Positions 1 to 64,000 of a stretch of DNA of 64,000 nt are shown here, one piece after another. The stretch's first letter is position 1. Every line of letters begins with the position of its first letter. Origin of the DNA: Minisyncoccota bacterium (GTDB lineage Bacteria > Patescibacteriota > Minisyncoccia > Phycocordibacterales > CSBR16-193); the NCBI GenBank assembly GCA_040905715.1, contig JBBDRA010000002.1, positions 101,968 through 165,967 on the forward strand. The letters run 5' to 3'. The translations under genes and the position numbers were made by a program. The notes beneath the pieces were generated by a model. That model was given only the letters and a program-made list of their open reading frames with translations. It was not told where the DNA came from and did no database searches.

Positions 1-1553
1 CAAAGCAGTTTGAGCCGGGAAAGGTGCTCGGTATTATTTCTCGAGCGAAAGGAGAAGCACAAGATATAGATGAGTTTCTGGCACAGCAGCAACAAGTGGT
101 CTCGCCGATACGGCGAGTAGCCGGTGAGATATGGGGGAAATATGCTACGTTGCTTGCCGATGAAAAAGCACTGGATTTTGACGACCTGCTCTTAAAAACG
201 CTCCAGCTTCTGGAGCGGGATACTGAAGTTCGAGAGTTTTATCAAGACCTTTGGCGGTATATTCATATTGATGAGTATCAAGATACGAACCATGTTCAGT
301 ATCGTATCGCGCAGATCCTCGCCAAGAAGCATCGTAATATTTGTGTTGTGGGAGATGTGGATCAGACGATCTACTCGTGGCGCGGGGCGCAGATCAAGAA
401 TATCCTGACGTTTGAGCAGGACTATCCGGAAGCCGAGACCGTGGTTCTGGAAGAAAACTACCGTTCAACTCAGATCATTCTCCAAGCTGCCAATAACGTG
501 ATAGAAAAGAATCAATTTCGACGGGAGAAGCGTCTTTTTACTCAAAATACCGGCGGGGAACTCATTACAATAAGTGGGTTTCGAAATGAGGGCGAGGAGG
601 CCGCGTATATTGCCGGTGAAGCAAAAGACATGATCGCCAGCGGGGTGCCGGCCGAAGAGATTGCGGTTCTCTACCGGACCAATGTTCAGTCTCGGGCGAT
701 GGAAGAGGCTATGCTTAACCGGGACGTGCCGTATCAAGTGCTTGGAACACGGTTCTTTGAGCGAAAAGAGGTTAAAGATGTTATCGGTTATATAAAAACA
801 GCGTTAAACCCGGCCTCGATCACTGATTTTAAGCGTGTGGTGAATACACCGGCGCGAGGGATCGGCAAGGCAACAATGATGAGGATGATCGAGTATAAAG
901 ATAGCGAACTTGGCCCGAAGCAGCTTGCGGCTGCCGAGCAATTTCGCGCTATTCTTGAGAATATTCGCAAAATGGCGCAGGAGGCAGTACCGTCTGAGTT
1001 GGTAAGCTATGTGATCCGTGAATCCGGCCTTGACCGGGCGCTTAAAGCAGAAGGAACTGAAGACGCAGAAGAGCGACGGGCAAACATGTATGAGCTCGCC
1101 AACCTTGCCCGTAAATACGATGAACTTGGACCTGACGAGGGAATCGAGATGCTTCTCTCTGACGCGGCGTTGGCATCTGACCAGGACGAGCTAAAGGAAA
1201 ATAAGGCCGGAGTAAAGCTTATGACCGTTCACGCGGCGAAAGGCCTCGAATTTGATCGGGTATTTGTGGTCGGACTTGAGCAGGATCTTTTTCCACAGTC
1301 GCGTGAGGAAACAGAGGAGCAGGAGGAAGAGCGGCGTTTGTTCTATGTGGCTCTCACCAGAGCGCGCGCTAAACTGTATTTAACCTATGCCGGCATGCGC
1401 ACCATTTTCGGGAAAACCAACTTTCAGATGCCGTCCGAGTTTCTCGAAGACATCGACGATACGTTGGCTCTCCGCGACGAGCCTGAAGAGGTTACTGGCG
1501 GAGGAAGTGTTGGTATGCTGGATGACGACCCGATCGTGCGGATCGAGTGGTAG
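1..1553 (+). CDS. UvrD/PcrA/Rep-family DNA helicase, C-terminal portion (5-prime end outside window)
   Basis: Open frame continues to base 1 with no upstream stop. Helicase superfamily 1 motifs DEYQDTN, VGDVDQTIYSWRGA and LEENYRST are present. Confidence 0.85.
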   Translation, partial: KQFEPGKVLGIISRAKGEAQDIDEFLAQQQQVVSPIRRVAGEIWGKYATLLADEKALDFDDLLLKTLQLLERDTEVREFYQDLWRYIHIDEYQDTNHVQYRIAQILAKKHRNICVVGDVDQTIYSWRGAQIKNILTFEQDYPEAETVVLEENYRSTQIILQAANNVIEKNQFRREKRLFTQNTGGELITISGFRNEGEEAAYIAGEAKDMIASGVPAEEIAVLYRTNVQSRAMEEAMLNRDVPYQVLGTRFFERKEVKDVIGYIKTALNPASITDFKRVVNTPARGIGKATMMRMIEYKDSELGPKQLAAAEQFRAILENIRKMAQEAVPSELVSYVIRESGLDRALKAEGTEDAEERRANMYELANLARKYDELGPDEGIEMLLSDAALASDQDELKENKAGVKLMTVHAAKGLEFDRVFVVGLEQDLFPQSREETEEQEEERRLFYVALTRARAKLYLTYAGMRTIFGKTNFQMPSEFLEDIDDTLALRDEPEEVTGGGSVGMLDDDPIVRIEW

Positions 1554-1663
1554 GTATCCAGGTTATAGGTATTAGCTTACAGCTTATACAAAAAAAGAAG
1601 TCCACCTCTTTCTGGGTCGTGCGCCTCCTCGGCGCCGGTTTCACTGACGTTGTTATGGTACAC

Positions 1664-1786
1664 TAATGCTACGTAATAGTTACGTAACTATTACGTAATG
1701 GTTACTTCAACAAGCGAGGATCGATCGTGAGCTCGCTCTCGTTTCACCCGAGCGTAGTTGAAGCAAGCTCTGCTTACGTAGCATGT
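1664..1786. promoter_or_regulatory. Nested palindromes rich in TACGTA; candidate operator region
   Basis: Perfect 28-bp palindrome tacgtaatagttacgtaactattacgta at 1670-1697. Outer inverted repeat atgctacgtaa (1666-1676) pairs with ttacgtagcat (1774-1784). Lies immediately upstream of the AbrB-like gene. Confidence 0.4.
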
Positions 1787-1803
1787 AATAATCCTTTTAC
1801 TCT

Positions 1804-1974
1804 ATGGCTCAACAGAATATTCAATTTATACGTAAGGTAACTCGTGTTGGCGGCAGAAGCCTCTCTATAGTTATTCCGTCTGAGATCGTTAGCGCACTTG
1901 GTATTCGAGAGCGCCAAAAACTTACCCTTGAGCTTGACGGTGAGAGGATCATTGTCCGGGACTGGAAAGAATAA
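1804..1974 (+). CDS. AbrB/MazE/SpoVT-family swapped-hairpin DNA-binding protein (56 aa)
   Basis: Hand translation gives MAQQNIQFIRKVTRVGGRSLSIVIPSEIVSALGI...RIIVRDWKE. The RKVTRVGGS-IPSEI pattern is typical of AbrB-fold proteins. Too short for the ORF track. Confidence 0.55.
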   Translation: MAQQNIQFIRKVTRVGGRSLSIVIPSEIVSALGIRERQKLTLELDGERIIVRDWKE

Positions 1975-2044
1975 AACTATTGCGTTTTTGGGTCGAAGGT
2001 GGTTGAGTAGCCTTATGCATGAAACCGAATATGAAACCGCAATT

Positions 2045-2863
2045 ATGAAACCAAAGAAATCACTCGGACAGCACTTCCTAACTTCAGAAGGTGCAGTGAA
2101 GCGCATTGTTGATGCAGCTGACATTACTGATGGGGAACAAGTGCTTGAGATCGGGCCGGGCCGAGGCGTGCTGACCAAAGCACTTCTGGATGCGGGTGCG
2201 CGCGTTGTCGCGGTGGAGAAAGATGAAGCACTTGCCACTGAACTTAGAGATCGTTTCGCTGACGCTGTGTCCGCAGGTACTCTCAGTGTGATCGCGGATG
2301 ATATTCTGAATAGTGATCTCGTTGATACTGAATACGGAATACTGAATACAAAATATTCCCTTGTTGCTAACATTCCTTACTACATCACCGGCGCTATCAT
2401 CCGGCAGTTTCTCACCGCTTCGCACCAACCGACGAAAATGGTGCTTCTAGTCCAGAAGGAAGTTGCTGAGCGCATTATTGCCCGAGAGGGAAACAAGCAG
2501 GGGAAGGAAAGCCTGCTCTCGATCTCAGTTAAAGCATACGGTGAGCCAAAAATGGCTGGTGTTGTGAAGGCGGGAAGCTTTAACCCTCCACCGAAGGTGG
2601 ATTCGGCTATTTTAGTTATTGAGAATATCTCCCGGGCTTTCTTTAAAGAGATCGATGAAAAGCAGTTTTTTGAGATGCTCCACCTTGGCTTCGGCCAGAA
2701 ACGCAAACAGCTCGCCGGTAACTTAAAAGCACGATTCAGCTCTGAGGTAGTAGAGCAGGCTTTTGTAGCGTGTGCTATAGATACTCAGGTGCGCGCAGAA
2801 GATCTTGGGCCTGCGCAGTGGCACTGTCTCGCAAAAGAGCTTTTTTCAATGCAGAACTCCTGA
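2045..2863 (+). CDS. rsmA: 16S rRNA adenine dimethyltransferase KsgA/RsmA
   Basis: N-terminus MKPKKSLGQHFL, SAM-binding motif LEIGPGRGVLT and NIPYYIT motif. Start chosen at the internal Met within ORF 1898-2863. Confidence 0.85.
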   Translation: MKPKKSLGQHFLTSEGAVKRIVDAADITDGEQVLEIGPGRGVLTKALLDAGARVVAVEKDEALATELRDRFADAVSAGTLSVIADDILNSDLVDTEYGILNTKYSLVANIPYYITGAIIRQFLTASHQPTKMVLLVQKEVAERIIAREGNKQGKESLLSISVKAYGEPKMAGVVKAGSFNPPPKVDSAILVIENISRAFFKEIDEKQFFEMLHLGFGQKRKQLAGNLKARFSSEVVEQAFVACAIDTQVRAEDLGPAQWHCLAKELFSMQNS

Positions 2864-2920
2864 AGTAGCTCTTCCGGGCGTATGTAAAAAAATGAAGCGC
2901 AGGCAAGAAAAGGCATAGAA

Positions 2921-2950
2921 AAAGCGGCTATACGTAGCCGCTTTTCTGTT
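2921..2950. terminator. Hairpin agcggctatacgtagccgct flanked by A/T runs (bidirectional)
   Basis: Stem-loop seen in sequence between the convergent genes ksgA and 2964-3875. Confidence 0.5.
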
Positions 2951-2963
2951 TATTTAATTTTGT

Positions 2964-3875
2964 TTAGTCGTCGTCTCTTGCCCGAATACGTAATGTATCA
3001 GTGACCTGACCTCCTTCACGGTCTGTGATGCGAATATCGACATAATGATTTCCATCGTCATCAACTTCGCCGGTTAGATACAATCCTCCTTCTTCAACCT
3101 CGAACTGTGTTAGGTGGTCAGGAAGGTCAGTGAGTACCTCGTATTCATACGGCCCCCCGGCGCCACCGGTCGCAACGATCGAGAGAGTAATATCTCTGTC
3201 TTCTCTAACTTCCCAGTAGTCAGGCACAAGGCGCAACTCGCCGCCGCAGGCGTAGCTTCCTTCTTGGGTCTCCTCGCCACACTCTACTGGTTCCTCATCC
3301 TCGTCAGTATCGTCACCGCCGGTGTCTGAGCCGTCGTCTCCCGAATCAGTATCACTATCAGAATCATCGTCTCCACCACCGGAGTCAGAGTCATCACTGT
3401 CACCGGAGTCTCCGCCCCCACCTCCTCCATCTCCACCTCCGCCACCCCCACCTGAATAGCCGCTGCTGAATTGGCAGCCGGGGAAACTTGAGCCGACCAT
3501 GGATATATCGTAGTCAGGTGTTTCTGAGCTTTCACAGAACGAGGTAAGGGTTACGCAGCTGGTTCCGGTCGTGACGAAGCCGAGCGCGCAGCTCTGAGGA
3601 AGCGGGTAGTAGTAGGTTTGGCGATACGCGGACATTGCCCAGCTCGTCTTGAATGTGCCGTCAGGGAGGCTGCTTTCAACTGCTTCGTGTTCCAGCATGA
3701 TCGTTCCATCGCAGCAAATATTTGTGATAGTCGTGAATCTTCCTCCGAAATGCTCTGATCCTCCTCCGCCTTGTGCCTCAATGCGCTGTTCAGGTGCTGT
3801 TACAAATACAGCTGTCGTGATCAGTGTTGTAGAGAACACCACTGCAACGATAGAAAAATAAACTGATGATCTCAT
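2964..3875 (-). CDS. Secreted low-complexity protein (poly-Gly and Asp/Ser-rich)
   Basis: N-terminal signal-peptide-like hydrophobic segment, a GGGGGGGDGGGGGGDSGDSDDSD tract and several Cys residues. Confidence 0.5.
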   Translation of the reverse strand: MRSSVYFSIVAVVFSTTLITTAVFVTAPEQRIEAQGGGGSEHFGGRFTTITNICCDGTIMLEHEAVESSLPDGTFKTSWAMSAYRQTYYYPLPQSCALGFVTTGTSCVTLTSFCESSETPDYDISMVGSSFPGCQFSSGYSGGGGGGGDGGGGGGDSGDSDDSDSGGGDDDSDSDTDSGDDGSDTGGDDTDEDEEPVECGEETQEGSYACGGELRLVPDYWEVREDRDITLSIVATGGAGGPYEYEVLTDLPDHLTQFEVEEGGLYLTGEVDDDGNHYVDIRITDREGGQVTDTLRIRARDDD

Positions 3876-3886
3876 GTTTTTAATAA

Positions 3887-4831
3887 CTAATTACCATAGG
3901 ATTTATAAAAGAACGGTATTACATTGCTCTCGCCGCTTTCGTTCACGACCTTGATCTGTACCAAGAGCTCTTCTGGGAATTGTGAACGCACCTGATCAAG
4001 TTTGTCTGAAGGGACAGCGTTCAGTTGTTTTTCAAGCTCTTCCCCGACCGTTGTTTGAAGGGTGAAGGTGAGTGTTTCGCCGTCTTTTGAGGCCACCTCT
4101 TGGTATTGGTCAGGCTGAGTATGGTTGGTCATGACCGTGTTGCGTCTGGTGTTAAAATTGTGTCCGTAGAGCGTTATTTTGTCACCATTCGTGCCCTTAG
4201 CCGGTTCAATGCGAGTGATCTTTGGCTCGTTCCATAAGCCGGTCACTGCGGGCGCATTACTTTCTTTCGGATCTTCCTCAGAAGTGTTTAGTTCAATATT
4301 TGCTTCGCTTGTTTGCTTCGGGGTAGATCCACCACCTACAAATTCGTTGAGCTTTTGACGTGTTGTCTGTCCCACAAAACCGGTTCCATGTGCGAGGTTC
4401 CATGGGTCCAGGACCTCACTGCGATACTTTTCTTGAAAGGCGATCACCGCTTGGGTTGTAAGAGAGCCGAAAAAATCGGTCTCGTTGCCTGGCGAGCCTG
4501 CACCGCTTGCGGCGATCTGGATCCCGGGCACATTGTTTAGTGCTTGCTGGAGTGTGCGTACTTGAGGTTCGCGGTCGCCAGGAGAGAGATTTGAAGTAAT
4601 CTCACCAACGTTATTTGTTGGTTGAGAAATGTTTTGAAATGCGTCTATTTGTTGTTGAAGTAGTTTGATCTGGTTCTGGAGCGATCGGATCAAGTCGGCA
4701 TCTTGTGCATTTACTTGAGATGTGCCAAACAAGACACCGAAAGCGATAAAAGTTGAAAAAATTATCGAATAAGTAAGGATGCCTGACGCCTTTTTCGGCA
4801 CGCTTCTTTGTGAGATCTGTTTCATGTCCAA
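3887..4831 (-). CDS. Secreted protein with a peptidoglycan-binding (PG_binding_1-like) domain
   Basis: Signal/TM at the N-terminus. The LQQALNNVPGIQ...DFFGSLTTQAVIAFQEKY pattern resembles the PG-binding domain. Confidence 0.55.
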   Translation of the reverse strand: MDMKQISQRSVPKKASGILTYSIIFSTFIAFGVLFGTSQVNAQDADLIRSLQNQIKLLQQQIDAFQNISQPTNNVGEITSNLSPGDREPQVRTLQQALNNVPGIQIAASGAGSPGNETDFFGSLTTQAVIAFQEKYRSEVLDPWNLAHGTGFVGQTTRQKLNEFVGGGSTPKQTSEANIELNTSEEDPKESNAPAVTGLWNEPKITRIEPAKGTNGDKITLYGHNFNTRRNTVMTNHTQPDQYQEVASKDGETLTFTLQTTVGEELEKQLNAVPSDKLDQVRSQFPEELLVQIKVVNESGESNVIPFFYKSYGN

Positions 4832-4894
4832 AGTATACCACCAGCGATTGCAATCAACAGGTTAAGGTGGGGAAAAGTCTGATACAATTTAGGA

Positions 4895-5845
4895 ATGTTA
4901 CCGAGCAAGAAATTTACTTTCGTTATTATCGGCGTAGCGGTCAGTGTAGGGGGAGCTGTGTTTCTTTTCATGGGACTTGACGCTGACTCCGTGCCGTATT
5001 CACGTGATGGATTTTCTGCGGTTGCGAGAGGAGGTGCGGATGAGTTAGGTGGCCCGAATATCTCCGGCGACAGGCCGGAAAGCAGTTCAAAAGAGTCTTC
5101 GGAGGAAGATCAAGAAGTGCGTGGTCACTCAACAGCTTCAACAGATAGCGATAAAACAGCAGAATCCACAGAAATTTCTCAGCAGAGTCAAAATATGACG
5201 GATCATTATCCGGAAGATTCCTGGACAAGAGAGTTTCTTGAATACTACAACCAAACAGTTGATGAGCCGCTTATTAATTACAGTGACATAAGCGAGTTTG
5301 ACCGATCAAAGGCGCTTCGCGGCTTTCTTGAGCGGGCGGACGTAAAAAATGAACTTCGTCGATTTCGTGCGTATACTCAAAAAGACCTCACTATAAATGA
5401 TAAGGTTGCAGATGAAGATCGCCGAGACTACGGTAACAAGGTTGCACAAATATTTATCGACAATAGTTCCCCTTACAATGTGACGTCACTGTCGATCTAT
5501 AGAAAAGCTCGAGAGATTGACGATGGAGGGTTGCGTGAAGAACTTATTAATGAATTGCGAAATACACGGCTGCGTTACGAGAGAATGCAAAACGAACTTG
5601 TGCAGTTGAATGTTCCAGAGGACGCGGTTGAGGTGCATCTTGCGCTTTTGAATAGTTCGAGTTTGCTGGAAAAGCGTGTGGCCGGGATGACGCTGTTCTC
5701 ACTTGATCCGATACGAGGAGTAGTGAATGCCGGAGCGTACAAACCGCAAAGCAAGTATTTTGTAGAGAGCTATGAACAACTGGTTGCGTATCTGGAAGAA
5801 CACGAAGTGAGTTTTGCACAGGGGGAGCCTGGTTCCACGTTGTAG
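4895..5845 (+). CDS. Membrane-anchored hypothetical protein
   Basis: Single N-terminal TM helix followed by an acidic Ser-rich linker and a globular domain. Part of the T4SS-like cluster. Confidence 0.45.
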   Translation: MLPSKKFTFVIIGVAVSVGGAVFLFMGLDADSVPYSRDGFSAVARGGADELGGPNISGDRPESSSKESSEEDQEVRGHSTASTDSDKTAESTEISQQSQNMTDHYPEDSWTREFLEYYNQTVDEPLINYSDISEFDRSKALRGFLERADVKNELRRFRAYTQKDLTINDKVADEDRRDYGNKVAQIFIDNSSPYNVTSLSIYRKAREIDDGGLREELINELRNTRLRYERMQNELVQLNVPEDAVEVHLALLNSSSLLEKRVAGMTLFSLDPIRGVVNAGAYKPQSKYFVESYEQLVAYLEEHEVSFAQGEPGSTL

Positions 5846-5893
5846 GTGCGGTATACTGAGTATGATAAACGAAACTTTTAGCACGAGGGCACT

Positions 5894-7096
5894 GTGATGA
5901 CATCATTTACAAAACAGATCTGGGTAGTGGGCGGGCTTGCCATGCTTACTGTAAGCATGGGCGGTGTATTTTTGCCGTCTGCTGTGTACGCTCAAGGTGG
6001 CGGCCAGAGCGTGCCGGTGACTGATGAAGATCATATTGAGGTAAGCGAGGAGGCGAATAATATTCTCAGTAATATTCAAGAAACAAATAAAGAAAATCTT
6101 GAGCAAAATGCAAACGCCGCAGAGACGCTCAAAAAACTCCTTGAAGTGTTTACGGTGGATCACCCGGAAGGAGAAAAAGCATCCAAAGACGCGCTTGCTG
6201 AGAAATCAAAAACAAACATTGATGATTCAGTCGAGGGATACAAAGGATACATGAACAATCAGTACCTTCCGCAGTATGATTGTGAAGAGGGAGAGAATTC
6301 ATTTATTGAGACCGACCCTGATCAATACTACCAGGATGTTTCAAATAGTCAGTTTAATAGATTTCTTGTAGAGGAGTTTAGTTTTGACCGTGATGATCTT
6401 TGTGACAACGGCGACAACTACACTCCTCCCAACAGTAATGACACGCCGAACTATCAAAAAGGGTTAGTTCGCTCACTTCAGACATCTAATGCGCAAGAGC
6501 AGGAATTTGATCTGAATTACAATCTTCACGAAACAACTGACGGAAACGTCGATGAATTTATGAGTGGAGATTTTTCCCACGGCGGCTACGCCGGCCTGTT
6601 TTCGGCTTTGGGAAATTCTGATAATCATATCTACGGAGCATACACAAAGTCTAAAGGAGAATCAGAGCGGCGTGAAAGGGAAGCTCAAGAGATTGAGAGT
6701 CAGAAGCTTGAATGGAGCGGTGGGGCCCATGCTCTTACGAATAGTGATAACCAGATCCTTACGCCAGGAACGCTAAACCGTGACAGGTATGATAGAGCGG
6801 TTAATTTTTGCGAGCGGTCCCTTGTTGGTCTTGATAAACATCAAGAAGTTGCCGAGCAGTTAGATGAGCATTGTCAAGAGATCGAGAACAAGATCATGGA
6901 CGGACTTGCTCTCGATGGGTCGTTGCTTGATTCATTCGATCAGCTTATTAACGGCCTGATCAATCTTGATTACGAGGCAGAGTTTGAAAATATCATTGAT
7001 GATCTTGAGAGCGAAGCAGAAGACTACGTGAGCGACGTAATCGACGACTTCATCGGTGGCTGGCTTGGCGGCGGAGGTGGCGGTGGATTCCTTTAG
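5894..7096 (+). CDS. Secreted acidic hypothetical protein
   Basis: Signal peptide, highly acidic composition, C-terminal GGGGGG tail. Confidence 0.45.
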   Translation: MMTSFTKQIWVVGGLAMLTVSMGGVFLPSAVYAQGGGQSVPVTDEDHIEVSEEANNILSNIQETNKENLEQNANAAETLKKLLEVFTVDHPEGEKASKDALAEKSKTNIDDSVEGYKGYMNNQYLPQYDCEEGENSFIETDPDQYYQDVSNSQFNRFLVEEFSFDRDDLCDNGDNYTPPNSNDTPNYQKGLVRSLQTSNAQEQEFDLNYNLHETTDGNVDEFMSGDFSHGGYAGLFSALGNSDNHIYGAYTKSKGESERREREAQEIESQKLEWSGGAHALTNSDNQILTPGTLNRDRYDRAVNFCERSLVGLDKHQEVAEQLDEHCQEIENKIMDGLALDGSLLDSFDQLINGLINLDYEAEFENIIDDLESEAEDYVSDVIDDFIGGWLGGGGGGGFL

Positions 7097-7105
7097 TAGT
7101 TAGTT

Positions 7106-9214
7106 ATGAATCGAGCAATTTACACAGTACTTTTCTTCCTCATGCTGGCAACAGCAGGATATTTGCGCTTCGGACCATCTTCAGCTGAAGCTAGTTTTCA
7201 CGACACATGGATCGGAGGCGCGGCTCTTATGGCATTCCCTCCTGTGGGTTTGGCTAATGCGGGGTATCAAGCAGGTTCTTGGGCGTTGTCTACTGGAGGC
7301 GAGAAAGTTAAGGAGATGGCCAGCGCTAAATTTATAGATATACTCGTCGACATTGCATCTTTCTTGTTCCAGTTCACTGTGATGTTGTTTCAGATGACCG
7401 TATATTTATTTGAGATCAGTCTTGAATGGTCTGTTGTTAAGTTTACTGAGAATATTGAAAATATCACAATGATCGATACAGGTTGGACGATCATTCGTGA
7501 CATGGTCAATGTTGCTTTTATATTCATCATTCTTTATATAGCGATAAGGATCATTTTACAAATGAACGAAGCAAGCGCTAAACAGATGCTTGTACGAGTT
7601 ATTGTCGCCGCACTGCTTATTAACTTCAGTTTGTTTGCTACCAAGGTGGTTATTGACGCTTCAAATGTTCTCGCTATTGAGTTCTATAACGCCGTTGAGA
7701 CAGTGCAGCCCGCGCCGCAAGATATGCAGGTTGAGATGCCTGATGGAACCGTTTTTGTAAATGAGGATGATCCAATAATCGTAAAAGGGCCGGCATCCGC
7801 GATCATAGGAGGTCTTAATATTCAAACATTATTACATCAGTCAGATGCCGATCCGACACTTAGGTCAGTAGCTGTCGTTTACATAGGAGGAACCGTTCTT
7901 TTATGGGTCCTTATGTTTGTTCTGGGGGCACTGGCAATTATGTTCCTGATACGTTTCGTGGCGTTGATATTTTATATGGTCTTCTCGCCGATCGGTTTTC
8001 TTGGAATTATTTTGCCCCAGCTGTCTTCGGTGGGAGGTAAGTGGTGGAACGGATTGTTGAAGCAAGCGTTCTTTGCTCCAGTTGCGCTTTTCATGCTTTT
8101 TCTGGTCTCCAGTATGGTTAGCAGTCAAAGCTTGGTTGCTGTCACGTCTCTTCCTCAAGGAGCTGCTAATCCGGCACTCGCCTCGGCTATCCAAGGTGAC
8201 ATAAACCATTTTGGGACACTAATGAATTACTTTTTAATAATCGCTCTTACCTGCGGAGCGCTTATTATCTCAAATAGCATTGGCGCACACGGTGCGGCGG
8301 CGGCTGTTTCTGTAGGCAAAAGGACGGCAAACGGAGCTCGTGGCTTTGCTGGGCGTAATACAATAGGTTGGGCTGCGCAAAGAGCTGAAGAGAGGTTTGG
8401 TGATTCGCGTCTCGCCAACACGTTTGTGGGTTCATCGCTCAGAGATATGACCACGCGCAAGCTCGCGAGCGCGAAGTACGGCGGGAAGAAATCAGCGGCA
8501 GACGCGGCAAAAGCAGAACAAAAACGCCGAGGGACGTATGAAAAAGTAGCTAGCGAATCGACGGCCAAAACCCGAGAGCGGATGACCAGATCAGTAGACG
8601 CAGAGGCTGAACGACATCAGGTAAATCTACGGGATGTTGAAGGCAGGATCTCACAGGATCCGCGGGTGCGAGGTCATGATGAGCGATTGCGGGGGCTTAA
8701 TAGTGAAGCGAATCAGCTGCGAGAACAAAAGAAGCAATTTGATGGTAAAGCAAGTACTCCTGATGCTATTCAGGCACGAAAGAATCTAGAGGATAAGGAA
8801 AAAGAACTTCGAAGAGCTGAGCAGGAACGCGAGCAAGCTATTCCGGGAGATCTGAAGCGGGAGCGTGATGCTGTGAAAAGAGAGGCTGAGTATGCAAAAA
8901 AGAACAGCGAGAAAAAACATGAAGAAGCAAATCAAGTTGCAAAGAAAATGGTGGCACGACAGCGCCAGAAAGCGTCCAAGGGTGGGTTAACTACAGCCGG
9001 CACGCAGCAACAAGCAAATATCCTTAAGGAGATGGAAAAAGGAATGGGTGACGACGTTGGGGAGATGAGAAAGAAAGCGAAAGACAAGCAGAAAAAGGAT
9101 CCGGCAGGCAACCTCGCTGATGCGGTTAAAGGCGCTATAGAGGCAGGTGTTATTGATATGCCGGCAAGTGGGCAGGGGCAGGATGATAAAGGTGGAACTT
9201 CTCAACTTAAATAA
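7106..9214 (+). CDS. VirB6/TrbL-like polytopic membrane protein with a C-terminal charged coiled-coil tail
   Basis: Six or more predicted TM helices in the first 430 aa, then a long Lys/Glu/Arg-rich tail. Sits beside VirB4 and VirB3-like genes. Confidence 0.5.
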   Translation: MNRAIYTVLFFLMLATAGYLRFGPSSAEASFHDTWIGGAALMAFPPVGLANAGYQAGSWALSTGGEKVKEMASAKFIDILVDIASFLFQFTVMLFQMTVYLFEISLEWSVVKFTENIENITMIDTGWTIIRDMVNVAFIFIILYIAIRIILQMNEASAKQMLVRVIVAALLINFSLFATKVVIDASNVLAIEFYNAVETVQPAPQDMQVEMPDGTVFVNEDDPIIVKGPASAIIGGLNIQTLLHQSDADPTLRSVAVVYIGGTVLLWVLMFVLGALAIMFLIRFVALIFYMVFSPIGFLGIILPQLSSVGGKWWNGLLKQAFFAPVALFMLFLVSSMVSSQSLVAVTSLPQGAANPALASAIQGDINHFGTLMNYFLIIALTCGALIISNSIGAHGAAAAVSVGKRTANGARGFAGRNTIGWAAQRAEERFGDSRLANTFVGSSLRDMTTRKLASAKYGGKKSAADAAKAEQKRRGTYEKVASESTAKTRERMTRSVDAEAERHQVNLRDVEGRISQDPRVRGHDERLRGLNSEANQLREQKKQFDGKASTPDAIQARKNLEDKEKELRRAEQEREQAIPGDLKRERDAVKREAEYAKKNSEKKHEEANQVAKKMVARQRQKASKGGLTTAGTQQQANILKEMEKGMGDDVGEMRKKAKDKQKKDPAGNLADAVKGAIEAGVIDMPASGQGQDDKGGTSQLK

Positions 9215-9231
9215 TTGGTAGCGATTTACAT

Positions 9232-10263
9232 ATGACACTATCTCACGAGACAATAGGTAACTACATAAACGAACTCGATCCCGAGCTTAGGTCGTATTTA
9301 GTTTCCGACAATATTCAGGATCGGCTTCGCGATATTGCAACAACATACAACCTCTCCGACGAAGAAGTTGTCCGTCTTATTGATGAATCGTATTACGTAT
9401 TGATGGGGCTAAAGCCTGTTTCTGCGTTTGCTGATGAGCTTGCGTCCGGTGTCAAAGTAAATGATGGTGAGCTTGCTGAGATCATTGAATCGGTGGACGA
9501 ACAGATAATTGAACCCGTTAGCGACCTTATACCTTTACATGAGGACGACAAAGAATCGTTTGACGATCAACAATTAGATTCAACTCTAACTGAAGAGAGT
9601 GATGAGCGGGTAGTGACTGTTGCCGACGACCAGATGTCATCTGTCCCTGATTCTCCTCGCAAGGCGGCGCACGAAGCGCTATCATCAAAAGTAAAGAAAC
9701 ATAGCAACGTGCCGGCACCCGATAACCTTCCAGGAACATCTGGAGAACCGATAAGCGCTCCTCAAACACGGCTGCGATCACAAGGCCACTCTTCATCTCC
9801 GGCAAAAAAACCTTCACAAAGTATTTGGGATAAGATCTCTTTTCGTAAGTCGGCAGAGCAACAGGACGGTGTTGACCGGTCACTCAAGAAGGATGTTCCG
9901 CGTTCACCTTATGCAAACATGCCGGAAAGCCAGGAACAAAACGAGGGTCCGCAGGATAGCCAGCAGCTTGATGGGATTGACGTTAAGAGAGAAGTAAAAC
10001 AGCCGTCAGAAAGCGAGAAAGGGCAGAGAGCGTCGACAGCCAATTATTCCATCGGCGGATTTGATTCATTTCGGGAGACTGACCACGATCACCGTAATTT
10101 AAATCGTGACCAGGTGCTGGCCGGTATTGAAGATCCAGATGGAGAAACAAGGCCCAATGATACGGTGTCAGAAGAAGAGTTGCGCCAGGAGTCGCCGGGC
10201 ACGAACGACCCCGACCAAAGGTACGGTGAAGAAGAAGATCCATACAGAGAGCCTGTGGCCTAG
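9232..10263 (+). CDS. Acidic, probably disordered hypothetical protein
   Basis: Long ORF with low hydrophobicity and Asp/Glu/Ser-rich composition, in cluster context. Confidence 0.4.
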   Translation: MTLSHETIGNYINELDPELRSYLVSDNIQDRLRDIATTYNLSDEEVVRLIDESYYVLMGLKPVSAFADELASGVKVNDGELAEIIESVDEQIIEPVSDLIPLHEDDKESFDDQQLDSTLTEESDERVVTVADDQMSSVPDSPRKAAHEALSSKVKKHSNVPAPDNLPGTSGEPISAPQTRLRSQGHSSSPAKKPSQSIWDKISFRKSAEQQDGVDRSLKKDVPRSPYANMPESQEQNEGPQDSQQLDGIDVKREVKQPSESEKGQRASTANYSIGGFDSFRETDHDHRNLNRDQVLAGIEDPDGETRPNDTVSEEELRQESPGTNDPDQRYGEEEDPYREPVA

Positions 10264-10366
10264 CGTATTGATTGTTATAATAATGCTGTGCACATATCGC
10301 ACCCTTCAGCGCAGAATATGGGGGGGTGGTATGATGACAGAGTCACTATGCCTGTAAATTAATTGT

Positions 10367-10804
10367 ATGCGTTTTCACGTCCCTCAATATATTGAAATAG
10401 AAAGCAAGCTGTTTGGACCGTTTACGCTCAAGCAGTTTATCTACCTCGCGGGTGGTATTGGCGCGAGTGTGGGGTTGTGGTTCGTGGTGCCGTATGCGGT
10501 CCTGTCTTTGCCGCTCATAGCTGCAGTTGCTTTGTTTTCATTTGCGCTTGCTTTCTACAAGGTTAATGAAAAGCCGTTCATTGAGGTGATGGAGGCTGCG
10601 TTTTACTATGCCGTAGGCTCAAAGCTCTATATTTGGGATCGGCACCGTAAAACCCCTACGAAGAAAGAAATCGCGGAGGCGGATAAGAAAGAGCAGGAGG
10701 CGAATGTGCCAAAACTGTCGAGCAGTAAGCTTAAAGATCTCACCTGGGACCTGGATACCAAGACCGGAGAGAAAGACGAAGATCTGTCAGATGAAACTAT
10801 TTGA
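10367..10804 (+). CDS. Small two-TM protein, PrgI/VirB3-like
   Basis: 145 aa with two hydrophobic helices, located immediately upstream of VirB4 as in Gram-positive conjugation loci. Confidence 0.45.
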   Translation: MRFHVPQYIEIESKLFGPFTLKQFIYLAGGIGASVGLWFVVPYAVLSLPLIAAVALFSFALAFYKVNEKPFIEVMEAAFYYAVGSKLYIWDRHRKTPTKKEIAEADKKEQEANVPKLSSSKLKDLTWDLDTKTGEKDEDLSDETI

Positions 10805-10891
10805 TCAGTTGCATAACTAACATGTAACGCATACGAACAAGACTGAATTGTTCATCGTATCGATATGATACACTAGAGAAAGCTCATTATT

Positions 10892-11554
10892 ATGGCAAAA
10901 CGAAGCACTCCATCACAAGATTTTATTCCGATCAAAGAGATTCGCGACGACGTTGTGATACTCAAGAACGGATCCCTGCGGGCCATACTTATGACCTCAA
11001 CGGTTAACTTTGGTTTGAAATCAAAAGAAGAGCAGGAGTCTACGCTCTATCAATTCCAGAACTTTTTAAATTCTCTCGATTTTTCTACGCAGATCTGTGT
11101 TCAGTCCCGTCGACTTGATATTCGTCCGTACCTTCAGCTTCTTGCGGAACGTCAAAAAGAACAAGTGAACGAGCTTCTAAAGGTTCAAACAAAAGAATAT
11201 ATAGAATTCGTTAAGACCTTTACCGCCAAAACAAATATAATGGCGAAGCATTTTTACGTTATTGTGCCGTATACGCCAACTACAATATCGACTTCCGGCG
11301 GTGGTATTGCGGATAAATTAAAAGGGTTAGTTGGCATGGGCGGATCTGACGACGAGAAAGAGGAGGCAGCTGAGCAAACATTTGATCAGCAGCGAAGCCA
11401 GCTTGAGGCACGGCTGTCTGTTGTGGAGCAGGGATTGATCCGCTCCGGTGTTCGCAGTGCTCGGCTCGGTACCGATGAGTTGACTGAACTTTTTTACCAG
11501 ACCTTTAACCCGGGCGAGACCGATATTCCGGTCAATAAATCGGATGATGAATAA
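10892..11554 (+). CDS. VirB4 N-terminal domain (Orf16/TcpF-like), a separate ORF from the ATPase body
   Basis: SQDFIPIKEIRDDVVILKNGSLRAILMTSTVNFGLKS...FQNFLNSLDFS matches the conserved N-terminal pattern of Gram-positive VirB4 homologs. Ends 24 nt before the ATPase ORF, which is in a different frame. Confidence 0.45.
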   Translation: MAKRSTPSQDFIPIKEIRDDVVILKNGSLRAILMTSTVNFGLKSKEEQESTLYQFQNFLNSLDFSTQICVQSRRLDIRPYLQLLAERQKEQVNELLKVQTKEYIEFVKTFTAKTNIMAKHFYVIVPYTPTTISTSGGGIADKLKGLVGMGGSDDEKEEAAEQTFDQQRSQLEARLSVVEQGLIRSGVRSARLGTDELTELFYQTFNPGETDIPVNKSDDE

Positions 11555-11577
11555 ATCGCGGTAATTGCACTATATAT

Positions 11578-13416
11578 ATGGGTATCCTTGGATTTGGAAA
11601 ATCAAAAAAAGAAGCATCTGACGACAGTCCGATCCTGCCACATCAATTAATGAACGCGGAGTCTTTGGAGCTCGAGGATATAATTGCCCCGAGTGCGCTT
11701 AAGATCACTCCGAAAGCGCTTCATCTCGGTAATAAGATCGTGCGGACACTGTTTGTGATCTCGTACCCGCGTTATCTTACCGAAAGTTGGTTCTCGCCGG
11801 TTATCAATCTAGATAAAGTTTTTGACGTATCGATCTTTATTCACCCGATCGAGACGAGTCAGATCCTGAAGAAGTTTCAGAAAAAAGTGGCAGAGGTGCA
11901 AAGTCAGATCCATGAGCGGGAAGATAAAGGGCTGGTACGTGATCCGCAACTTGACACTGCCTATCAGGATCTCGAGAATCTGCGTGACAAACTTCAGCAG
12001 GCGCAGGAACGTTTGTTCGATGTTGGGTTGTATCTCAGTATCTATGGAGACGATAAGGACGAACTGGATAAAATAGAATCAGAGATCCATTCGATCCTTG
12101 AGGCAAAACTTATTTACGTAAAACCGGCCCTGTTCCAGCAGGCGGAAGGTTTTCGTAGTGCGATCCCGATATCAACTGACGAGCTCGAAGTTCACTCAAA
12201 GTTGAATTCGACCCCGCTGTCGAGCATCTTTCCGTTTGTTTCGTTTGATCTCACGGCTGATTCAGGGATCTTGTACGGTGTTAACCGTCACAACTCAAGT
12301 CTTGTTCTGTTTGATCGCTACAGTCTTGAGAACTACAACTCAGTTACGCTCGCCAAGTCCGGTTCAGGTAAATCATACGGAACGAAACTCGAGATCCTTC
12401 GGTCACTTATGTTTGACACTGAGGTGATCGTGCTCGACCCGGAGCGCGAATACGAAAATCTCTCGGAAGCTGTTGGTGGTCGGTACTTTAATATCTCACT
12501 TACTTCCCAGCACCATATTAATCCGTTTGACCTGCCGGTGCCGACCGAAGACGAGTCTACCGCAAACATCATTCGCTCGAACATTATCCATCTGGTGGGT
12601 TTGTTCCGTATCATGATGGGTGGTTTGACGCCGGAGGAAGACGCGATTATCGATAAGGCGATCACGGAAACCTATGCTCTTAAGGATATTACCCCGGATG
12701 CTGATCTGACCAAGGTCGAAGCACCTTTGTTGTCGGACTTTGAGATGGTACTTTCGGGTATGGAAGGAGCCGAGTCGCTTTCGCAACGCCTTTCAAAGTA
12801 TACTGAAGGAACATGGGCTGGTTTTCTGAACCAGGCAACCAATGTGGATATCGAGCAGAAGTTCATCGTCTTTTCCCTGCGAGACATGGAGGACGAGTTG
12901 AAGCCGGTGGCGATGTACATCGTTACCCACCATATCTGGAATGCGATCCGTCGTCGCCTTCAGAAGCGATTGTTAGTGATCGACGAGGCGTGGTGGATGA
13001 TGAAATCTGAAGATACCGCTTCGTTCCTGCTTGGACTGGCGAAGCGAGGTCGAAAGTACTACCTTGGTCTGTCGACGATCACTCAAGATGTCGGTGACTT
13101 CCTCAAGTCTCCTTACGGCTTACCGATCATCACGAACTCATCGATGCAGTTTTTGATGAAGCAGTCGCCTTCCGGTGCGGAAAGACTTCAAGAGATCTTC
13201 CATCTTACTGAAGAGGAAAAATATCTCCTTATGGAGTCAGATGTTGGAGAAGGTATCTTCTTTGCCGGTATGAAGCATGTCGCGGTAAAAGTAATAGCCA
13301 GCTATACCGAAGATCAGATCATTACGTCTGACCCTTCTGAGATCATGGCGATCAAGAAGTCCAAAAAAGAATTTAATGAACAGGATAGTGACGAGAAGCA
13401 AGAACCGATCAATTAA
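11578..13416 (+). CDS. virB4: VirB4/TraC/CagE-family type IV secretion ATPase (body)
   Basis: Walker A AKSGSGKS and Walker B LLVIDEAWWMM, 612 aa. With the preceding 220-aa ORF the total reaches about 830 aa, typical for VirB4. Confidence 0.8.
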   Translation: MGILGFGKSKKEASDDSPILPHQLMNAESLELEDIIAPSALKITPKALHLGNKIVRTLFVISYPRYLTESWFSPVINLDKVFDVSIFIHPIETSQILKKFQKKVAEVQSQIHEREDKGLVRDPQLDTAYQDLENLRDKLQQAQERLFDVGLYLSIYGDDKDELDKIESEIHSILEAKLIYVKPALFQQAEGFRSAIPISTDELEVHSKLNSTPLSSIFPFVSFDLTADSGILYGVNRHNSSLVLFDRYSLENYNSVTLAKSGSGKSYGTKLEILRSLMFDTEVIVLDPEREYENLSEAVGGRYFNISLTSQHHINPFDLPVPTEDESTANIIRSNIIHLVGLFRIMMGGLTPEEDAIIDKAITETYALKDITPDADLTKVEAPLLSDFEMVLSGMEGAESLSQRLSKYTEGTWAGFLNQATNVDIEQKFIVFSLRDMEDELKPVAMYIVTHHIWNAIRRRLQKRLLVIDEAWWMMKSEDTASFLLGLAKRGRKYYLGLSTITQDVGDFLKSPYGLPIITNSSMQFLMKQSPSGAERLQEIFHLTEEEKYLLMESDVGEGIFFAGMKHVAVKVIASYTEDQIITSDPSEIMAIKKSKKEFNEQDSDEKQEPIN

Positions 13417-13422
13417 CCTTCC

Positions 13423-14115
13423 ATGCCAGAACCGCGCCCTTATAGCAACGATACGAGAAGAGAGACAGGTCCGGCACCGGTAGCGCCGGGAGGGGTTGGT
13501 CCTAAGATGGGAAATGAAGAGGATTTTGAAAAAGATTTCTCTCAAGAAAAGAAGTCTGCGGTAAAAGAGGGTGAGGGTGGGCAGCAAAAAAGATTACAAC
13601 AGCAAAAAACTGGAAGAGGGTCGCGTAAAGGTCGGGTTGCACAACGTGGTTTAACGCGGGCTCGCGCAAAAACTCGTCAGGCGCTTCGAGCGAGCCGAAG
13701 GCAGGAGCAGTTAGAGCAGAGCGTCTCCCAAACTCCAAAGAAAAAGCTGACAGGGTGGCCGTTCTACGTTGTTCTGTTTCTCGCGATCATTAAAGATATT
13801 GTTGACATTATCGTGACGATATTTGTAATCTCTTCAATTGCGAGTACAGCTGCTGCTGCGTTGCTTACCATTGTTATCGTTCCATACTATCTTTACAGCG
13901 GTGTTTTGCCGAAAACAAAGAAGGTTGTGATGTGGGTTATTACAGCTGTTATTGCGTATGTTCCGTTTCTCGCGGTTCTCCCTACGGCAACAATTAATGT
14001 TGTTTTGACACGGATCATGACGAACAATGAGCTTTTCCAGGCAGTGGCAAGCAAGGTAAGCGTAAAAGGAAACATCCGCCGAACCGCGCGTCGAAAAGCA
14101 CAGTCAGCAATGTAG
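13423..14115 (+). CDS. Membrane protein (basic N-terminal region, three C-terminal TM helices)
   Basis: Composition and hydropathy from the translation. Confidence 0.4.
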   Translation: MPEPRPYSNDTRRETGPAPVAPGGVGPKMGNEEDFEKDFSQEKKSAVKEGEGGQQKRLQQQKTGRGSRKGRVAQRGLTRARAKTRQALRASRRQEQLEQSVSQTPKKKLTGWPFYVVLFLAIIKDIVDIIVTIFVISSIASTAAAALLTIVIVPYYLYSGVLPKTKKVVMWVITAVIAYVPFLAVLPTATINVVLTRIMTNNELFQAVASKVSVKGNIRRTARRKAQSAM

Positions 14116-14167
14116 TGGATAATATGCTCACCCCACTTCTAAATAGACGTGATAGAATAACACTATA

Positions 14168-14899
14168 ATGCAAGCGATGAGCATAAAACATAAAGTATTT
14201 ACAGGTCTTGCGATAGCGCTTTTGCTAATACTTGCCCCAAGCGCTCTAGTTCAAGCGCAAGAAGTCGACGTGGATCTGATCTGGGAGGCAGAGTCGTATA
14301 CGCCGGTTTTGTATGACGGAAAATCACGCTATACACCGGGTGCGTCGGTAACACTGCAGGCAGTGCCGTATCGTGTCGGGACAGGTGAAACTATTGATCC
14401 AGCTGTTACAGAATTTACTTGGAAAGTTAATGGGCGACAGATGCGCCAGGGAGTGGGAGAAGATGCGTTTGTTTTCAATGGGTCTACGCAAAAAGAGCAC
14501 ACGATCTCGGTTACGCTAAGAAACAGTAATAAGATAAGTCAGTCAGTAACACTAAAACCATCAGCTCCGGAAGTTGTTTTGTATCCCGAAAGCCCTCTTT
14601 ACGGTACTCAGTCTGCATTTGCACTTATGGGAACATTTCACATGCGTGATCAAGAAGCAACTATTCGCGCCGTACCGTATTACTTCACGGTTGCGTCCGC
14701 GGTCGATCTAGGGCTCCTCTATCGCTGGAGTGTTAACGGAGAGGATATAGATCAGGATCTCACAGGAGACGATGCTTCCGCGTTAACCATGCGTGCCCCC
14801 GAAGGCAATGGATCGGCGCATCTCGGGTTAGAGGTGGAGAAGCAAAACTCACTGTATCATCTTGTCCGAGATCAGTTGAATGTCAGATACGGGCTATAG
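14168..14899 (+). CDS. Secreted hypothetical protein
   Basis: Signal peptide MQAMSIKHKVFTGLAIALLLILAPSALVQA followed by a beta-rich composition. Confidence 0.45.
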   Translation: MQAMSIKHKVFTGLAIALLLILAPSALVQAQEVDVDLIWEAESYTPVLYDGKSRYTPGASVTLQAVPYRVGTGETIDPAVTEFTWKVNGRQMRQGVGEDAFVFNGSTQKEHTISVTLRNSNKISQSVTLKPSAPEVVLYPESPLYGTQSAFALMGTFHMRDQEATIRAVPYYFTVASAVDLGLLYRWSVNGEDIDQDLTGDDASALTMRAPEGNGSAHLGLEVEKQNSLYHLVRDQLNVRYGL

Positions 14900-15740
14900 C
14901 TCATCGAGAGACATGAATACTTTATTTATTATAATAAAAAAACAGTATCAGATACTCGGGGGAGTGGTTCTTGCTTTTATACTTCCGGTGGTTACGTACG
15001 CTCAAAATGATTACGTGCCGTTGGTGCCACTACCAGGGATCGATGGGTCCGGAGGGATCGGGCTGGCAAATTACTTTCAGCAGATGTTCATTCTACTGCT
15101 TAGTTTAACCACGGTCTTCGCGGTGTTGATGATTGTGATTGGCGGATTGCAATACATGACGGCCGGGGACAATGCGAGCAAAGTATCTGGAGCAAAAGAA
15201 ACCATTCAAAATGCTTTATACGGCCTTTTTCTTGCTATCGGTGCCTGGCTCATTCTTTACACCATTAATCCGACCATCCTCAGCTTAACAATCGGGGGTG
15301 ACGAGATTGAGCATCAATCATCCTATGGGTTTATGCGCAATCGAGTGACAACAGCCACGGTGTCGTCTGATTGGATGGGAAACAATTTTTTTGAATATAT
15401 CGCCGGCGCGAGCGACCCGGAGGATGCCGCAATTCAACAGTGCCTCCAAAAAGCCGCACAAATAAATAATGTAAGGGACGAGTATAATATATATAATATT
15501 CAGTCCGGTATGTGCACCAATCCAGAACAGGTCACTCGATATGATGGAGCTGTTGGGTACATCGCTCGTTTTGATTATGCGCGCGTATTCCCCGATACCC
15601 GTTTCGGGCCTGAGCGGTATTTCTCGGATACCATTGAAGAATGCCGAAATCGGCGGGATACAATAATACAGTCAGCAGCGAACCTGGGCGTACCGGCGAG
15701 CGCTCTAGATGCTTCTAATTGTCAGCCGTACACTCATTAA
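14880..15740 (+). CDS. VirB2/TrbC-like pilin with a C-terminal extension
   Basis: Signal peptide, then two closely spaced hydrophobic helices (FILLLSLTTVFAVLMIVIGGLQY and LYGLFLAIGAWLILYTI) typical of T4SS pilins, then roughly 150 aa of Cys-containing extension. Confidence 0.5.
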   Translation: MSDTGYSSSRDMNTLFIIIKKQYQILGGVVLAFILPVVTYAQNDYVPLVPLPGIDGSGGIGLANYFQQMFILLLSLTTVFAVLMIVIGGLQYMTAGDNASKVSGAKETIQNALYGLFLAIGAWLILYTINPTILSLTIGGDEIEHQSSYGFMRNRVTTATVSSDWMGNNFFEYIAGASDPEDAAIQQCLQKAAQINNVRDEYNIYNIQSGMCTNPEQVTRYDGAVGYIARFDYARVFPDTRFGPERYFSDTIEECRNRRDTIIQSAANLGVPASALDASNCQPYTH

Positions 15741-17080
15741 ATATGAAAAAGATCTTATACATCGCTGTGGTGCTTCTTGTTGTCGTTTGTGCGGCTGCTG
15801 TCGGTCTGTACGCATACCTACCAATCGGTGATGTGAATCCGGAGACCGGCGAGATAGTAAAGATCCAGGATTATTTGCCAATAGCAAATGATAGATCAGG
15901 TGATCCGGATTCTTCAGATGCGGGAGGTGATCAGACTCAGGATGAGGAAGGAGGTTCTCCGGCTGATACAACGTCTTCAGACGAAGAGACCTTACCGGCG
16001 CTGCGCGACCTTTCCGGAGAACCGGTTGCTGGTGCGATCGCGTTTGAGCAGACAGAGCAAGTAGGAACATCAACCCATGTATTTACTGAGATACGCTACA
16101 CGACGGTTGCACAAGGACACGTGCACAGTGCTCGGTCTGATCGGTCGGGTACCGACAGGGTTACCAATGAAACAAATCGAAAAACCGTTAATTCTGTCTG
16201 GACATCACCCGTTACCACAATTTTGCAGACAGTTGATACTAACAGGGATAGTATTACATCGCTGCTGGTTACGATCCACGATGAGCAGGCCACGTCATCC
16301 TCTCTGCGAGAGGTGAGTGGAAATTTTCTTAGCAACACTATTAAGAACATTGTCTCGGCACCAACCGGTGGTCAGATAGTCCTGATTCGATCGCAAGAGA
16401 GTGGTGGGGTTTCTGTTGAAGTAGGTCAGCCGGGAGAACAGATGACGGTGTTGTATACGACACCGCTGAGTGACTGGCAGATCGCATGGCCGGCTTCGGC
16501 ACAGGTTTTATTGACAACCAATCCGGGTGCTGGTGATGACGGATTCCTGTATTCGATCAATACGCAAAACGGCGCACGTACTCGATTGCTCGGTGGTATT
16601 GCCGGTCTGACAGTACGTATGAATTCGGGTGGTTCAAGGTTGCTTTACAATGAGAGTACGAGGAGCGGATTCCAGTTGTACAGCTACACTATTGAAACAG
16701 GTGAGAGCTCTGAACTTGTCACACACCAAACTCTGCCTGAGAAATGCACATGGAGTTCCGAGAGTTCAATAATTGCTTACTGCGGTGTTCCAAGAGAGGT
16801 TCCGTCTGCTCAGTATCCAGATGATTGGTATAAAGGTCGTGTGTCATTTGACGACCACCTAGCCCGGTTTAATGTCGAGACAGGAAAGGTTGAAATTCTT
16901 GAGGATCTCTCAGCAAAAATAGAAGGAGGTGGGGACGTTATCGAGCCCTTCCTCGGGCCCAACGAAGAGTATCTTTTCTTCACCAACAAAAAAGACGGTC
17001 ACTTGTGGAGCTACCGTCTCTCTGATTCAGAAGAGGCGGCTTCGACCAACTCTGGCTCTGAAGAGGGAGCTGATTTCTAG
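15719..17080 (+). CDS. Membrane-anchored beta-propeller-like protein (PD40/TolB-like repeats)
   Basis: N-terminal TM helix, Asp/Ser-rich linker and repeated beta-strand motifs. Confidence 0.45.
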   Translation: MSAVHSLNMKKILYIAVVLLVVVCAAAVGLYAYLPIGDVNPETGEIVKIQDYLPIANDRSGDPDSSDAGGDQTQDEEGGSPADTTSSDEETLPALRDLSGEPVAGAIAFEQTEQVGTSTHVFTEIRYTTVAQGHVHSARSDRSGTDRVTNETNRKTVNSVWTSPVTTILQTVDTNRDSITSLLVTIHDEQATSSSLREVSGNFLSNTIKNIVSAPTGGQIVLIRSQESGGVSVEVGQPGEQMTVLYTTPLSDWQIAWPASAQVLLTTNPGAGDDGFLYSINTQNGARTRLLGGIAGLTVRMNSGGSRLLYNESTRSGFQLYSYTIETGESSELVTHQTLPEKCTWSSESSIIAYCGVPREVPSAQYPDDWYKGRVSFDDHLARFNVETGKVEILEDLSAKIEGGGDVIEPFLGPNEEYLFFTNKKDGHLWSYRLSDSEEAASTNSGSEEGADF

Positions 17081-17090
17081 ACGTATTGAT

Positions 17091-17576
17091 CTAGTTGACT
17101 GAGGGCTCAGGTTCATCAGTATAGGTAATAACGACGTGACGCTTCTCGCCGACTCCTTCAGAGCATGTTTCGATGTCTGAGACATTGCTCAGTACGTCGT
17201 GGACCACGAAACGCTCGAACGAACTCATAGGCTCCATGGCGATGGAGTTTTTTAGTGAGCGAGCACGCTCAGCGCAAGCCGATGCTTTTTGCGTAAGTGC
17301 TTCGCGTGCGTGTTCACGGTGATAGTTTACGTCAATAGAAAAAACGGCCACATCAGGGCCGAGCTGTTTGCGTGCTATTTGGTGGACAAGGGTGTTTATT
17401 GCTTGCAAATGCGTGCCGTCTGAGCCGATCAGTTCCTTGTCGTTTTCTGCGCTGATCATGAATACCGGGCGGGTTTCATGATCGTGCATGGTGATATCGC
17501 TGTATGAGACGCTAAGAGCGCTCAGGAACCCCTCGATGATCCTCTGTATTTGCTGATTGGTGTCATCGGTCGGCAT
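17091..17576 (-). CDS. jag: Jag/KhpB-like RNA-binding protein (KH/R3H)
   Basis: Conserved position downstream of yidC. R3H-like C-terminal region. Confidence 0.6.
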   Translation of the reverse strand: MPTDDTNQQIQRIIEGFLSALSVSYSDITMHDHETRPVFMISAENDKELIGSDGTHLQAINTLVHQIARKQLGPDVAVFSIDVNYHREHAREALTQKASACAERARSLKNSIAMEPMSSFERFVVHDVLSNVSDIETCSEGVGEKRHVVITYTDEPEPSVN

Positions 17577-17587
17577 AAGGGGTGGTG

Positions 17588-18490
17588 TTATCTATTTCTC
17601 TTTGCGTGCTTTTTCTTTCGTTTGTTTTTCTTTTGCGGTCGGGCTCCCGGGGTTTTTTGCTGCTCAGTACTTTGCGCGTGATTTTGTGCGTTAACCGCGT
17701 GTTCTGGTAGTGGGTCGGTAGTGTCGGGTGCTGACTCCGGGGTTTTTTCGGTGTCTTTCTGGTTTTGCATCTCTCGGCGTACTACGAGCTCCTGTCCAAG
17801 TGTGAAGAGGTTCGAGGTGATCCAGTAAAGCGCGATGGCGCCGGAGATGCTCCAGGCAATGAAAAAGACAATAACCGGGAAAACGTAGCGCATTTGTATG
17901 TTCATGCTGCGCATGAGGTCTTCTTTAAAGTTCGGCTCACTTGAGGTTTTCGGCTTGAGCGGAGGCATCGAGTAGCGGATCTGGAAAAAGCTCGTGATTG
18001 AAGCAAATACTGCCAGTACCCAGCTTTTACCGGCCAATGAGAGGAACGAAAGCCCGAATAATTGCACGGTTACCAACTCCGGTTCTTGAACAAAGGAGTA
18101 AAGAAGCTCTTGGTCGATCTCTGGCAGGCCGGTGCTTAAAAATATATGATACAGTGCAATAATGATCGGGAGCTGGATCAGGATAAGCAGAAAACTGGAG
18201 AACGGATTGATCCCTTTTTCCTTATAAAAGGCCATCATTTCCTGCGCTTGTGCCTGCTTGTCTTCTTTGTGCTTTTCCTTGATCTCTTTGAGCTCGTCTT
18301 CGTGTGAGCGCATCTTCATCTGCGTTTTGACTGCTTTTCGCGATAGCGGGAAAAGCAGGAGACGAACGAGTACCGTGAAGACGATAACCGCAAGTCCGGC
18401 ATCGCTCCATGGCAAGAACCACATTACAAAAACGAGGCCGTTATAAAGCGGCTCGTAGACAACGAAATTAAAAGCGTCAACGATAAACAT
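17588..18490 (-). CDS. yidC: Membrane protein insertase YidC
   Basis: YidC/Oxa1 signature helices (YNGLVFVMWFLP..., LYKEKGINPFSS). Start chosen at the internal Met of ORF 17588-18580. Confidence 0.8.
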   Translation of the reverse strand: MFIVDAFNFVVYEPLYNGLVFVMWFLPWSDAGLAVIVFTVLVRLLLFPLSRKAVKTQMKMRSHEDELKEIKEKHKEDKQAQAQEMMAFYKEKGINPFSSFLLILIQLPIIIALYHIFLSTGLPEIDQELLYSFVQEPELVTVQLFGLSFLSLAGKSWVLAVFASITSFFQIRYSMPPLKPKTSSEPNFKEDLMRSMNIQMRYVFPVIVFFIAWSISGAIALYWITSNLFTLGQELVVRREMQNQKDTEKTPESAPDTTDPLPEHAVNAQNHAQSTEQQKTPGARPQKKNKRKKKHAKRNR

Positions 18491-18622
18491 GCTCTCTACT
18501 CTAGCGCATCCGCAGGCTTTTTTCAATTTATCCGGTACACTCTTTAGGTTTACGTCAAAGGTGTGTCCAGCCACATGCACGCACGCGTGTACAGCAGGAC
18601 TAATCTAAAACGGGTGGAGTGA

Positions 18623-18970
18623 TTACCCGTTATATACTTTTGCTTTTCTTAGTATTTTCTCAAGGTCGGACGCGACCTCCTCCGAGGAGGCGTCGCGAAT
18701 AGATGATTTGGCGTATAAAGCAATTTTCCAGCCGTCCTGGGTGTGCCCCAAAAGGTCGTTGATGGCGTGGTGTACACGTCGTTTAATCCGATGACGTTCA
18801 ACTGCTCCTTTGGTTACTTTTTGAGAGATGATCACGGCAAACCGGGCAGGAGATGATTCAGTAGAAAGAGTGCGTGCAACAAAAAACGATGAGTGAGTTA
18901 CTCTCACTGCATCGTTTGTCTGCATCTCCTTAAGCATCTCGGTAGTGAGTCGTCGGCTACGGGGAAGCAT
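18623..18970 (-). CDS. rnpA: RNase P protein component
   Basis: FAVIISQKVTKGAVERHRIKRRV motif and rpmH-rnpA-yidC synteny. Confidence 0.8.
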   Translation of the reverse strand: MLPRSRRLTTEMLKEMQTNDAVRVTHSSFFVARTLSTESSPARFAVIISQKVTKGAVERHRIKRRVHHAINDLLGHTQDGWKIALYAKSSIRDASSEEVASDLEKILRKAKVYNG

Positions 18971-19013
18971 GGGAAGAATATATACAGCTTTTAAACCGGG
19001 TCTTTAAGCTGCG

Positions 19014-19157
19014 GTTACACCGTAGAGAGCTTGGTGCGTCCTTTGCGACGTCGACGTCGCAGAATGTTTCGGCCGTCTGCTGTACGGGATCGTTTCCGAA
19101 AACCGTGCACTCGTGCACGCTTCTTTCGTTTCGGGTTGTAGGTTAGTCCTTGTGGCA
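19014..19157 (-). CDS. rpmH: 50S ribosomal protein L34
   Basis: Hand translation gives [47 protein letters not shown]. Too short for the ORF track. Confidence 0.85.
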
Positions 19158-19417
19158 TGTGCATTGTTATATCATAGAAGCGAAGAGAGCTCAAGTCTTT
19201 TTATTTGTCTTTGTTGCGAGAAAAGGTACCGGGAAAAAGGTGCGACATTTATCACAAACAGTATTGCAGTGGGTAGCAGAAGTGTGTCCTGTATGCAATA
19301 CACACCTTGTGCACACGCTGTTCACAAAACCGGGCAAGCAAAAAAATGAGGAGCTTCTATAATGGCATCAACGAACATTTTATTATCAAGAGCTGGATGT
19401 GATACACTTACTGCCGT
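19158..19417. other. Candidate chromosomal origin (oriC) between rpmH and dnaA
   Basis: Conserved rpmH | dnaA intergenic position, an AT-rich stretch and degenerate DnaA-box-like 9-mers. TGTGGACAA overlaps the dnaA start. Confidence 0.45.
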
Positions 19418-20800
19418 ATGGAAACTGTGGACAATAAAAAACTATGGAACAGCGTCTTGGTTGAGATAGAGTTAAATGTTTCGAAAGCAAATTTTAACAC
19501 GTGGTTCAGAGACACGTATATTCTCAAGCAAGAAGAAGGGGTTATTTATCTGGCCACACCGAACACGTTCGTAAAAGAATGGCTATCTCACAAGTATCAC
19601 AATTTTGTCCTCCGTATTCTCCGCAACATCTCTCCTGACGTACGCTCTCTGGAGTATGTCATCACAAAGAATCAGCCGAAGAATCCGCCCCAGCAGTCAC
19701 ACACCTCTCCACAAACAGAGAAACTTGGCCAAGGACAATCTACAGCAGGAGAGTTGCCTCTTGAAGAGCATTACATCAATAAAGATGACAATCTGAACCC
19801 GCGATATGGCTTCGACACCTTTATTGTGGGTCCTTTCAATGAGCTTGCGTACGCTGCTTCTCAAGCGATCTTAAAACAGCCGGGAAGAATGTATAATCCG
19901 CTTTTTGTGTACGGCGATACCGGTCACGGCAAGACTCATTTGATTCAGGCGATCGGTAACGCGCTCAAGAATGAAGAGGGAACTGACCGCAAGATCTTTT
20001 ACGTTACCTCTGAACGTTTTGTGATCGACTACATTAACGCAATTCAGGCAAACAAAGTAACACCGTTCAAGGAAAAATATCGCAAGTACGATATTTTGAT
20101 CATGGATGACATTCAGTTCCTTTCGAACAAAGAGAAGACGCAAGAAGAGCTTTTTCACCTTTTCAATACACTCTACGACAACAACAAGCAGATCATTTTC
20201 TCGTCCGATAAACACCCGAACTATATACCTGGCTTGGAAGATCGACTAAAATCACGGTTTAGTGCCGGCATGATCGTGGATATTCCGGCTCCGGACGCAG
20301 AGTCACGGGCTGCAATTCTGCGCGAGAAAGCAAAGATGAATAATATTGAGCTTGACCCGGAGGTGGTCGAGCACATCGCCTTCTCGGTGGAAGGGAATGT
20401 ACGCGACCTTGAAGGGGTCATTAATACGGTTATGTGCCAGCAGGAGCTCAAAGGGAGACCGTTGAACGTAGGGGAGGTGAAACAGGTCATTAAGAGCAGC
20501 GAGAAGCCTAAGAAGACAATGTCAGCTGAAGAGATCATTAAGACGATCGCTAATTATTACAACATTGACGAGCAAGCAATTTACCAGAAAACACGTCGGA
20601 AAGAGGTAATAAAGCCTCGTCAGCTGATCATGTTTGTGATGCGTGAGGACTTTGGTTCCTCCTATCCTTCCATCGGCCAGAAGCTTGGCGGGCGGGATCA
20701 TACGACTGTTATTCATTCCTGCGAGAAAATACGAGGAGAGCTAAAAACAGACACCGCCCTTCACCAGGAACTGAATCAGATCCGTGCACTTATTTCGTAA
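19418..20800 (+). CDS. dnaA: Chromosomal replication initiator DnaA
   Basis: AAA+ Walker A GDTGHGKTHL and a C-terminal DnaA-box-binding domain. Confidence 0.95.
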   Translation: METVDNKKLWNSVLVEIELNVSKANFNTWFRDTYILKQEEGVIYLATPNTFVKEWLSHKYHNFVLRILRNISPDVRSLEYVITKNQPKNPPQQSHTSPQTEKLGQGQSTAGELPLEEHYINKDDNLNPRYGFDTFIVGPFNELAYAASQAILKQPGRMYNPLFVYGDTGHGKTHLIQAIGNALKNEEGTDRKIFYVTSERFVIDYINAIQANKVTPFKEKYRKYDILIMDDIQFLSNKEKTQEELFHLFNTLYDNNKQIIFSSDKHPNYIPGLEDRLKSRFSAGMIVDIPAPDAESRAAILREKAKMNNIELDPEVVEHIAFSVEGNVRDLEGVINTVMCQQELKGRPLNVGEVKQVIKSSEKPKKTMSAEEIIKTIANYYNIDEQAIYQKTRRKEVIKPRQLIMFVMREDFGSSYPSIGQKLGGRDHTTVIHSCEKIRGELKTDTALHQELNQIRALIS

Positions 20801-20826
20801 AAGAGAAGAATTAATAAACACTATCT

Positions 20827-21930
20827 ATGAATGTTGAATGCGTAAAAGATAAACTCGAACAAGCGCTCACAAAGGCAACGCGAGTTACTAGCAAGAACGT
20901 GACACTGCCGGTGCTTCAGTGCGTACTCCTCGAAGCAGCTGACAACCAGCTTCTTATTCGGGCAACAAACCTTGATCTCGGCGTGGAGATCGGTTTGTCG
21001 GTGAAAGTAAAAGAAGAAGGTATTGTTGCGGTGCCCGGTTCGATCTTAGCTTCATTCCTTTCCCATGTTTCAGATGAGTCGGTTACGCTCGAGCGTGAAG
21101 GCGAGCAGCTTGTCGTGAAGACGGCAAGTGCTTCAACAAAGATCAATACGTATGACCACGAAGATTTTCCAACGATCCCACGAGTAACGGACGGTGTTTC
21201 TTTTTCAGTTGACTCGAGTACGTTTGCTGAAGGATTTCACTCGGTTGCGTACAGCGCTGCTGTCTCAAGTATGAAGCCGGAACTCTCAAGTGTGTATATC
21301 GCACCGGCAAGCGACCAGCGGTCACTCGTCTTTGCTGCAACTGATTCATTTCGCCTCGCGGAAAAGAAGGTACAAATGAAAGAGGTGCCGGTGTTTGATT
21401 ACGTACTTGTGCCGGTTAAGAATACGAACGAGATCACACGCATGCTCGATGAGTATAACGGCACTATCGAGATCAAGTTCGGTGAAAGCCAGGTGGCGTT
21501 TGTCGGCGACGGGCTGTATGTGACATCACGTACGGTCGATGGGGTATTCCCCGACTACCAGCAGATCATTCCGACTGAGTTTTCAGCTGAAGCGACCGTG
21601 TTAAAAAATGATCTGGTAACAGCGCTTAAAGTTGCCACCATCTTTACTGATAAATTTAATCAGGTAACCGTATCAATTGATCCGGGCCAAAAACAATTCA
21701 CCTTGCAGACAAAGAACAGTGAGGTTGGTGAGAATACGTATTCACTCGACGGAGCGTTGAGCGGCGAAGCATTAACGATAGCTTTTAATCATAAATACAT
21801 AATGGATAGTTTTCAGTCTATCACTACCGACAGCGTGGTGCTGAAACTGGGCGGCCCTGGCAAGCCGATGGTCATGAGCGGGGTTTCTGATCCATCTTTT
21901 CTTTACTTGGTGATGCCGATGAATAGATAG
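20827..21930 (+). CDS. dnaN: DNA polymerase III beta sliding clamp
   Basis: Three-domain clamp length (367 aa) immediately after dnaA. Confidence 0.9.
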   Translation: MNVECVKDKLEQALTKATRVTSKNVTLPVLQCVLLEAADNQLLIRATNLDLGVEIGLSVKVKEEGIVAVPGSILASFLSHVSDESVTLEREGEQLVVKTASASTKINTYDHEDFPTIPRVTDGVSFSVDSSTFAEGFHSVAYSAAVSSMKPELSSVYIAPASDQRSLVFAATDSFRLAEKKVQMKEVPVFDYVLVPVKNTNEITRMLDEYNGTIEIKFGESQVAFVGDGLYVTSRTVDGVFPDYQQIIPTEFSAEATVLKNDLVTALKVATIFTDKFNQVTVSIDPGQKQFTLQTKNSEVGENTYSLDGALSGEALTIAFNHKYIMDSFQSITTDSVVLKLGGPGKPMVMSGVSDPSFLYLVMPMNR

Positions 21931-21967
21931 TTTGGGTTGCTAGGGTTTAACGTCTAACGCCTAGACT

Positions 21968-22222
21968 ATGTTCAACATTCAGGACTATCTCAAAAAGTTC
22001 AAGGTTCTTACATCTACCGAGGGTGAGGTAAAAGATGCCACGGTCTCGGTTATAGAGAAAAAGCTTGGAGTAGTTCTTGATCGTAATGCAGTAGTATATC
22101 GAAACAAACAAATATTCATTACTGCTCATCCTGCGGTTAAAAACGAGCTCGCTCTTCGTCGAAGAGAGGTCACGGCCGCTATTCAAGCACAGACATCTCT
22201 CAGGATCAAAGATATACGTTAG
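21968..22222 (+). CDS. Small hypothetical protein, possibly a DUF721-like protein found after dnaN
   Basis: 84-aa ORF in the conserved post-dnaN position. No recognisable motif. Confidence 0.3.
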   Translation: MFNIQDYLKKFKVLTSTEGEVKDATVSVIEKKLGVVLDRNAVVYRNKQIFITAHPAVKNELALRRREVTAAIQAQTSLRIKDIR

Positions 22223-22287
22223 TAAGAAATGTGACGCAAACAAAAACACCCCTCCGATTCTCGGTGGGGTGTTTTGCTTTTTGTTTA

Positions 22288-24510
22288 TTACCGCGATGAG
22301 TTCTCGTCATCATCCTCATCATCATTTGAGCGATCTCTATCACTGTCATCGTCTTCATCCTCATTGTCGTTATCATCTGAGCCATCGTCTGTTGAGGTGG
22401 CGGTATCCTCGCCAAAACCTTGTGTATCCGCCCAGAGACTAACCGGAAATTCCCATTGAGCATACTGACCGTCTTGACGCGGATTGCGCGGGGCGGGTCC
22501 GCGTGGGTCGTTGCGATTCACCCAGTGCAGTATCGAATGAACCCCTCCATTGTTCTGCCATTTGCCGGCTAAAATAGGTTTAAGGTTATCATCAGATGTG
22601 CTGATAAAATCATCAAATCGTGAGTTCGGTTTCTCTTCTAAGGCCTCGACCATGAACTCGTTCCACATTGGAGCAACAATAAATCCGGCGATCTCTTTGA
22701 CCATGGCTGATCCGTCGTTGTTTCCTGCCCAGGTACCTACAGCTATATCCGGCGTGTAGCCAATGATCCAGGCGTCTTTGTAGTCGTTAGTAGTACCTGT
22801 TTTTACGGCTACGTCGCGTCCCGGAAAGTGAAGAAGAGAGTTGTGTCCAAATGCCGGTGCTCGGGCGGCGTTGTCGGAGAGCATATCTGATATTTGAAGC
22901 GCTACATCTTCTGAAAGTACGCGATCAGGATTTACTTCGTGCTCAAATAGTACTTTGTCATCGCTGTCTTCTACTTTCAGTATGGCAACATGTTCGTTTC
23001 TCTCTCCCTCGTTGCCAAAGACGCCGTAGGCGCTGGTCATATCAAGAAGTGATACTTCGCCGCCACCAAGCACAAGGGTGAGGCCGTATTGGCGGATATC
23101 TCCAAGATTCTCAACACCCATATCTCGGGCGAGTTCAAGTGTCGCGTCCATTCCGGCAAGATACAAAACTTTGATAGCCGGGATGTTAATTGATTGAGCT
23201 AGGGCGTTTCGGAACGAGACGGGTCCACGGAACTTACTGTCATAGTTCTGTGGAGAATAACAGTCACCTCCGTTGGAGAGGTTTGAAGGAGCGCAGGCCG
23301 TGGAAAATTGGGTTTTGAGGTCAAACACCACGGTCTCCGGGGTGTAACCTTTAGTAAGTGCTGCAGCGTACGCGAAGGGCTTGAACGTTGAGCCTGGTTG
23401 TCGGTTCGGTGAGACTGCTACGTTGAATTGACCTTGGATCGTATCCGAAAAGTAGTTGCGGGATCCAACCATTACCTCGATACCCCCCGTTTTCGGGTCG
23501 ATTGCTACAAGCGCCGCGTTCTCGGCATTGAATCGGGTTGCGTTTGAGCGGGCGTTCTCAAGAATGATCTCCTCAGCTTTTTCCTGCAGTTCGAGATTAA
23601 GCGACGTGGTTACCTTAAGACCCCCTTGACGTACCGTTTGTTCACCGTACTCGTCAATAAGCTGTTCGATAACGTACATCACAAAATGTGGAGCTTTGAT
23701 GATGGCTGTATCTGTCGGCGACAGTTCATAGACTTCTTCACGTGCGTCTCGGTATTCTTCCGATGTAATGTAGCCATGTCGGCGCATTTCAATAAGCACT
23801 TGATTTTTGCGTGTTTCGAGTGCCTTAGGATTGTTGAGATAGTAGGTCGGTGCTTTTGGAAGCGCGGCCAAGTAGGCGCTTTGGGCGATCGACAGATCGC
23901 TGGCCGGCGTGCCGAAGTAGGCCTGACCGGCTTCTTCCACACCGTACAGACTGCCTCCGTACGGGATCTCGTTGAGATAGATATTTAAGATCTCGTCTTT
24001 TGTATTAACGCGTTCTATTTTTAAGGCGAGAAGCCATTCTTTAAGTTTTCGGGTGATCGTCTTCTCGGGTGTGAGAAGCGAGTTTTTTACTACTTGCTGT
24101 GTGATAGTTGAACCACCTTGTTCAAATCCAAAATTGATCAGGTTGACGAATGAAGCTCGTAGAATAGCAGACGGTTTAATACCGACGTGTTGATAAAATT
24201 CAGGGTCTTCGATCGCGAGCGATGCCTCTTTAACAGAGTCGTTGATCTCGTCGAACGGCACAATTGTTCGTTGGTAGTCCCGATATACATCATAGAGCAG
24301 TGCCTCACCGCTTTTATCGTATATTTTTGTTGATTGGGCAACTTGGCGTTCTTGAAAGGAGTCGACGGTAGGGATCTCAAGAGTGGAAACCCAGATGGCG
24401 GTAGCGCCGGCGAGGAATACACCGATGGCAAAAAGCAGGATGAGGGTATTTTTTACCGCTATCCAGTTCAAAAAGCGTCGTGAGTTCTTCTCTGATCCTT
24501 GATGTGCCAT
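22288..24510 (-). CDS. Class A penicillin-binding protein (transglycosylase plus transpeptidase) with an acidic C-terminal tail
   Basis: N-terminal TM helix. GT51 motifs (EDPEFYQHVG, RQGGSTITQQ). Transpeptidase motifs STFKP, SRN and KTGT. Ends DDDSDRDRSNDDEDDDENSSR. Confidence 0.85.
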   Translation of the reverse strand: MAHQGSEKNSRRFLNWIAVKNTLILLFAIGVFLAGATAIWVSTLEIPTVDSFQERQVAQSTKIYDKSGEALLYDVYRDYQRTIVPFDEINDSVKEASLAIEDPEFYQHVGIKPSAILRASFVNLINFGFEQGGSTITQQVVKNSLLTPEKTITRKLKEWLLALKIERVNTKDEILNIYLNEIPYGGSLYGVEEAGQAYFGTPASDLSIAQSAYLAALPKAPTYYLNNPKALETRKNQVLIEMRRHGYITSEEYRDAREEVYELSPTDTAIIKAPHFVMYVIEQLIDEYGEQTVRQGGLKVTTSLNLELQEKAEEIILENARSNATRFNAENAALVAIDPKTGGIEVMVGSRNYFSDTIQGQFNVAVSPNRQPGSTFKPFAYAAALTKGYTPETVVFDLKTQFSTACAPSNLSNGGDCYSPQNYDSKFRGPVSFRNALAQSINIPAIKVLYLAGMDATLELARDMGVENLGDIRQYGLTLVLGGGEVSLLDMTSAYGVFGNEGERNEHVAILKVEDSDDKVLFEHEVNPDRVLSEDVALQISDMLSDNAARAPAFGHNSLLHFPGRDVAVKTGTTNDYKDAWIIGYTPDIAVGTWAGNNDGSAMVKEIAGFIVAPMWNEFMVEALEEKPNSRFDDFISTSDDNLKPILAGKWQNNGGVHSILHWVNRNDPRGPAPRNPRQDGQYAQWEFPVSLWADTQGFGEDTATSTDDGSDDNDNEDEDDDSDRDRSNDDEDDDENSSR

Positions 24511-24768
24511 GTCTGATAGTATTATACGTTAGAGCGTAGGTGAAGGCTACGGTGGGGACGCGCCTTCGGTTTTTTAAGATGCCGTGTAATTACTCATTTA
24601 ATTACCTGCTTTATAATAACTCCCGGTGTGGTATCCTCTGTAATAGAGATCACTTGTCCTCCTTAAGACGTATCGGGGTCTTGTATCTTTCACTGGCCAT
24701 GCTCGAGTGCCTTGTGCTCGTTACCTGACATTGCCTGATCCTACTAGCTAGAAGTTTCAAAGTGTACC

Positions 24769-25992
24769 ATGAATATAACCACCGGTAAAGAGCGTATAGA
24801 TGAGGTTTTAACCCGCGGCGTCGCAGAGCTTTTGCCGTCTCGAGAAAAGGTTGAAGAGCGACTTTCCTCCGGCGAGCGTCTTCGGATCTACCTTGGTATC
24901 GACGCGACCGGCGCCGAGCTTCACCTGGGCCACACCAAGAACATCCTCCTGCTTGAACGTTTGCGTCGGCTGGGCCATGTAATAATTCTCTTGTTCGGTG
25001 ATTTTACTGCCATGATCGGTGACCCGACAGACAAAGGTGCGGCTCGTCAGCGTCTCACTAAAGAAGAGGTCGAGGAGAACATTGCTAGCTGGAAAGAGCA
25101 GATCACACCGATCCTCTCACTCGATGACCCGGAGAACCCGGCTCAGATAAGGCAGAACAGCGAGTGGCTCTCTAAACTTGGTTTTAATGACGTTGTAGAC
25201 ATTGCCTCCAACTTTACGGTTCAACATATGCTTGAGCGGGACATGTTTGAGAAGCGCATGAATGAAGGAAAGCCGGTATATGTACATGAATTTATGTACC
25301 CACTGATGCAAGGGTATGACAGCGTGGCTATGGATGTAGACGGCGAGGTTGGCGGTACCGATCAAACCTTTAATATGCTTGCCGGACGCAGTCTGCAGCA
25401 AACCTATAATACAAAAGAGAAATTCATCATTACGATGAGTCTGATCGCCGATCCGGTGACGGGTAAAAAGATCATGAGCAAAAGCGAAGGCGATTACGTC
25501 AGCCTTACCGCAACGTCGGAGGATATGTACGGTGGCGTGATGGCGCTCCCGGACGGAGTGATCGTCCAGATGTTTGAAGGCTGCACGTTTGTGCCAATGA
25601 AGGAAGTAGATGAGGTTCGCGCTCAGTTGGAGGGTGGTGAGGTGAATCCGCGAGATCTCAAGATGAAGCTGGCTCAAGAGATCACAAAAATGTATCACGG
25701 CGAGGAAGCCGCAGAAAAAGCGGGCCTGCAATTCACTCAAGCCTTTTCTGAGCGAAGTGTGCCGAGTGAGATAAACGAAGTATCGGTGGTAAGTGGTGCG
25801 CTGCTCGTCGATGTGCTCGTCGAGCACGGGGTTGTGGAATCAAAAAGTGCCTTTCGACGACTTGTCGAGGCCGGTGCGGTTCGCGATATGGAAAGCGAGG
25901 AAAAGATCAGCGATCAGAACACCGCGATAGAACGACCGTTAACGCTGCGGGTAGGAAAGAAGCAGTTTATAAAGATCACTCCGCAGGAATAG
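24769..25992 (+). CDS. tyrS: Tyrosyl-tRNA synthetase
   Basis: Class I HIGH-type motif HLGH and a KMSKS motif. Confidence 0.85.
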   Translation: MNITTGKERIDEVLTRGVAELLPSREKVEERLSSGERLRIYLGIDATGAELHLGHTKNILLLERLRRLGHVIILLFGDFTAMIGDPTDKGAARQRLTKEEVEENIASWKEQITPILSLDDPENPAQIRQNSEWLSKLGFNDVVDIASNFTVQHMLERDMFEKRMNEGKPVYVHEFMYPLMQGYDSVAMDVDGEVGGTDQTFNMLAGRSLQQTYNTKEKFIITMSLIADPVTGKKIMSKSEGDYVSLTATSEDMYGGVMALPDGVIVQMFEGCTFVPMKEVDEVRAQLEGGEVNPRDLKMKLAQEITKMYHGEEAAEKAGLQFTQAFSERSVPSEINEVSVVSGALLVDVLVEHGVVESKSAFRRLVEAGAVRDMESEEKISDQNTAIERPLTLRVGKKQFIKITPQE

Positions 25993-26461
25993 TATTGATC
26001 GTCGCCAGTGCAGTGATACCGATAGCAATCGCGTCGTATTCGTCGTCGTGCTGAAGAGGTTCTCCGATATGCACAAGGCGCTTGGTCATAGTAATAACTT
26101 GTTTTTTATCGCTGTTGCCTTCCCCGGTAACAGCGATCTTAATTGCCTGGGGAGAAAATTCTGTTATCGGAAGATTGGCGCAGGCTGCGGCGGACAAGAG
26201 TGCGCCGCGAGCCTCGGCGACTTTCATGGCGGTTTTTTGGTTTACGCTGAAGAAGAGGGTTTCGGTGGCGAACGCGTCAGGTGCATATTCCTGAATAATC
26301 CGCTCTATCTCGCGGTAGACTTGAGAGAGGCGTTCAGGGTGGGGAGTGGTAGACTTGGTTTTAAAACACGCGGAGTACACAAGCGCTTCACTTCCCGACG
26401 GTCCGTCAAGCACCGCCACACCGAGTCGTTCATACCCCGGGTCGATTGCAAGAATGCGCAT
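25976..26461 (-). CDS. ruvC: Holliday junction resolvase RuvC
   Basis: MRILAIDPGYERLGVAVLD N-terminus and RNase H fold length. Confidence 0.85.
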   Translation of the reverse strand: MRILAIDPGYERLGVAVLDGPSGSEALVYSACFKTKSTTPHPERLSQVYREIERIIQEYAPDAFATETLFFSVNQKTAMKVAEARGALLSAAACANLPITEFSPQAIKIAVTGEGNSDKKQVITMTKRLVHIGEPLQHDDEYDAIAIGITALATINTIPAE

Positions 26462-26487
26462 AGCGTAGTAACTAAAAAAGAGGCAGT

Positions 26488-27018
26488 TTATGCGGCATTT
26501 GTATACACATCTTGAACATCTTCATGTTCTTCAAGCGTTTCTATAAGCTGATCGAGTTTTGCGCGATCGTCCTCACTGATCTCCATCGTTGTCTGCGCGA
26601 CCCACTCGCCGTTTTGTTTTTCAAACGCCCAGGCTGCAGCGCCGGGTGTGGCAAGTTCAAGGCCGTTTTTGGAGAGGAGATGTTTGATCTCGCTTGATGT
26701 TCGGTTGTTGTTGTCGGTTAGACCGGTAATAACAATGGCAATGCCGGCGGGTCCATAGGTTTCAAACACGACCGGCTCGAGTGTTGCTGCGTCCCCGCTC
26801 TGGCCTTTTTTGACCGCCCGCTCAATATTGTCATTGGGCATATTCTCTTTTTTCGCCTTCTCGATCGCTGCTTTCAGGGAAGGGGATTCAACATTACCGT
26901 CGGCATTCTTTGATTCGGTCGCGATCAGTTTGGCTAGTTTGCCGAATACCTGACTCTTTTTCGAATCTGAGGCGGCTTTTTTGTGCTTTATCTTACTCCA
27001 TTTATTGTGTCCGGACAT
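26488..27018 (-). CDS. YebC/PmpR-family transcriptional regulator (short form)
   Basis: MSGHNKWSKIKHKK N-terminus characteristic of YebC. Confidence 0.75.
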   Translation of the reverse strand: MSGHNKWSKIKHKKAASDSKKSQVFGKLAKLIATESKNADGNVESPSLKAAIEKAKKENMPNDNIERAVKKGQSGDAATLEPVVFETYGPAGIAIVITGLTDNNNRTSSEIKHLLSKNGLELATPGAAAWAFEKQNGEWVAQTTMEISEDDRAKLDQLIETLEEHEDVQDVYTNAA

Positions 27019-27097
27019 AGTGTTTGTAGTTTTACATAGTTAGGTCTAATTATCAAATCTTTAAAGATCGCAAAAGATTTAGGGTCTATGAATAAAG

Positions 27098-27125
27098 AAA
27101 AGATCCGCCCAAAACGGATCCGTGA
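27098..27125 (-). terminator. Intrinsic terminator after ruvB
   Basis: Minus-strand hairpin gatccg-ttttggg-cggatc followed by a T-run. Confidence 0.4.
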
Positions 27126-27157
27126 CCTAAGACTCTGATCGATCCAGTGGTCATGTG

Positions 27158-28144
27158 TTACGTATTGAATCGCTCACGTGCTTCTTTGGTGGCAACACGT
27201 CCCCGTGGGGTACGCTCAATAAGGCCGATCTGGATCAGGTATGGTTCGTTGAACTCCTCAAGCGTGCTTTCTTCCTCGGCAAGAGCGGCTGCAAGTGTGT
27301 TGAGACCGACCGGTCCGCCGTTGAATTTCTTTATGATAGTCGAAAGAAGGTCTCGGTCGGTCCGGGAGAGGCCATACTCGTCGATATCAAGCAGTTCTAG
27401 GGCCTCTTTCACGATAGTGTCAGTCAGATCTTGTTTGTGAACTTGGGCGAAATCGCGCGCACGCTTTAAAAAGTAGTTAGCTGTGCGCGGGGTGTAGCGA
27501 CTTCGTCGGGCGATCTCGCTGACCGCTTGGTCGGTTATCACTATACCTAGTATGCCGGCCGACCGGCGAACGATCTCTTCTATCTCCAGATCGGTATAGA
27601 ACTCCAGTTTGAACGTTCCGCCGGAAAACCGAGAGCGAAGTGGGGAGGAAATACCGGCCACGCGGGTAGTAGCGGCAATGAGGGTGAACGGTGGTAACTC
27701 CAGTTGGATCGTGCGGGCGCTGGGTCCTTTGCCGAGAATAATGTCAAGCGAACCTGACTCCATGGCAGGGTAGAGAACCTCCTCGATCGACTTGTTAAGC
27801 CGGTGGATCTCATCAATAAAGAGAATGTCGCCGCTTGAGAGGTTGGTAAGCACCGAGGCAAGGTCGCCAACTTTCGTTATGGCCGGTCCGGAGGTTACCT
27901 TGAGTTGAGAATTGGTTTCCTTGGCTATGAGGTGAGCCAACGTTGTTTTCCCAAGCCCCGGTGGGCCGTAAAAGAGAATGTGTTCCGGAGGCTGGTCACG
28001 CTCTGTAGCCGCCTTTAGGAGAATAGAAAGGTTGTTTTTGATGCTGATCTGTCCGATATATTCGTCCCATGTACTTGGTCGGAGTGTCCTATCAAGGAAA
28101 TGAGCGTCACTCGGTTGGGTGGGGGGTTGTCCGTTGAGTGTCAT
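27158..28144 (-). CDS. ruvB: Holliday junction helicase RuvB
   Basis: AAA+ Walker A GPPGLGKTTLA and RuvB length. Confidence 0.9.
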   Translation of the reverse strand: MTLNGQPPTQPSDAHFLDRTLRPSTWDEYIGQISIKNNLSILLKAATERDQPPEHILFYGPPGLGKTTLAHLIAKETNSQLKVTSGPAITKVGDLASVLTNLSSGDILFIDEIHRLNKSIEEVLYPAMESGSLDIILGKGPSARTIQLELPPFTLIAATTRVAGISSPLRSRFSGGTFKLEFYTDLEIEEIVRRSAGILGIVITDQAVSEIARRSRYTPRTANYFLKRARDFAQVHKQDLTDTIVKEALELLDIDEYGLSRTDRDLLSTIIKKFNGGPVGLNTLAAALAEEESTLEEFNEPYLIQIGLIERTPRGRVATKEARERFNT

Positions 28145-28151
28145 AAATCAT

Positions 28152-28180
28152 TGACAATATATTTTCTTTATATTATACTA
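28152..28180 (+). promoter_or_regulatory. Sigma70-like promoter (TTGACA-17-TATACT) on the plus strand
   Basis: ttgaca at 28152-28157, a 17-nt spacer, then tatact. No plus-strand CDS follows. Confidence 0.45.
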
Positions 28181-28187
28181 GCTTAAT

Positions 28188-28492
28188 CGTTGATCTTTAC
28201 GGACTCACTATATTAGTGAAGCTCGTCAAAGCCAGCTCATAAACCTCTCAGCAACAAAGTACTGCTTTGAGGTGTATCGCCAGGATTTCCGCGGTTCTCT
28301 CGCTTGTACGAGAGGTGACTGCAGTAATTGCTGAGTAATATCCCCGACTTTCTCCGTGAAAGGTGTTGCTGAGAGGTTTATGGTCTGGACGGCTTTAGAA
28401 GAACATTTTGTTCCGCGAGGCTTTCTTCAGTGAATCCTAGTTGCATTATACACAAAACACCCCGTTTGTCAGAGGGGTGTTTTGTTTTTATT
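28188..28492 (+). ncRNA. Candidate structured ncRNA of about 300 nt with its own promoter and terminator; possible divergent RNase P RNA (rnpB)
   Basis: No ORF. Perfect 18-bp long-range helix ataaacctctcagcaaca (28239-28256) pairs with tgttgctgagaggtttat (28364-28381). AAAGCCAGCUCAUA (P4 5-prime-like) and GGACGGCUUUAG (P4 3-prime / CR-V-like) give AAGCC/GGCUU pairing. GUGAAAGGUG resembles the P15 region. The 5-prime GGACUCACU can pair with the 3-prime AGUGAAUCC (P1-like). Ends at a strong terminator. Confidence 0.35.
28459..28492. terminator. Bidirectional intrinsic terminator (acacccc-loop-ggggtgt plus T-runs)
   Basis: Serves the plus-strand ncRNA candidate and pilB on the minus strand. Confidence 0.55.
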
Positions 28493-28524
28493 GATCTTCT
28501 TGGGTTTCAGAGTAAATAAACAAC

Positions 28525-30216
28525 CTATTCTTCGCTGTCTATATCAACCACTCGACGCAGTTCCTCCAGCGAGGTTATGCCTTTAAGTGCCTTTATAACG
28601 CCATCTTCGGCAAGTCTCGGAATGCCTTGTGGTTTTGCTGCCTCCCAGATCTCACGGATACTTGGATTGTCCCGGAGCGCCATCTCGATCGCCTTATCCC
28701 CAAGGATCGCCTCGTAAATACCCAGACGCCCCTTGTACCCGAGGTCGTTGCATTTATCACATCCGCCAGCTACCCACATTTTTTCTGTCTGCAGGTCAAC
28801 AAGATACTTTTCGTTCTTTTCGCGCAAACTTGCCAGGAGTCGGTCAACGGTTTCTTTGTCTTTGCCCTCGATCACAGCTTCTTTTTTGCAGTCTTCACAA
28901 AGCTTTCGTACCAGGCGCTGGGCCATTGAGAGGGTGACCGCTGAGGTGATGACTTTTGCATCTACACCAAGGTCTATTAGACGCGGGAACGTACCGGCGG
29001 CATCATTTGTGTGCAGGGTAGAGAACACAAGGTGACCGGTCAGGGCCGCGTTGATCGCGGTGTTGGCGGTCTCCTCGTCACGGATCTCACCGACCATGAT
29101 GATGTCCGGGTCCTGGCGCATCGCGGAACGTAGTCCGGCGAGGAAGTCATACCCGGCCTCATGGTTTACCTGGGTTTGCACGACTCCTTCTAGGTGGTAC
29201 TCAACCGGGTTCTCGATCGTGAGGATCTTTACATCCAGCGAGTTTACCTCGCGGAGGAAAGAATAGAGCGTTGTTGTTTTTCCGGAACCGGTTGGACCGG
29301 TGTTCAGGAGCATGCCGTTTGGCTTCTGGATCTCTCGTTTGAATATCGTAAGCAGATCGGGCGGAATACCAAGGTCTTTAAGTTCCACCTGGATCGAGGA
29401 CGGGTCAAGAATACGCATTACGATCGAGTCGCCACCCGGGGAGGGAATGACCGAAGAGCGGATCTGGATCTTTGCATTGCCGGCATCGATCGAGAACCGG
29501 CCGTCTTGAGCTTCGCTGGTAACGTTAAGCTTCATGCCTGAGACCAGCTTAAATCTAGCCATGAGGCTTTTGTAGGTCGGGTAGTCGATATCGGCGATCT
29601 TTTGGAGCACACCGTCAAGACGGTATCTCAGACGCACAGCTTCTTCTTCCGGCTCGATATGGATATCAGACGCACCGACAGCCAGCGCACCGCCAAGAAC
29701 ATGCTCGGTCAGCTCTGAGGTCTTGGTCATGGAATCCTTTTCGAGTGTTGTGGAGACGAGCTCTCCTACGTCTTGGATCGTTTTTACTTTTTCGCGGATC
29801 GCATCAATATTTTCATTTGAAATATCAACCGTTCCGCGTCGGGTTTTAAAGGAGGCGGATAGATCATCATAGGTTCGCCAGCCTTTCTCAAGACCGATCG
29901 TGGTTGTGAGAAAGGGGTTTACGACGTACCCTTTTTCTTTGAGGTCACTTAGCACTTTTTGCGTCTCCTCGCTATTTGGCTGACGCATCGCAATGCTGAC
30001 CTTGTTGTTTACGATAGCGAACGGTACGAGTTTGGCTTTTTGAGATACTTCTTTGGGAACCAGCTGCATCGCGTCACCCTCGATGTTTTTCATGGTCAGA
30101 TCAACAAACTCCATTCCGGTCTTAGCGGCCAACTGCTGGACGAAATCGTCCTCTTCGTCCGTACGGAGTTTGCTCAGCGTTCCTTCTTGGTTTTCGTCGT
30201 CAAATTGGATGATCAT
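28525..30216 (-). CDS. pilB: Type IV pilus / type II secretion assembly ATPase (GspE/PilB family)
   Basis: N-terminal GspE-N domains, Walker A GPTGSGKTTTLYS, and a tetracysteine CDKC...C motif. Confidence 0.85.
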   Translation of the reverse strand: MIIQFDDENQEGTLSKLRTDEEDDFVQQLAAKTGMEFVDLTMKNIEGDAMQLVPKEVSQKAKLVPFAIVNNKVSIAMRQPNSEETQKVLSDLKEKGYVVNPFLTTTIGLEKGWRTYDDLSASFKTRRGTVDISNENIDAIREKVKTIQDVGELVSTTLEKDSMTKTSELTEHVLGGALAVGASDIHIEPEEEAVRLRYRLDGVLQKIADIDYPTYKSLMARFKLVSGMKLNVTSEAQDGRFSIDAGNAKIQIRSSVIPSPGGDSIVMRILDPSSIQVELKDLGIPPDLLTIFKREIQKPNGMLLNTGPTGSGKTTTLYSFLREVNSLDVKILTIENPVEYHLEGVVQTQVNHEAGYDFLAGLRSAMRQDPDIIMVGEIRDEETANTAINAALTGHLVFSTLHTNDAAGTFPRLIDLGVDAKVITSAVTLSMAQRLVRKLCEDCKKEAVIEGKDKETVDRLLASLREKNEKYLVDLQTEKMWVAGGCDKCNDLGYKGRLGIYEAILGDKAIEMALRDNPSIREIWEAAKPQGIPRLAEDGVIKALKGITSLEELRRVVDIDSEE

Positions 30217-30311
30217 TTACCCTATAATATCGCGGTGTGAGTGATGGAACAAGGGAAATTAAGGTGAGGGGTTGAACCATGGGCGATGATAGGGGGCGAT
30301 GACGGTGAAAA

Positions 30312-30350
30312 ATATTAGAGTTAACTCTAATATAACTCTAATATTTTAGA
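30312..30350. promoter_or_regulatory. AT-rich palindrome and direct repeats upstream of pilB
   Basis: tattagagttaactctaata palindrome plus a taactctaata direct repeat. Confidence 0.3.
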
Positions 30351-30402
30351 GAATGCAGTGTAGTGTTCTTACGATCAGCATCTGTTGCTGGCGCAACAAA
30401 TT

Positions 30403-30435
30403 ATAAAAAAGCCGCATTGCTTGCGCAATGCGGCT
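30403..30435 (-). terminator. Intrinsic terminator after the 30460-31170 gene
   Basis: 11-bp perfect stem agccgcattgc/gcaatgcggct followed on the minus strand by a T6 run. Confidence 0.55.
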
Positions 30436-30459
30436 GGTGAACGTACTTGGGAGTCTCGA

Positions 30460-31170
30460 TTATTCGGAGGTCGTCCATTCGAAACCGCGGTCGTGGATCG
30501 TCTGGTTGGGACCTCCCACAACCTCGATCCGCTCTCCGGGCTGATCGCGTTCTTTGAGCGCATCAGCTTCGCTGGTGTAGCGATCGGATGAGGAGCTACC
30601 AGACGGGATCCGTTGACTCTCAACTCGCCGAGTGTCGTCACGAACCGGCACTCGAGCAGATTCGAGTCGCTGACGAGTGACAGTATATGCTTGTCCTTGA
30701 GCACGAAACTTTGCCGCATCGCGTTCGCCGATTGCTCCGCCGGCTTCCGACTCGCCGGGTTGAGCCACGTGCTCCTCAGCGTACATGAACTCAAGGTTTT
30801 GGTTGTGTTCCTGGCGGCTTTGCCTGGAGATGATGTCGGAAGTATTGTTATCCTCGCGAATGTTGTTGTCGGCGCCAGCATTGTCGGCGCGGATGTCGTT
30901 GGACGTACGGACCGTATCGAGATTACCTCTGTTTCTGGTTCGAACCGTATCTCGCTCGAGATCGTGCTCGTGGTCCTGCTCTTCGCGGTCCTTGTCGCGT
31001 TTGTGGTCGCGCTCCTCTTCGATATCGTCGAGAATAACGTCGGCAACCTTTTCGCCGATGTCATCGCCGAACCAGTCCTTGATATCATTCGCCTCGGCAG
31101 GTGCCGGGGAAACGAACGAAACGAAACTGAACGAGAGAATTGCCAGTGTGGTCAAGATCGTCGTACGCAT
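30460..31170 (-). CDS. Secreted highly charged (Asp/Glu/Arg-rich) hypothetical protein
   Basis: AGGAGG sits 7 nt upstream of the ATG at MRTTILTTLAILSFSF (signal peptide). The longer ORF-track start is unlikely. Confidence 0.5.
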   Translation of the reverse strand: MRTTILTTLAILSFSFVSFVSPAPAEANDIKDWFGDDIGEKVADVILDDIEEERDHKRDKDREEQDHEHDLERDTVRTRNRGNLDTVRTSNDIRADNAGADNNIREDNNTSDIISRQSRQEHNQNLEFMYAEEHVAQPGESEAGGAIGERDAAKFRAQGQAYTVTRQRLESARVPVRDDTRRVESQRIPSGSSSSDRYTSEADALKERDQPGERIEVVGGPNQTIHDRGFEWTTSE

Positions 31171-31307
31171 AGCGCACCTCCTAAAAAGTGGTTTGTTTGA
31201 TCTGAAACGAGCCCTCACATTTCTGGGTCTATTATACATCTATACAAATATTTGTCAAGACCCTGTAAACTCTCTCATGCACTGTTTTCTGTGCTACAAT
31301 ACGCTCA

Positions 31308-31766
31308 ATGACGACCGTTTCGGAAGGTGAATTACAGGGCTTTGTTGAGCGTTTTTTGCAGGAGATATCAGAAAACACAGCGACTGACCGTACAAAATCG
31401 GTCGTTGTGGCTTTGTCCGGGGATCTGGGGGCCGGAAAAACCACCTTCACCCGTACGCTTGCCCGTGTTCTGGGTGTAACCGGACCGGTCACCAGTCCGA
31501 CCTTTGTGATCGAGCAGGTGTATGACCTACCGGCTGACAAGAACTTTGGTCACCTGGTTCACATTGATGCGTACCGACTTGAGAGCTCTGAAGACCTCCG
31601 AAGACTTGGCTGGGATGACATTGTTGCAGATCCGGCTAATTGTATTGTGGTTGAGTGGGCACAGAAGGTTGCAGATATACTACCTGAGGATGCGGTGTGG
31701 TTGATGTTTGAGGTGGTGGGAGAGAAGGAGAGGGAAATAACTACAGGACCTCAAATCAAACACTGA
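31308..31766 (+). CDS. tsaE: tRNA threonylcarbamoyladenosine biosynthesis protein TsaE
   Basis: P-loop ALSGDLGAGKTTFTR and about 150 aa. Confidence 0.75.
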   Translation: MTTVSEGELQGFVERFLQEISENTATDRTKSVVVALSGDLGAGKTTFTRTLARVLGVTGPVTSPTFVIEQVYDLPADKNFGHLVHIDAYRLESSEDLRRLGWDDIVADPANCIVVEWAQKVADILPEDAVWLMFEVVGEKEREITTGPQIKH

Positions 31767-31800
31767 ATACCGGATACCGGATACTGAATACAGACTACCG
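31763..31800. promoter_or_regulatory. ATACCGG / ATACTGAATAC repeat motif upstream of polA
   Basis: ctgaataccggataccggatactgaatacagactaccg. A related motif lies upstream of ruvX at 42816-42846. Confidence 0.25.
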
Positions 31801-31808
31801 AACTAGTT

Positions 31809-34235
31809 ATGTCACCAAAAACTAAAAAATCTGCAAAGAACGAACAAGACAAAAAGCGTCTGGTCTTGCTCGACGCTCATGCGATCTTGCATCGCGGGTA
31901 TCATGCCCTGCCGGCCTTCTCGACCACGAAAGGTGAGCCCACCGGTGCGCTCTACGGCCTCTCGACCATTCTCGTGAAGCTCATTGGCGATCTTAAGCCG
32001 GATTATATTGTCGCCTGTTACGATCTTCCCGAGCCAACTCATCGCCACGAAGCATACGATGCTTACAAGCAGGGACGAAAAGCGACTGACGAAGAGCTCA
32101 TCTCGCAGATCATCAATTCGCGCGAGATATTTGCGGCGTTCGGTATTCCGATGTACGAGGCGCCGGGTTTTGAGGCAGATGATCTGCTTGGTACAGCCGT
32201 TGAGCAATTCAAGGAGAGAGATGACATTGATATTGTGATCGCGTCCGGAGATATGGATACCATGCAGCTTGTCGATGATAAGCGGGTGCAGGTGTATACG
32301 ATGAAAAAAGGGATTCAGGACACCGTAATGTACGACGAAGATGCGGTGAAGGCGCGGTTCGGGTTTGGCCCAAAGCTTCTGCCTGACTACAAAGGTTTGG
32401 CCGGTGACCCTTCCGACAATATCCCCGGCGTTGCCGGCATAGGAGAGAAAACGGCAACACTGTTGATACAGGCGTTCGGAAGCATTGAAAAGATCTATAA
32501 AACGCTTAAGAAAAGCCCCGAGAAATTCGAAGAGGCGGGGATAAAGAAGCGAGTGGTTACGTTACTAGAGGAAAACAAAGACGAGGCAGAGTTTTCGAAA
32601 ATGTTGGCCACGATCCGGCTTGACGCACCGGTCGAATTCACGCTTTCCGACCGCGAATGGCGTGACGGTATTGATTTTGAAAAGACCCGGGAGGTTTTCC
32701 AGCGTTTTGAGTTTCGTAATCTCGAGCAACGTCTGCGGGAGGTGATCGCAACCGAAGACGAGCGGACAAAGATGGAGGAAGAAAAAGAGCAGCGTGCTCA
32801 GGTGCAGAAGAGCGACATCAACCAGGACGAGCTTGCCGAGACCGCTATTGCGCTGTGGCTTGTAAACTCAAGTACCACCTCGCCTACACTCGAGGATGTA
32901 CTTGCGTACGCGAATGCGACAGCGTTTGCAGAGGCGCGGGAGGTGATATTCCAAAAGCTTAAGGAGAACGAACTCGAAAACGTGTTTTATCAGATCGAGA
33001 AGCCGATCATTCCCATTGTGGCAAAAATGAGAGAGCGCGGCATAGTGATCGATCGCACATATCTCGCTGGCTTATCAGAGAAGTATCACATAGAACTCGA
33101 TCGGATCGAGAAAAAGATTCACACTCTGGCCGGCCGGGAGTTTAATATCAATTCACCAAAGCAGCTCGGCGAGGTGTTGTTCGACGAGCTGAGTCTCGCG
33201 CCTAAAAATCATCGTAAAACTTCCACCGGTGCTCGCTCGACAGCTGAGTCAGAGCTTAGAAAACTCGAAGGCGAGCACGAGATCATCGATTGTATTCTCC
33301 AGCACCGCGAACTTTCTAAACTTTTAGGGACGTATATTGATGCAATTCCCGACGGTCTTGATACACATGATAGGCTTCATGCTGAATTTCTTCAGGCCGG
33401 CACAACCACCGGTCGGATGTCCTCGCAGAATCCGAACTTGCAGAATATACCGATCCGGACCGAGCTTGGTCGGAATATTCGCAATGCGTTCGTGGCAAGC
33501 GAGGGATATGTTCTCGCCGCACTTGATTACTCGCAGATCGAACTTCGAGTATCTGCGTTTCTTTCGGGCGATGCTAAATTAATTAAAGCGTTCAAGGATC
33601 GTGAGGATATTCACACGGCTGTTGCGGCGGAAGTGTTCGAGGTTCCTGTTGAGGAGGTTGATAAGGAAATGCGTCGGAAGGCCAAGGTGATCAACTTCGG
33701 GATCATTTACGGCATGGGCGTAAATGCCCTGAAGACCAATCTCGGTACTGACCGCAAAGAAGCCCAGCAGTTTTACAATCGCTACTTTGAGAAGTTCAGT
33801 GGATTGGCAAAATATCTGGAGCACTTAAAAGATGAGGCGCACCAGCAGGGCTACAGCGAAACGCTCTTTGGCCGTCGTCGTTATTTTGAAGGTCTTGATT
33901 CACGTCTTCCGCAAGTGCGGGCCGGTGCGGAGCGCATGGCGATCAATGCGCCGATCCAGGGAACCGCTGCTGATATTCTCAAGATCGCTATGAAACGTGT
34001 TGACGAAAAATTGTGTGAACGCGCTGACGACAAGCAGACGTATCTTTTGCTTCAGGTACACGATGAGCTCGTCTACGAGGTGCCGGAAGGTTTGGTCGAC
34101 CAGATAGTACCACTGATCGAGGAAGCAATGGAATCGGTCCTGAGTGAAGAAGAGACAAAAGGTGTTCCTTTAGCAGCCGAGGCAGAAGTTGGTAAGAATT
34201 GGGGTGAGATGAAGTCGATCGAAAACGAAGGATAA
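31809..34235 (+). CDS. polA: DNA polymerase I
   Basis: 5-prime nuclease domain, polymerase motifs DYSQIELR and QVHDELV. 808 aa. Confidence 0.9.
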   Translation: MSPKTKKSAKNEQDKKRLVLLDAHAILHRGYHALPAFSTTKGEPTGALYGLSTILVKLIGDLKPDYIVACYDLPEPTHRHEAYDAYKQGRKATDEELISQIINSREIFAAFGIPMYEAPGFEADDLLGTAVEQFKERDDIDIVIASGDMDTMQLVDDKRVQVYTMKKGIQDTVMYDEDAVKARFGFGPKLLPDYKGLAGDPSDNIPGVAGIGEKTATLLIQAFGSIEKIYKTLKKSPEKFEEAGIKKRVVTLLEENKDEAEFSKMLATIRLDAPVEFTLSDREWRDGIDFEKTREVFQRFEFRNLEQRLREVIATEDERTKMEEEKEQRAQVQKSDINQDELAETAIALWLVNSSTTSPTLEDVLAYANATAFAEAREVIFQKLKENELENVFYQIEKPIIPIVAKMRERGIVIDRTYLAGLSEKYHIELDRIEKKIHTLAGREFNINSPKQLGEVLFDELSLAPKNHRKTSTGARSTAESELRKLEGEHEIIDCILQHRELSKLLGTYIDAIPDGLDTHDRLHAEFLQAGTTTGRMSSQNPNLQNIPIRTELGRNIRNAFVASEGYVLAALDYSQIELRVSAFLSGDAKLIKAFKDREDIHTAVAAEVFEVPVEEVDKEMRRKAKVINFGIIYGMGVNALKTNLGTDRKEAQQFYNRYFEKFSGLAKYLEHLKDEAHQQGYSETLFGRRRYFEGLDSRLPQVRAGAERMAINAPIQGTAADILKIAMKRVDEKLCERADDKQTYLLLQVHDELVYEVPEGLVDQIVPLIEEAMESVLSEEETKGVPLAAEAEVGKNWGEMKSIENEG

Positions 34236-34241
34236 GAACAT

Positions 34242-34955
34242 ATGCTTTACATTCTCTACGGTTCAGATTTTCAAAAGCGAAATACCAAGCTTAACCAGCT
34301 CTTGTTAGGTTTGGAGAAAAAACGCCCGAACGCGGAGCTTTTTAAACTCGACGAGATGGATATTAGCCCGGTACGACTCGAGGAGTTGGCCGGTTCACAG
34401 GGGTTATTTGATAGCAAATACATTGTTCAGATCGATCAGGTGATGGATATAGCTGATGCGCGTGAGACGGTTCTCGAGAGCGCGAAGTCCCTCGGTGAGT
34501 CAGAAAATGTTTTTATTATTGTGGAGAACGAACTTTCAAAAGCGGTTCTTAAAAGGCTTGAGAAACACGCTGAACGGGTCGAAGAGTTTTCTAAAAAGAA
34601 GGAAGGGAAAAAAGAGTTTAATACCTTTGCGCTCGCTGATGCACTCGGCAAGCGAGATCGCAAAGCGCTCTGGGTGGAGTATCAGAAGAATTGTCGGGAG
34701 CTCAAGGCACCAGAGGAAATACACGGTGTTTTGTTCTGGCAGCTTAAGTCAATCGCTATCGCACAGCAAACAAATTCAGCTGAAGAGGCAGGAATGAAAG
34801 CGTTTCCGTATTCCAAAGCAAAGGGGTTTGGGAAGAACTATACTGACAAAGAGTTGTACGATCTCCTCGGTGATCTTGTTGAGCGCTACCATCTGGCTCG
34901 CCGAGGAGAAGGTGATATGTCGACACAGTTGGAGCAGTTTGTGCTTACCGTGTAA
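34242..34955 (+). CDS. holA: DNA polymerase III delta subunit-like (short)
   Basis: N-terminus MLYILYGSDFQ resembles the HolA start. 237 aa is short for HolA. Confidence 0.45.
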   Translation: MLYILYGSDFQKRNTKLNQLLLGLEKKRPNAELFKLDEMDISPVRLEELAGSQGLFDSKYIVQIDQVMDIADARETVLESAKSLGESENVFIIVENELSKAVLKRLEKHAERVEEFSKKKEGKKEFNTFALADALGKRDRKALWVEYQKNCRELKAPEEIHGVLFWQLKSIAIAQQTNSAEEAGMKAFPYSKAKGFGKNYTDKELYDLLGDLVERYHLARRGEGDMSTQLEQFVLTV

Positions 34956-34976
34956 GGGGTTTACAGAAACATTTCA

Positions 34977-35105
34977 TGTCCGCCCGGTAGCCTGCCTGCC
35001 GGAAGGCAGGGAATCGCCTCTCCCTTCGGTCGAAATGCGCTAAAAACATAGTCGCAAGCCTGTCTGCCAACAGGCAGGCTCCTTGTTTTTAGGCACCTTC
35101 GGTTC
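34977..35105. repeat. Degenerate partial copy of the tRNA-Lys 3-prime region interrupted by a 20-nt hairpin insert, plus an inverted T-loop-like ggttcgattcc
   Basis: tgtccgcccggtag[cctgcctgccggaaggcagg]gaatcgcc compared with the real tgtccgcccggtaggaatcgaacc at 35164-35190. Confidence 0.55.
35057..35090 (+). terminator. Intrinsic terminator after holA
   Basis: Stem agcctgtctg / caggcaggct with loop ccaa, followed by ccttgttttt. Confidence 0.5.
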
Positions 35106-35119
35106 GATTCCTTCCCAAG

Positions 35120-35157
35120 CATACAAAACAAAGGCACGGGAGAAAACCCGTGCCTTT
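35120..35157 (-). terminator. Intrinsic terminator downstream of tRNA-Lys
   Basis: Stem aaaggcacggg/cccgtgccttt followed on the minus strand by ttttgtat. Confidence 0.55.
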
Positions 35158-35166
35158 GTTTTGTTG

Positions 35167-35239
35167 TCCGCCCGGTAGGAATCGAACCTACGACCGTCTC
35201 CTTAAAAGGGAGCTGCTCTACCGACTGAGCTACGGGCGG
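35167..35239 (-). tRNA. tRNA-Lys (anticodon TTT)
   Basis: Cloverleaf read by hand: acceptor CCGCCCG/CGGGCGG, D-arm GCTC-AGTCGGTA-GAGC, anticodon loop CTTTTAA, T-arm GTAGG-TTCGATT-CCTAC. Confidence 0.8.
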
Positions 35240-35284
35240 AAGTGAGGACGATCAGAAATATATCATATATATTTATGTTTCGTC

Positions 35285-35400
35285 CGAATGCACCGCCCGA
35301 AAGATTTTCTTACGGGCGGGAATGAGCGGTATCGCGCGAGAGCTAGCTCTCGCATGATCCGCGATTGACCGTTCGCAAGCTTTGCTTACGGGCGGGTAAT
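35285..35400. repeat. tRNA-Lys upstream region with two partial copies of the tRNA 5-prime end and palindromes
   Basis: cccgcccgtaag copies (minus-strand sense) at 35309-35320 and 35386-35397. Perfect 18-bp palindrome gcgagagctagctctcgc at 35336-35353. Confidence 0.5.
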
Positions 35401-35469
35401 TTGCGGCAAGAGTATTATTGCTCTTGCGTTGATTTCAATTTATAGCATAGAATAGAGAGCGTTTCAATT

Positions 35470-35937
35470 ATGGCCACTTATTTATTACTCCACAACATTC
35501 GCTCCACCTACAATGTCGGTTCTATTTTTCGGACAGCTGATGCTGCCGGTGTTGAGAAAATATTTCTGACCGGCTACACGCCAACACCGACCGATCGACA
35601 CGGACGGACGCGAAGCGACATTTCCAAGACCGCATTAGGCGCCGAAGGTTCTGTTGCGTGGGAGTATCATGCTCAGCCCGGGCCACTCGTAAAGGAACTA
35701 AAAGATCAAAGCGTTCGGGTGGTGGGTGTTGAGCAGGATGAGCGGTCAATTCCGCTTACGAAATATTCATCTCAGAAAAAAGAATTGCAAGATATTTGCT
35801 GGATCTTAGGAAACGAAGTGCGGGGCATATCTTCTCAGTTGCGCCGTCAGTGCGATGAGCTCGTCGAGATACCGATGTGCGGAAAGAAAGAATCACTCAA
35901 TGTTTCAGTTGCTGCCGGTATTGTACTTTTTTGTTGA
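35470..35937 (+). CDS. SpoU/TrmH-family RNA 2-prime-O-methyltransferase
   Basis: SPOUT motifs GSIFRTADAAG, ILGNEVRGIS and LNVSVAAGIVLF. Confidence 0.75.
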   Translation: MATYLLLHNIRSTYNVGSIFRTADAAGVEKIFLTGYTPTPTDRHGRTRSDISKTALGAEGSVAWEYHAQPGPLVKELKDQSVRVVGVEQDERSIPLTKYSSQKKELQDICWILGNEVRGISSQLRRQCDELVEIPMCGKKESLNVSVAAGIVLFC

Positions 35938-35940
35938 TAG

Positions 35941-36540
35941 TTACTCGTCTTGTTCGCGATGTTTAAAAAGCCACTTTACTGCAGGTCGGCCAACAAAATA
36001 GATGCCAAGGGTGACGGCCAGTAATGCAGTAAGCGCGATCTGGAGGCCAAATGCTGTATCTTCTAGCGTTGCAAGACCGGCACCCAAAACAAGACCGATC
36101 ACCGTAAGCAGTAGAATCCAGACAATGTTGCTTAGTAGTACAACAAGGGCGTATTGCCAAAGCGGAACTCGGTATATTCCGGCCAGGAGCTGAAAGACCA
36201 TTCGGGTGCCGAATAAGAATTTTGAATAAAATAACACGCGGAGTTTATGTTGTCTAAAGAACTCATCAAACGGTTTTGCTCGGTCGAGTCTAGACCGTAC
36301 GTATCGATAGTGCGCTAATCGCTCTTTCGGAATAAGGAGACCGAGCGTATACCAAAAAGTGTCGGCGAGCAGGGCTCCGCATAGTGTAAATATAAGCACA
36401 AGCTCTAGATCCAGGCGCCCGGTATAGCCAAGATAAATACCCGGAAGCACGAAAGCCTCGCCTAAAAAAATAACTCCTATAGTGTAGGCGAAATAAAAGT
36501 AGACGATTGCTGGAAATGAGAACATTATAAAAATGATCAA
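35941..36540 (-). CDS. DedA/TVP38-family membrane protein
   Basis: DedA signature region and multiple TM helices. Confidence 0.7.
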   Translation of the reverse strand: MIIFIMFSFPAIVYFYFAYTIGVIFLGEAFVLPGIYLGYTGRLDLELVLIFTLCGALLADTFWYTLGLLIPKERLAHYRYVRSRLDRAKPFDEFFRQHKLRVLFYSKFLFGTRMVFQLLAGIYRVPLWQYALVVLLSNIVWILLLTVIGLVLGAGLATLEDTAFGLQIALTALLAVTLGIYFVGRPAVKWLFKHREQDE

Positions 36541-36562
36541 GACCTAAAGACCGCCATCTGCA

Positions 36563-37147
36563 TTATCTGCTTGCTCGGGAGAAAGATAGTTTGCGTTTGG
36601 TGAACCAGTACACACCGGCATAGGAAAGGAGGGTGACAATAAGTGTTGCTGTGGCGGCGATGCCGGCACCGGTCATAACATCTTTAAGTACGTCAATGCT
36701 GGCGCCTAGGATGACACCGAACACGGTGGCCACACCAAACCACACGAGTGTGGCAGAGGTGCTCGCGAGGATGTAATGGCGATATGGTACATGGTTCATT
36801 CCGGCGAGCACCTGAAAGAAGATGCCGGTACCAAATAAAAACTTAGAAAGAAAGATCATTCGCAGCTTATGTTTGTCGTAAAAAGGTTTAAGCTTTTCTG
36901 CTCGTGCTGTTTCTCGTTGGATGAGTCGGTAGCGCATCAGACGCTGCTTTGGAAAGCGGCGACCTATACAGTACCAAAATGTATCTGAGAAAAGTGATCC
37001 AAGCAGAGCTACACCAAGAACGCTTAGAAGAGCAATGCCGCTCATATAGCCGAGATAAACAGCAGGGATAAGCGTGATCTCACCGGCAGAGATCATGCCA
37101 ACAAAGAGAGCGACAAAAAAATATTTAGTTATCCAGGTGGGGAGCAT
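36563..37147 (-). CDS. DedA/TVP38-family membrane protein (paralog)
   Basis: Clear paralog of the preceding gene (FLSKFLFGTGIFFQVLAGM versus FYSKFLFGTRMVFQLLAGI). Confidence 0.7.
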   Translation of the reverse strand: MLPTWITKYFFVALFVGMISAGEITLIPAVYLGYMSGIALLSVLGVALLGSLFSDTFWYCIGRRFPKQRLMRYRLIQRETARAEKLKPFYDKHKLRMIFLSKFLFGTGIFFQVLAGMNHVPYRHYILASTSATLVWFGVATVFGVILGASIDVLKDVMTGAGIAATATLIVTLLSYAGVYWFTKRKLSFSRASR

Positions 37148-37168
37148 AAGGATATTCTTAGCATTTTA

Positions 37169-38125
37169 TTAGGTGTTGGCGGTTTTTTGGCAAACAGGAC
37201 AAAAATGCGCGCTTCTGCCACCAACAACAATTCTCTTTATTATACCAGAACATCCGCGACGTGAGCAGGGGGCGTCTTTTTTTCGATAAACTTGGTGAAA
37301 ATTCTGATATTGGCCTTTTTCTCCGTAAATATTACGGTAATCTGAATCGGAATCCCCACCTGTCTCAATGGCGCGGGCCATTACTTTTTTGAGTGACTGG
37401 TGGAGCTTTGTTAACTGTAGGTCACTGAGTTTCTGAACATCGGTTTCCGGATGTATGCTACTCATCCAGAGTGCTTCGTCGGAGTAGATGTTTCCCACCC
37501 CGGCAAGGACCGACTGATCCATTAGAACTGTTTTGATCCGCCCGCTTTGTTTCCGGCGGATCCGATCACGGAATGTTTTCGGGGATAGGTCGAACGGGTC
37601 AGGGCCAAGAGCTGAAATGTCACTGACGGTGTCTATAGTAGAAGTAGGAAGAAGTGTTATTTTTGCAAATTTACGCACATCAGAGAGAACAAGGTGCTTG
37701 TCGTTGGAAAGAGAAAAGACAAGATGGATAAACCGATTATATGGATCCCAGAGCGGGGAGTCTTTTTCTGCGACCGGAACCCACTTCTCGCCACGCCAGT
37801 TTTCAGGAACTCGTTTTGCACTCTGTAGATCTTTGGTTTTTGTATACCTGCCGTACATTACATGCCCTGTCATCTTCATATGGATCAGTATCGTGCGGTC
37901 GTTCGTGAGCTCGATCAATATATTCTTTCCGCGGCGCGTGGCATTGGTGATAGCTGCGCCGATGACGGCACGTTTGAATGTGCGGTAAAAACGCTCGCTT
38001 TTGAGGGTGTCGGTTCGATGGGTTGCGTCGACATGAATATCCGACCAGACGTCAGTGATCGTTGTTCCAACTAATTCCTTTCGAATCTGCGTAGTAGTTG
38101 TATGCACCTCGGGGAGTTCAGGCAT
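37169..38125 (-). CDS. mutM: Formamidopyrimidine-DNA glycosylase (Fpg/Nei family)
   Basis: MPELPEV N-terminus (catalytic Pro2) and a C-terminal zinc finger CxxC...CxxC. Confidence 0.8.
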   Translation of the reverse strand: MPELPEVHTTTTQIRKELVGTTITDVWSDIHVDATHRTDTLKSERFYRTFKRAVIGAAITNATRRGKNILIELTNDRTILIHMKMTGHVMYGRYTKTKDLQSAKRVPENWRGEKWVPVAEKDSPLWDPYNRFIHLVFSLSNDKHLVLSDVRKFAKITLLPTSTIDTVSDISALGPDPFDLSPKTFRDRIRRKQSGRIKTVLMDQSVLAGVGNIYSDEALWMSSIHPETDVQKLSDLQLTKLHQSLKKVMARAIETGGDSDSDYRNIYGEKGQYQNFHQVYRKKDAPCSRRGCSGIIKRIVVGGRSAHFCPVCQKTANT

Positions 38126-38221
38126 ATGAGCAGTATCTAGATTGAGTATGTGGTAATTAGTACTCTAGTTTAGTGTTGATTAAAAGCGTAACATCCAGCA
38201 GGTGTTATACAGCAACATATA

Positions 38222-39532
38222 TTACCTACCTCTCAACTTTGCAAGTTCTTCTCGCGCTACTTCAGCATCACTCCACGGAGTTTTTGTGTTATTTGCTTCC
38301 ATGATGTACGGGTCGGTACCTTTGCCGGTGATGAGAACAACAATGTTTTTGTTTTGCTCACCCTCTGTAGCTTTTGTGAGGGAGGAAGCTTTTTGCAGGG
38401 CTGTATGAATAGCCTCTCGTCGATCCATAATGATCGCACACGGTTTTTTGGTGATGCTTGTTTTCATTTCCTCAACGATCGATCGAGGGTCTTCATCGTA
38501 CGGGTCTTCGTTCGTGAGGATGATCTCATCGCAATGAGTATCAGCGATCGTACCCATACTTTTTCGTTTCCAGGTGTCGCGTCCGCCGCCGGCGTTGCCA
38601 AGCACGCATACTTTTTTTGTTTTAGGAAATGTTTCGTAGAGTTGTTTGAGTGAGTCAGGGGTGTGGGCGTAGTCTATAAAAACACGAAAATCTTGTCCCT
38701 CGGTGATCTCCTCTACTCTGCCCGGTGTCCCGGTATAGGTCTCGATAGCTCGTTTAGCTGTTTCTACCGGTATGCCAAAGGTACGCAGACAGGTGAGAGC
38801 CGCGAGAATATTGGAGAGATTGAAGGCGCCGAGCAAAGGTGAAACCATAGATGTTTCTTCAAAGATAAATTCGAGACCGTTTTCACTGGTTGAGTATGGC
38901 TGTGCGTCTGCAAGCGAGAAAAGAACCGGTGAGCAACTGGAGCCCGCTGCGGTTACGAACTTGCTGTGTTCAGGGTCATCTGCGTTAGCAACTATATACT
39001 TAGGGGTTTTTGGTGAGCGCGCGAGCCCGCGGGCTATATCAAGTTTTGCTTCTCGGTACTGCTCAAAAGAGCCGTGCGATTCGATGTGCTCAGGGTGAAG
39101 GTTGGTGAAGATGAGTGCATCGAGTTCAATAAAACGGTGGCGGAACTGCTTGGCTCCTTCGGAGGTTAATTCAATAACTGCATAGGTACAACCGGTGTTT
39201 ACCGCTTGACGCATGGTCCGCTGAAGAAAGAATCGTCCCCGAACTGATGTTTTAAAGAGGTTCCGCTCTGATCGTTCGGCAACCTTTATGCGAACTGTAT
39301 TTGTGAGGACGGTCGGATGGCCGTTTTCTTCTAGGATAGCGTTAAGTAATTCTGTAGTAGTTGTCTTCCCTTTGGTTCCGGTTACAGCAATGACAGTGAG
39401 GTGTTTTGATGGGTTACGGTAAACAAGGTATCCCAAAAAAGCTAGTGAGAAATGATACGCCGGCTGGAAAAAATGAAACACACTCTTCGGGATCAGTTTT
39501 TTTATGGAGAATAAAATGTCATCGAGTTGCAT
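38222..39532 (-). CDS. Mur ligase family protein (MurE-like)
   Basis: ATP-binding motif VTGTKGKTTT and Mur ligase middle and C-terminal domains. Start chosen at the internal Met to avoid overlap with ruvA. Confidence 0.6.
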   Translation of the reverse strand: MQLDDILFSIKKLIPKSVFHFFQPAYHFSLAFLGYLVYRNPSKHLTVIAVTGTKGKTTTTELLNAILEENGHPTVLTNTVRIKVAERSERNLFKTSVRGRFFLQRTMRQAVNTGCTYAVIELTSEGAKQFRHRFIELDALIFTNLHPEHIESHGSFEQYREAKLDIARGLARSPKTPKYIVANADDPEHSKFVTAAGSSCSPVLFSLADAQPYSTSENGLEFIFEETSMVSPLLGAFNLSNILAALTCLRTFGIPVETAKRAIETYTGTPGRVEEITEGQDFRVFIDYAHTPDSLKQLYETFPKTKKVCVLGNAGGGRDTWKRKSMGTIADTHCDEIILTNEDPYDEDPRSIVEEMKTSITKKPCAIIMDRREAIHTALQKASSLTKATEGEQNKNIVVLITGKGTDPYIMEANNTKTPWSDAEVAREELAKLRGR

Positions 39533-39542
39533 ACGAGAAATG

Positions 39543-40112
39543 TTAGGCGCCCATGTTTTTAAGCGCTTCCTTAATACGCTCACCGGTGTCGGTAATGTCA
39601 GTTGGAAGGTTGCGTACAGCGTCGCGCGCCTCAGAGGCAGAGTAGCCTAATGAGGTAAGTGCTTCAAAGGTTTCACTATCGGTATCGCGGTACGTACCCG
39701 CTTCTTCGTCGACTGCTTCGAGCTTGCCACGCAATTCCAGCACGATCTTTTCAGCATTTTTTTTGCCAATGCCGGATACCTTTACGAGGTGGGAGGTGTC
39801 GCCGGCTGCGACGGCGTTCTTTAGGGCATTAGCATCGGCAACGTTAAGAATACCCAGAGCGCTTTTAGGACCGATACCGGAGACAGTGAGGAGGAGTTCA
39901 AAGAGCTGCACGTTCTCTTCGCTGGTAAATCCATAAAGATCGAGTGAGTTCTCTCGTACTGCTAGATGCGTCCAGAGCGTGATGTGCTCACTATGAGCGG
40001 TGTTGAGCGCAATGTCACTCGGGCAGTATACAACATAGCCAACACCGCCCGTGTCAATAACGAGTGAATTAGCGTTTTGAGATATGACAGTGCCGGTGAG
40101 TACGCGGATCAT
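39543..40112 (-). CDS. ruvA: Holliday junction DNA helicase RuvA
   Basis: MIRVLTGTV N-terminus and HhH motifs LLTVSGIGPKSA and VSGIGKKNAEKIV. Confidence 0.8.
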   Translation of the reverse strand: MIRVLTGTVISQNANSLVIDTGGVGYVVYCPSDIALNTAHSEHITLWTHLAVRENSLDLYGFTSEENVQLFELLLTVSGIGPKSALGILNVADANALKNAVAAGDTSHLVKVSGIGKKNAEKIVLELRGKLEAVDEEAGTYRDTDSETFEALTSLGYSASEARDAVRNLPTDITDTGERIKEALKNMGA

Positions 40113-40211
40113 GGCTTTATCATAACTTGTGAAGAGCGAAACTGGAAGCGCGCGCAAAAACAGTTCGTTGACAGTTATTAGTGTTTTACGTATAACAATT
40201 ATGGATAGTAC

Positions 40212-40598
40212 ATGCATGATATTCATTTCCTTCTAGATAAGGAGAGTCGCGTGACTACATCTTTGAATGGCGATAAGTTTTCGAAGTCGGTAGAAGCTCA
40301 GCTTCGGAGACTCGGTTTCAGGGCTGACGAACAGTGCGGCCGTCGGTACTGGGTGCGTGAGAAGAAAGACATATGGGACATATGGGTGTTCCGTAAAGCC
40401 GGCGTGTTCATTGTTCGACGACGACGGCGTCCGTGGATGAGGCGCTCCGGTCAATACAGGTGGCAGACTGCCAAGGAGGAGAAGGCGCTGGACTGGGTCC
40501 GCGGCTGGATCAAGGAAGAAACAGACGGAACACTTTCCCGTAAACGGAGTAGATTCTTTGCTCGCCAATGCTTGCCGAGACCCGTCAATCAGGTCTGA
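40212..40598 (+). CDS. Hypothetical basic protein
   Basis: A strong terminator lies downstream on the plus strand, favouring this ORF over the overlapping minus-strand ORF. Confidence 0.3.
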   Translation: MHDIHFLLDKESRVTTSLNGDKFSKSVEAQLRRLGFRADEQCGRRYWVREKKDIWDIWVFRKAGVFIVRRRRRPWMRRSGQYRWQTAKEEKALDWVRGWIKEETDGTLSRKRSRFFARQCLPRPVNQV

Positions 40599-40616
40599 AG
40601 CCCGTTTCCACACCAG

Positions 40617-40650
40617 CAAGACGTCGAGGTATCCTCGACGTCTTTTTATT
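40617..40650 (+). terminator. Intrinsic terminator (12-bp perfect stem aagacgtcgagg/cctcgacgtctt plus T-run)
   Basis: Seen in sequence. Confidence 0.55.
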
Positions 40651-40835
40651 TATATACAAAACCTGCTTGTACACTTCTAGAAGTGTACAAGCTTTTCCTT
40701 CCTGGAAAACGCCGTTCGGATTCTCACACGTCTGTTTCGGAGGGTGCAGAGAGGTCCTTTATGCTATGAGTAATCAGTAGCGATCTCTCTCGGACATGTT
40801 GCCTTTTTTGATCAGGTGATGTAGGATACTCGCGT

Positions 40836-41102
40836 ATGCCAAATCTACAGGCAAGTAAAAAATCACTTCGAGCTGATCGGAAAAAAACCGTATTTAATCA
40901 GCGAAAGAAAGTTTTAATGAAAAAAGCGATCAAAAAAGTTCGCGACCTTACTATTGCCGGTGATGTGAAGGAGGCGCAGGAGAATCTGCCGGCTGCCTAC
41001 GAGGCGATCGACAAGGCCTTGAAGCGAAAGGTTATTAAGAAAAACACTGCCGCACGCAAGAAATCAAGACTGGTAGGTGCGATCAAGCGGGTGCAGGAGT
41101 AA
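40836..41102 (+). CDS. rpsT: 30S ribosomal protein S20
   Basis: Sequence pattern KSLRADRKKTVFNQRKK...AARKKSRL. Confidence 0.85.
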   Translation: MPNLQASKKSLRADRKKTVFNQRKKVLMKKAIKKVRDLTIAGDVKEAQENLPAAYEAIDKALKRKVIKKNTAARKKSRLVGAIKRVQE

Positions 41103-41137
41103 GTTAACCTTTATACAAAGATCAATAAAAATAAGAC

Positions 41138-41170
41138 ACCGTTCGGTGTCTTATTTTTTATTAAATTTGG
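41138..41170 (+). terminator. Intrinsic terminator after rpsT
   Basis: Stem ataagacacc/ggtgtcttat followed by a T-run. Confidence 0.55.
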
Positions 41171-41222
41171 TGTACTTAATTTTCTGATGCCCCGCTGGCT
41201 GGCGGAGAACTAGAAAAAGAAG

Positions 41223-41250
41223 TGCTCCCGGCAGGAATCGGCCCCGCGAG
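41223..41250. repeat. Partial duplicate of the tRNA-Arg(GCG) 3-prime end (att-like)
   Basis: gtgctcccggcaggaatcg repeats the sequence at 41499-41517. Confidence 0.6.
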
Positions 41251-41257
41251 TTCTAAG

Positions 41258-41400
41258 TATTTTGCTTCGCTCAAACAAATAAGGCTTCTTGTGTTTTCTT
41301 CGAAAACATCCGCGAAGCGAATGTGTGCTTTTTTGGATACGGAACGTTACACTTGCAAAAAACACACATTCGCCTGGCCGGCGCCTCACATCGCTACGCG
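41258..41400. repeat. Repeat element copy A (about 135 bp; second copy at 51364-51500)
   Basis: Shares a 53-nt exact core cttcttgtgttttcttcgaaaacatccgcgaagcgaatgtgtgcttttttgga and a conserved long hairpin cgaatgtgtg...cacacattcg. Confidence 0.6.
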
Positions 41401-41465
41401 ATATGTTCCGGCGCTTCGATTCCTGACGAAAGTGCAGAAATGCACTTTCTCCGGAAACACAAATT

Positions 41466-41496
41466 AAAAAAACCAGGTAAAACCTGATTTTTTAAT
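41466..41496. terminator. Hairpin ccaggt-aaa-acctg with flanking A/T runs, immediately 3-prime of the tRNA on the minus strand
   Basis: Seen in sequence. Confidence 0.4.
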
Positions 41497-41499
41497 TTG

Positions 41500-41571
41500 T
41501 GCTCCCGGCAGGAATCGAACCTACATTACGAGCTCCGCAAGCCCGCGTTCTATCCGTTGAACTACGGGAGC
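41500..41571 (-). tRNA. tRNA-Arg (anticodon read as GCG)
   Basis: Acceptor GCTCCCG/CGGGAGC, D-arm GTTC-AACGGATA-GAAC, anticodon stem CGGGC/GCTCG with loop TTGCGGA (G37), T-arm GTAGG-TTCGATT-CCTGC. Confidence 0.75.
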
Positions 41572-41720
41572 AAATGAGGGGTATCGCGCAAAAGCATACT
41601 CTCTGGCAAGTGAGGGATACGAGAAAACTCGTTTTCATCGTATCACGAACGAAGTCAGAGAAAGCTATGCGACTTTGTTTTCTTTTGAACAGCTTTGCTT
41701 ACGGGAGCAAGGCTTGCGTC
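41565..41720. repeat. tRNA-Arg(GCG) leader region, inverted homolog of 45996-46130, including a partial tRNA 5-prime copy
   Basis: Over 90% identity in reverse complement to the leader of tRNA-Arg(TCT). The ttgctcccgtaag copy is at 41698-41710. Confidence 0.6.
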
Positions 41721-41782
41721 AACGCGATAAACTGTATCCTGAAACGAATGCGCTGTAAAGCAGGGCTTTGCTGTTAGAACAA

Positions 41783-42307
41783 CTAAAAGCCCATCCACTC
41801 CATGATTTTTTGCGAAAGTGGTTCAAACAACTCTTCCTCATCCACAAAATCAAGCATGTAGTCGGTAACATCTTCCGGATCCACCTCTTCTTCATTGATC
41901 GGAATAACAATGAGTGGCATGAGTATCTTATGAGATTTAGCCAGTAGTTTTGGTCCTTCCTGGCTCTCTTCATCGTTTTCTACCCAAAATGATTCAAGAG
42001 TGTTAAATGGATATAGTTTTTTGTTGATTACTACGCCTCGACTCGTGATAGCAATATTCATTTCCGCAGGACCGTTGAGCGACTGGATCATCAACGCAAT
42101 TGCGGCTATAACGATCAGGATTGCAAACAAAAAGTTTCCGAAAATAATAGATGCCATCGCAATAGAAAGAGCAATAAGTCCAACTGCCCAGTACCAATCA
42201 GCTGTTTTGTTTAGATGCTCATGCTCTAGCGTTGACCACTCAAGTTTTTCAGGAAGGTCAGGGTGCGAGTGCACCAAGGTATGAGTTGACTGAGGTGATC
42301 GTGCCAT
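41783..42307 (-). CDS. Hypothetical membrane protein (two TM helices)
   Basis: ORF with hydrophobic helices and no recognised motif. Confidence 0.4.
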   Translation of the reverse strand: MARSPQSTHTLVHSHPDLPEKLEWSTLEHEHLNKTADWYWAVGLIALSIAMASIIFGNFLFAILIVIAAIALMIQSLNGPAEMNIAITSRGVVINKKLYPFNTLESFWVENDEESQEGPKLLAKSHKILMPLIVIPINEEEVDPEDVTDYMLDFVDEEELFEPLSQKIMEWMGF

Positions 42308-42436
42308 AGATAGATATTATTATATCACACACACGCATGCAGCAATCAACGTTTTCGATACCGTTTCTTAGATGAATATAGATATTACAAAACCTAATTA
42401 TTGTGGCGAGTGCTTCTCTTTGGTAAGATGGCGTAG

Positions 42437-42688
42437 ATGGAGAATATTAATGATTCGACGCTTGTAACACTGCTTGCTATTGTTGTGGTTACCTTGCCGT
42501 TTAAAGGAACAGCATTATGGATGGCGGCACGTCGATCACACATGAGGTGGTTTATCGTGCTGTTGATCGTTAACAGCCTTGCTATTCTCGAAATCATCTA
42601 TATATTCTTTATTGCGAAGCAGTACACTGTTGAAGTGGAAGAAACGAATGCTGATTCGAGACACTCGTCGTCAGACATTGAAAAATAA
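42437..42688 (+). CDS. Small two-TM hypothetical protein
   Basis: ORF only. Confidence 0.3.
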   Translation: MENINDSTLVTLLAIVVVTLPFKGTALWMAARRSHMRWFIVLLIVNSLAILEIIYIFFIAKQYTVEVEETNADSRHSSSDIEK

Positions 42689-42692
42689 CATA

Positions 42693-42777
42693 CGGAGGGC
42701 TGCGCCGAATGGCTAAGGCACCGGTCTTGAAAACCGGCGGGTTCACGCCCTTGTGGGTTCGAGTCCCACGCCCTCCG
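42693..42777 (+). tRNA. tRNA-Ser (anticodon TGA)
   Basis: Type II tRNA. Acceptor GGAGGGC/GCCCTCC, anticodon stem CCGGT/ACCGG with loop CTTGAAA, long variable arm, T-arm GTGGG-TTCGAGT-CCCAC. Confidence 0.8.
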
Positions 42778-42843
42778 CACCGAGATTATTTATGAGTTTG
42801 CTCACTTGCTACTGCATACCGAATACGAGATACTGAATACTGT

Positions 42844-43227
42844 ATGAAATATCTCGGTATCGACTTCGGCACAAAGAAAGTTGGTCTTGCTCTCTCAGAC
42901 GAGTCAGGAACATTTGCGAATCCATTGAAAGTGATCCCGAATAATGATGATCTCGTTAATGAGATCAAACGATTATGCGCAGAGCACGAGGTTTCGGTGA
43001 TCGTGCTTGGTTTATCAACAAATTTTAAAGGAGAGGATAACCCGGTAATGAAAGAAGCGCGTCAGGTGAAGGAGGTGCTTGAACGAGATGAAGCAGTCAA
43101 GGTAGAACTTGAACCGGAATTTCTTACTACTGCACACGCCGCGCGCACCGAAGAAAACAAAGCCACGCTCGACGCTTCTGCAGCAGCGTTGATACTCCAG
43201 AGTTTTCTTGATCGCCACAAGGAATAG
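42844..43227 (+). CDS. ruvX: Holliday-junction-resolvase-like nuclease YqgF/RuvX
   Basis: MKYLGIDFGTKKVGLALSD N-terminus. Confidence 0.8.
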   Translation: MKYLGIDFGTKKVGLALSDESGTFANPLKVIPNNDDLVNEIKRLCAEHEVSVIVLGLSTNFKGEDNPVMKEARQVKEVLERDEAVKVELEPEFLTTAHAARTEENKATLDASAAALILQSFLDRHKE

Positions 43228-43286
43228 GTTTTTCTTGTGCGCATAAGCAGGTTTTGAAACGCACGCACCTGCGTTATAATACCTCT

Positions 43287-44351
43287 ATGACAAGCAACGA
43301 GTTCCTGCACTTTTTTCCAGCACCAACATTTCTTCAGATGCCGACTGCCGGGCTTGATATTGCTGATGGAGAAATACGTTTCATTGAGCTTCGCGAAGAC
43401 CGCGGAGTTCTTGGGCTTCAAAATTACGGGATGCAAAAGATAGCTAATGACGTGATCGAAGAAGGCTCTATTGAGAAAAAAGAGGAACTTGTAGCAGCTC
43501 TTACAAAAATCCGCGAAGAGAACGGTCTTAAGTTTGTGCGAGTCTCTCTCCCCGAAGAAAAATCATACGTATTTCATACAACAGTTCCGTACGCTGCAAA
43601 CCCTGATGAAATGCGAGACGCTATTAGCTTCACGATCGAAGAAAACGTTCCTCTGTCAGCGGAAAATGTAGTGTTCGATTACAACGTGATAGGTAGAAAG
43701 TCCGTAAAGGTATCGGAAGATGTGGATGTTGCTGTCTCGGCACTCCCGATCAATGTTGTAGAAATGTATATTGATGTAATTCGATCAAGCGGGTTACGCC
43801 CGATGTCACTTATGGTTGAGTCGCAAGCTATCGCGCGATCGGTGGTCCCAAAGGAAAATCCAAATTCATTCTTGGTTATAAATATCGATACGGAAACATC
43901 GGTGGTATATATCGTAAATAATAATACAGTACACTTCACGTCAGCGTTTCCTACAAAAAATGCAGGTTCAAGTGTTTTAACTTCTAGCACTTCGATCACC
44001 CAAGAAGGGGAGCTTGTTGATAATAAGGAAGATTCAATAAGTGAAGAAGATACTTTTTTCTCGAATGCGTCTGAGATACTTGCTGAAGTAAAGCGAGTGT
44101 ATGATTATTGGCATTCGCGTGGCATCGGGTCACAAAAGGACAACCAAGTGAAAAAATTTCTTATATGTGGAGATCACGCCCTCGATAAACAGTTTCAGAA
44201 AAAGCTTGCTGAAACATTTTCGGTTGATGTTGAGACCGCGAATGTCTGGATAAACGCGATGACATTTGACGAGTCTGTACCAGAGATACCTGTTGATGAA
44301 GCACTGCGGTATGCTGCCGCGATCGGTTTGGCACTTCCTCAAAATATATGA
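43287..44351 (+). CDS. pilM: Type IV pilus assembly protein PilM (actin-like ATPase)
   Basis: PilM-like pattern LDIADGEIRFIEL and actin fold length. Start moved to the ATG 6 nt after a TATAAT box, since the ORF-track start is a TTG. Confidence 0.65.
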   Translation: MTSNEFLHFFPAPTFLQMPTAGLDIADGEIRFIELREDRGVLGLQNYGMQKIANDVIEEGSIEKKEELVAALTKIREENGLKFVRVSLPEEKSYVFHTTVPYAANPDEMRDAISFTIEENVPLSAENVVFDYNVIGRKSVKVSEDVDVAVSALPINVVEMYIDVIRSSGLRPMSLMVESQAIARSVVPKENPNSFLVINIDTETSVVYIVNNNTVHFTSAFPTKNAGSSVLTSSTSITQEGELVDNKEDSISEEDTFFSNASEILAEVKRVYDYWHSRGIGSQKDNQVKKFLICGDHALDKQFQKKLAETFSVDVETANVWINAMTFDESVPEIPVDEALRYAAAIGLALPQNI

Positions 44352-44899
44352 TCAACCTGCTACCAGAGAGTGAGAAAAAACGAGTTCGCCGCGAATATAA
44401 TGTGCGCCGCATGGTTGTCGTGGTTATTTTTGCGTGTGTGACCGGTGTTATTGTCGGTATTGCGTTGCTGCCATCCTATATGCATGTGCAGGCGCGTAAA
44501 CAAGCACTTAGCCAAGAACTTGATCATCTGGAAAGATCAACAGACAGTAAAAGATCGCAAGAGTATGCAGAACGTCTTGAACGCGCGAATCAAATGATAT
44601 CTATTCTGACTCCACACAAAAATTACATTCCGGCCTATGTCCTCATAGAGAATTTAGTTGATAACCTGACGGAAGAGGTAAGATTACGCGGTATGAGTTA
44701 CGAGCGCAAAATCACAGAAGATGGTGAGCGCAGTATCCTTTTGTCAGTGACCGGTGTTGCTGCGGATCGGGACGCTCTCACCGCGTTAAAACAAGCACTC
44801 GAAGAAGTTTCGTATTTCGATGAAGTTGATCTACCGATCTCGAATTTTGCGGAGCGAGAGAATATTGAGTTCTCCATGACCTTAACCGGAACCCTCTAA
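44348..44899 (+). CDS. pilN: Type IV pilus assembly protein PilN
   Basis: N-terminal MINLLPE motif followed by a single TM helix. Overlaps the pilM stop. Confidence 0.7.
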   Translation: MINLLPESEKKRVRREYNVRRMVVVVIFACVTGVIVGIALLPSYMHVQARKQALSQELDHLERSTDSKRSQEYAERLERANQMISILTPHKNYIPAYVLIENLVDNLTEEVRLRGMSYERKITEDGERSILLSVTGVAADRDALTALKQALEEVSYFDEVDLPISNFAERENIEFSMTLTGTL

Positions 44900-44904
44900 C
44901 ACAT

Positions 44905-45450
44905 ATGTCCTCGAGTATAAAAACATTATCAATATCATGTCTTGTCGTTCTCGTTGTGAGCGGTATTGTGATCGGTTTTTTCTACGAGATACGATCAGTG
45001 AACAGTGAAGCGAATGCTATTGCAGAACAGGTGAGGGTTGAGCGTGAGCGTCAGCAACGTTCAGAGTCAGTACAGGAAACACTTGAGAACAACGTTCAAG
45101 AGATCAACAGTCTTGGCTCATATATTGTGGGTGCAGATGAAACACCTGATTTCTTGAGCATGGTGGAAGAAGTTGGCACACAAAGCGGGGCCACTATCAG
45201 TACAGAATCAGTAGAGACATTGGATGAGGACGAATCAGATCAAGGGGAGCTTTTACAGATGAACGTAGTGATCTCCGGAAGTTGGCAGGAGGTATACCGT
45301 TCGGTCGCTCTAATAGAAACATTGCCATTCAAGATCACGGTGACTGCTTTTAATTTTTCTCAGAAAAGCACCGGAGAAGAAGAGGGCCCTGCTATTCAGT
45401 GGGAGGCAAAGGTAAAATTAGATGTCGTTAAATTAACTTCAACTCTATAA
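44905..45450 (+). CDS. PilO-like membrane-anchored protein
   Basis: Single TM helix and a coiled-coil region, in operon position after pilN. Confidence 0.45.
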   Translation: MSSSIKTLSISCLVVLVVSGIVIGFFYEIRSVNSEANAIAEQVRVERERQQRSESVQETLENNVQEINSLGSYIVGADETPDFLSMVEEVGTQSGATISTESVETLDEDESDQGELLQMNVVISGSWQEVYRSVALIETLPFKITVTAFNFSQKSTGEEEGPAIQWEAKVKLDVVKLTSTL

Positions 45451-45452
45451 TT

Positions 45453-45791
45453 ATGTTCGCTCGTATTAAAAAACAACTACGCGCAGTGATCCCGCAAGGC
45501 AAGGGGCGGGGTACCGGTGCGCACCCAATGTTTCAACCGGAGCATGACTGGCAGATCATGAGCGCTGCGTTTATTGTAGTAAATGTAGTGGTCGCCGTTA
45601 TTGCGTGGTATATGTACATTCAGGTAGAGTCAGGAACCTTTTTTGCGAGCACTGTTGTGCAGGAAGAGAATAGCAGTGCTCAACTTCAAAAAAATGAACT
45701 GACAAATATCATTGAACATTACGAGCAAAAAAAGAGACGTTCCGGTGAATTTCAACGCGAAGCCGAGGTCATAATTGACCCTTCAGAGTAA
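45453..45791 (+). CDS. Small single-TM protein (fourth gene of the pilMNO operon)
   Basis: Operon context. Confidence 0.35.
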   Translation: MFARIKKQLRAVIPQGKGRGTGAHPMFQPEHDWQIMSAAFIVVNVVVAVIAWYMYIQVESGTFFASTVVQEENSSAQLQKNELTNIIEHYEQKKRRSGEFQREAEVIIDPSE

Positions 45792-45829
45792 TGGTAGTAT
45801 GGTTTTGGGGCTTGCTTATTGAGTGAGCA

Positions 45830-46194
45830 GAATTTGCTCCCGTAAGTAAACTTGCTCTGACAACGCTCGGACGGTACGTAAACGCGTTTCCGACCGCTCC
45901 TCGCTTGTCAGAGTAAGCGAAGCTTTCGAAAGCTACATTCGCGGATCATGCAAAAGCAAGCACCACCAGGGCACTTCTTGTTTTCTAATTCACAGCGAAG
46001 CTGTTCATAAGAAAACAAAGTCGCATAGCTTTCTCTGACTTCGTTCGTGATACGATGAAAACGAGTTTTCTCGTATCACTCACTTGTCAGAGAGTATGCT
46101 TTTGCGTGATGCCGTTCACTTGCTCCCGTAAGCGAAGCTTTCGGGATCTGCGTTCGAAGAAAATAGAAGTAAACTTCAATTTTGCTTCTCACTT
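45830..46194. repeat. tRNA-Arg(TCT) leader with two partial tRNA 5-prime copies and nested palindromes
   Basis: ttgctcccgtaag at 45834-45846 and 46119-46131. Palindromes agctttcgaaagct (45921-45934) and aaacgcgttt. 45996-46130 is the inverted homolog of 41565-41700. Confidence 0.6.
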
Positions 46195-46266
46195 GCTCCC
46201 GTAGTTCAACGGATAGAACAAGGGGCTTCTATCCCCTCAATGTGGGTTCGATTCCTACCGGGAGCA
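46195..46266 (+). tRNA. tRNA-Arg (anticodon TCT)
   Basis: Acceptor GCTCCCG/CGGGAGC, anticodon stem AGGGG/CCCCT with loop CTTCTAT, T-arm GTGGG-TTCGATT-CCTAC. The first 25 nt are identical to tRNA-Arg(GCG). Confidence 0.85.
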
Positions 46267-46271
46267 CAATG

Positions 46272-46318
46272 AAACACACGGATGTTTTTGAAAAAAACAT
46301 CCGTGTGTTTCGTATTTT
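46272..46318 (+). terminator. Intrinsic terminator (18-bp stem aaacacacggatgttttt/aaaaacatccgtgtgttt) after the tRNA
   Basis: Seen in sequence. Confidence 0.55.
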
Positions 46319-46422
46319 GGAGTAGGAATCGAACCGGGAAGGGGTCGGGGAACGGTAGTTCCCCGTGAAGGAAAGGTGGAAAAACCGTGGGTTTTCCAGA
46401 TGTTCTTTCCTGCCGGGAGCAC
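46319..46422 (+). repeat. tRNA-associated structured element, copy 1 (GGGAAGGGGTCGGG hairpin family)
   Basis: Left flank ggagtaggaatcgaacc, hairpin cggggaac-ggta-gttccccg, second hairpin ggaaaaacc-gtg-ggttttcc, right flank cctgccgggagcac (tRNA 3-prime duplicate). Confidence 0.6.
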
Positions 46423-46582
46423 TACCAGAGTACTTCTTTATTTCTAACTCGCTTCCGCTCATAAGGGCTAAAAGTCGCACAACCAGAGCACCTCTTAAAA
46501 TATCCCACCGTAACAAACTGTCGGCAAAACCAGTCTTCACTAGCAGGCGTTTCATGTTCCTTCAAATATAAAGGATGCCAAG

Positions 46583-47161
46583 ATGGTGAAGAAGAAGGTA
46601 AAAGCGAAAGTCGGCGAGAACAGATCTCCTCAGCTAACGGGTGAACAAATACAGTATATCGAAGAGAGAATAGCCAGTATTGGATCGGCAAAGCGTTCGC
46701 TCGATGAGTTGCAGGCGCAAATGGATCAGCAGATCGAAGAGGTTCGCGAGTCGTTCCGATCACGAACACAGCAGAGTGCTACTGTGGTTCAGGAAAAGCT
46801 AGATGAGCTCTATCAGTTCTGTGAGGAGAACGCCGAGGCGGTTACTCAGGGCGGACTTCAGCAAAGTGTGAAGGTAAGCAACGGGCAACTTGGTTGGAGA
46901 TTAGGGAATACCACCGTGGAAGTAATAGAAGCTGAAGATTCGGTGATAGCTCGTATCAAGCAGCGCAGTCTAAGTCGAAAGTTGTTGATACAGACTCCGC
47001 GACTGAACAAGATAGCTATCAAAGCTTTTCTGGAAGCCGGTTGCCGCATTAAGGGTGTTGTGCTCAAAACACCTCAGCGGTTCTTCGTAAAGCCCTCTGA
47101 GACCGTGGAAGGGGTCTCGAAAGATGTTCAGACACTTCAAAAGCTCTCCGGCAAAAAGTAA
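46583..47161 (+). CDS. Phage Mu Gam-like DNA-end-binding protein
   Basis: Blockwise similarity to Mu Gam as recalled from memory, not checked against a database: FCEENAEAVTQGG vs WCEANRDELTNGG, NGQLGWRLGNTTVEV vs TGDVSWRVRPPSVSI, RLNKIAI vs EINKEAI. Confidence 0.65.
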   Translation: MVKKKVKAKVGENRSPQLTGEQIQYIEERIASIGSAKRSLDELQAQMDQQIEEVRESFRSRTQQSATVVQEKLDELYQFCEENAEAVTQGGLQQSVKVSNGQLGWRLGNTTVEVIEAEDSVIARIKQRSLSRKLLIQTPRLNKIAIKAFLEAGCRIKGVVLKTPQRFFVKPSETVEGVSKDVQTLQKLSGKK

Positions 47162-47181
47162 GGAGAAAGGCGAAGAAATAT

Positions 47182-47205
47182 AAGCAACCCTTGCGGTTGC
47201 TTTTT
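47182..47205 (+). terminator. Intrinsic terminator after the gam-like gene
   Basis: Stem aagcaaccc-ttgc-gggttgctt read as caacccttgcggttg, followed by a T-run. Confidence 0.45.
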
Positions 47206-47234
47206 GTGTGGAGAATCCGGTCATTGCAGCTTTT

Positions 47235-47395
47235 TAATTTGTGATATACTTCTATCCCAACAACACAAGTGAGTAGATAAAGAGGAAGAGGGTGTAATTC
47301 CCCACAGTCGCGCTACTGTAAAGTCAGACCTTCTTTATCGAACTTTTCCAAAGCTCACCGTGACGCGCGTTTCGTCGACTTTCTATATATAAGTC
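47235..47395 (+). promoter_or_regulatory. Candidate cobalamin riboswitch in the nrdB-nrdA leader
   Basis: GAGGAAGAGGGTGTAATTCCCCACAGTCGCGCTACTGTAAAGTCAGACC contains a GGTGnAAnTCC-like core, CGCTACTGT (B12-box-like GCCACTG with one mismatch) and an AGTCAG element. The leader is 314 nt long. Confidence 0.4.
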
Positions 47396-47397
47396 GA

Positions 47398-47430
47398 ATT
47401 AACGTGTGCACGAAGTGCACACGTTTTCTG
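47398..47430 (+). terminator. Putative riboswitch expression-platform terminator
   Basis: Perfect 10-bp stem acgtgtgcac/gtgcacacgt followed by ttttctgtt, 45 nt before the nrdB start. Confidence 0.45.
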
Positions 47431-47475
47431 TTAAACAGAAATGGGCGCTGTTGGTTTATCAGTAACTTCACTTAT

Positions 47476-48786
47476 ATGAAAATCACTGAAGTTCGGAAAC
47501 GCAATGGCTCTGTTCAGGTATTTGATAGCAGTAAGATCACCAAGGCAGTTACAAAAGCGTTTGATGCGATTGAGGGTGGCAGCAACGCTGACGCGACAAA
47601 GGTGGCAAAAAATGTTGAAAAAAAGGTGGTAGAGATGTGTGAACAGGATGCAAAGCTCCCTGATAGTTCACCGAAGAAAAAATGTAAAGACGGAAAACCT
47701 TCAGTAGAGGAGATCCAGGATCTGGTCGAAGAAGCGCTTATGGAAATGGAGTTTTATGATGTCGCTAAGGCGTATATCTTGTACAGGAATAAACGAAAGG
47801 AGATGCGTGAGCGAGACCTTTTTCGCAAACGGATCAACCTTAAGCCGTATGAATATCCGGAACTCGTGGAATACGTTGATGCTATACGGCATTCGTACTG
47901 GATCCATACCGAATTCAATTACACAAGTGATGTGCACGACTACAAGGTAAATATCACGGACATAGAAAGAAGCGCTCTTAAAAATGCAATGCTGGCCATT
48001 GCTCAGATCGAAGTGGCGGTCAAAACGTTCTGGGGAGATCTCTATAAAAAAATGCCAAAGCCGGAGCTTGGCGCGGTCGGGTACACCTTCGCTGAAAGCG
48101 AGGTGCGGCATATGAATGCGTATTCTCACCTCCTTGAGATCCTCGGTCTCAATAATGAATTTGAAGACCTCGTTGATGTGCCGGTTATACAAGGCCGGGT
48201 TGCGTATCTTGAAAAAGTGGTTGCGCTATCTCGGACCGATGACAACAAAGAATACACACAGGCAATTCTCCTATTCTCTCTCTTCGTTGAACATGTGTCG
48301 TTGTTCTCACAGTTTCTGGTAATGATGTCATTCAATAAATACAAGAACCTTTTTAAGGGCATCTCGAATACTGTTGAGGCCACATCGAAAGAAGAACAGA
48401 TCCACGGACTCTTTGGTATCGACCTTATCAATACGATTCATCGCGAACACCCGGAGTGGTTTGATGATAGAACAAAAGCTCTCATTGAGAATATGACACA
48501 GGAAGCATTCAAGGCAGAGGAGGGAATAGTCGATTGGATCTTCGAGGCAGGAGAGCTTGATTTTCTACCGAAAAAGGACGTGAAAGAGTTTATAAAGCAA
48601 AGGCTCAATAATTCACTGGTGAGTATTAAAATGAAGCCGCTCTTTGAAGTGGATGAAGAGATCGTTTCGTCTCTCAGCTGGTTCGATGAAGAAGTGATCG
48701 GCACAAAGCACGTCGATTTCTTTGCAAAGCGGTCAATTAATTACAACAAACGAAAAAGCAGCATAACGAGCGCTGACCTTTTTTAG
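47476..48786 (+). CDS. nrdB: Ribonucleotide reductase small subunit NrdB with an N-terminal ATP-cone domain
   Basis: N-terminal MKITEVRKRNGSVQVFDSSKI (ATP-cone), then a ferritin-like R2 domain with iron ligands (EVRHMNAYSH, EEQIHG). Confidence 0.8.
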   Translation: MKITEVRKRNGSVQVFDSSKITKAVTKAFDAIEGGSNADATKVAKNVEKKVVEMCEQDAKLPDSSPKKKCKDGKPSVEEIQDLVEEALMEMEFYDVAKAYILYRNKRKEMRERDLFRKRINLKPYEYPELVEYVDAIRHSYWIHTEFNYTSDVHDYKVNITDIERSALKNAMLAIAQIEVAVKTFWGDLYKKMPKPELGAVGYTFAESEVRHMNAYSHLLEILGLNNEFEDLVDVPVIQGRVAYLEKVVALSRTDDNKEYTQAILLFSLFVEHVSLFSQFLVMMSFNKYKNLFKGISNTVEATSKEEQIHGLFGIDLINTIHREHPEWFDDRTKALIENMTQEAFKAEEGIVDWIFEAGELDFLPKKDVKEFIKQRLNNSLVSIKMKPLFEVDEEIVSSLSWFDEEVIGTKHVDFFAKRSINYNKRKSSITSADLF

Positions 48787-48805
48787 CATTTTAAAACAGA
48801 TCTGT

Positions 48806-50494
48806 ATGGAGAAAAAACAAGACTTTTATTGGCTCAATGAAAACAGTATTGCATTCTTGGAGCGGGGGTATTTGCAGGAAGGTCAGAGTGCACAAGAGCG
48901 CATCCGAGAGATAGCCGACACCGCTGAACGGTATCTCGGCAAAGAAGGGTTTGCCGACAAGTTCTATGACTATATGGCAAAAGGGTACATCTCTCTCGCG
49001 TCTCCTGTGTGGTCGAATTTCGGGATCGACAAAGGGCTTCCGATCAGTTGTTTTGGTTCGTATGTGGGCGACAGTATGGGGAGCATTATGTTTACCCAGT
49101 CGGAGGTAGGTATGATGAGTAAATTTGGCGGTGGAACGTCCGGATACTTCGGCGCACTGAGATCTCGCGGATCGAACATAAGTCAGAACGGACACTCTTC
49201 CGGCTCAGTTCATTTCATGCAGCTTTTTGACCTGATGGTAGATGTGGTGAGTCAGGGTTCTGTGAGGCGGGGTCATTTTTCTCCATATCTTCCGATCGAA
49301 CATCCGGATATAGAAGAGTTTCTGCAGATAGCAACAGAGGGAAATCCTATACAGAATTTGAATCACGCGGTAACAGTAAGTGATGAGTGGCTTCAGGCGA
49401 TGGTCGACGGCGATGAAGAGAAGCGGGCTCTATGGGCAAAGGTAATACAGCGACGAAGCGAGATCGGATACCCATATATCATGTTCTCTGATAACGCCAA
49501 CAATAATACGGTCGATGTGTACAAGGATAAAGGTCATAAGATCTACGCAAGTAATCTGTGCAGTGAAATAATGCTTCCCTCAAACGAAAAGTGGTCGTTC
49601 GTGTGCTGTTTGTCATCATTGAACGTCCTTCACTATGATGACTGGAAAGACACTGATCTGGTAGAGACAATGACGTACTTCCTTGACGCGGTCATCACCG
49701 ACTTCTGCACGAAATTAGAGGCGATGCGGGATTCTGATAAGAAGGAAAAACAATTGGCCTTTCAGTTCATGGAGAGAGCATATACATTTGCGAAAGAGAA
49801 TCGAGCTATTGGGATCGGCGTACTTGGATGGCATTCACTGCTCCAGTCACGAATGCTTTCCTTTGAAAGCGACGAGGCGAATCAACTTAATGTTGAGATC
49901 TTTAAGTCTATTCGGGAAAAGGCATATACAGCTTCAGAAGCTCTCGCAGAGGACTTGGGAGAGCCTGAAGTGTTAAAGGGATATGGAAGGAGAAACACCA
50001 CGCTTATGGCTGTGGCCCCAACAACGTCTTCTGCGTTTATTCTCGGACAAGTATCGCAGAGTATCGAACCGGTTTGGTCAAACTGTTATGTCAAAGATGT
50101 ACAAAAGTTAAAAGTCACCATTAAAAATCCATTTCTCGAAGATCTTTTAGAAGAAAAGGGAAAGAATACTCGTGAAGTTTGGGAAGACATTCGCAATAAC
50201 GACGGATCGGTTCAGCATTTGGAGTTTCTTACTGAAGAAGAAAGAAAGGTGTTCCGGACTTTTGCGGAATTGGATCAATCTGTAGTAATCGAGCAAGCGG
50301 CGGTACGGCAGCAGTACATAGACCAAGGGCAGTCCTTGAACATTGCTGTTTCTCCCGATGTTTCGGCAAAAGATATTAATCAACTGTACATTCAGGCGTG
50401 GCGTCAGGGAATTAAGGCGCTTTACTATCAGCATAGTGTAAACGCGGCGCAGGCGTTGAGCCGCAAAAAGATCTGTTTGAATTGCGAGGCCTGA
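48806..50494 (+). CDS. nrdA: Class I ribonucleotide reductase large subunit without an ATP-cone
   Basis: Active-site motif NLCSEI and the C-terminal Cys pair region. 562 aa. Confidence 0.85.
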   Translation: MEKKQDFYWLNENSIAFLERGYLQEGQSAQERIREIADTAERYLGKEGFADKFYDYMAKGYISLASPVWSNFGIDKGLPISCFGSYVGDSMGSIMFTQSEVGMMSKFGGGTSGYFGALRSRGSNISQNGHSSGSVHFMQLFDLMVDVVSQGSVRRGHFSPYLPIEHPDIEEFLQIATEGNPIQNLNHAVTVSDEWLQAMVDGDEEKRALWAKVIQRRSEIGYPYIMFSDNANNNTVDVYKDKGHKIYASNLCSEIMLPSNEKWSFVCCLSSLNVLHYDDWKDTDLVETMTYFLDAVITDFCTKLEAMRDSDKKEKQLAFQFMERAYTFAKENRAIGIGVLGWHSLLQSRMLSFESDEANQLNVEIFKSIREKAYTASEALAEDLGEPEVLKGYGRRNTTLMAVAPTTSSAFILGQVSQSIEPVWSNCYVKDVQKLKVTIKNPFLEDLLEEKGKNTREVWEDIRNNDGSVQHLEFLTEEERKVFRTFAELDQSVVIEQAAVRQQYIDQGQSLNIAVSPDVSAKDINQLYIQAWRQGIKALYYQHSVNAAQALSRKKICLNCEA

Positions 50495-50562
50495 TATCTT
50501 TGATGGCAGGAGACGGGTGGAGTCACGTAAAAATAGAAACACAAAATGGTACACTGGTGATA

Positions 50563-51078
50563 ATGAGAAAAGAAGATCAGCAAGGTTTTTCCCTTATTGA
50601 ATTACTCGTTGTCATCGCTATCATCGGCATACTTTCTGCGGTTGTGTTGGCGTCGTTGAGTGTGGCTCGAGATTCTGCCCACTTTGCACGAGCGAAAGCA
50701 GAGATGAGAAGTATCCGTGAGGCAATGGAGTTTTACTATAATGAGCACGGTGAGTACCCGGCAGATGCTAATCGGGGCCAGTCACCGGGTCTTGATGAGT
50801 ACCTTACTTCAGATGGATGGCCGGAAGGACCGTGGCCGGGGAGTGTGTATGACTGGGATGTGTGGGACATAGACGGAGATGGTGATGTTGATACGTATCA
50901 GATCAGTGTTCGATTTTGTCCTAGCGACACTTCTCCGCTAGAGGACTGTCGATTTCCTGACGAAGAGTGGGCGGATAACTTTGATCAACAGAGTAGCGTA
51001 TACTATTGTGTTGACGGTTCGTGCCAAGCTCATGTAGGTGAAGACGCTGATCACCCTGGATATTGCGTGAATTGCTAA
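50563..51078 (+). CDS. Type IV pilin-like protein (prepilin)
   Basis: Class III signal peptide MRKEDQQG|FSLIELLVVIAIIGIL with G-1, F+1 and E+5. C-terminal Cys pairs. Confidence 0.75.
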   Translation: MRKEDQQGFSLIELLVVIAIIGILSAVVLASLSVARDSAHFARAKAEMRSIREAMEFYYNEHGEYPADANRGQSPGLDEYLTSDGWPEGPWPGSVYDWDVWDIDGDGDVDTYQISVRFCPSDTSPLEDCRFPDEEWADNFDQQSSVYYCVDGSCQAHVGEDADHPGYCVNC

Positions 51079-51103
51079 AGCCTCTCTGTGCGAGTGTCCG
51101 TAT

Positions 51104-51160
51104 AGCTAAAATAAACACTAAAGACCCGGTCTTTAGTGTTTATTTGGTACTTTTTTGCAC
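51104..51160 (+). terminator. Intrinsic terminator after the pilin gene
   Basis: 17-bp perfect stem aaataaacactaaagac/gtctttagtgtttattt followed by a T-run. Confidence 0.6.
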
Positions 51161-51363
51161 AAACCTAATCACAAGAACAGGATGTGGAAGTTTTGTTTTG
51201 TGGGGTGGGGCTTCCGGTAGGGGCTCGGTCACACATAAATTTCCTGACGGAAATTTTGCGCGTTCCGTTATCACCGGTCTCGCACAGCTCGACATCGGTG
51301 ATTTCGCTTCGCGAACCTCCTGAAACATAAAGCAGTTTATGTTTCAGCCCCTCTCGTGGTTTT

Positions 51364-51500
51364 TGCCTTGCTTCGCAAACAAATCTTCTTGTGTTTTCTT
51401 CGAAAACATCCGCGAAGCGAATGTGTGCTTTTTTGGAGATGGAGCGCTTCGCTAGCAAGAAACACACATTCGGCTGCGCCTTTCTCGTCCCTACGCAGGC
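51364..51500. repeat. Repeat element copy B (homolog of 41258-41400)
   Basis: Same 53-nt core as copy A (positions 51385-51437) and the same cgaatgtgtg...cacacattcg hairpin with a different loop. Confidence 0.6.
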
Positions 51501-51519
51501 AAAGCAGTTTGCCTGCTCA

Positions 51520-51588
51520 ACGCCCACAAAGCAAAAATCTGCACGAATAATTCGCACAGATTTTTGCTTTGTGGGCGTTGAGGGACTC
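51520..51588. repeat. 24-bp perfect-stem hairpin overlapping a partial duplicate of the tRNA-Val 3-prime end
   Basis: caacgcccacaaagcaaaaatctg...cagatttttgctttgtgggcgttg. tgtgggcgttgagggactc at 51570-51588 repeats the sequence at 51720-51738. Confidence 0.55.
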
Positions 51589-51719
51589 AAATCTTACAGA
51601 TTCTGTACAGGTTTTCACTATTTTGTTTCGTTCCTCACAAAATAGTTGAAGAACCTTTTCGAGTCCGCGTTACGCCGCTGTCGCGGCTACGCCTCATCGT
51701 CCTCGCTCCTTCGTCGCTG

Positions 51720-51793
51720 TGGGCGTTGAGGGACTCGAACCCCCGGCCTATCCGGTGTAAACGGATTGCTCTAGCCAACTGAGCTAAACGCCC
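51720..51793 (-). tRNA. tRNA-Val (anticodon TAC)
   Basis: Acceptor GGGCGTT/AACGCCC, D-arm GCTC-AGTTGGCTA-GAGC, anticodon stem ATCCG/CGGAT with loop TTTACAC, T-arm GGGGG-TTCGAGT-CCCTC. Confidence 0.8.
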
Positions 51794-51891
51794 CTACTTC
51801 GCTCGGGTTGTCACCCGAGCTTCGAAGGACAAGTTGTATTTAATTTGTACCGCGTCTCGTCCTGCGAAGCTCGATTGCCAGTGAGAGCGTA

Positions 51892-51912
51892 GCGGGAAGC
51901 TAAACGCCCTAT
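51892..51912. repeat. Partial copy of the tRNA-Val 5-prime end upstream of the gene
   Basis: Minus-strand sense atagggcgtttagcttcccgc compared with the real gggcgtttagctcag. Confidence 0.45.
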
Positions 51913-51979
51913 AGTCATATAGCCTACGAAACTTATTCATTTTTTGCAAGAAACACCAAATCTCCCTATACTGAAAGTA

Positions 51980-52279
51980 ATGAGATCTGCAACCGATGAA
52001 AAAGAAATTGAGGCTTCTATTACCGGCAAGGTGCAAGGGGTGAATTTTCGTACGTTCGTTAAAAAACGCGCTGATGAACTCGGGCTCACCGGTTATGTTA
52101 CAAATCTTGATGATGGCTCTGTTGAAGTGATCGCTCAAGGTGAAAAGGAGCAGTTAGAAGAACTGGTTAGACAGCTTCACAAAGGTCCGCACTTTGCAGA
52201 GGTCGAAGAAGTTGATGTTTCTTGGCACGATTCACTACAAGATACGTTCACTGACTTTAAGATCAAGAAAATAGTATGA
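51980..52279 (+). CDS. acyP: Acylphosphatase
   Basis: Motifs VQGVNFR and GYVTNLDDGSVEV. Confidence 0.7.
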   Translation: MRSATDEKEIEASITGKVQGVNFRTFVKKRADELGLTGYVTNLDDGSVEVIAQGEKEQLEELVRQLHKGPHFAEVEEVDVSWHDSLQDTFTDFKIKKIV

Positions 52280-53007
52280 CCTATCGCGACGAACATTTGA
52301 ATGCCAAACGCGAGCTACCTGTAGAGGGTTCACCGCAGTGTGTGGGCGTGGTCATGGACGGCAATCGCCGCTGGGCGAAACGAAACGGTCTGCCAACTGT
52401 TGAGGGACACCGAGTCGGTTACAACAAGCTCAATAATCTAATGCAATGGGCAAAGGAAGAAAAGATCCCGTACGTGATCGTCTATGCGTTCTCAAGCGAG
52501 AATTGGAATCGTTCAGAAGAAGAAGTGAGTGCATTGATGGGACTCTTTCGTCACTTCTTCCGTTCCCAGATCAACTACGCTAAACGTAATAACGTAAAAA
52601 TTGTGTTCATCGGCGAGCGTGAACGTCTACCAAAGGATATACAGACCGGCATGACGCGTATCGAGCGTGAGACGCAGCACAACACCGCTCTGACGCTTGT
52701 CATTGCTGCTCCGTATGGATCACGTGGCGAGATCGTCGATGCGATCAATCGAATACTTGATACGCAGGGAGGCCACGATCATATTACCGAGGATATAGTA
52801 AGCGGTTACTTATGGACATCCGGCATACCGGATCCGGATCTTATTATTCGTACCGGCGGTCGGCGTCGGCTTTCGAACTTCCTACTCTGGCAAGCAGCCT
52901 ATGCGGAACTGTATTTTTCTGATACGCTTTGGCCTGATTTTGTTCGAACGGAGTTTACAAAGGTGTTGTATGATTACTCACTGCGTAAACGATCTTTCGG
53001 AAAATAG
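52276..53007 (+). CDS. uppS: Undecaprenyl pyrophosphate synthase (cis-prenyltransferase)
   Basis: Motifs VMDGNRRWA and RTGGRRRLSNFLLWQAAYAELYF. Confidence 0.85.
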   Translation: MTYRDEHLNAKRELPVEGSPQCVGVVMDGNRRWAKRNGLPTVEGHRVGYNKLNNLMQWAKEEKIPYVIVYAFSSENWNRSEEEVSALMGLFRHFFRSQINYAKRNNVKIVFIGERERLPKDIQTGMTRIERETQHNTALTLVIAAPYGSRGEIVDAINRILDTQGGHDHITEDIVSGYLWTSGIPDPDLIIRTGGRRRLSNFLLWQAAYAELYFSDTLWPDFVRTEFTKVLYDYSLRKRSFGK

Positions 53008-53050
53008 AATAAATTTCTCTTTCTACGTTTTTGATGTAGACACTCAATAC

Positions 53051-53803
53051 ATGAATCCAATCCCTGAAATACTTTTTGAAGATGAAGATATAATTGTTAT
53101 CTCAAAGCCACCTCGTTTGAACGTCCACGGTAATGGACGCGACGAGGAGTACACGCTCACAGACTGGCTTCTCGAGCATGATCCATCGCTTGTTGATGTT
53201 GGTGAACCACTTAAACTGGAGGGCGGCAAAACCATACCCAAGCCCGGCCTTGCTCATCGGCTCGATCGCGACACCTCCGGTGTGATGGTCATTGCTCGTA
53301 ATCAGCGTGCATACAAAAAGTTAAAGAATCAGTTTCAGGAGAGAGAAGTAGAAAAATGGTATCACGCGATCGTATACGGTGCAGTGAAAGGTCGGTATGG
53401 AGAGATCGATCAGCCAATAGGCCGGAGCTCGGTTAATTTTAAACGACGCACCACCAACCCTGAAACAATGCGCGGCCGCATGCGGCCGGCATATTCTGAG
53501 TACTGGGTTGCACTGAGTGCGCCCAAAGCGTCGCTTCTAAAGGTCCGCCCGAAAACAGGACGAACTCACCAGGTTCGGGTGCACTGCGCTGCGATCAAGC
53601 ACCCGATTGTTTGTGATCATCTCTATGCGTCTCATCGCGAGCGATTGCTCGGTTTCAGTCGTTCGGCCCTGCATGCATATCAGATCACGTTTACGCACCC
53701 CACAAGCGGCGAGAGGGTGGTATTCACTGCTCCTTACCCGCAAGATTTTGAAAATGCGGTCGAGGCATTGAAAAAAGAGGCTCAAACTGATACAAGTACT
53801 TGA
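53051..53803 (+). CDS. RluA-family pseudouridine synthase
   Basis: Catalytic motif HRLDRDTSGVMV and GRTHQVR. Start chosen at the internal Met. Confidence 0.75.
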   Translation: MNPIPEILFEDEDIIVISKPPRLNVHGNGRDEEYTLTDWLLEHDPSLVDVGEPLKLEGGKTIPKPGLAHRLDRDTSGVMVIARNQRAYKKLKNQFQEREVEKWYHAIVYGAVKGRYGEIDQPIGRSSVNFKRRTTNPETMRGRMRPAYSEYWVALSAPKASLLKVRPKTGRTHQVRVHCAAIKHPIVCDHLYASHRERLLGFSRSALHAYQITFTHPTSGERVVFTAPYPQDFENAVEALKKEAQTDTST

Positions 53804-53838
53804 AACTCTAACTAAGCTGTGTTACATTATCTTTCATT

Positions 53839-54414
53839 ATGACTACGCCAACGGTTACATTTTCACCGGTAAATATAGAGAAGCGCAAAGAGACCGATAT
53901 TCGAACGGGTGATACTATTCGTGTACATACGAAGATCATCGAGAAAGGTAAAACCCGAACCCAGCCTTTTGAAGGTTTGGTGATCGCGCGCAAGCACGGT
54001 GCTGAGCCCGGTGCTACATTTACCGTTCGCCGAACATCTGAAGGATACGGTGTTGAAAAGATCTTTCCGCTTTACTCTCCAAACATTGATAAGATCGAGA
54101 TACTGCGTCGATCAAAGGTTCGCCAAAGCAACATTTATCACGTTCGTGAGAAGGTGGCTAAGCAGATCCGTCGAGAGATGCGCCGCATGATGTTGATGGG
54201 CGAGCTTGCATTCTCTGAATCTGAAGAACAAGAAGCAACGAAAGCAGAAGAGGCGGTGGCAGCTCCGACGTCGCAAGACGAGTCGGAGCCCCGACCCGAG
54301 GGCGTCGGGGAAGCAGCCGAGGAAGCAACAACTAACGAGACACAATCAGAAACACAACCAGATGAGTCACCGGTCGAAGAAAAACAATCCGGTGGAGAAG
54401 AAACAAAAGAATAA
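53839..54414 (+). CDS. rplS: 50S ribosomal protein L19 with an acidic C-terminal extension
   Basis: L19 core (GDTIRVHTKIIEKGKTRTQPFEGLVIARK) followed by a Glu-rich tail of about 70 aa. Confidence 0.85.
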   Translation: MTTPTVTFSPVNIEKRKETDIRTGDTIRVHTKIIEKGKTRTQPFEGLVIARKHGAEPGATFTVRRTSEGYGVEKIFPLYSPNIDKIEILRRSKVRQSNIYHVREKVAKQIRREMRRMMLMGELAFSESEEQEATKAEEAVAAPTSQDESEPRPEGVGEAAEEATTNETQSETQPDESPVEEKQSGGEETKE

Positions 54415-54420
54415 GTAGAA

Positions 54421-54450
54421 AGTAAATCCACAGCTTGTGGATTTACTTTT
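54421..54450 (+). terminator. Hairpin agtaaatccacagcttgtggatttact plus T-run after rplS
   Basis: Seen in sequence. Confidence 0.5.
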
Positions 54451-54482
54451 ATCTAATTTGGTATACAATAAACACTAGAGAT

Positions 54483-55130
54483 ATGAGACGTGGATCAAAA
54501 CCAAAAGGGAAGGTGCGGATACAGTGGTCGTCTAACTTTGCGTATGCAATTGGTTTGCTTGCGGCAGATGGATGTTTATCAAAAGATGGTAGGCATATTG
54601 ACGTAACATCGAATGATTACGATCAACTTGAAAATTTTATTAAAGCTCTTGATATTGACGTAAAAATTACTCAAAAATCATCCGGAAGAGGGTATACAAG
54701 TTGGCATGTTCAGTTCAGTGATGTTCTTTTTTATAAGTTTCTTACTGAAATAGGTATAACCTCAGCAAAGAGTAAGACATTAAGAAAGCTTGATATTCCC
54801 GACGAATACTTTTTTGATTTTTTAAGAGGGGAATTTGATGGGGATGGACATTTTTATAGTTATTGGGATAAGCGATGGACGAATAGTTATATGTTTTATT
54901 TAACTTTTATTGGTGCAAGTCAGAAATTTCTTGAATGGATTTCACAAACTAATGAGCGTCTCATTGGTATAAAAGCGAATGTAATTTTTTGTAAAAAATC
55001 AAAGGTATATCAGTTACGTTATGCAAAAGAAAGCACTCTGGAAATAATCAATAAAATGTATTATACTTCCAGCGCACTTCATTTGAGGAGAAAAAAGAAA
55101 AAGATAGATGCTTTAGTAGTGCCTCGATAA
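54483..55130 (+). CDS. Free-standing double-motif LAGLIDADG homing endonuclease
   Basis: Motif 1 AYAIGLLAADGCL and motif 2 FLRGEFDGDGHF. AT-rich gene with its own ATG after the rplS terminator. Confidence 0.75.
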   Translation: MRRGSKPKGKVRIQWSSNFAYAIGLLAADGCLSKDGRHIDVTSNDYDQLENFIKALDIDVKITQKSSGRGYTSWHVQFSDVLFYKFLTEIGITSAKSKTLRKLDIPDEYFFDFLRGEFDGDGHFYSYWDKRWTNSYMFYLTFIGASQKFLEWISQTNERLIGIKANVIFCKKSKVYQLRYAKESTLEIINKMYYTSSALHLRRKKKKIDALVVPR

Positions 55131-55134
55131 TAAT

Positions 55135-55216
55135 GCCCAGGTGGCGGAATTGGTATACGCAATAGGTTGAGGGCCTATGCTCCTAGAGCGTGCGGGTTCA
55201 AGTCCCGCCCTGGGCA
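55135..55216 (+). tRNA. tRNA-Leu (anticodon GAG)
   Basis: Type II tRNA. Acceptor GCCCAGG/CCTGGGC, anticodon stem ATAGG/CCTAT with loop TTGAGGG (G37), variable arm GCTCCTAGAGCGT, T-arm GCGGG-TTCAAGT-CCCGC. Confidence 0.8.
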
Positions 55217-55259
55217 CAAAAGAACGAAGTGAATTTTGGGAACAGGGCTGCGAACTGTT

Positions 55260-55390
55260 TACGGAGTAAACAGGAGCTGGGACTTGGGGAAGGGGTCGGG
55301 AAACGGGAGTTTCCCGTGGAGGAAGGCAGCGACCGAAGGGAGTGTTGGAAAACCGCGGGTTTCCAAGTTAGTCTTGCCCTGGGCACAAAA
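55260..55390 (+). repeat. tRNA-associated structured element, copy 2, ending in a 15-nt duplicate of the tRNA-Leu 3-prime end
   Basis: Motif ggggaaggggtcgggaaacgggagtttcccgtggagg (55287-55322), second hairpin ggaaaacc-gcg-ggtttcc (55347-55364). gccctgggcacaaaa at 55376-55390 repeats 55207-55221. Confidence 0.65.
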
Positions 55391-55391
55391 A

Positions 55392-55418
55392 AAGACCAGC
55401 ATCAAGCTGGTCTTTTTT
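55392..55418 (+). terminator. Intrinsic terminator (agaccagc/gctggtct plus T6)
   Basis: Seen in sequence. Confidence 0.55.
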
Positions 55419-55510
55419 ATATGTTATCCTTTGAATTTCTTAAGTTAAACAAGGTATAATAATACCAACATATTCAGTACTAATGAGTGTACGCTAACTA
55501 GAGCATTTAC

Positions 55511-57058
55511 ATGATAACAAATAAACTTCTTTCATATATTAAAGATGAACGGGCACGAGGTGTTTCTGAGGCTCAGATCCGAAAAACTCTCATGGCTCAA
55601 GGTGGCTGGCATCAAGATGATCTCAAAGAGGCATTCCAAGCTGTGCAGAAATCGGTCGCCCAGAAAGATACTCCACAAAAGAGCGCAAAAGCGCCAGCTT
55701 CTCAGTCTGCCGCTAAACAAGCATCCGCCTCTCGAGTGAGTGACCCAATAAAGAAGAACAAAAAAGATGAAAAGTTTGGTAAGGATCTTGATTCTCAGTC
55801 TGAGAGCATGCAGACGAACAGAAAGCAACAGGCAGTAATTCCGTCTCATTCATCTGTCGGTAGAAAAGTTGTTTTATTTTTAGTAGCACTTCTTGTGTTT
55901 GTCGGTGTAGCTGTTGGCGGAGTGGCTGCGTACACGTCCATTATCGGAGGGGTAAACGAAGATTTGTCAAAAGATGAGATTTTATCTTCTGCGTTCTCAA
56001 ATTTCTCTGATGCAACCTCGTTGGAATACGAAGCTGTGTTAACTGTAGAGAGCGGTATCGATGGATCAAGGCCTCATTCTCTCCGCGTGAGCGCCGATGG
56101 AGTGTCAAGCATGGGCGCGGCTTTTAGCGATCTTACAATGCAGCATAAGGTATCTGTTGAATCAGAGACAGATGGTCAGGAACAAGGAGGGTCATTAATT
56201 GATACCGAGGTAGAGATGCGTCTAGTAGATAAGATCCTCTACTTCTATGTTGAGCATGCCCCTGAGATGACAAGAGTGTTCTTGCCTATTTCTGAGCAAC
56301 AGTGGTTGCGCTCGCCGGAGGTGGTGGCTTCGGGACGAACTGGAAGTGAGAGCGGTATTGGTCTCGATGGATTTAAAGATGAGGCAACCAGGCGGTTCGT
56401 TATTGATTCTGTTAAATTAGCCCGAGAGCATCGGGTGTACAGTATTACGGAAATAGAGGAAGAAAGAATAAATGGTGAAGGTGTACACGCTTTTAGTATT
56501 CGTTTTCATCCACAAAACATAGAGGTGTTTTTCAATGACGTGGTTGCTATGGTTTATGAGCGAGAAGATCTGCCGGATGAAGTGAGGGAAAGCGTGATAA
56601 CCTGGGCCGAGAGGAAAATTCAGCTTTCAGAAGAAGAACGAGCGCAAGAGATAGAACGCATAAAACAAGTCACTGATAATTTAGAAACCGAGATCATGAT
56701 CGGGAAGAGAGATATGCTGCCGCGTCGTATCCGTATTTCTTTCGATGGCGATGTGCCTGGTGAGCTTGTGGATCAAGGAGGTGTGAATTCTTTTGCATCG
56801 AGGGTGATCGGGAACGATCCACTGCGACGAAATGCAATGTCAGTCATCGGTTCTGCGTTTAATCCGGTCCGGGTAGCTGGTGCAGATTTTCCGCTTCTTC
56901 TCGATCTCGAGATCCGTTTTTCTGGCTTCAATGAATCGGTTAATGTAGAAGCGCCTGCCGACGCGATCGATTTTGAAGCTGCGATAAGAGATGCCCGCAT
57001 AGAAGGAGGAAGCGGCTCGGGAGATATGAGCACATCTTCAGAAGAAGTTGAGCTCTAG
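55511..57058 (+). CDS. Membrane-anchored hypothetical protein (Lys-rich cytoplasmic N-terminus, one TM helix, large extracytoplasmic domain)
   Basis: Translation features only. Confidence 0.45.
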   Translation: MITNKLLSYIKDERARGVSEAQIRKTLMAQGGWHQDDLKEAFQAVQKSVAQKDTPQKSAKAPASQSAAKQASASRVSDPIKKNKKDEKFGKDLDSQSESMQTNRKQQAVIPSHSSVGRKVVLFLVALLVFVGVAVGGVAAYTSIIGGVNEDLSKDEILSSAFSNFSDATSLEYEAVLTVESGIDGSRPHSLRVSADGVSSMGAAFSDLTMQHKVSVESETDGQEQGGSLIDTEVEMRLVDKILYFYVEHAPEMTRVFLPISEQQWLRSPEVVASGRTGSESGIGLDGFKDEATRRFVIDSVKLAREHRVYSITEIEEERINGEGVHAFSIRFHPQNIEVFFNDVVAMVYEREDLPDEVRESVITWAERKIQLSEEERAQEIERIKQVTDNLETEIMIGKRDMLPRRIRISFDGDVPGELVDQGGVNSFASRVIGNDPLRRNAMSVIGSAFNPVRVAGADFPLLLDLEIRFSGFNESVNVEAPADAIDFEAAIRDARIEGGSGSGDMSTSSEEVEL

Positions 57059-57084
57059 TTCTTAGTTCGTGGCGGACTATATTT

Positions 57085-57666
57085 ATGACTTTTTTTACAG
57101 GAAAAGGTGATGATGGCACTACTAAAACGTTCGGTTGCAATCAGCGAATATCAAAAAGCTCGGCTATTGCCGAGGCGCTTGGTACAGTCGATGAGCTCAA
57201 CTCATTTCTGGGTTTGCTTAAAGTGAAAGGCAGTGAGAGCAACGTGCTTGTGCCGAAAACGGAGGAAACCCTTGCCTCGCTTATTCATGCTATTCAGCAC
57301 GATCTGTTTATTGTCCAAGCAGAGCTTGCCGGAGCTGATAAAGCCATCGAGGAGGAAAAGGTGGTCAAGCTTGAGAAGATCATAAACACCATTGAACGCT
57401 CGCTCCCGGAGATCACGACGTTCTTTGTCTCCGGCGGAACCGAGCTTGCTGCGCTGTGTGATGTGGCTCGCACGATCACTCGGCGCGCCGAGCGCCGAGT
57501 GATCGCGGTGTACGACGGTTCGACAGACTCACCGCAGGCGAAGGGGCAAAAAGTAGATGCGCAGACCCTGGCCTATCTCAACCGCCTCTCCAGTATCTTT
57601 TATGCGTTGGCGCGACTTGTTAATCACCAGGCCGGAGTGAGTGAGGAGTCGCCGACGTATGTCTAG
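57085..57666 (+). CDS. PduO-type ATP:cob(I)alamin adenosyltransferase
   Basis: N-terminus MTFFTGKGDDGTT and overall length match the Cob_adeno_trans family. Confidence 0.75.
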   Translation: MTFFTGKGDDGTTKTFGCNQRISKSSAIAEALGTVDELNSFLGLLKVKGSESNVLVPKTEETLASLIHAIQHDLFIVQAELAGADKAIEEEKVVKLEKIINTIERSLPEITTFFVSGGTELAALCDVARTITRRAERRVIAVYDGSTDSPQAKGQKVDAQTLAYLNRLSSIFYALARLVNHQAGVSEESPTYV

Positions 57667-57755
57667 GCCCTGAGTATTAGGGTGTTGAGTCGGTATTGCA
57701 ATTATCCACAAGCAAATCTGTTTACCCTGTACTATTCCTGGGCTACTATTAAGTA

Positions 57756-58253
57756 ATGCCAGATGTTTCATGCAAAAAATGCGGTAATACTTTTTATGCA
57801 AAACCAAATTGGTTAAAGCGTGGCTACGGAAAGTTCTGCTCCATTAATTGTACTCGCCTGGCAAGCAGGAGGGGTAGTTGGAAAGCATGTTGCCTTTGCA
57901 AAGAAAAGGTCTACAAATCACTAAAAGATATCCGGCGGTCAAAGAGCGGGAACTTTTTTTGTAGCAAGCGGTGTAGTTTAAAATGGCTTAGGTCAAAACA
58001 ATTTGGCAGAAATCATGCAAATTGGAAGCACGGAAAATATGCTTACAGAGGGATGCTCCTTCGTAGTGCGTTGAGCAGAAAATGCAAATTATGCGGTCGT
58101 GACGACGAACGTATCTTAATAGTTCATCATATAGATAAAAATCGTGAAAATAACAAAATAGATAATCTCACTTGGCTTTGCCTGAACTGTCATTATTTAG
58201 TTCATAATTATTCAGAGGCTGAGGACCAATTTCTTGACAGTCTAAATACATAA
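57756..58253 (+). CDS. HNH endonuclease with an N-terminal Cys-rich zinc-ribbon repeat
   Basis: HNH core VHHIDKNRENNKIDNLTWLCLNCH. Two CxxC...C...C modules at the N-terminus. Confidence 0.7.
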   Translation: MPDVSCKKCGNTFYAKPNWLKRGYGKFCSINCTRLASRRGSWKACCLCKEKVYKSLKDIRRSKSGNFFCSKRCSLKWLRSKQFGRNHANWKHGKYAYRGMLLRSALSRKCKLCGRDDERILIVHHIDKNRENNKIDNLTWLCLNCHYLVHNYSEAEDQFLDSLNT

Positions 58254-58256
58254 ATT

Positions 58257-58763
58257 ATGGAAAGGAGTTGTGAAATATGTAAAGCGACGTTTAAAACAAA
58301 ACCTTATTTTATTCGGAAAGGGCAAGGGCGCTTTTGTTCTAAAAAATGTCAATACGAAAGTTTCAAAACTGGTTCAAGTATCACTTGCGATACCTGTAAG
58401 AAGAACGTCTATAGGAATAGGTCGGGCTTAGGTAGATCCAAGAGTAGGAAATTCTTTTGTTCAAAATCGTGCCAAACAAAATGGAGAAATACGCAGTACA
58501 GTAGAGAGAAACATTTAGGTTGGAAGGACGGCGTTTCGTCATATCGAAATGCCATGCTAAGAAATAATGAATCGCAAGAGTGCAAGTTTTGCAAAGAAGT
58601 CGATGTGCGAGTTCTTGTTGTCCACCATGTTGATGAGGATCGAACCAACAACAAACTGGAAAATCTTTGCTGGTTATGCCATAATTGCCACCACCTTGTT
58701 CACCATTGCAAAGGCGAGTCAGAAAAGATTCGCTCGATCATTGGTAAAGGCAAAGAACAGTAG
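58257..58763 (+). CDS. HNH endonuclease (tandem paralog)
   Basis: HNH core VHHVDEDRTNNKLENLCWLCHNCH. Same architecture as the preceding gene. Confidence 0.7.
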   Translation: MERSCEICKATFKTKPYFIRKGQGRFCSKKCQYESFKTGSSITCDTCKKNVYRNRSGLGRSKSRKFFCSKSCQTKWRNTQYSREKHLGWKDGVSSYRNAMLRNNESQECKFCKEVDVRVLVVHHVDEDRTNNKLENLCWLCHNCHHLVHHCKGESEKIRSIIGKGKEQ

Positions 58764-58850
58764 CATATGGTGCCTATGGTATAATGGTTATTACGGAAGC
58801 TTGTGGAGCTTCAAATTCCAGTTCAATTCTGGATAGGCACCCAGAATATA

Positions 58851-58882
58851 AAAACAACTCCATGCCTGGAGTTGTTTTTTAT
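58851..58882 (+). terminator. Intrinsic terminator (aaaaacaactcca-tgcc-tggagttgtttttt)
   Basis: Seen in sequence. Confidence 0.5.
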
Positions 58883-58898
58883 TAGTAAGAAGTTACCG

Positions 58899-58945
58899 GG
58901 AATCGAACGGGAAGGGGTCGGGAAAACTAGAGTTTTCCCGTGAAG
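58899..58945 (+). repeat. tRNA-associated structured element, copy 3 (partial, no adjacent tRNA)
   Basis: ggaatcgaac followed by gggaaggggtcgggaaaac-taga-gttttcccgtgaag. Confidence 0.55.
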
Positions 58946-59127
58946 TCTGCCTGCGGGCGCTGTCAGGGAAAGCTCTGCTTATGAATGGAATGAATTAGGA
59001 AACAAGCAATGCTCTTTGGGTATTTCCCAGAAGTGAGATAGCGACGGAATCCCGCTTTCGCGGGCTCAGCTTTTTCGGAGACTTATTCTCAGCCAAAATC
59101 ATATATAACCTGTGATACTATTCACTC

Positions 59128-59535
59128 ATGGAACAACATGCTGCCGGAATTATTCTTGTAACACCAGGTGGATCGGTCATTCTTCAGCAGCGAGATCGAT
59201 CAGGCGTTGAGCAGCCTGGGAAAATTAGTTTCTTTGGTGGGGGATGTGAAGAAGGTGAGACAGTAAAAGAGTCCGCAGTACGTGAGTTGCGGGAGGAGAC
59301 AGGTCTCGATGTCTCGCCAGATGATCTCGAACTATTTAAAGAGTATGATGTAACTGCTCACGAAGGACGTCACTCCGGCGCCACGTTTTTTGTTTTACGC
59401 GGTATTACTCCAGAAGATATAACTGTTTATGAAGGTGAGGGTGTGGTGATGGTTTGCTCTTGGGAGGATGTTCAGGGGCATCCTGGTATCGCTTCTGTGG
59501 CTCGTCAGGTACTAGACGATTGGTTTAATTCGTAA
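59128..59535 (+). CDS. NUDIX hydrolase
   Basis: Nudix box GGGCEEGETVKESAVRELREETGL. Confidence 0.7.
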   Translation: MEQHAAGIILVTPGGSVILQQRDRSGVEQPGKISFFGGGCEEGETVKESAVRELREETGLDVSPDDLELFKEYDVTAHEGRHSGATFFVLRGITPEDITVYEGEGVVMVCSWEDVQGHPGIASVARQVLDDWFNS

Positions 59536-59539
59536 CTTC

Positions 59540-59995
59540 ATGCCCCACATTCATGACAGGATCGATTATACGGTAGAGGTGTTTATTGTTCACAAAGACA
59601 CGATACTTCTCCATCAGCACAAGAAACTGAACAAGTGGCTCTCGATAGGCGGTCACGTTGAGCTCGACGAAGATCCCGAAGTTGCATGTCATCGAGAAGT
59701 AAAAGAGGAAATGGGGCTCGAGATCGAGTTGGTCCCGGAACGAGAAACAAAAAAGTTTAATACGAGCCATGAATTACCTCAGCCGTTTGCAGTAAATCGA
59801 AACCCGATCACCGATACGCATGACCATATAACTTTTGTATACTTTGCCCGCACAAATACCGATCAAGTGACGCCGGAAGAAGGTATAACAGAGTGGAAGT
59901 GGTTTGCGAAAGAAGATCTTGAGGAAAATGGAGACGGGGTACCTGATGATATACGGTACTATGCCCTCAAGGCACTTGATGTGCTAAGCTCATAG
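59540..59995 (+). CDS. NUDIX hydrolase
   Basis: Nudix box GGHVELDEDPEVACHREVKEEMGL. Confidence 0.7.
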   Translation: MPHIHDRIDYTVEVFIVHKDTILLHQHKKLNKWLSIGGHVELDEDPEVACHREVKEEMGLEIELVPERETKKFNTSHELPQPFAVNRNPITDTHDHITFVYFARTNTDQVTPEEGITEWKWFAKEDLEENGDGVPDDIRYYALKALDVLSS

Positions 59996-59997
59996 AT

Positions 59998-60429
59998 ATG
60001 CAAAAAGGAATTGATTATCCAGGCATAACTGTTGTTTTCTTCTGTCACGACGGACAAGGGAATTACGTGTTGGCAAAGCGAGGGAAGAACTGTCGAGACG
60101 AGCACGGATGTTGGGATCCGGGTGGAGGCGGTGTAGAGCACGGGGAGACTATTGAAGGAACGTTGCGTAAAGAGATCGCCGAGGAATATTGTACTGATGT
60201 TTTGGATCATGAATTTCTTGGGTATCGTGATGTGCATCGAGATCACGAAGGGGCAAAGACGCACTGGATAGCACTCGACTTCAAAGTTTTAGTTGATAAA
60301 GACAAGGTTGCCAACGGTGAGCCGCATAAGTTTGATGCGATTGAATGGTTCCGGGTAGACGCCTTACCTGAGCCAATGCACTCTCAACCCCCGGCTTTTT
60401 TTGAGAAGTATAAAGATAAACTCCTATGA
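59998..60429 (+). CDS. NUDIX hydrolase
   Basis: Nudix-like GGGGVEHGETIEGTLRKEIAEEY. Confidence 0.6.
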   Translation: MQKGIDYPGITVVFFCHDGQGNYVLAKRGKNCRDEHGCWDPGGGGVEHGETIEGTLRKEIAEEYCTDVLDHEFLGYRDVHRDHEGAKTHWIALDFKVLVDKDKVANGEPHKFDAIEWFRVDALPEPMHSQPPAFFEKYKDKLL

Positions 60430-61016
60430 GTAAACCGGTACTCGGACTTGATGTAGATGATGTGCTTGCGGATTTTAACGCAACGCTCTTTGGATTTCAT
60501 AATATGCACTACGGTACATCGCTGACACGCGACGATATTATTGATTATAGACTCGAAGTTTCGTGGGGGTGTAGCAAAGAAGAAGCTTGTCAGCGGATTA
60601 GACACTTTCATAGATCACCGGAATATAAGAATCTACCTCCGATTTCAGGCGCTGTCGCGTCGGTTAATGAGCTTTCCAATCAATACGATATCCATTTGAT
60701 AACAGCACGACCCGATGAGATCCGCGAGGAAACATGTGCATGGATCCAGCAGCATTTTCCGTATCTCGTTGAACGTGTTCATTTTACGCGACAAGTGGTT
60801 GGTGGCGATCAGCGACCTAAGAGTGAGGTGTGCCAAGAGCTTGGTGTAAGTATATTTGTTGATGATGCGTTGCATCATACTGAAGATCTTTCCCCTGCAG
60901 TTGAAAAAGTTTTCTTGTTTGACACGCCCTGGAATCAAACATCTAAGGCGCTTCCGGAGAACGTGCTACGGGTGTATTCGTGGGAGGAAATTACAAAAAA
61001 GCTTTTACCACTATGA
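60426..61016 (+). CDS. 5-prime(3-prime)-deoxyribonucleotidase-like HAD phosphatase
   Basis: N-terminal LGLDVDDVLADF (HAD motif I) and overall similarity to the NT5C family. Confidence 0.6.
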   Translation: MSKPVLGLDVDDVLADFNATLFGFHNMHYGTSLTRDDIIDYRLEVSWGCSKEEACQRIRHFHRSPEYKNLPPISGAVASVNELSNQYDIHLITARPDEIREETCAWIQQHFPYLVERVHFTRQVVGGDQRPKSEVCQELGVSIFVDDALHHTEDLSPAVEKVFLFDTPWNQTSKALPENVLRVYSWEEITKKLLPL

Positions 61017-61435
61017 ACCAATTCGTCGCAACCAGAGCGTTTATTGTAAATGAAGAGGGAAAGGTGCTCATCATCCGCGAGGCATCGGAGTATTCAGGTG
61101 GTACCCAGGTCGGTAAGTACGATCTCCCGGGTGGCAAGATCAAGCCGGGCGAATCGGCCGTTGAGGCGACCAAGCGGGAGGTTAAAGAGGAGGTTGGTCT
61201 AGATGTTGAGATCGGTCAGCCGTTCTTTGTTAGCGAGTGGTATCCGGAAATAAAAGGCGAAACGATCCAGATCGTCGGCATCTTTTTTAAATGTACCCCT
61301 GCCTCTTCGGTGATCATCTTGAGCGTTGACCACGATGACTTTCAGTGGATCGATCCGGCTGATCATTCCCAGTACGAGTGCATGAAGGAGAATATTGGAG
61401 CGTTTGATGCTCATCTAAAAAATAGATATAGATAA
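61013..61435 (+). CDS. NUDIX hydrolase
   Basis: Nudix box GGKIKPGESAVEATKREVKEEVGL. Start at the ATGA overlap with the upstream stop codon. Confidence 0.7.
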   Translation: MNQFVATRAFIVNEEGKVLIIREASEYSGGTQVGKYDLPGGKIKPGESAVEATKREVKEEVGLDVEIGQPFFVSEWYPEIKGETIQIVGIFFKCTPASSVIILSVDHDDFQWIDPADHSQYECMKENIGAFDAHLKNRYR

Positions 61436-61443
61436 TGATGCTC

Positions 61444-61471
61444 TTGACAATTATTTTAAAGGGAGTATTAT
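61444..61471 (+). promoter_or_regulatory. Sigma70-like promoter TTGACA-16-TATTAT
   Basis: Hexamers read directly from the sequence. Confidence 0.45.
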
Positions 61472-61478
61472 ATTGTCA

Positions 61479-61554
61479 GTAATAAAAAAGTACCCCAAGC
61501 CCCCGGAAGCCCATCGCACGAATTTTGTTTCGTGCGGTGGGTTTTTTATTTTTT
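61479..61554 (+). ncRNA. Candidate small RNA (promoter to intrinsic terminator, about 75 nt, no ORF)
   Basis: Starts downstream of the promoter and ends at the hairpin cccatcgcacgaa/ttcgtgcggtggg followed by gttttttatttttt. Confidence 0.3.
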
Positions 61555-61593
61555 AAAACCCACTGACCCAACAATTCTATCTGACAATAAATC

Positions 61594-61622
61594 TTGACAC
61601 TTAAAGCTCGTATGGTTACTAT
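61594..61622 (+). promoter_or_regulatory. Sigma70-like promoter TTGACA-17-TACTAT
   Basis: Read directly. Lies upstream of the small basic ORF and the PRTase gene. Confidence 0.4.
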
Positions 61623-61688
61623 GTAGTGCGGTTGAGCCTTGTATGGATATAAGGCTCGTTACAGTGTTCTTACAGAAAGAGGGTTTTC

Positions 61689-61790
61689 ATGTCGAGGAAA
61701 CGGCATCGAGGCAAGGTTCGTAAGCAGACCGGTAAGCGTCGTAAGAAGTCGCTGAAACGCGCCACGAAAAAAGCCGGCAACGGTAACTGA
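61689..61790 (+). CDS. Small highly basic peptide (33 aa)
   Basis: An aaagaggg RBS precedes the ATG. Translation MSRKRHRGKVRKQTGKRRKKSLKRATKKAGNGN. Confidence 0.3.
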   Translation: MSRKRHRGKVRKQTGKRRKKSLKRATKKAGNGN

Positions 61791-62028
61791 CCATCTCTTT
61801 TGCCCGTCCTGGGCAACCGCCGAATCGTGGCGCTCTCCTGGAGCGTCGCGATTTTTTCATATCTGTATTGTCCGTAATCAGGATAAGCGATGGTATACCC
61901 ACAAGCAGTTCTTGCTCCAAGAATAGGAATATTTGACTTATTTTTCTTGCCGAGTACTGTTAGCGCCAGTGTTTTGATCCTTGTCTTCACTCTGGCCTCT
62001 AGCAGGTTCGTCCTGGGAAGGAAGATGT

Positions 62029-62679
62029 ATGAATACGAATGACTGGCGCAGCATCTGGAAAAATCTCGGTGGCTACTGGAAATTTGATCATGATCATGAT
62101 CCGGCGATTCAGCCGCATGCAATTCTTACCAGCGGTAATCACTCAGACGGGTACGGCAATAGCCGGGTTATCAGTGCGAATCCATGTGCGGTTACCCGGG
62201 CTGCTCTCGATATGTGGGATGCGTTTTTGCAAGAGCGCCCGTTGAATCTTCCGCAGGCGGTATTCGCTCCGGAAACAAGTGCTCCGCCGTTTGCAGAAGA
62301 GATCAAACGGTACAAAAGTGTGCCGTTTGGCAGTATTGAAAAGGACGGCACGATCAACTGGCCCAAGAATGTGAAGAAGGTCAGAACGGCCCTTGTGATC
62401 GAAGACGTGGTTACAACCGGCGGCAGTGTAGTGAAGGCGATCAAAGCGCTCGAAGATGCCGGGGTCGTGGTGTTGCCGTATGTACCCGTCATTCTCAATC
62501 GCAACACGGACGGAAAGGATTACCTTGAAGATGAGAGCGGGAACACGCTGGCTATGCGTATCCTCCCGTTGATCAAGGAGCCGATGAACATCTGGCCATC
62601 GGAGGAATGCCCTCTGTGTTGCAAGGATAGCACGGCATATCGTCCGAAAGAGAACTGGTCCTTGTTTGCCGGCTCTTGA
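62029..62679 (+). CDS. Type I phosphoribosyltransferase (PyrE/OPRT-like)
   Basis: PRPP-binding motif LVIEDVVTTGGS. Start chosen at the internal ATG. Confidence 0.6.
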   Translation: MNTNDWRSIWKNLGGYWKFDHDHDPAIQPHAILTSGNHSDGYGNSRVISANPCAVTRAALDMWDAFLQERPLNLPQAVFAPETSAPPFAEEIKRYKSVPFGSIEKDGTINWPKNVKKVRTALVIEDVVTTGGSVVKAIKALEDAGVVVLPYVPVILNRNTDGKDYLEDESGNTLAMRILPLIKEPMNIWPSEECPLCCKDSTAYRPKENWSLFAGS

Positions 62680-62933
62680 TTCGGTTGACAAACTTCCTTA
62701 GGTGAGTAAGCTAGAGGCAGTTATTTGATTTGTACCCAGACGCTTCACGGCCCCGAGAAAGAGAATGAAGTCGACCCTCAGACGATTTCTTTCCTCTTCT
62801 CGGGGTCTTTTTATAAGCTGCGTACCGTTCTGGTACTGTTTTGATACGTATTCTGTTTGTGCGTAGTTCGTGACAGGGTTTATTTAAGCAGTGCTTGATT
62901 CCACATTATATACATGCTACAGTCTTTAGCACT

Positions 62934-63050
62934 ATGAAAGTCAAAGCATCGATCAAAAAAGAAAAGCCGGGAGACAAGCTTGTTCGTCGACGAGGACGTC
63001 TTTACCGTATCAATAAGCGCGATCCACGACGAAAAGCACGGCAAGGATAG
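62934..63050 (+). CDS. rpmJ: 50S ribosomal protein L36, Cys-less variant
   Basis: Translation [39 protein letters not shown]36 pattern with no zinc-binding cysteines. Confidence 0.75.
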
Positions 63051-63096
63051 TCAGCTTGTACCTGCCTGCCGGCAGGGCTGATAGATTATAGCGTAT

Positions 63097-63131
63097 AAAA
63101 CCCGCCCGGCTCCGCCGGGCGGGTTTTTGTT
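63097..63131 (+). terminator. Intrinsic terminator after rpmJ
   Basis: Stem cccgcccggc-tcc-gccgggcggg followed by tttttg. Confidence 0.55.
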
Positions 63132-63135
63132 TGAC

Positions 63136-63167
63136 TATAAAAAGCCGCTCGGGTGTGCCGAGCGGCT
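63136..63167 (-). terminator. Intrinsic terminator after the desaturase gene
   Basis: Stem agccgctcgg/ccgagcggct with a T-run on the minus strand. Confidence 0.5.
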
Positions 63168-63171
63168 TGAA

Positions 63172-64000
63172 TCAGTCCGCAGGCTTGGCTTGCGGTGATT
63201 CTTTTCGCCTAATAGTCTCTAAGGAAGGAACATTTACATTTTTTGCTAAACGAAGGAAGGCAAAGAGCTGAATCAGGCGGTAGCTCGGATCGAACCCTTG
63301 CCCAAGTGAGTGCCATGCAGATTTAGGAAGTGCATGATGGTTATTATGCCACCCCTCACCTCCACCGAGTATACCGCAGATCCAGTTGTTCCTGCTTTGG
63401 TCTTGGGTATTAAAGCGTCGTGTGCCAAACACATGGCAAACAGAATTAATACTCCAGGTGACGTGATGGAGTGCACCAATGCGGATCAAGCTACCCCAAA
63501 GAAATGCTAGGAGAGCGCCAGATGCTGTTCCGGTGATGACAAAGCCAAGTACCGCCGGAAGAGCAAGTGAAAGAACTGTCCATAACAGGAATAAACGGCT
63601 AATCAAGACCAGGTCAGGGTCGCCTATGATGTGCTTGGCGTAACGATCCTTGTCAATCCGCTCTTCGGTGAGTAGAAATCCAAAGTGAGCGTGCCAAAAT
63701 CCGTGAACCGGTGAGTGTGGGTCACCTTCTTCATCGGCGAACCGGTGGTGCTTATTGTGTCTTGCGACCCAAGTAGCAACCGGCCCTTCAAGCGCCATTG
63801 ATCCGGCAATGGCAAGTATGATCTTCAACGGGCGAACTGCTTCAAATGAAGCGTGTGTAAAGAGTCGATGGTATCCGACCGTGACACCAAAACCGGTGAA
63901 GATATAGAAACCGGCAAACAAAGCTAGGCTTATCCAATCAACCCCCCAACCCCAGATCTGGATGATGCCAATAGGAAGCGCGATGATCGGTAGTATAACA
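63172..64000 (-). CDS. Membrane fatty-acid desaturase (N-terminus probably beyond the window end)
   Basis: His boxes HRLFTH, HNKHHRF and HNNHH. The frame stays open to the window edge. Confidence 0.7.
   Translation of the reverse strand, partial: VILPIIALPIGIIQIWGWGVDWISLALFAGFYIFTGFGVTVGYHRLFTHASFEAVRPLKIILAIAGSMALEGPVATWVARHNKHHRFADEEGDPHSPVHGFWHAHFGFLLTEERIDKDRYAKHIIGDPDLVLISRLFLLWTVLSLALPAVLGFVITGTASGALLAFLWGSLIRIGALHHVTWSINSVCHVFGTRRFNTQDQSRNNWICGILGGGEGWHNNHHALPKSAWHSLGQGFDPSYRLIQLFAFLRLAKNVNVPSLETIRRKESPQAKPAD

Follow-up and report, generated by a model that had tools for sequence, protein, structure and literature searches.

Short structured inserts downstream of tRNA genes in a patescibacterial genome carry both a copy and a complement of the 3′ end of the neighbouring tRNA. 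On balance, we favour the view that these elements belong, by their architecture, to an undescribed family of RNA modules that trail the tRNA and tmRNA genes of Patescibacteria and would supply an alternative 3′ strand by way of a predicted three-strand exchange. The window analysed here is a stretch of 64,000 nucleotides from a Minisyncoccota bacterium (GenBank assembly GCA_040905715.1, contig JBBDRA010000002.1, positions 101,968 to 165,967).

Copies and complements of tRNA 3′ ends

Five tRNA genes in the window (Lys, Arg-GCG, Arg-UCU, Val and Leu) are followed, 130–280 nt 3′ of the gene, by a copy of 13–21 nt of their own T-loop-to-discriminator strand. All five copies had been reported in the original prediction, at coordinates that prove correct or within 1 nt. 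The Leu repeat, GCCCTGGGCACAAAA, occupies 55207–55221 and 55376–55390, the Val repeat comprises 18 nt plus flank (51719–51737 and 51570–51590), and the Arg-UCU (Arg-TCT) copy, CCTGCCGGGAGCAC at 46409–46422, corresponds to CCTACCGGGAGCAC in its tRNA. The Arg-GCG repeat spans 19 nt (41499–41517 and 41222–41240), its downstream start having been placed 1 nt off, at 41223. For Lys, the copy CTACCGGGCGGACA lies at 34977–34990, preceded by CGATTCC (35010–35016) and then by a hairpin insert (34991–35009) that measures 19 nt rather than the 20 nt first given. By our own arithmetic, chance would place an exact copy of at least 11 nt of a 24-nt tail within 500 nt at a rate of about 0.002 per tRNA. Four of the seven window tRNAs have such a copy, and Arg-UCU has in addition one with a single mismatch.

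Several features had been overlooked. Every insert also contains a complement of the same tRNA 3′ end, of the type GGAATCGAAC for Lys and both Arg genes, GGACTCGAA for Val and GGGACTTG for Leu. Further, Val is followed by two tandem elements, His by a related body that lacks a copy, and four tRNAs have copies of tRNA 5′ ends on their upstream side. We refer to the 3′ strand of the tRNA itself as A1, to its complement as A′ and to the distal copy as A2. Modules are ordered as a terminator hairpin, A′ (complementing the last ~22 nt of the tRNA), a structured body and A2. A′ is commonly split by a small hairpin, and the terminator is usual, Val module 1 being without one. The window thus holds the whole architecture: a same-strand site just 3′ of a tRNA, A′, and a T-loop-to-discriminator copy.

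The five tRNA genes were located with ARAGORN and the Rfam tRNA model. On the reverse strand, tRNA-Lys(UUU) (35166–35239), whose last ~22 nt form A1, is separated from its module by a terminator-like hairpin at 35123–35164 (sequence and minimum free energy, MFE, fold). Its A′, GCTTGGGAAGGAATCGAACC (35101–35120), complements the T-arm and acceptor 3′ strand of tRNA-Lys, with a 12-nt exact antisense match and a predicted duplex of −31.5 kcal/mol with the tRNA tail. The body (35017–35100) ends in GACCGAAGGGAGAGG, a motif common to the Leu module and to the Lys-linked module of another locus (L232), and in the MFE fold of the co-transcript the split A2 (34977–35016) is base-paired to the 5′ acceptor strand of the tRNA. 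Also on the reverse strand, tRNA-Arg(GCG) (41499–41571) is followed by a terminator hairpin at 41461–41498 (41493–41467 in the terminator scan) and by an A′ (41415–41460) made up of GTGTTTCCGG, a hairpin (41426–41450) and the anti-T segment CAGGAATCGAA. Here GTGTTTCCGG is matched to the acceptor 3′ strand as well as to N73 and C74, two of its pairs being G·U. The body (41241–41414; repeat search and fold) contains a 101-nt repeat (41276–41376) that is 88% identical to 51376–51476. It precedes A2, an exact 19-nt sequence match, CGATTCCTGCCGGGAGCAC (41222–41240), and the terminator scan places a bidirectional terminator 3′ of the module, at 41127–41158.

On the forward strand, tRNA-Arg(UCU) (46195–46267) is followed by a 20-bp hairpin with a U tract (46270–46312; terminator scan) and by A′ TATTTTGGAGTAGGAATCGAACC (46313–46335), 14 nt of which are exactly antisense to the neighbouring T-arm, the acceptor part pairing via U·G. 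Its type-A body (46336–46408; repeat search and fold) consists of GGGAAGGGGUCGGGG-hairpin-CCCCGUGAAGG and a second hairpin, and its A2 differs from its own tRNA by one transition, A/G at 46412. Downstream of the reverse-strand tRNA-Val(UAC) (51719–51793), module 1 (51570–51718; sequence and fold) comprises an A′ built from GGCGT (51689–51693), a hairpin (51672–51688) and the anti-T GGACTCGAAA (51657–51666), a body at 51591–51656, and A2 TTGAGTCCCTCAACGCCCACA (51570–51590). A hairpin/terminator (51528–51569) separates it from the tandem module 2 (51199–51527), whose sequence runs through GTGGGCGTTGAG, the hairpin CAGGCAAACUGCUUUGCCUG, a degenerate anti-T, a body with the type-B repeat, GUGUGACC and a degenerate copy, GAGCCCCTACCGGAAGCCCCAC. 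In this module GTGGGCGTTGAG is the exact complement of the copy.

The A′ of the forward-strand tRNA-Leu(GAG) (55135–55217) lies at 55243–55286 (sequence and fold) and combines CAGGGC, a hairpin (55255–55273) and the anti-T CTGGGACTTG. Over 38 nt, its type-A body (55287–55369) shares 89% identity with that of Arg-UCU. The Leu A2, AGTCTTGCCCTGGGCACAAAA (55370–55390), includes the repeat at 55376–55390 and shows two C-to-T changes, at 55374–55375, that keep pairing as G·U; a terminator follows at 55388–55418, and the terminator scan finds terminators 3′ of A2 at Leu, Val and Arg-GCG alike. The His-linked module (58850–59080, forward) opens with a terminator (58850–58880) and has an anti-T-like GGGAATCGAAC (58898–58908), with one mismatch to the His T-arm, before a type-A body that starts at 58909; no distal copy was found. 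Across the window, three copies of a 38-nt repeat in the bodies are 89% identical, and two copies of a 101-nt repeat 88%.

The upstream 5′-end copies comprise two for tRNA-Lys (CCCGCCCGTAAG...; 35293–35396, reverse), of which the proximal (35293–35320) folds as an acceptor-like minihelix, and two for tRNA-Arg (45836–45853 and 46122–46148, forward; 45836–46148 overall), which lie within a structured 370-nt leader. Single copies precede Arg-GCG (41691–41708) and Val (51898–51910), both on the reverse strand. No promoter-like site was found between terminator and module at the window loci. Three of the window modules face convergent genes.

Integration, mobility and a proposed wider module family

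tRNA and tmRNA genes are classic targets of tyrosine integrases, and the original prediction read the repeats as the footprint of integrase-mediated insertion. Decayed integrase islands or prophages in tRNA 3′ ends, with attL/attR sites and shrunk to a few hundred bases, would account for such neighbours and for direct repeats of the T-loop-to-3′-end block that bracket the inserts. However, a Pfam search of 30 ORFs across the window found no integrase, other site-specific recombinase or reverse transcriptase, whether as gene or pseudogene. Integration yields no complement strand of the repeat, so A′ is left unexplained. The distal copy starts at C56, directly after a conserved body end (...GUGAC), and lacks the T-stem 5′ arm that would partner it at an attR. 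Moreover, the islands would have had to strike five to six of seven tRNAs within 25 kb of housekeeping DNA adjoining dnaA, the inserts have a conserved, covarying RNA structure in common across genomes, and roughly one in three related elements lacks a repeat altogether. The footprint reading is therefore not upheld, and we regard decayed islands as very unlikely, indeed barely credible. Among the three fallback explanations offered with it, a tRNA-linked small RNA gene family fits best, given conserved architecture, covariation, strand asymmetry in G·U pairs and co-orientation with the tRNA.

The architecture extends beyond the window. About 17 of 63 tRNAs at 80 related Patescibacteria loci show it, on the criterion that the first 140 nt downstream pair with their own tRNA tail better than with almost any other tail. 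In the window and these 80 loci, exact copies of at least 11 nt occur downstream of 13 of the 63 tRNAs and upstream of none (0/63). We also scanned metagenomes with a pattern of the body only, which holds no tRNA-derived bases and makes ascertainment independent of tRNA. This recovered at least 120 loci and at least 125 matches with a common 100-nt two-hairpin core. Among the 125 matches listed, 77 have a same-strand tRNA within 450 nt upstream, representing 34 anticodons, and about 24 others lie on contigs without upstream sequence; two of the matches come after tmRNA and one after a tRNA that contains an intron. At 22 of the loci listed, all 18 of 18 positions of the copy are identical, and each of these copies starts at T-loop C56. 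In its common form the copy covers nt 56–73, then CA in most cases, as in the gene; where CCA is gene-encoded (L209), the copy includes CCA.

About a third of related elements, which we term class 2, have a complement of 5–7 nt and no copy, and a tmRNA-linked element (L238) has a perfect A′ and no A2. Orphan elements exist, and one element has arms that match the 3′ end of ftsZ, which indicates that arms are not limited to tRNAs. One locus (L210) carries five perfect 136-nt units in tandem. In several genomes a conserved small hairpin, GCAAACUGCUUUGC, sits at a fixed site inside A′.

A covariance model of the common core (R1; 81 metagenome sequences, hairpins G[A/C]C-GGAG...CGAG-G[U/G]C and GGGUCG...GUGACC) scores 28–86 bits at L001, L018, L020 (two), L032, L071, L073 (two) and L077. 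Its best score in the window is 6 bits (E 7.7), with no significant match, and we consequently do not file the window bodies under the common-core family. These bodies are divergent, and their only ties to the family are architecture and a few short motifs in common: GGGGUCG-hairpin-CGUGA, ACUUAGAACUCG..CC before A2 at Arg-GCG, and GUGUGACC and GCAAACUGCUUUGC in Val module 2. Rfam 15 at gathering and permissive scores matches only the tRNAs of the window, plus a weak AdoCbl hit elsewhere. Its families, which include tmRNA, Y RNA, T-box, group I and II introns, self-cleaving ribozymes, GOLLD/ROOL and others, matched nothing on the elements in searches of the elements (E up to 5) and of L001, L002 and L070 (E up to 1). 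A literature search found no description of such tRNA-trailing modules.

It is possible, although we think it unlikely, that the modules are mobile elements, small and non-autonomous, whose insertion sites are the T-loop or 3′ end of genes for tRNA and tmRNA, or positions behind terminator hairpins, with the two copies as a target duplication. The complement would then act as a guide or hairpin for insertion, through pairing of single-stranded DNA or RNA or through template switching, and the RNA structure would serve the element rather than the cell. Much of the distribution would suit such an element: the neighbour can be any tRNA isotype or tmRNA, the boundary at C56 is precise, tandem copies occur (Val in the window, L210 beyond it), orphan and ftsZ-linked copies take their arms from local upstream sequence, bodies repeat within the genome (89% over 38 nt, 88% over 101 nt), and sister assemblies break inside elements. 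At the syntenic tRNA-His locus, a module is present in at least six genomes (L001, L002, L010, L020, L071 and L077) and absent from at least eight (L004, L009, L027, L030, L035, L036, L039 and L076), a comparison among genomes only ~70–75% identical in RNR protein, a distance at which gain and loss are indistinguishable.

Other observations weigh against mobility. Sister assemblies 99.96% identical show no presence/absence polymorphism; four contigs with an identical RNR protein represent the same population (99.96–100% DNA identity), and the nearest non-identical RNR homologue is 77% identical. There is no transposase, integrase or reverse transcriptase in the window, and clustering of ORFs within 4 kb of 120 related elements among the loci listed revealed no enriched family, the neighbours being ordinary genes such as YraN and tRNA-modification enzymes. 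We know of no mechanism that makes both an inverted and a direct copy of a ~20-nt target, and class 2 has no duplication. Recent transposition, as argued from intragenomic homogeneity, is unsupported for the common core, since copies in one contig are no more alike than copies in different contigs. In viral contigs, two diagnostic motifs (GAGTCGGGGTCGAGA and AGCAAACTGCTTTGCT) gave ~50 matches each, none with the extended motif or a tRNA context, which marks them as chance matches rather than true copies.

Selection on RNA pairing and a predicted strand exchange

Several lines of evidence point to selection on the RNA. Core helices are paired in 98.2% of cells, against 24–41% in slid controls. 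Both sides of a pair have changed in 247 core cells, compared with 78 in shuffles, and none of 500 shuffles reached as high a count; one core pair splits between AU (41) and CG (39). In the A′:A1 duplexes of 18 curated cases, we counted 27 G·U/U·G against 2 A·C/C·A combinations, and in 33 metagenome loci 36 G·U against 4 A·C. This excess of G·U over A·C argues that pairing is selected on the tRNA-sense strand. Module orientation is always that of the tRNA. At loci with a perfect A2, A′ has on average 14.8 Watson-Crick, 1.1 G·U and 2.1 unpaired positions of 18. A2 is thus conserved more exactly than A′, as would follow from a need for A2 to fit the stems of the tRNA itself.

The same data bear on whether the arms are a non-functional by-product of hairpins that grow by template-switch (quasi-palindrome) copying of flanking DNA, inverted and then direct. 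Such copying would explain why A1, terminator and A′ form one continuous palindrome, trailer nucleotides included, why the arms of the ftsZ-linked element are copies of coding sequence, and why a perfect A′ occurs without A2, and also the reverse. However, G·U tolerance is strand-asymmetric (36 against 4), the C56 boundary is invariant, GCAAACUGCUUUGC is fixed inside A′ in several genomes, the body covaries strongly and the arrangement recurs over 34 anticodons. We consider this origin quite improbable.

In MFE folds from tRNA to A2, A′ takes up A1, and A2 pairs with the tRNA 5′ acceptor strand and so completes the acceptor and T stems. This outcome is predicted at all five window loci, favoured by 4–23 kcal/mol, and at 21 of 23 canonical loci, where the mean advantage is 7.1 kcal/mol. 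In 17 of 18 cases, the pairing of A′ with A1 is no weaker than its pairing with A2. From thermodynamics and conservation, we suggest that A1, A′ and A2 could take part in a three-strand exchange. A′ complements the T-loop to the discriminator plus 1–2 trailer nt, often with an 8–10-bp hairpin at the acceptor/T junction. Transcription that stops at the first terminator would yield an ordinary pre-tRNA. Upon an assumed read-through, A′ would zip with A1 as a ~40-bp extension of the terminator hairpin, and A2 would then replace A1 in the acceptor and T stems. The predicted product is a cloverleaf that finishes in a true tRNA 3′ end and holds the module, 150–280 nt long, inserted between U55 and C56. 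Either this long RNA or the module on its own, closed by A′:A2, would have tRNA-type ends, and could therefore be matured or stabilised by the tRNA-processing machinery. In effect, one locus would give a single tRNA body two interchangeable 3′ strands, and placing A2 in a system of RNA helices allows the att-like duplication to be read as a helix strand, not a recombination scar.

The model has bounds. A tRNA that has folded co-transcriptionally may escape invasion by A′. Class 2 co-transcripts are predicted to keep the normal tRNA fold; since class 2 and L238 have no A2, exchange cannot be a universal function of the body. Because A′ extends its pairing to N73 and C74, the A′:A2 helix is not a faithful mimic of an acceptor end, and in one element (L068) the tRNA-Ala acceptor identity pair G3:U70 is replaced by A:U.

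The predicted long form also raises the prospect that the module is a T-loop intron or an insert akin to an intervening sequence between U55 and C56, with a spare 3′ exon and the terminator as a fail-safe. Long transcripts would be cut, for instance by RNase III on the A1:A′ hairpin or by self-cleavage of the body, and possibly religated to a normal tRNA. This would agree with a full cloverleaf whose sole predicted interruption lies at 55/56, with the tRNA-grade exactness of A2, with the near-perfect 35–45-bp duplex predicted for the A1:A′/terminator hairpin, and with the unusual richness of Patescibacteria in tRNA introns (PMC13011429). Yet the tRNA is complete with its proximal copy and needs no splicing, a 3′ exon copy is missing from class 2 and from the tmRNA-linked L238, and no group I or other ribozyme model matches. 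We judge this account improbable.

More speculatively, and in our estimation rather unlikely, strand exchange could define a new class of RNA element able to join any tRNA-like 3′ end, the long form being a very large tRNA-like RNA that holds the element in its T-loop. The element would encode both an antisense strand and a spare copy for the final 18–22 nt of its host RNA, so that either of two 3′ strands could finish one tRNA body. Such an element might be a self-masking, possibly mobile T-loop intervening sequence, or a cell-encoded spare or decoy tail against nucleases that attack tRNA tails or T-loops. Cleavage of tRNA tails is an immune strategy (PMC12851939).

Known systems and significance

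The modules resemble several known systems without matching any. At the att sites of tRNA/tmRNA integrative elements, including tyrosine-integrase islands and CIME-type remnants that lack an integrase, a T-loop-to-3′-end direct repeat likewise brackets foreign sequence, with the intact gene proximal. The modules, in contrast, have no integrase, inserts of only 110–330 nt that are conserved, covarying RNA, a complement of the repeat inside, and many relatives without the repeat. Bacterial 23S rRNA intervening sequences are extended hairpins excised by RNase III. Like the predicted long form, they protrude from the loop of a stable RNA as a long near-perfect hairpin with further structure and are sporadic among relatives, whereas here the host RNA is a tRNA, the insert duplicates the downstream strand and excision is putative. 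Group I introns located within the tRNA genes of the same phylum are also structured RNAs in or attached to tRNA genes; they occupy the anticodon loop, exceed 200 nt and match RF00028 (PMC13011429). The modules lie at or after the 3′ end of an intact tRNA gene and match no intron model.

Similarly, t-elements of plant mitochondria, mascRNA-type 3′ ends and the tRNA-like domains of tmRNA and bacterial Y RNA recall the module closed by A′:A2, whose acceptor-like helix stacks on another helix that bears a side hairpin and whose 3′ end is of the tRNA type. The module helix differs as a plain complement of the neighbour's 3′ strand, N73 and C74 included, with no T-loop, with identity pairs lost (L068) and no Rfam match. 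As in attenuators and T-boxes, A′ can pair with either of two near-identical strands, A1 or A2, with a terminator inside the switch, but the competing strands are a tRNA 3′ strand and its copy, and no regulated downstream gene is evident. MITEs, REP/BIME and Correia-type repeats share with the modules a small size, an intergenic site at gene 3′ ends, hairpin formation, multiple copies and a tendency to break assemblies; the modules differ in arms that are tRNA-specific rather than family-wide, in an orientation that always follows the tRNA and in covarying body helices.

Other candidate identities were rejected. The terminal repeats and fixed target duplication of a MITE do not fit arms that differ per tRNA and equal the target, with a duplication of 18–20 nt in class 1 and none in class 2. 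IS200/IS605-type elements were dismissed because orientation tracks the tRNA, not replication, and group II class C introns on the lack of a reverse transcriptase and on size. An aminoacylatable tRNA mimic is at odds with pairing of A′ to N73/C74 and with the loss of G3:U70 in L068, and a primer-binding site for mature tRNA with an A′ that matches the genomic trailer, not CCA. Box C/D-like guides, hammerhead-, hairpin- or HDV-like ribozymes and SRP- or T-box-like motifs offered a vague resemblance and no model match.

If our reading is right, many tRNA and tmRNA genes in a large, little-understood bacterial radiation are furnished with an undescribed RNA module, which could constitute a new structured RNA family of at least hundreds of members, absent from Rfam 15. 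Island-finding tools routinely take direct repeats that flank tRNAs as integration scars, an interpretation that would need revising in these genomes. The modules also break MAG assemblies and inflate the apparent non-coding fraction near tRNAs. They would provide a directly testable example of a single tRNA body served by two alternative 3′ strands, with relevance to how tRNAs mature in reduced genomes, to tRNA intervening sequences and possibly to defence against nucleases that target tRNA tails.

Architecture of the modules and their setting

The window comes from the chromosome of a Patescibacteria (CPR) bacterium. A protein from an NCBI 'Candidatus Paceibacterota' MAG matches its RNR large subunit (48806-50494) at 100% identity, no other protein exceeds 77%, and the best loci in the genome collection all belong to CPR MAGs (68-74% identity). 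Housekeeping content includes dnaA-dnaN, polA, ruvABC, a mur ligase, RNR and pilM. All seven tRNA genes lie at 35-59 kb, in non-coding gaps of 360-860 nt that are large for a genome this compact.

The original prediction described duplicated tRNA 3′ ends at Lys, Arg-GCG, Arg-UCU, Val and Leu, and sequence comparison recovered all five in place. The distal copy (A2) always spans the 3′ half of the T-loop, the 3′ strands of the T-stem and acceptor, the discriminator and 1-5 nt of trailer, a tail copy expected by chance only ~0.002 times per tRNA. When tRNAs of the window and of 80 related loci were pooled, exact copies of 11 nt or more occurred in the 500 nt downstream of 13 of 63, and upstream of none. 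In the direction of the tRNA, the order is constant. A1, the 3′ strand of the tRNA itself, is in most cases followed by a terminator-like hairpin (missing at Leu and the first Val element); next come a strand complementary to A1 (A′), a structured body, A2 and often a second terminator. A′ pairs with the last ~22 nt of the tRNA and is often split at the acceptor/T boundary by an 8-10-bp hairpin. Its anti-T portion varies with the tRNA, being GGAATCGAAC at Lys and the two Arg loci, GGACTCGAA at Val and GGGACTTG at Leu. A second element lies in tandem at Val; it has an A′ (GTGGGCGTTGAG) exactly complementary to the copy in the first element, and carries a degenerate copy of its own.

Repeat comparison distinguishes two body types. 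Type A, GGGAAGGGGUCGGG-hairpin-CCCGUGAAGG, is shared by Arg-UCU, Leu and His, the last having a terminator and an imperfect anti-T, with no A2 copy found. Type B is a 101-nt repeat, 88% identical between the Arg-GCG module (41276-41376) and the second Val module (51376-51476); the copies are spaced exactly 10,100 nt apart and hold a long hairpin, GAAUGUGUGUUU...AAGCACACAUUC. Modules accompany five or six of the seven tRNAs within 25 kb beside the replication origin genes. They also behave as assembly-breaking repeats: contigs of two sister assemblies (same population, 99.96% identical) terminate within them, one ending at 51366 (second Val module) and another starting at 46400 (Arg-UCU).

Copies of tRNA 5′ ends (a few leader nucleotides, the acceptor 5′ strand and GTA) occur 70-360 nt upstream of Lys (two, 35293-35396 (-)), Arg-GCG (41691-41708 (-)), Arg-UCU (two, 45836-45853 and 46122-46148 (+)) and Val (51898-51910 (-)). 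Several are followed by a mini-hairpin and a complementary strand, giving acceptor-like minihelices that mirror the 3′ arrangement. Among tRNAs of related loci, only 2 of 56 have such copies (L068 Ala and L031 Ser). A leader repeat of ~137 nt precedes both tRNA-Arg genes (41563-41699 (-) and 45994-46130 (+)); aligning the sister-assembly copy of each leader to the window reveals it through cross-matches at 93% identity. The upstream leaders fold with extensive structure.

Other features of the region include a phage Mu Gam-like gene directly 3′ of the Arg-UCU module (46583-47161 (+)), and a sub-threshold AdoCbl (B12) riboswitch match (47255-47375 (+); 39 bits, gathering score 50, E 4e-4) shortly 5′ of the ATP-cone/RNR small-subunit gene. 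A free-standing LAGLIDADG-type ORF, within no recognisable intron, ends 5 nt before tRNA-Leu (54435-55130 (+)). A cluster of PrgI-like, TraC-like, VirB4/TraG-like ATPase and T4SS-pilin genes (9232-17080) adjoins yidC and dnaA-dnaN (19418-21930), placing a type IV secretion or pilus module next to the origin genes.

Occurrence beyond the window

For each tRNA in the 80 related loci, pairing of the 140 nt that follow it was scored against its own 20-nt tail and against those of other tRNAs. The own tail ranked best or near-best for ~17 tRNAs (His, Gln, Leu, Ser, Glu and Ala), most of which also have a copy. The tRNA-His gene is syntenic upstream of the RNR genes in many related genomes, with the module present in L001, L002, L010, L020, L071 and L077, and absent from L004, L009, L027, L030, L035, L036, L039 and L076.

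Metagenome contigs were scanned with a body-only pattern containing no tRNA-derived bases (CGAGKCRGGGTCGWGA N24-54 TCSTGACC), which returned at least 125 hits at no fewer than 120 loci. Among the matches listed, 77 lie no more than 450 nt downstream of a tRNA on the same strand, with 34 anticodons represented, and ~24 of the remainder have no upstream sequence on the contig. One listed hit follows a tRNA with a group I intron. Two others lie ~110 nt after tmRNA (L197 6473-7060 (+) and L238 1155-1731 (-)), with A′ complementary to the tmRNA 3′ end; in L238 this split complement is perfect and there is no distal copy.

The listed tRNA-linked hits include two classes. In class 1 (~34 of 77), 95-116 nt separate the tRNA from the body, which ends in UCGUGAC, followed by C56 through N73 and in most cases by CA, as in the gene. 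In 22 cases this copy is identical to the neighbouring tRNA at 18 of 18 positions, and the boundary is C56 without exception. In class 2 (~25 of 77), the distance between tRNA and body is 78-83 nt; the body opens with a complement of just 5-7 nt to the tRNA end, and ends in GUGACC-ACA without a copy.

Conserved structure and predicted strand exchange

Alignment of 81 non-redundant cores, the two-hairpin body recurring in metagenome loci, gave 98.2% of cells paired, against 24-41% in slid controls. Both sides had changed in 247 cells, compared with 78 ± 6 in shuffles (0 of 500 as high), and one pair is AU in 41 cores, CG in 39 and other in 1; the search pattern partly imposed the invariant columns, not the covarying ones. 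By eye, three sites outside the standard pairs in core alignment A2 (columns 81, 88 and 147) also seem to covary, taking the states G,A,G or A,U,C in the motif C[G/A]GGGUCG[A/U]GA ... UC[G/C]UGACC, a hint that the second hairpin contains a base triple or a non-canonical pair. The modules match no Rfam 15 family. A covariance model of the common core detects nine elements in related loci and none in the window, whose elements share only architecture and short motifs with it.

Non-Watson-Crick positions between A′ and A1 comprise 27 G.U/U.G and 2 A.C/C.A in 18 curated cases, and 36 and 4, respectively, in 33 independent metagenome loci. Since an A.C on one strand is a G.U on the other, this excess indicates that selection on the pairing acts on the tRNA-sense strand, either in RNA or, conceivably, in single-stranded DNA. 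A′ pairs with A1 at least as well as with A2 in 17 of 18 cases, and is clearly closer to the tRNA in L071, L068 and Arg-UCU. Where A2 is perfect, the mean for A′ is 14.8 Watson-Crick, 1.1 G.U and 2.1 unpaired positions of 18. A2 is thus preserved more exactly than A′, consistent with its having to fit the tRNA's own stems.

We folded whole putative transcripts, from the tRNA 5′ end through A2. In the predicted MFE structure of all five window loci, the tRNA 5′ acceptor strand pairs with A2, A1 pairs with A′ as a 35-45-bp extension of the terminator hairpin, and neither the D arm nor the anticodon arm is disrupted. The ordinary tRNA fold is predicted to be 4-23 kcal/mol worse. The exchanged fold is also preferred in 21 of 23 canonical class-1 loci (mean predicted difference 7.1 kcal/mol); the two exceptions share one sequence, with a disruptive change in A2. 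This fold would be a cloverleaf interrupted by the module between U55 and C56. Exchange among A1, A′ and A2 in putative read-through transcripts would then supply an alternative tRNA 3′ strand, a concrete predicted mechanism for the modules.

Origin of the arms and nature of the modules

The duplications had been attributed to integrase-mediated insertion into tRNA 3′ ends. We reject this reading because no T-stem 5′ arm accompanies the distal copy, class 2 elements lack any repeat, recombination does not account for A′, the inserts are conserved RNA structures, and no integrase, other site-specific recombinase or RT was found in 30 ORFs spread over the window.

A mobile-element origin is still a live alternative, and both it and a tRNA-linked small RNA family could hold at once. 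Orphan elements (L254, L202/L278) carry matched A′ and A2 without an intact upstream gene. In L256 (~3060-3300 (+)), a core element directly follows ftsZ. The final ~30 nt of that coding sequence are matched by a complementary 5′ arm in the element (ACCTCGTAG ... AGCAGGCACTGCC), and 5-6 nt are copied behind the core, so arms are not restricted to tRNA-like genes. L210 (4051-4663 (-)) holds five perfect tandem 136-nt units, each with hairpin, A′, core and partial copy. Their 'target' is not a tRNA; it is the 3′ end of an element with a different body type that lies before them. These units could be a true amplification or an assembly artefact. Together, these cases suggest that arms can arise from whatever lies upstream, by insertion or templated copying. 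Core copies on the same contig are no more alike than copies from different contigs, and no protein family is enriched beside 120 of the elements.

We found no description of these modules in the literature searched, and a paper on Patescibacteria tRNA introns (PMC13011429) makes no mention of T-loop or T-arm features. Among the explanations initially offered, a tRNA-linked small RNA gene family is the best supported, with a predicted three-strand exchange that would provide an alternative tRNA 3′ strand. We rate the modules as a new kind of element with a putative function.
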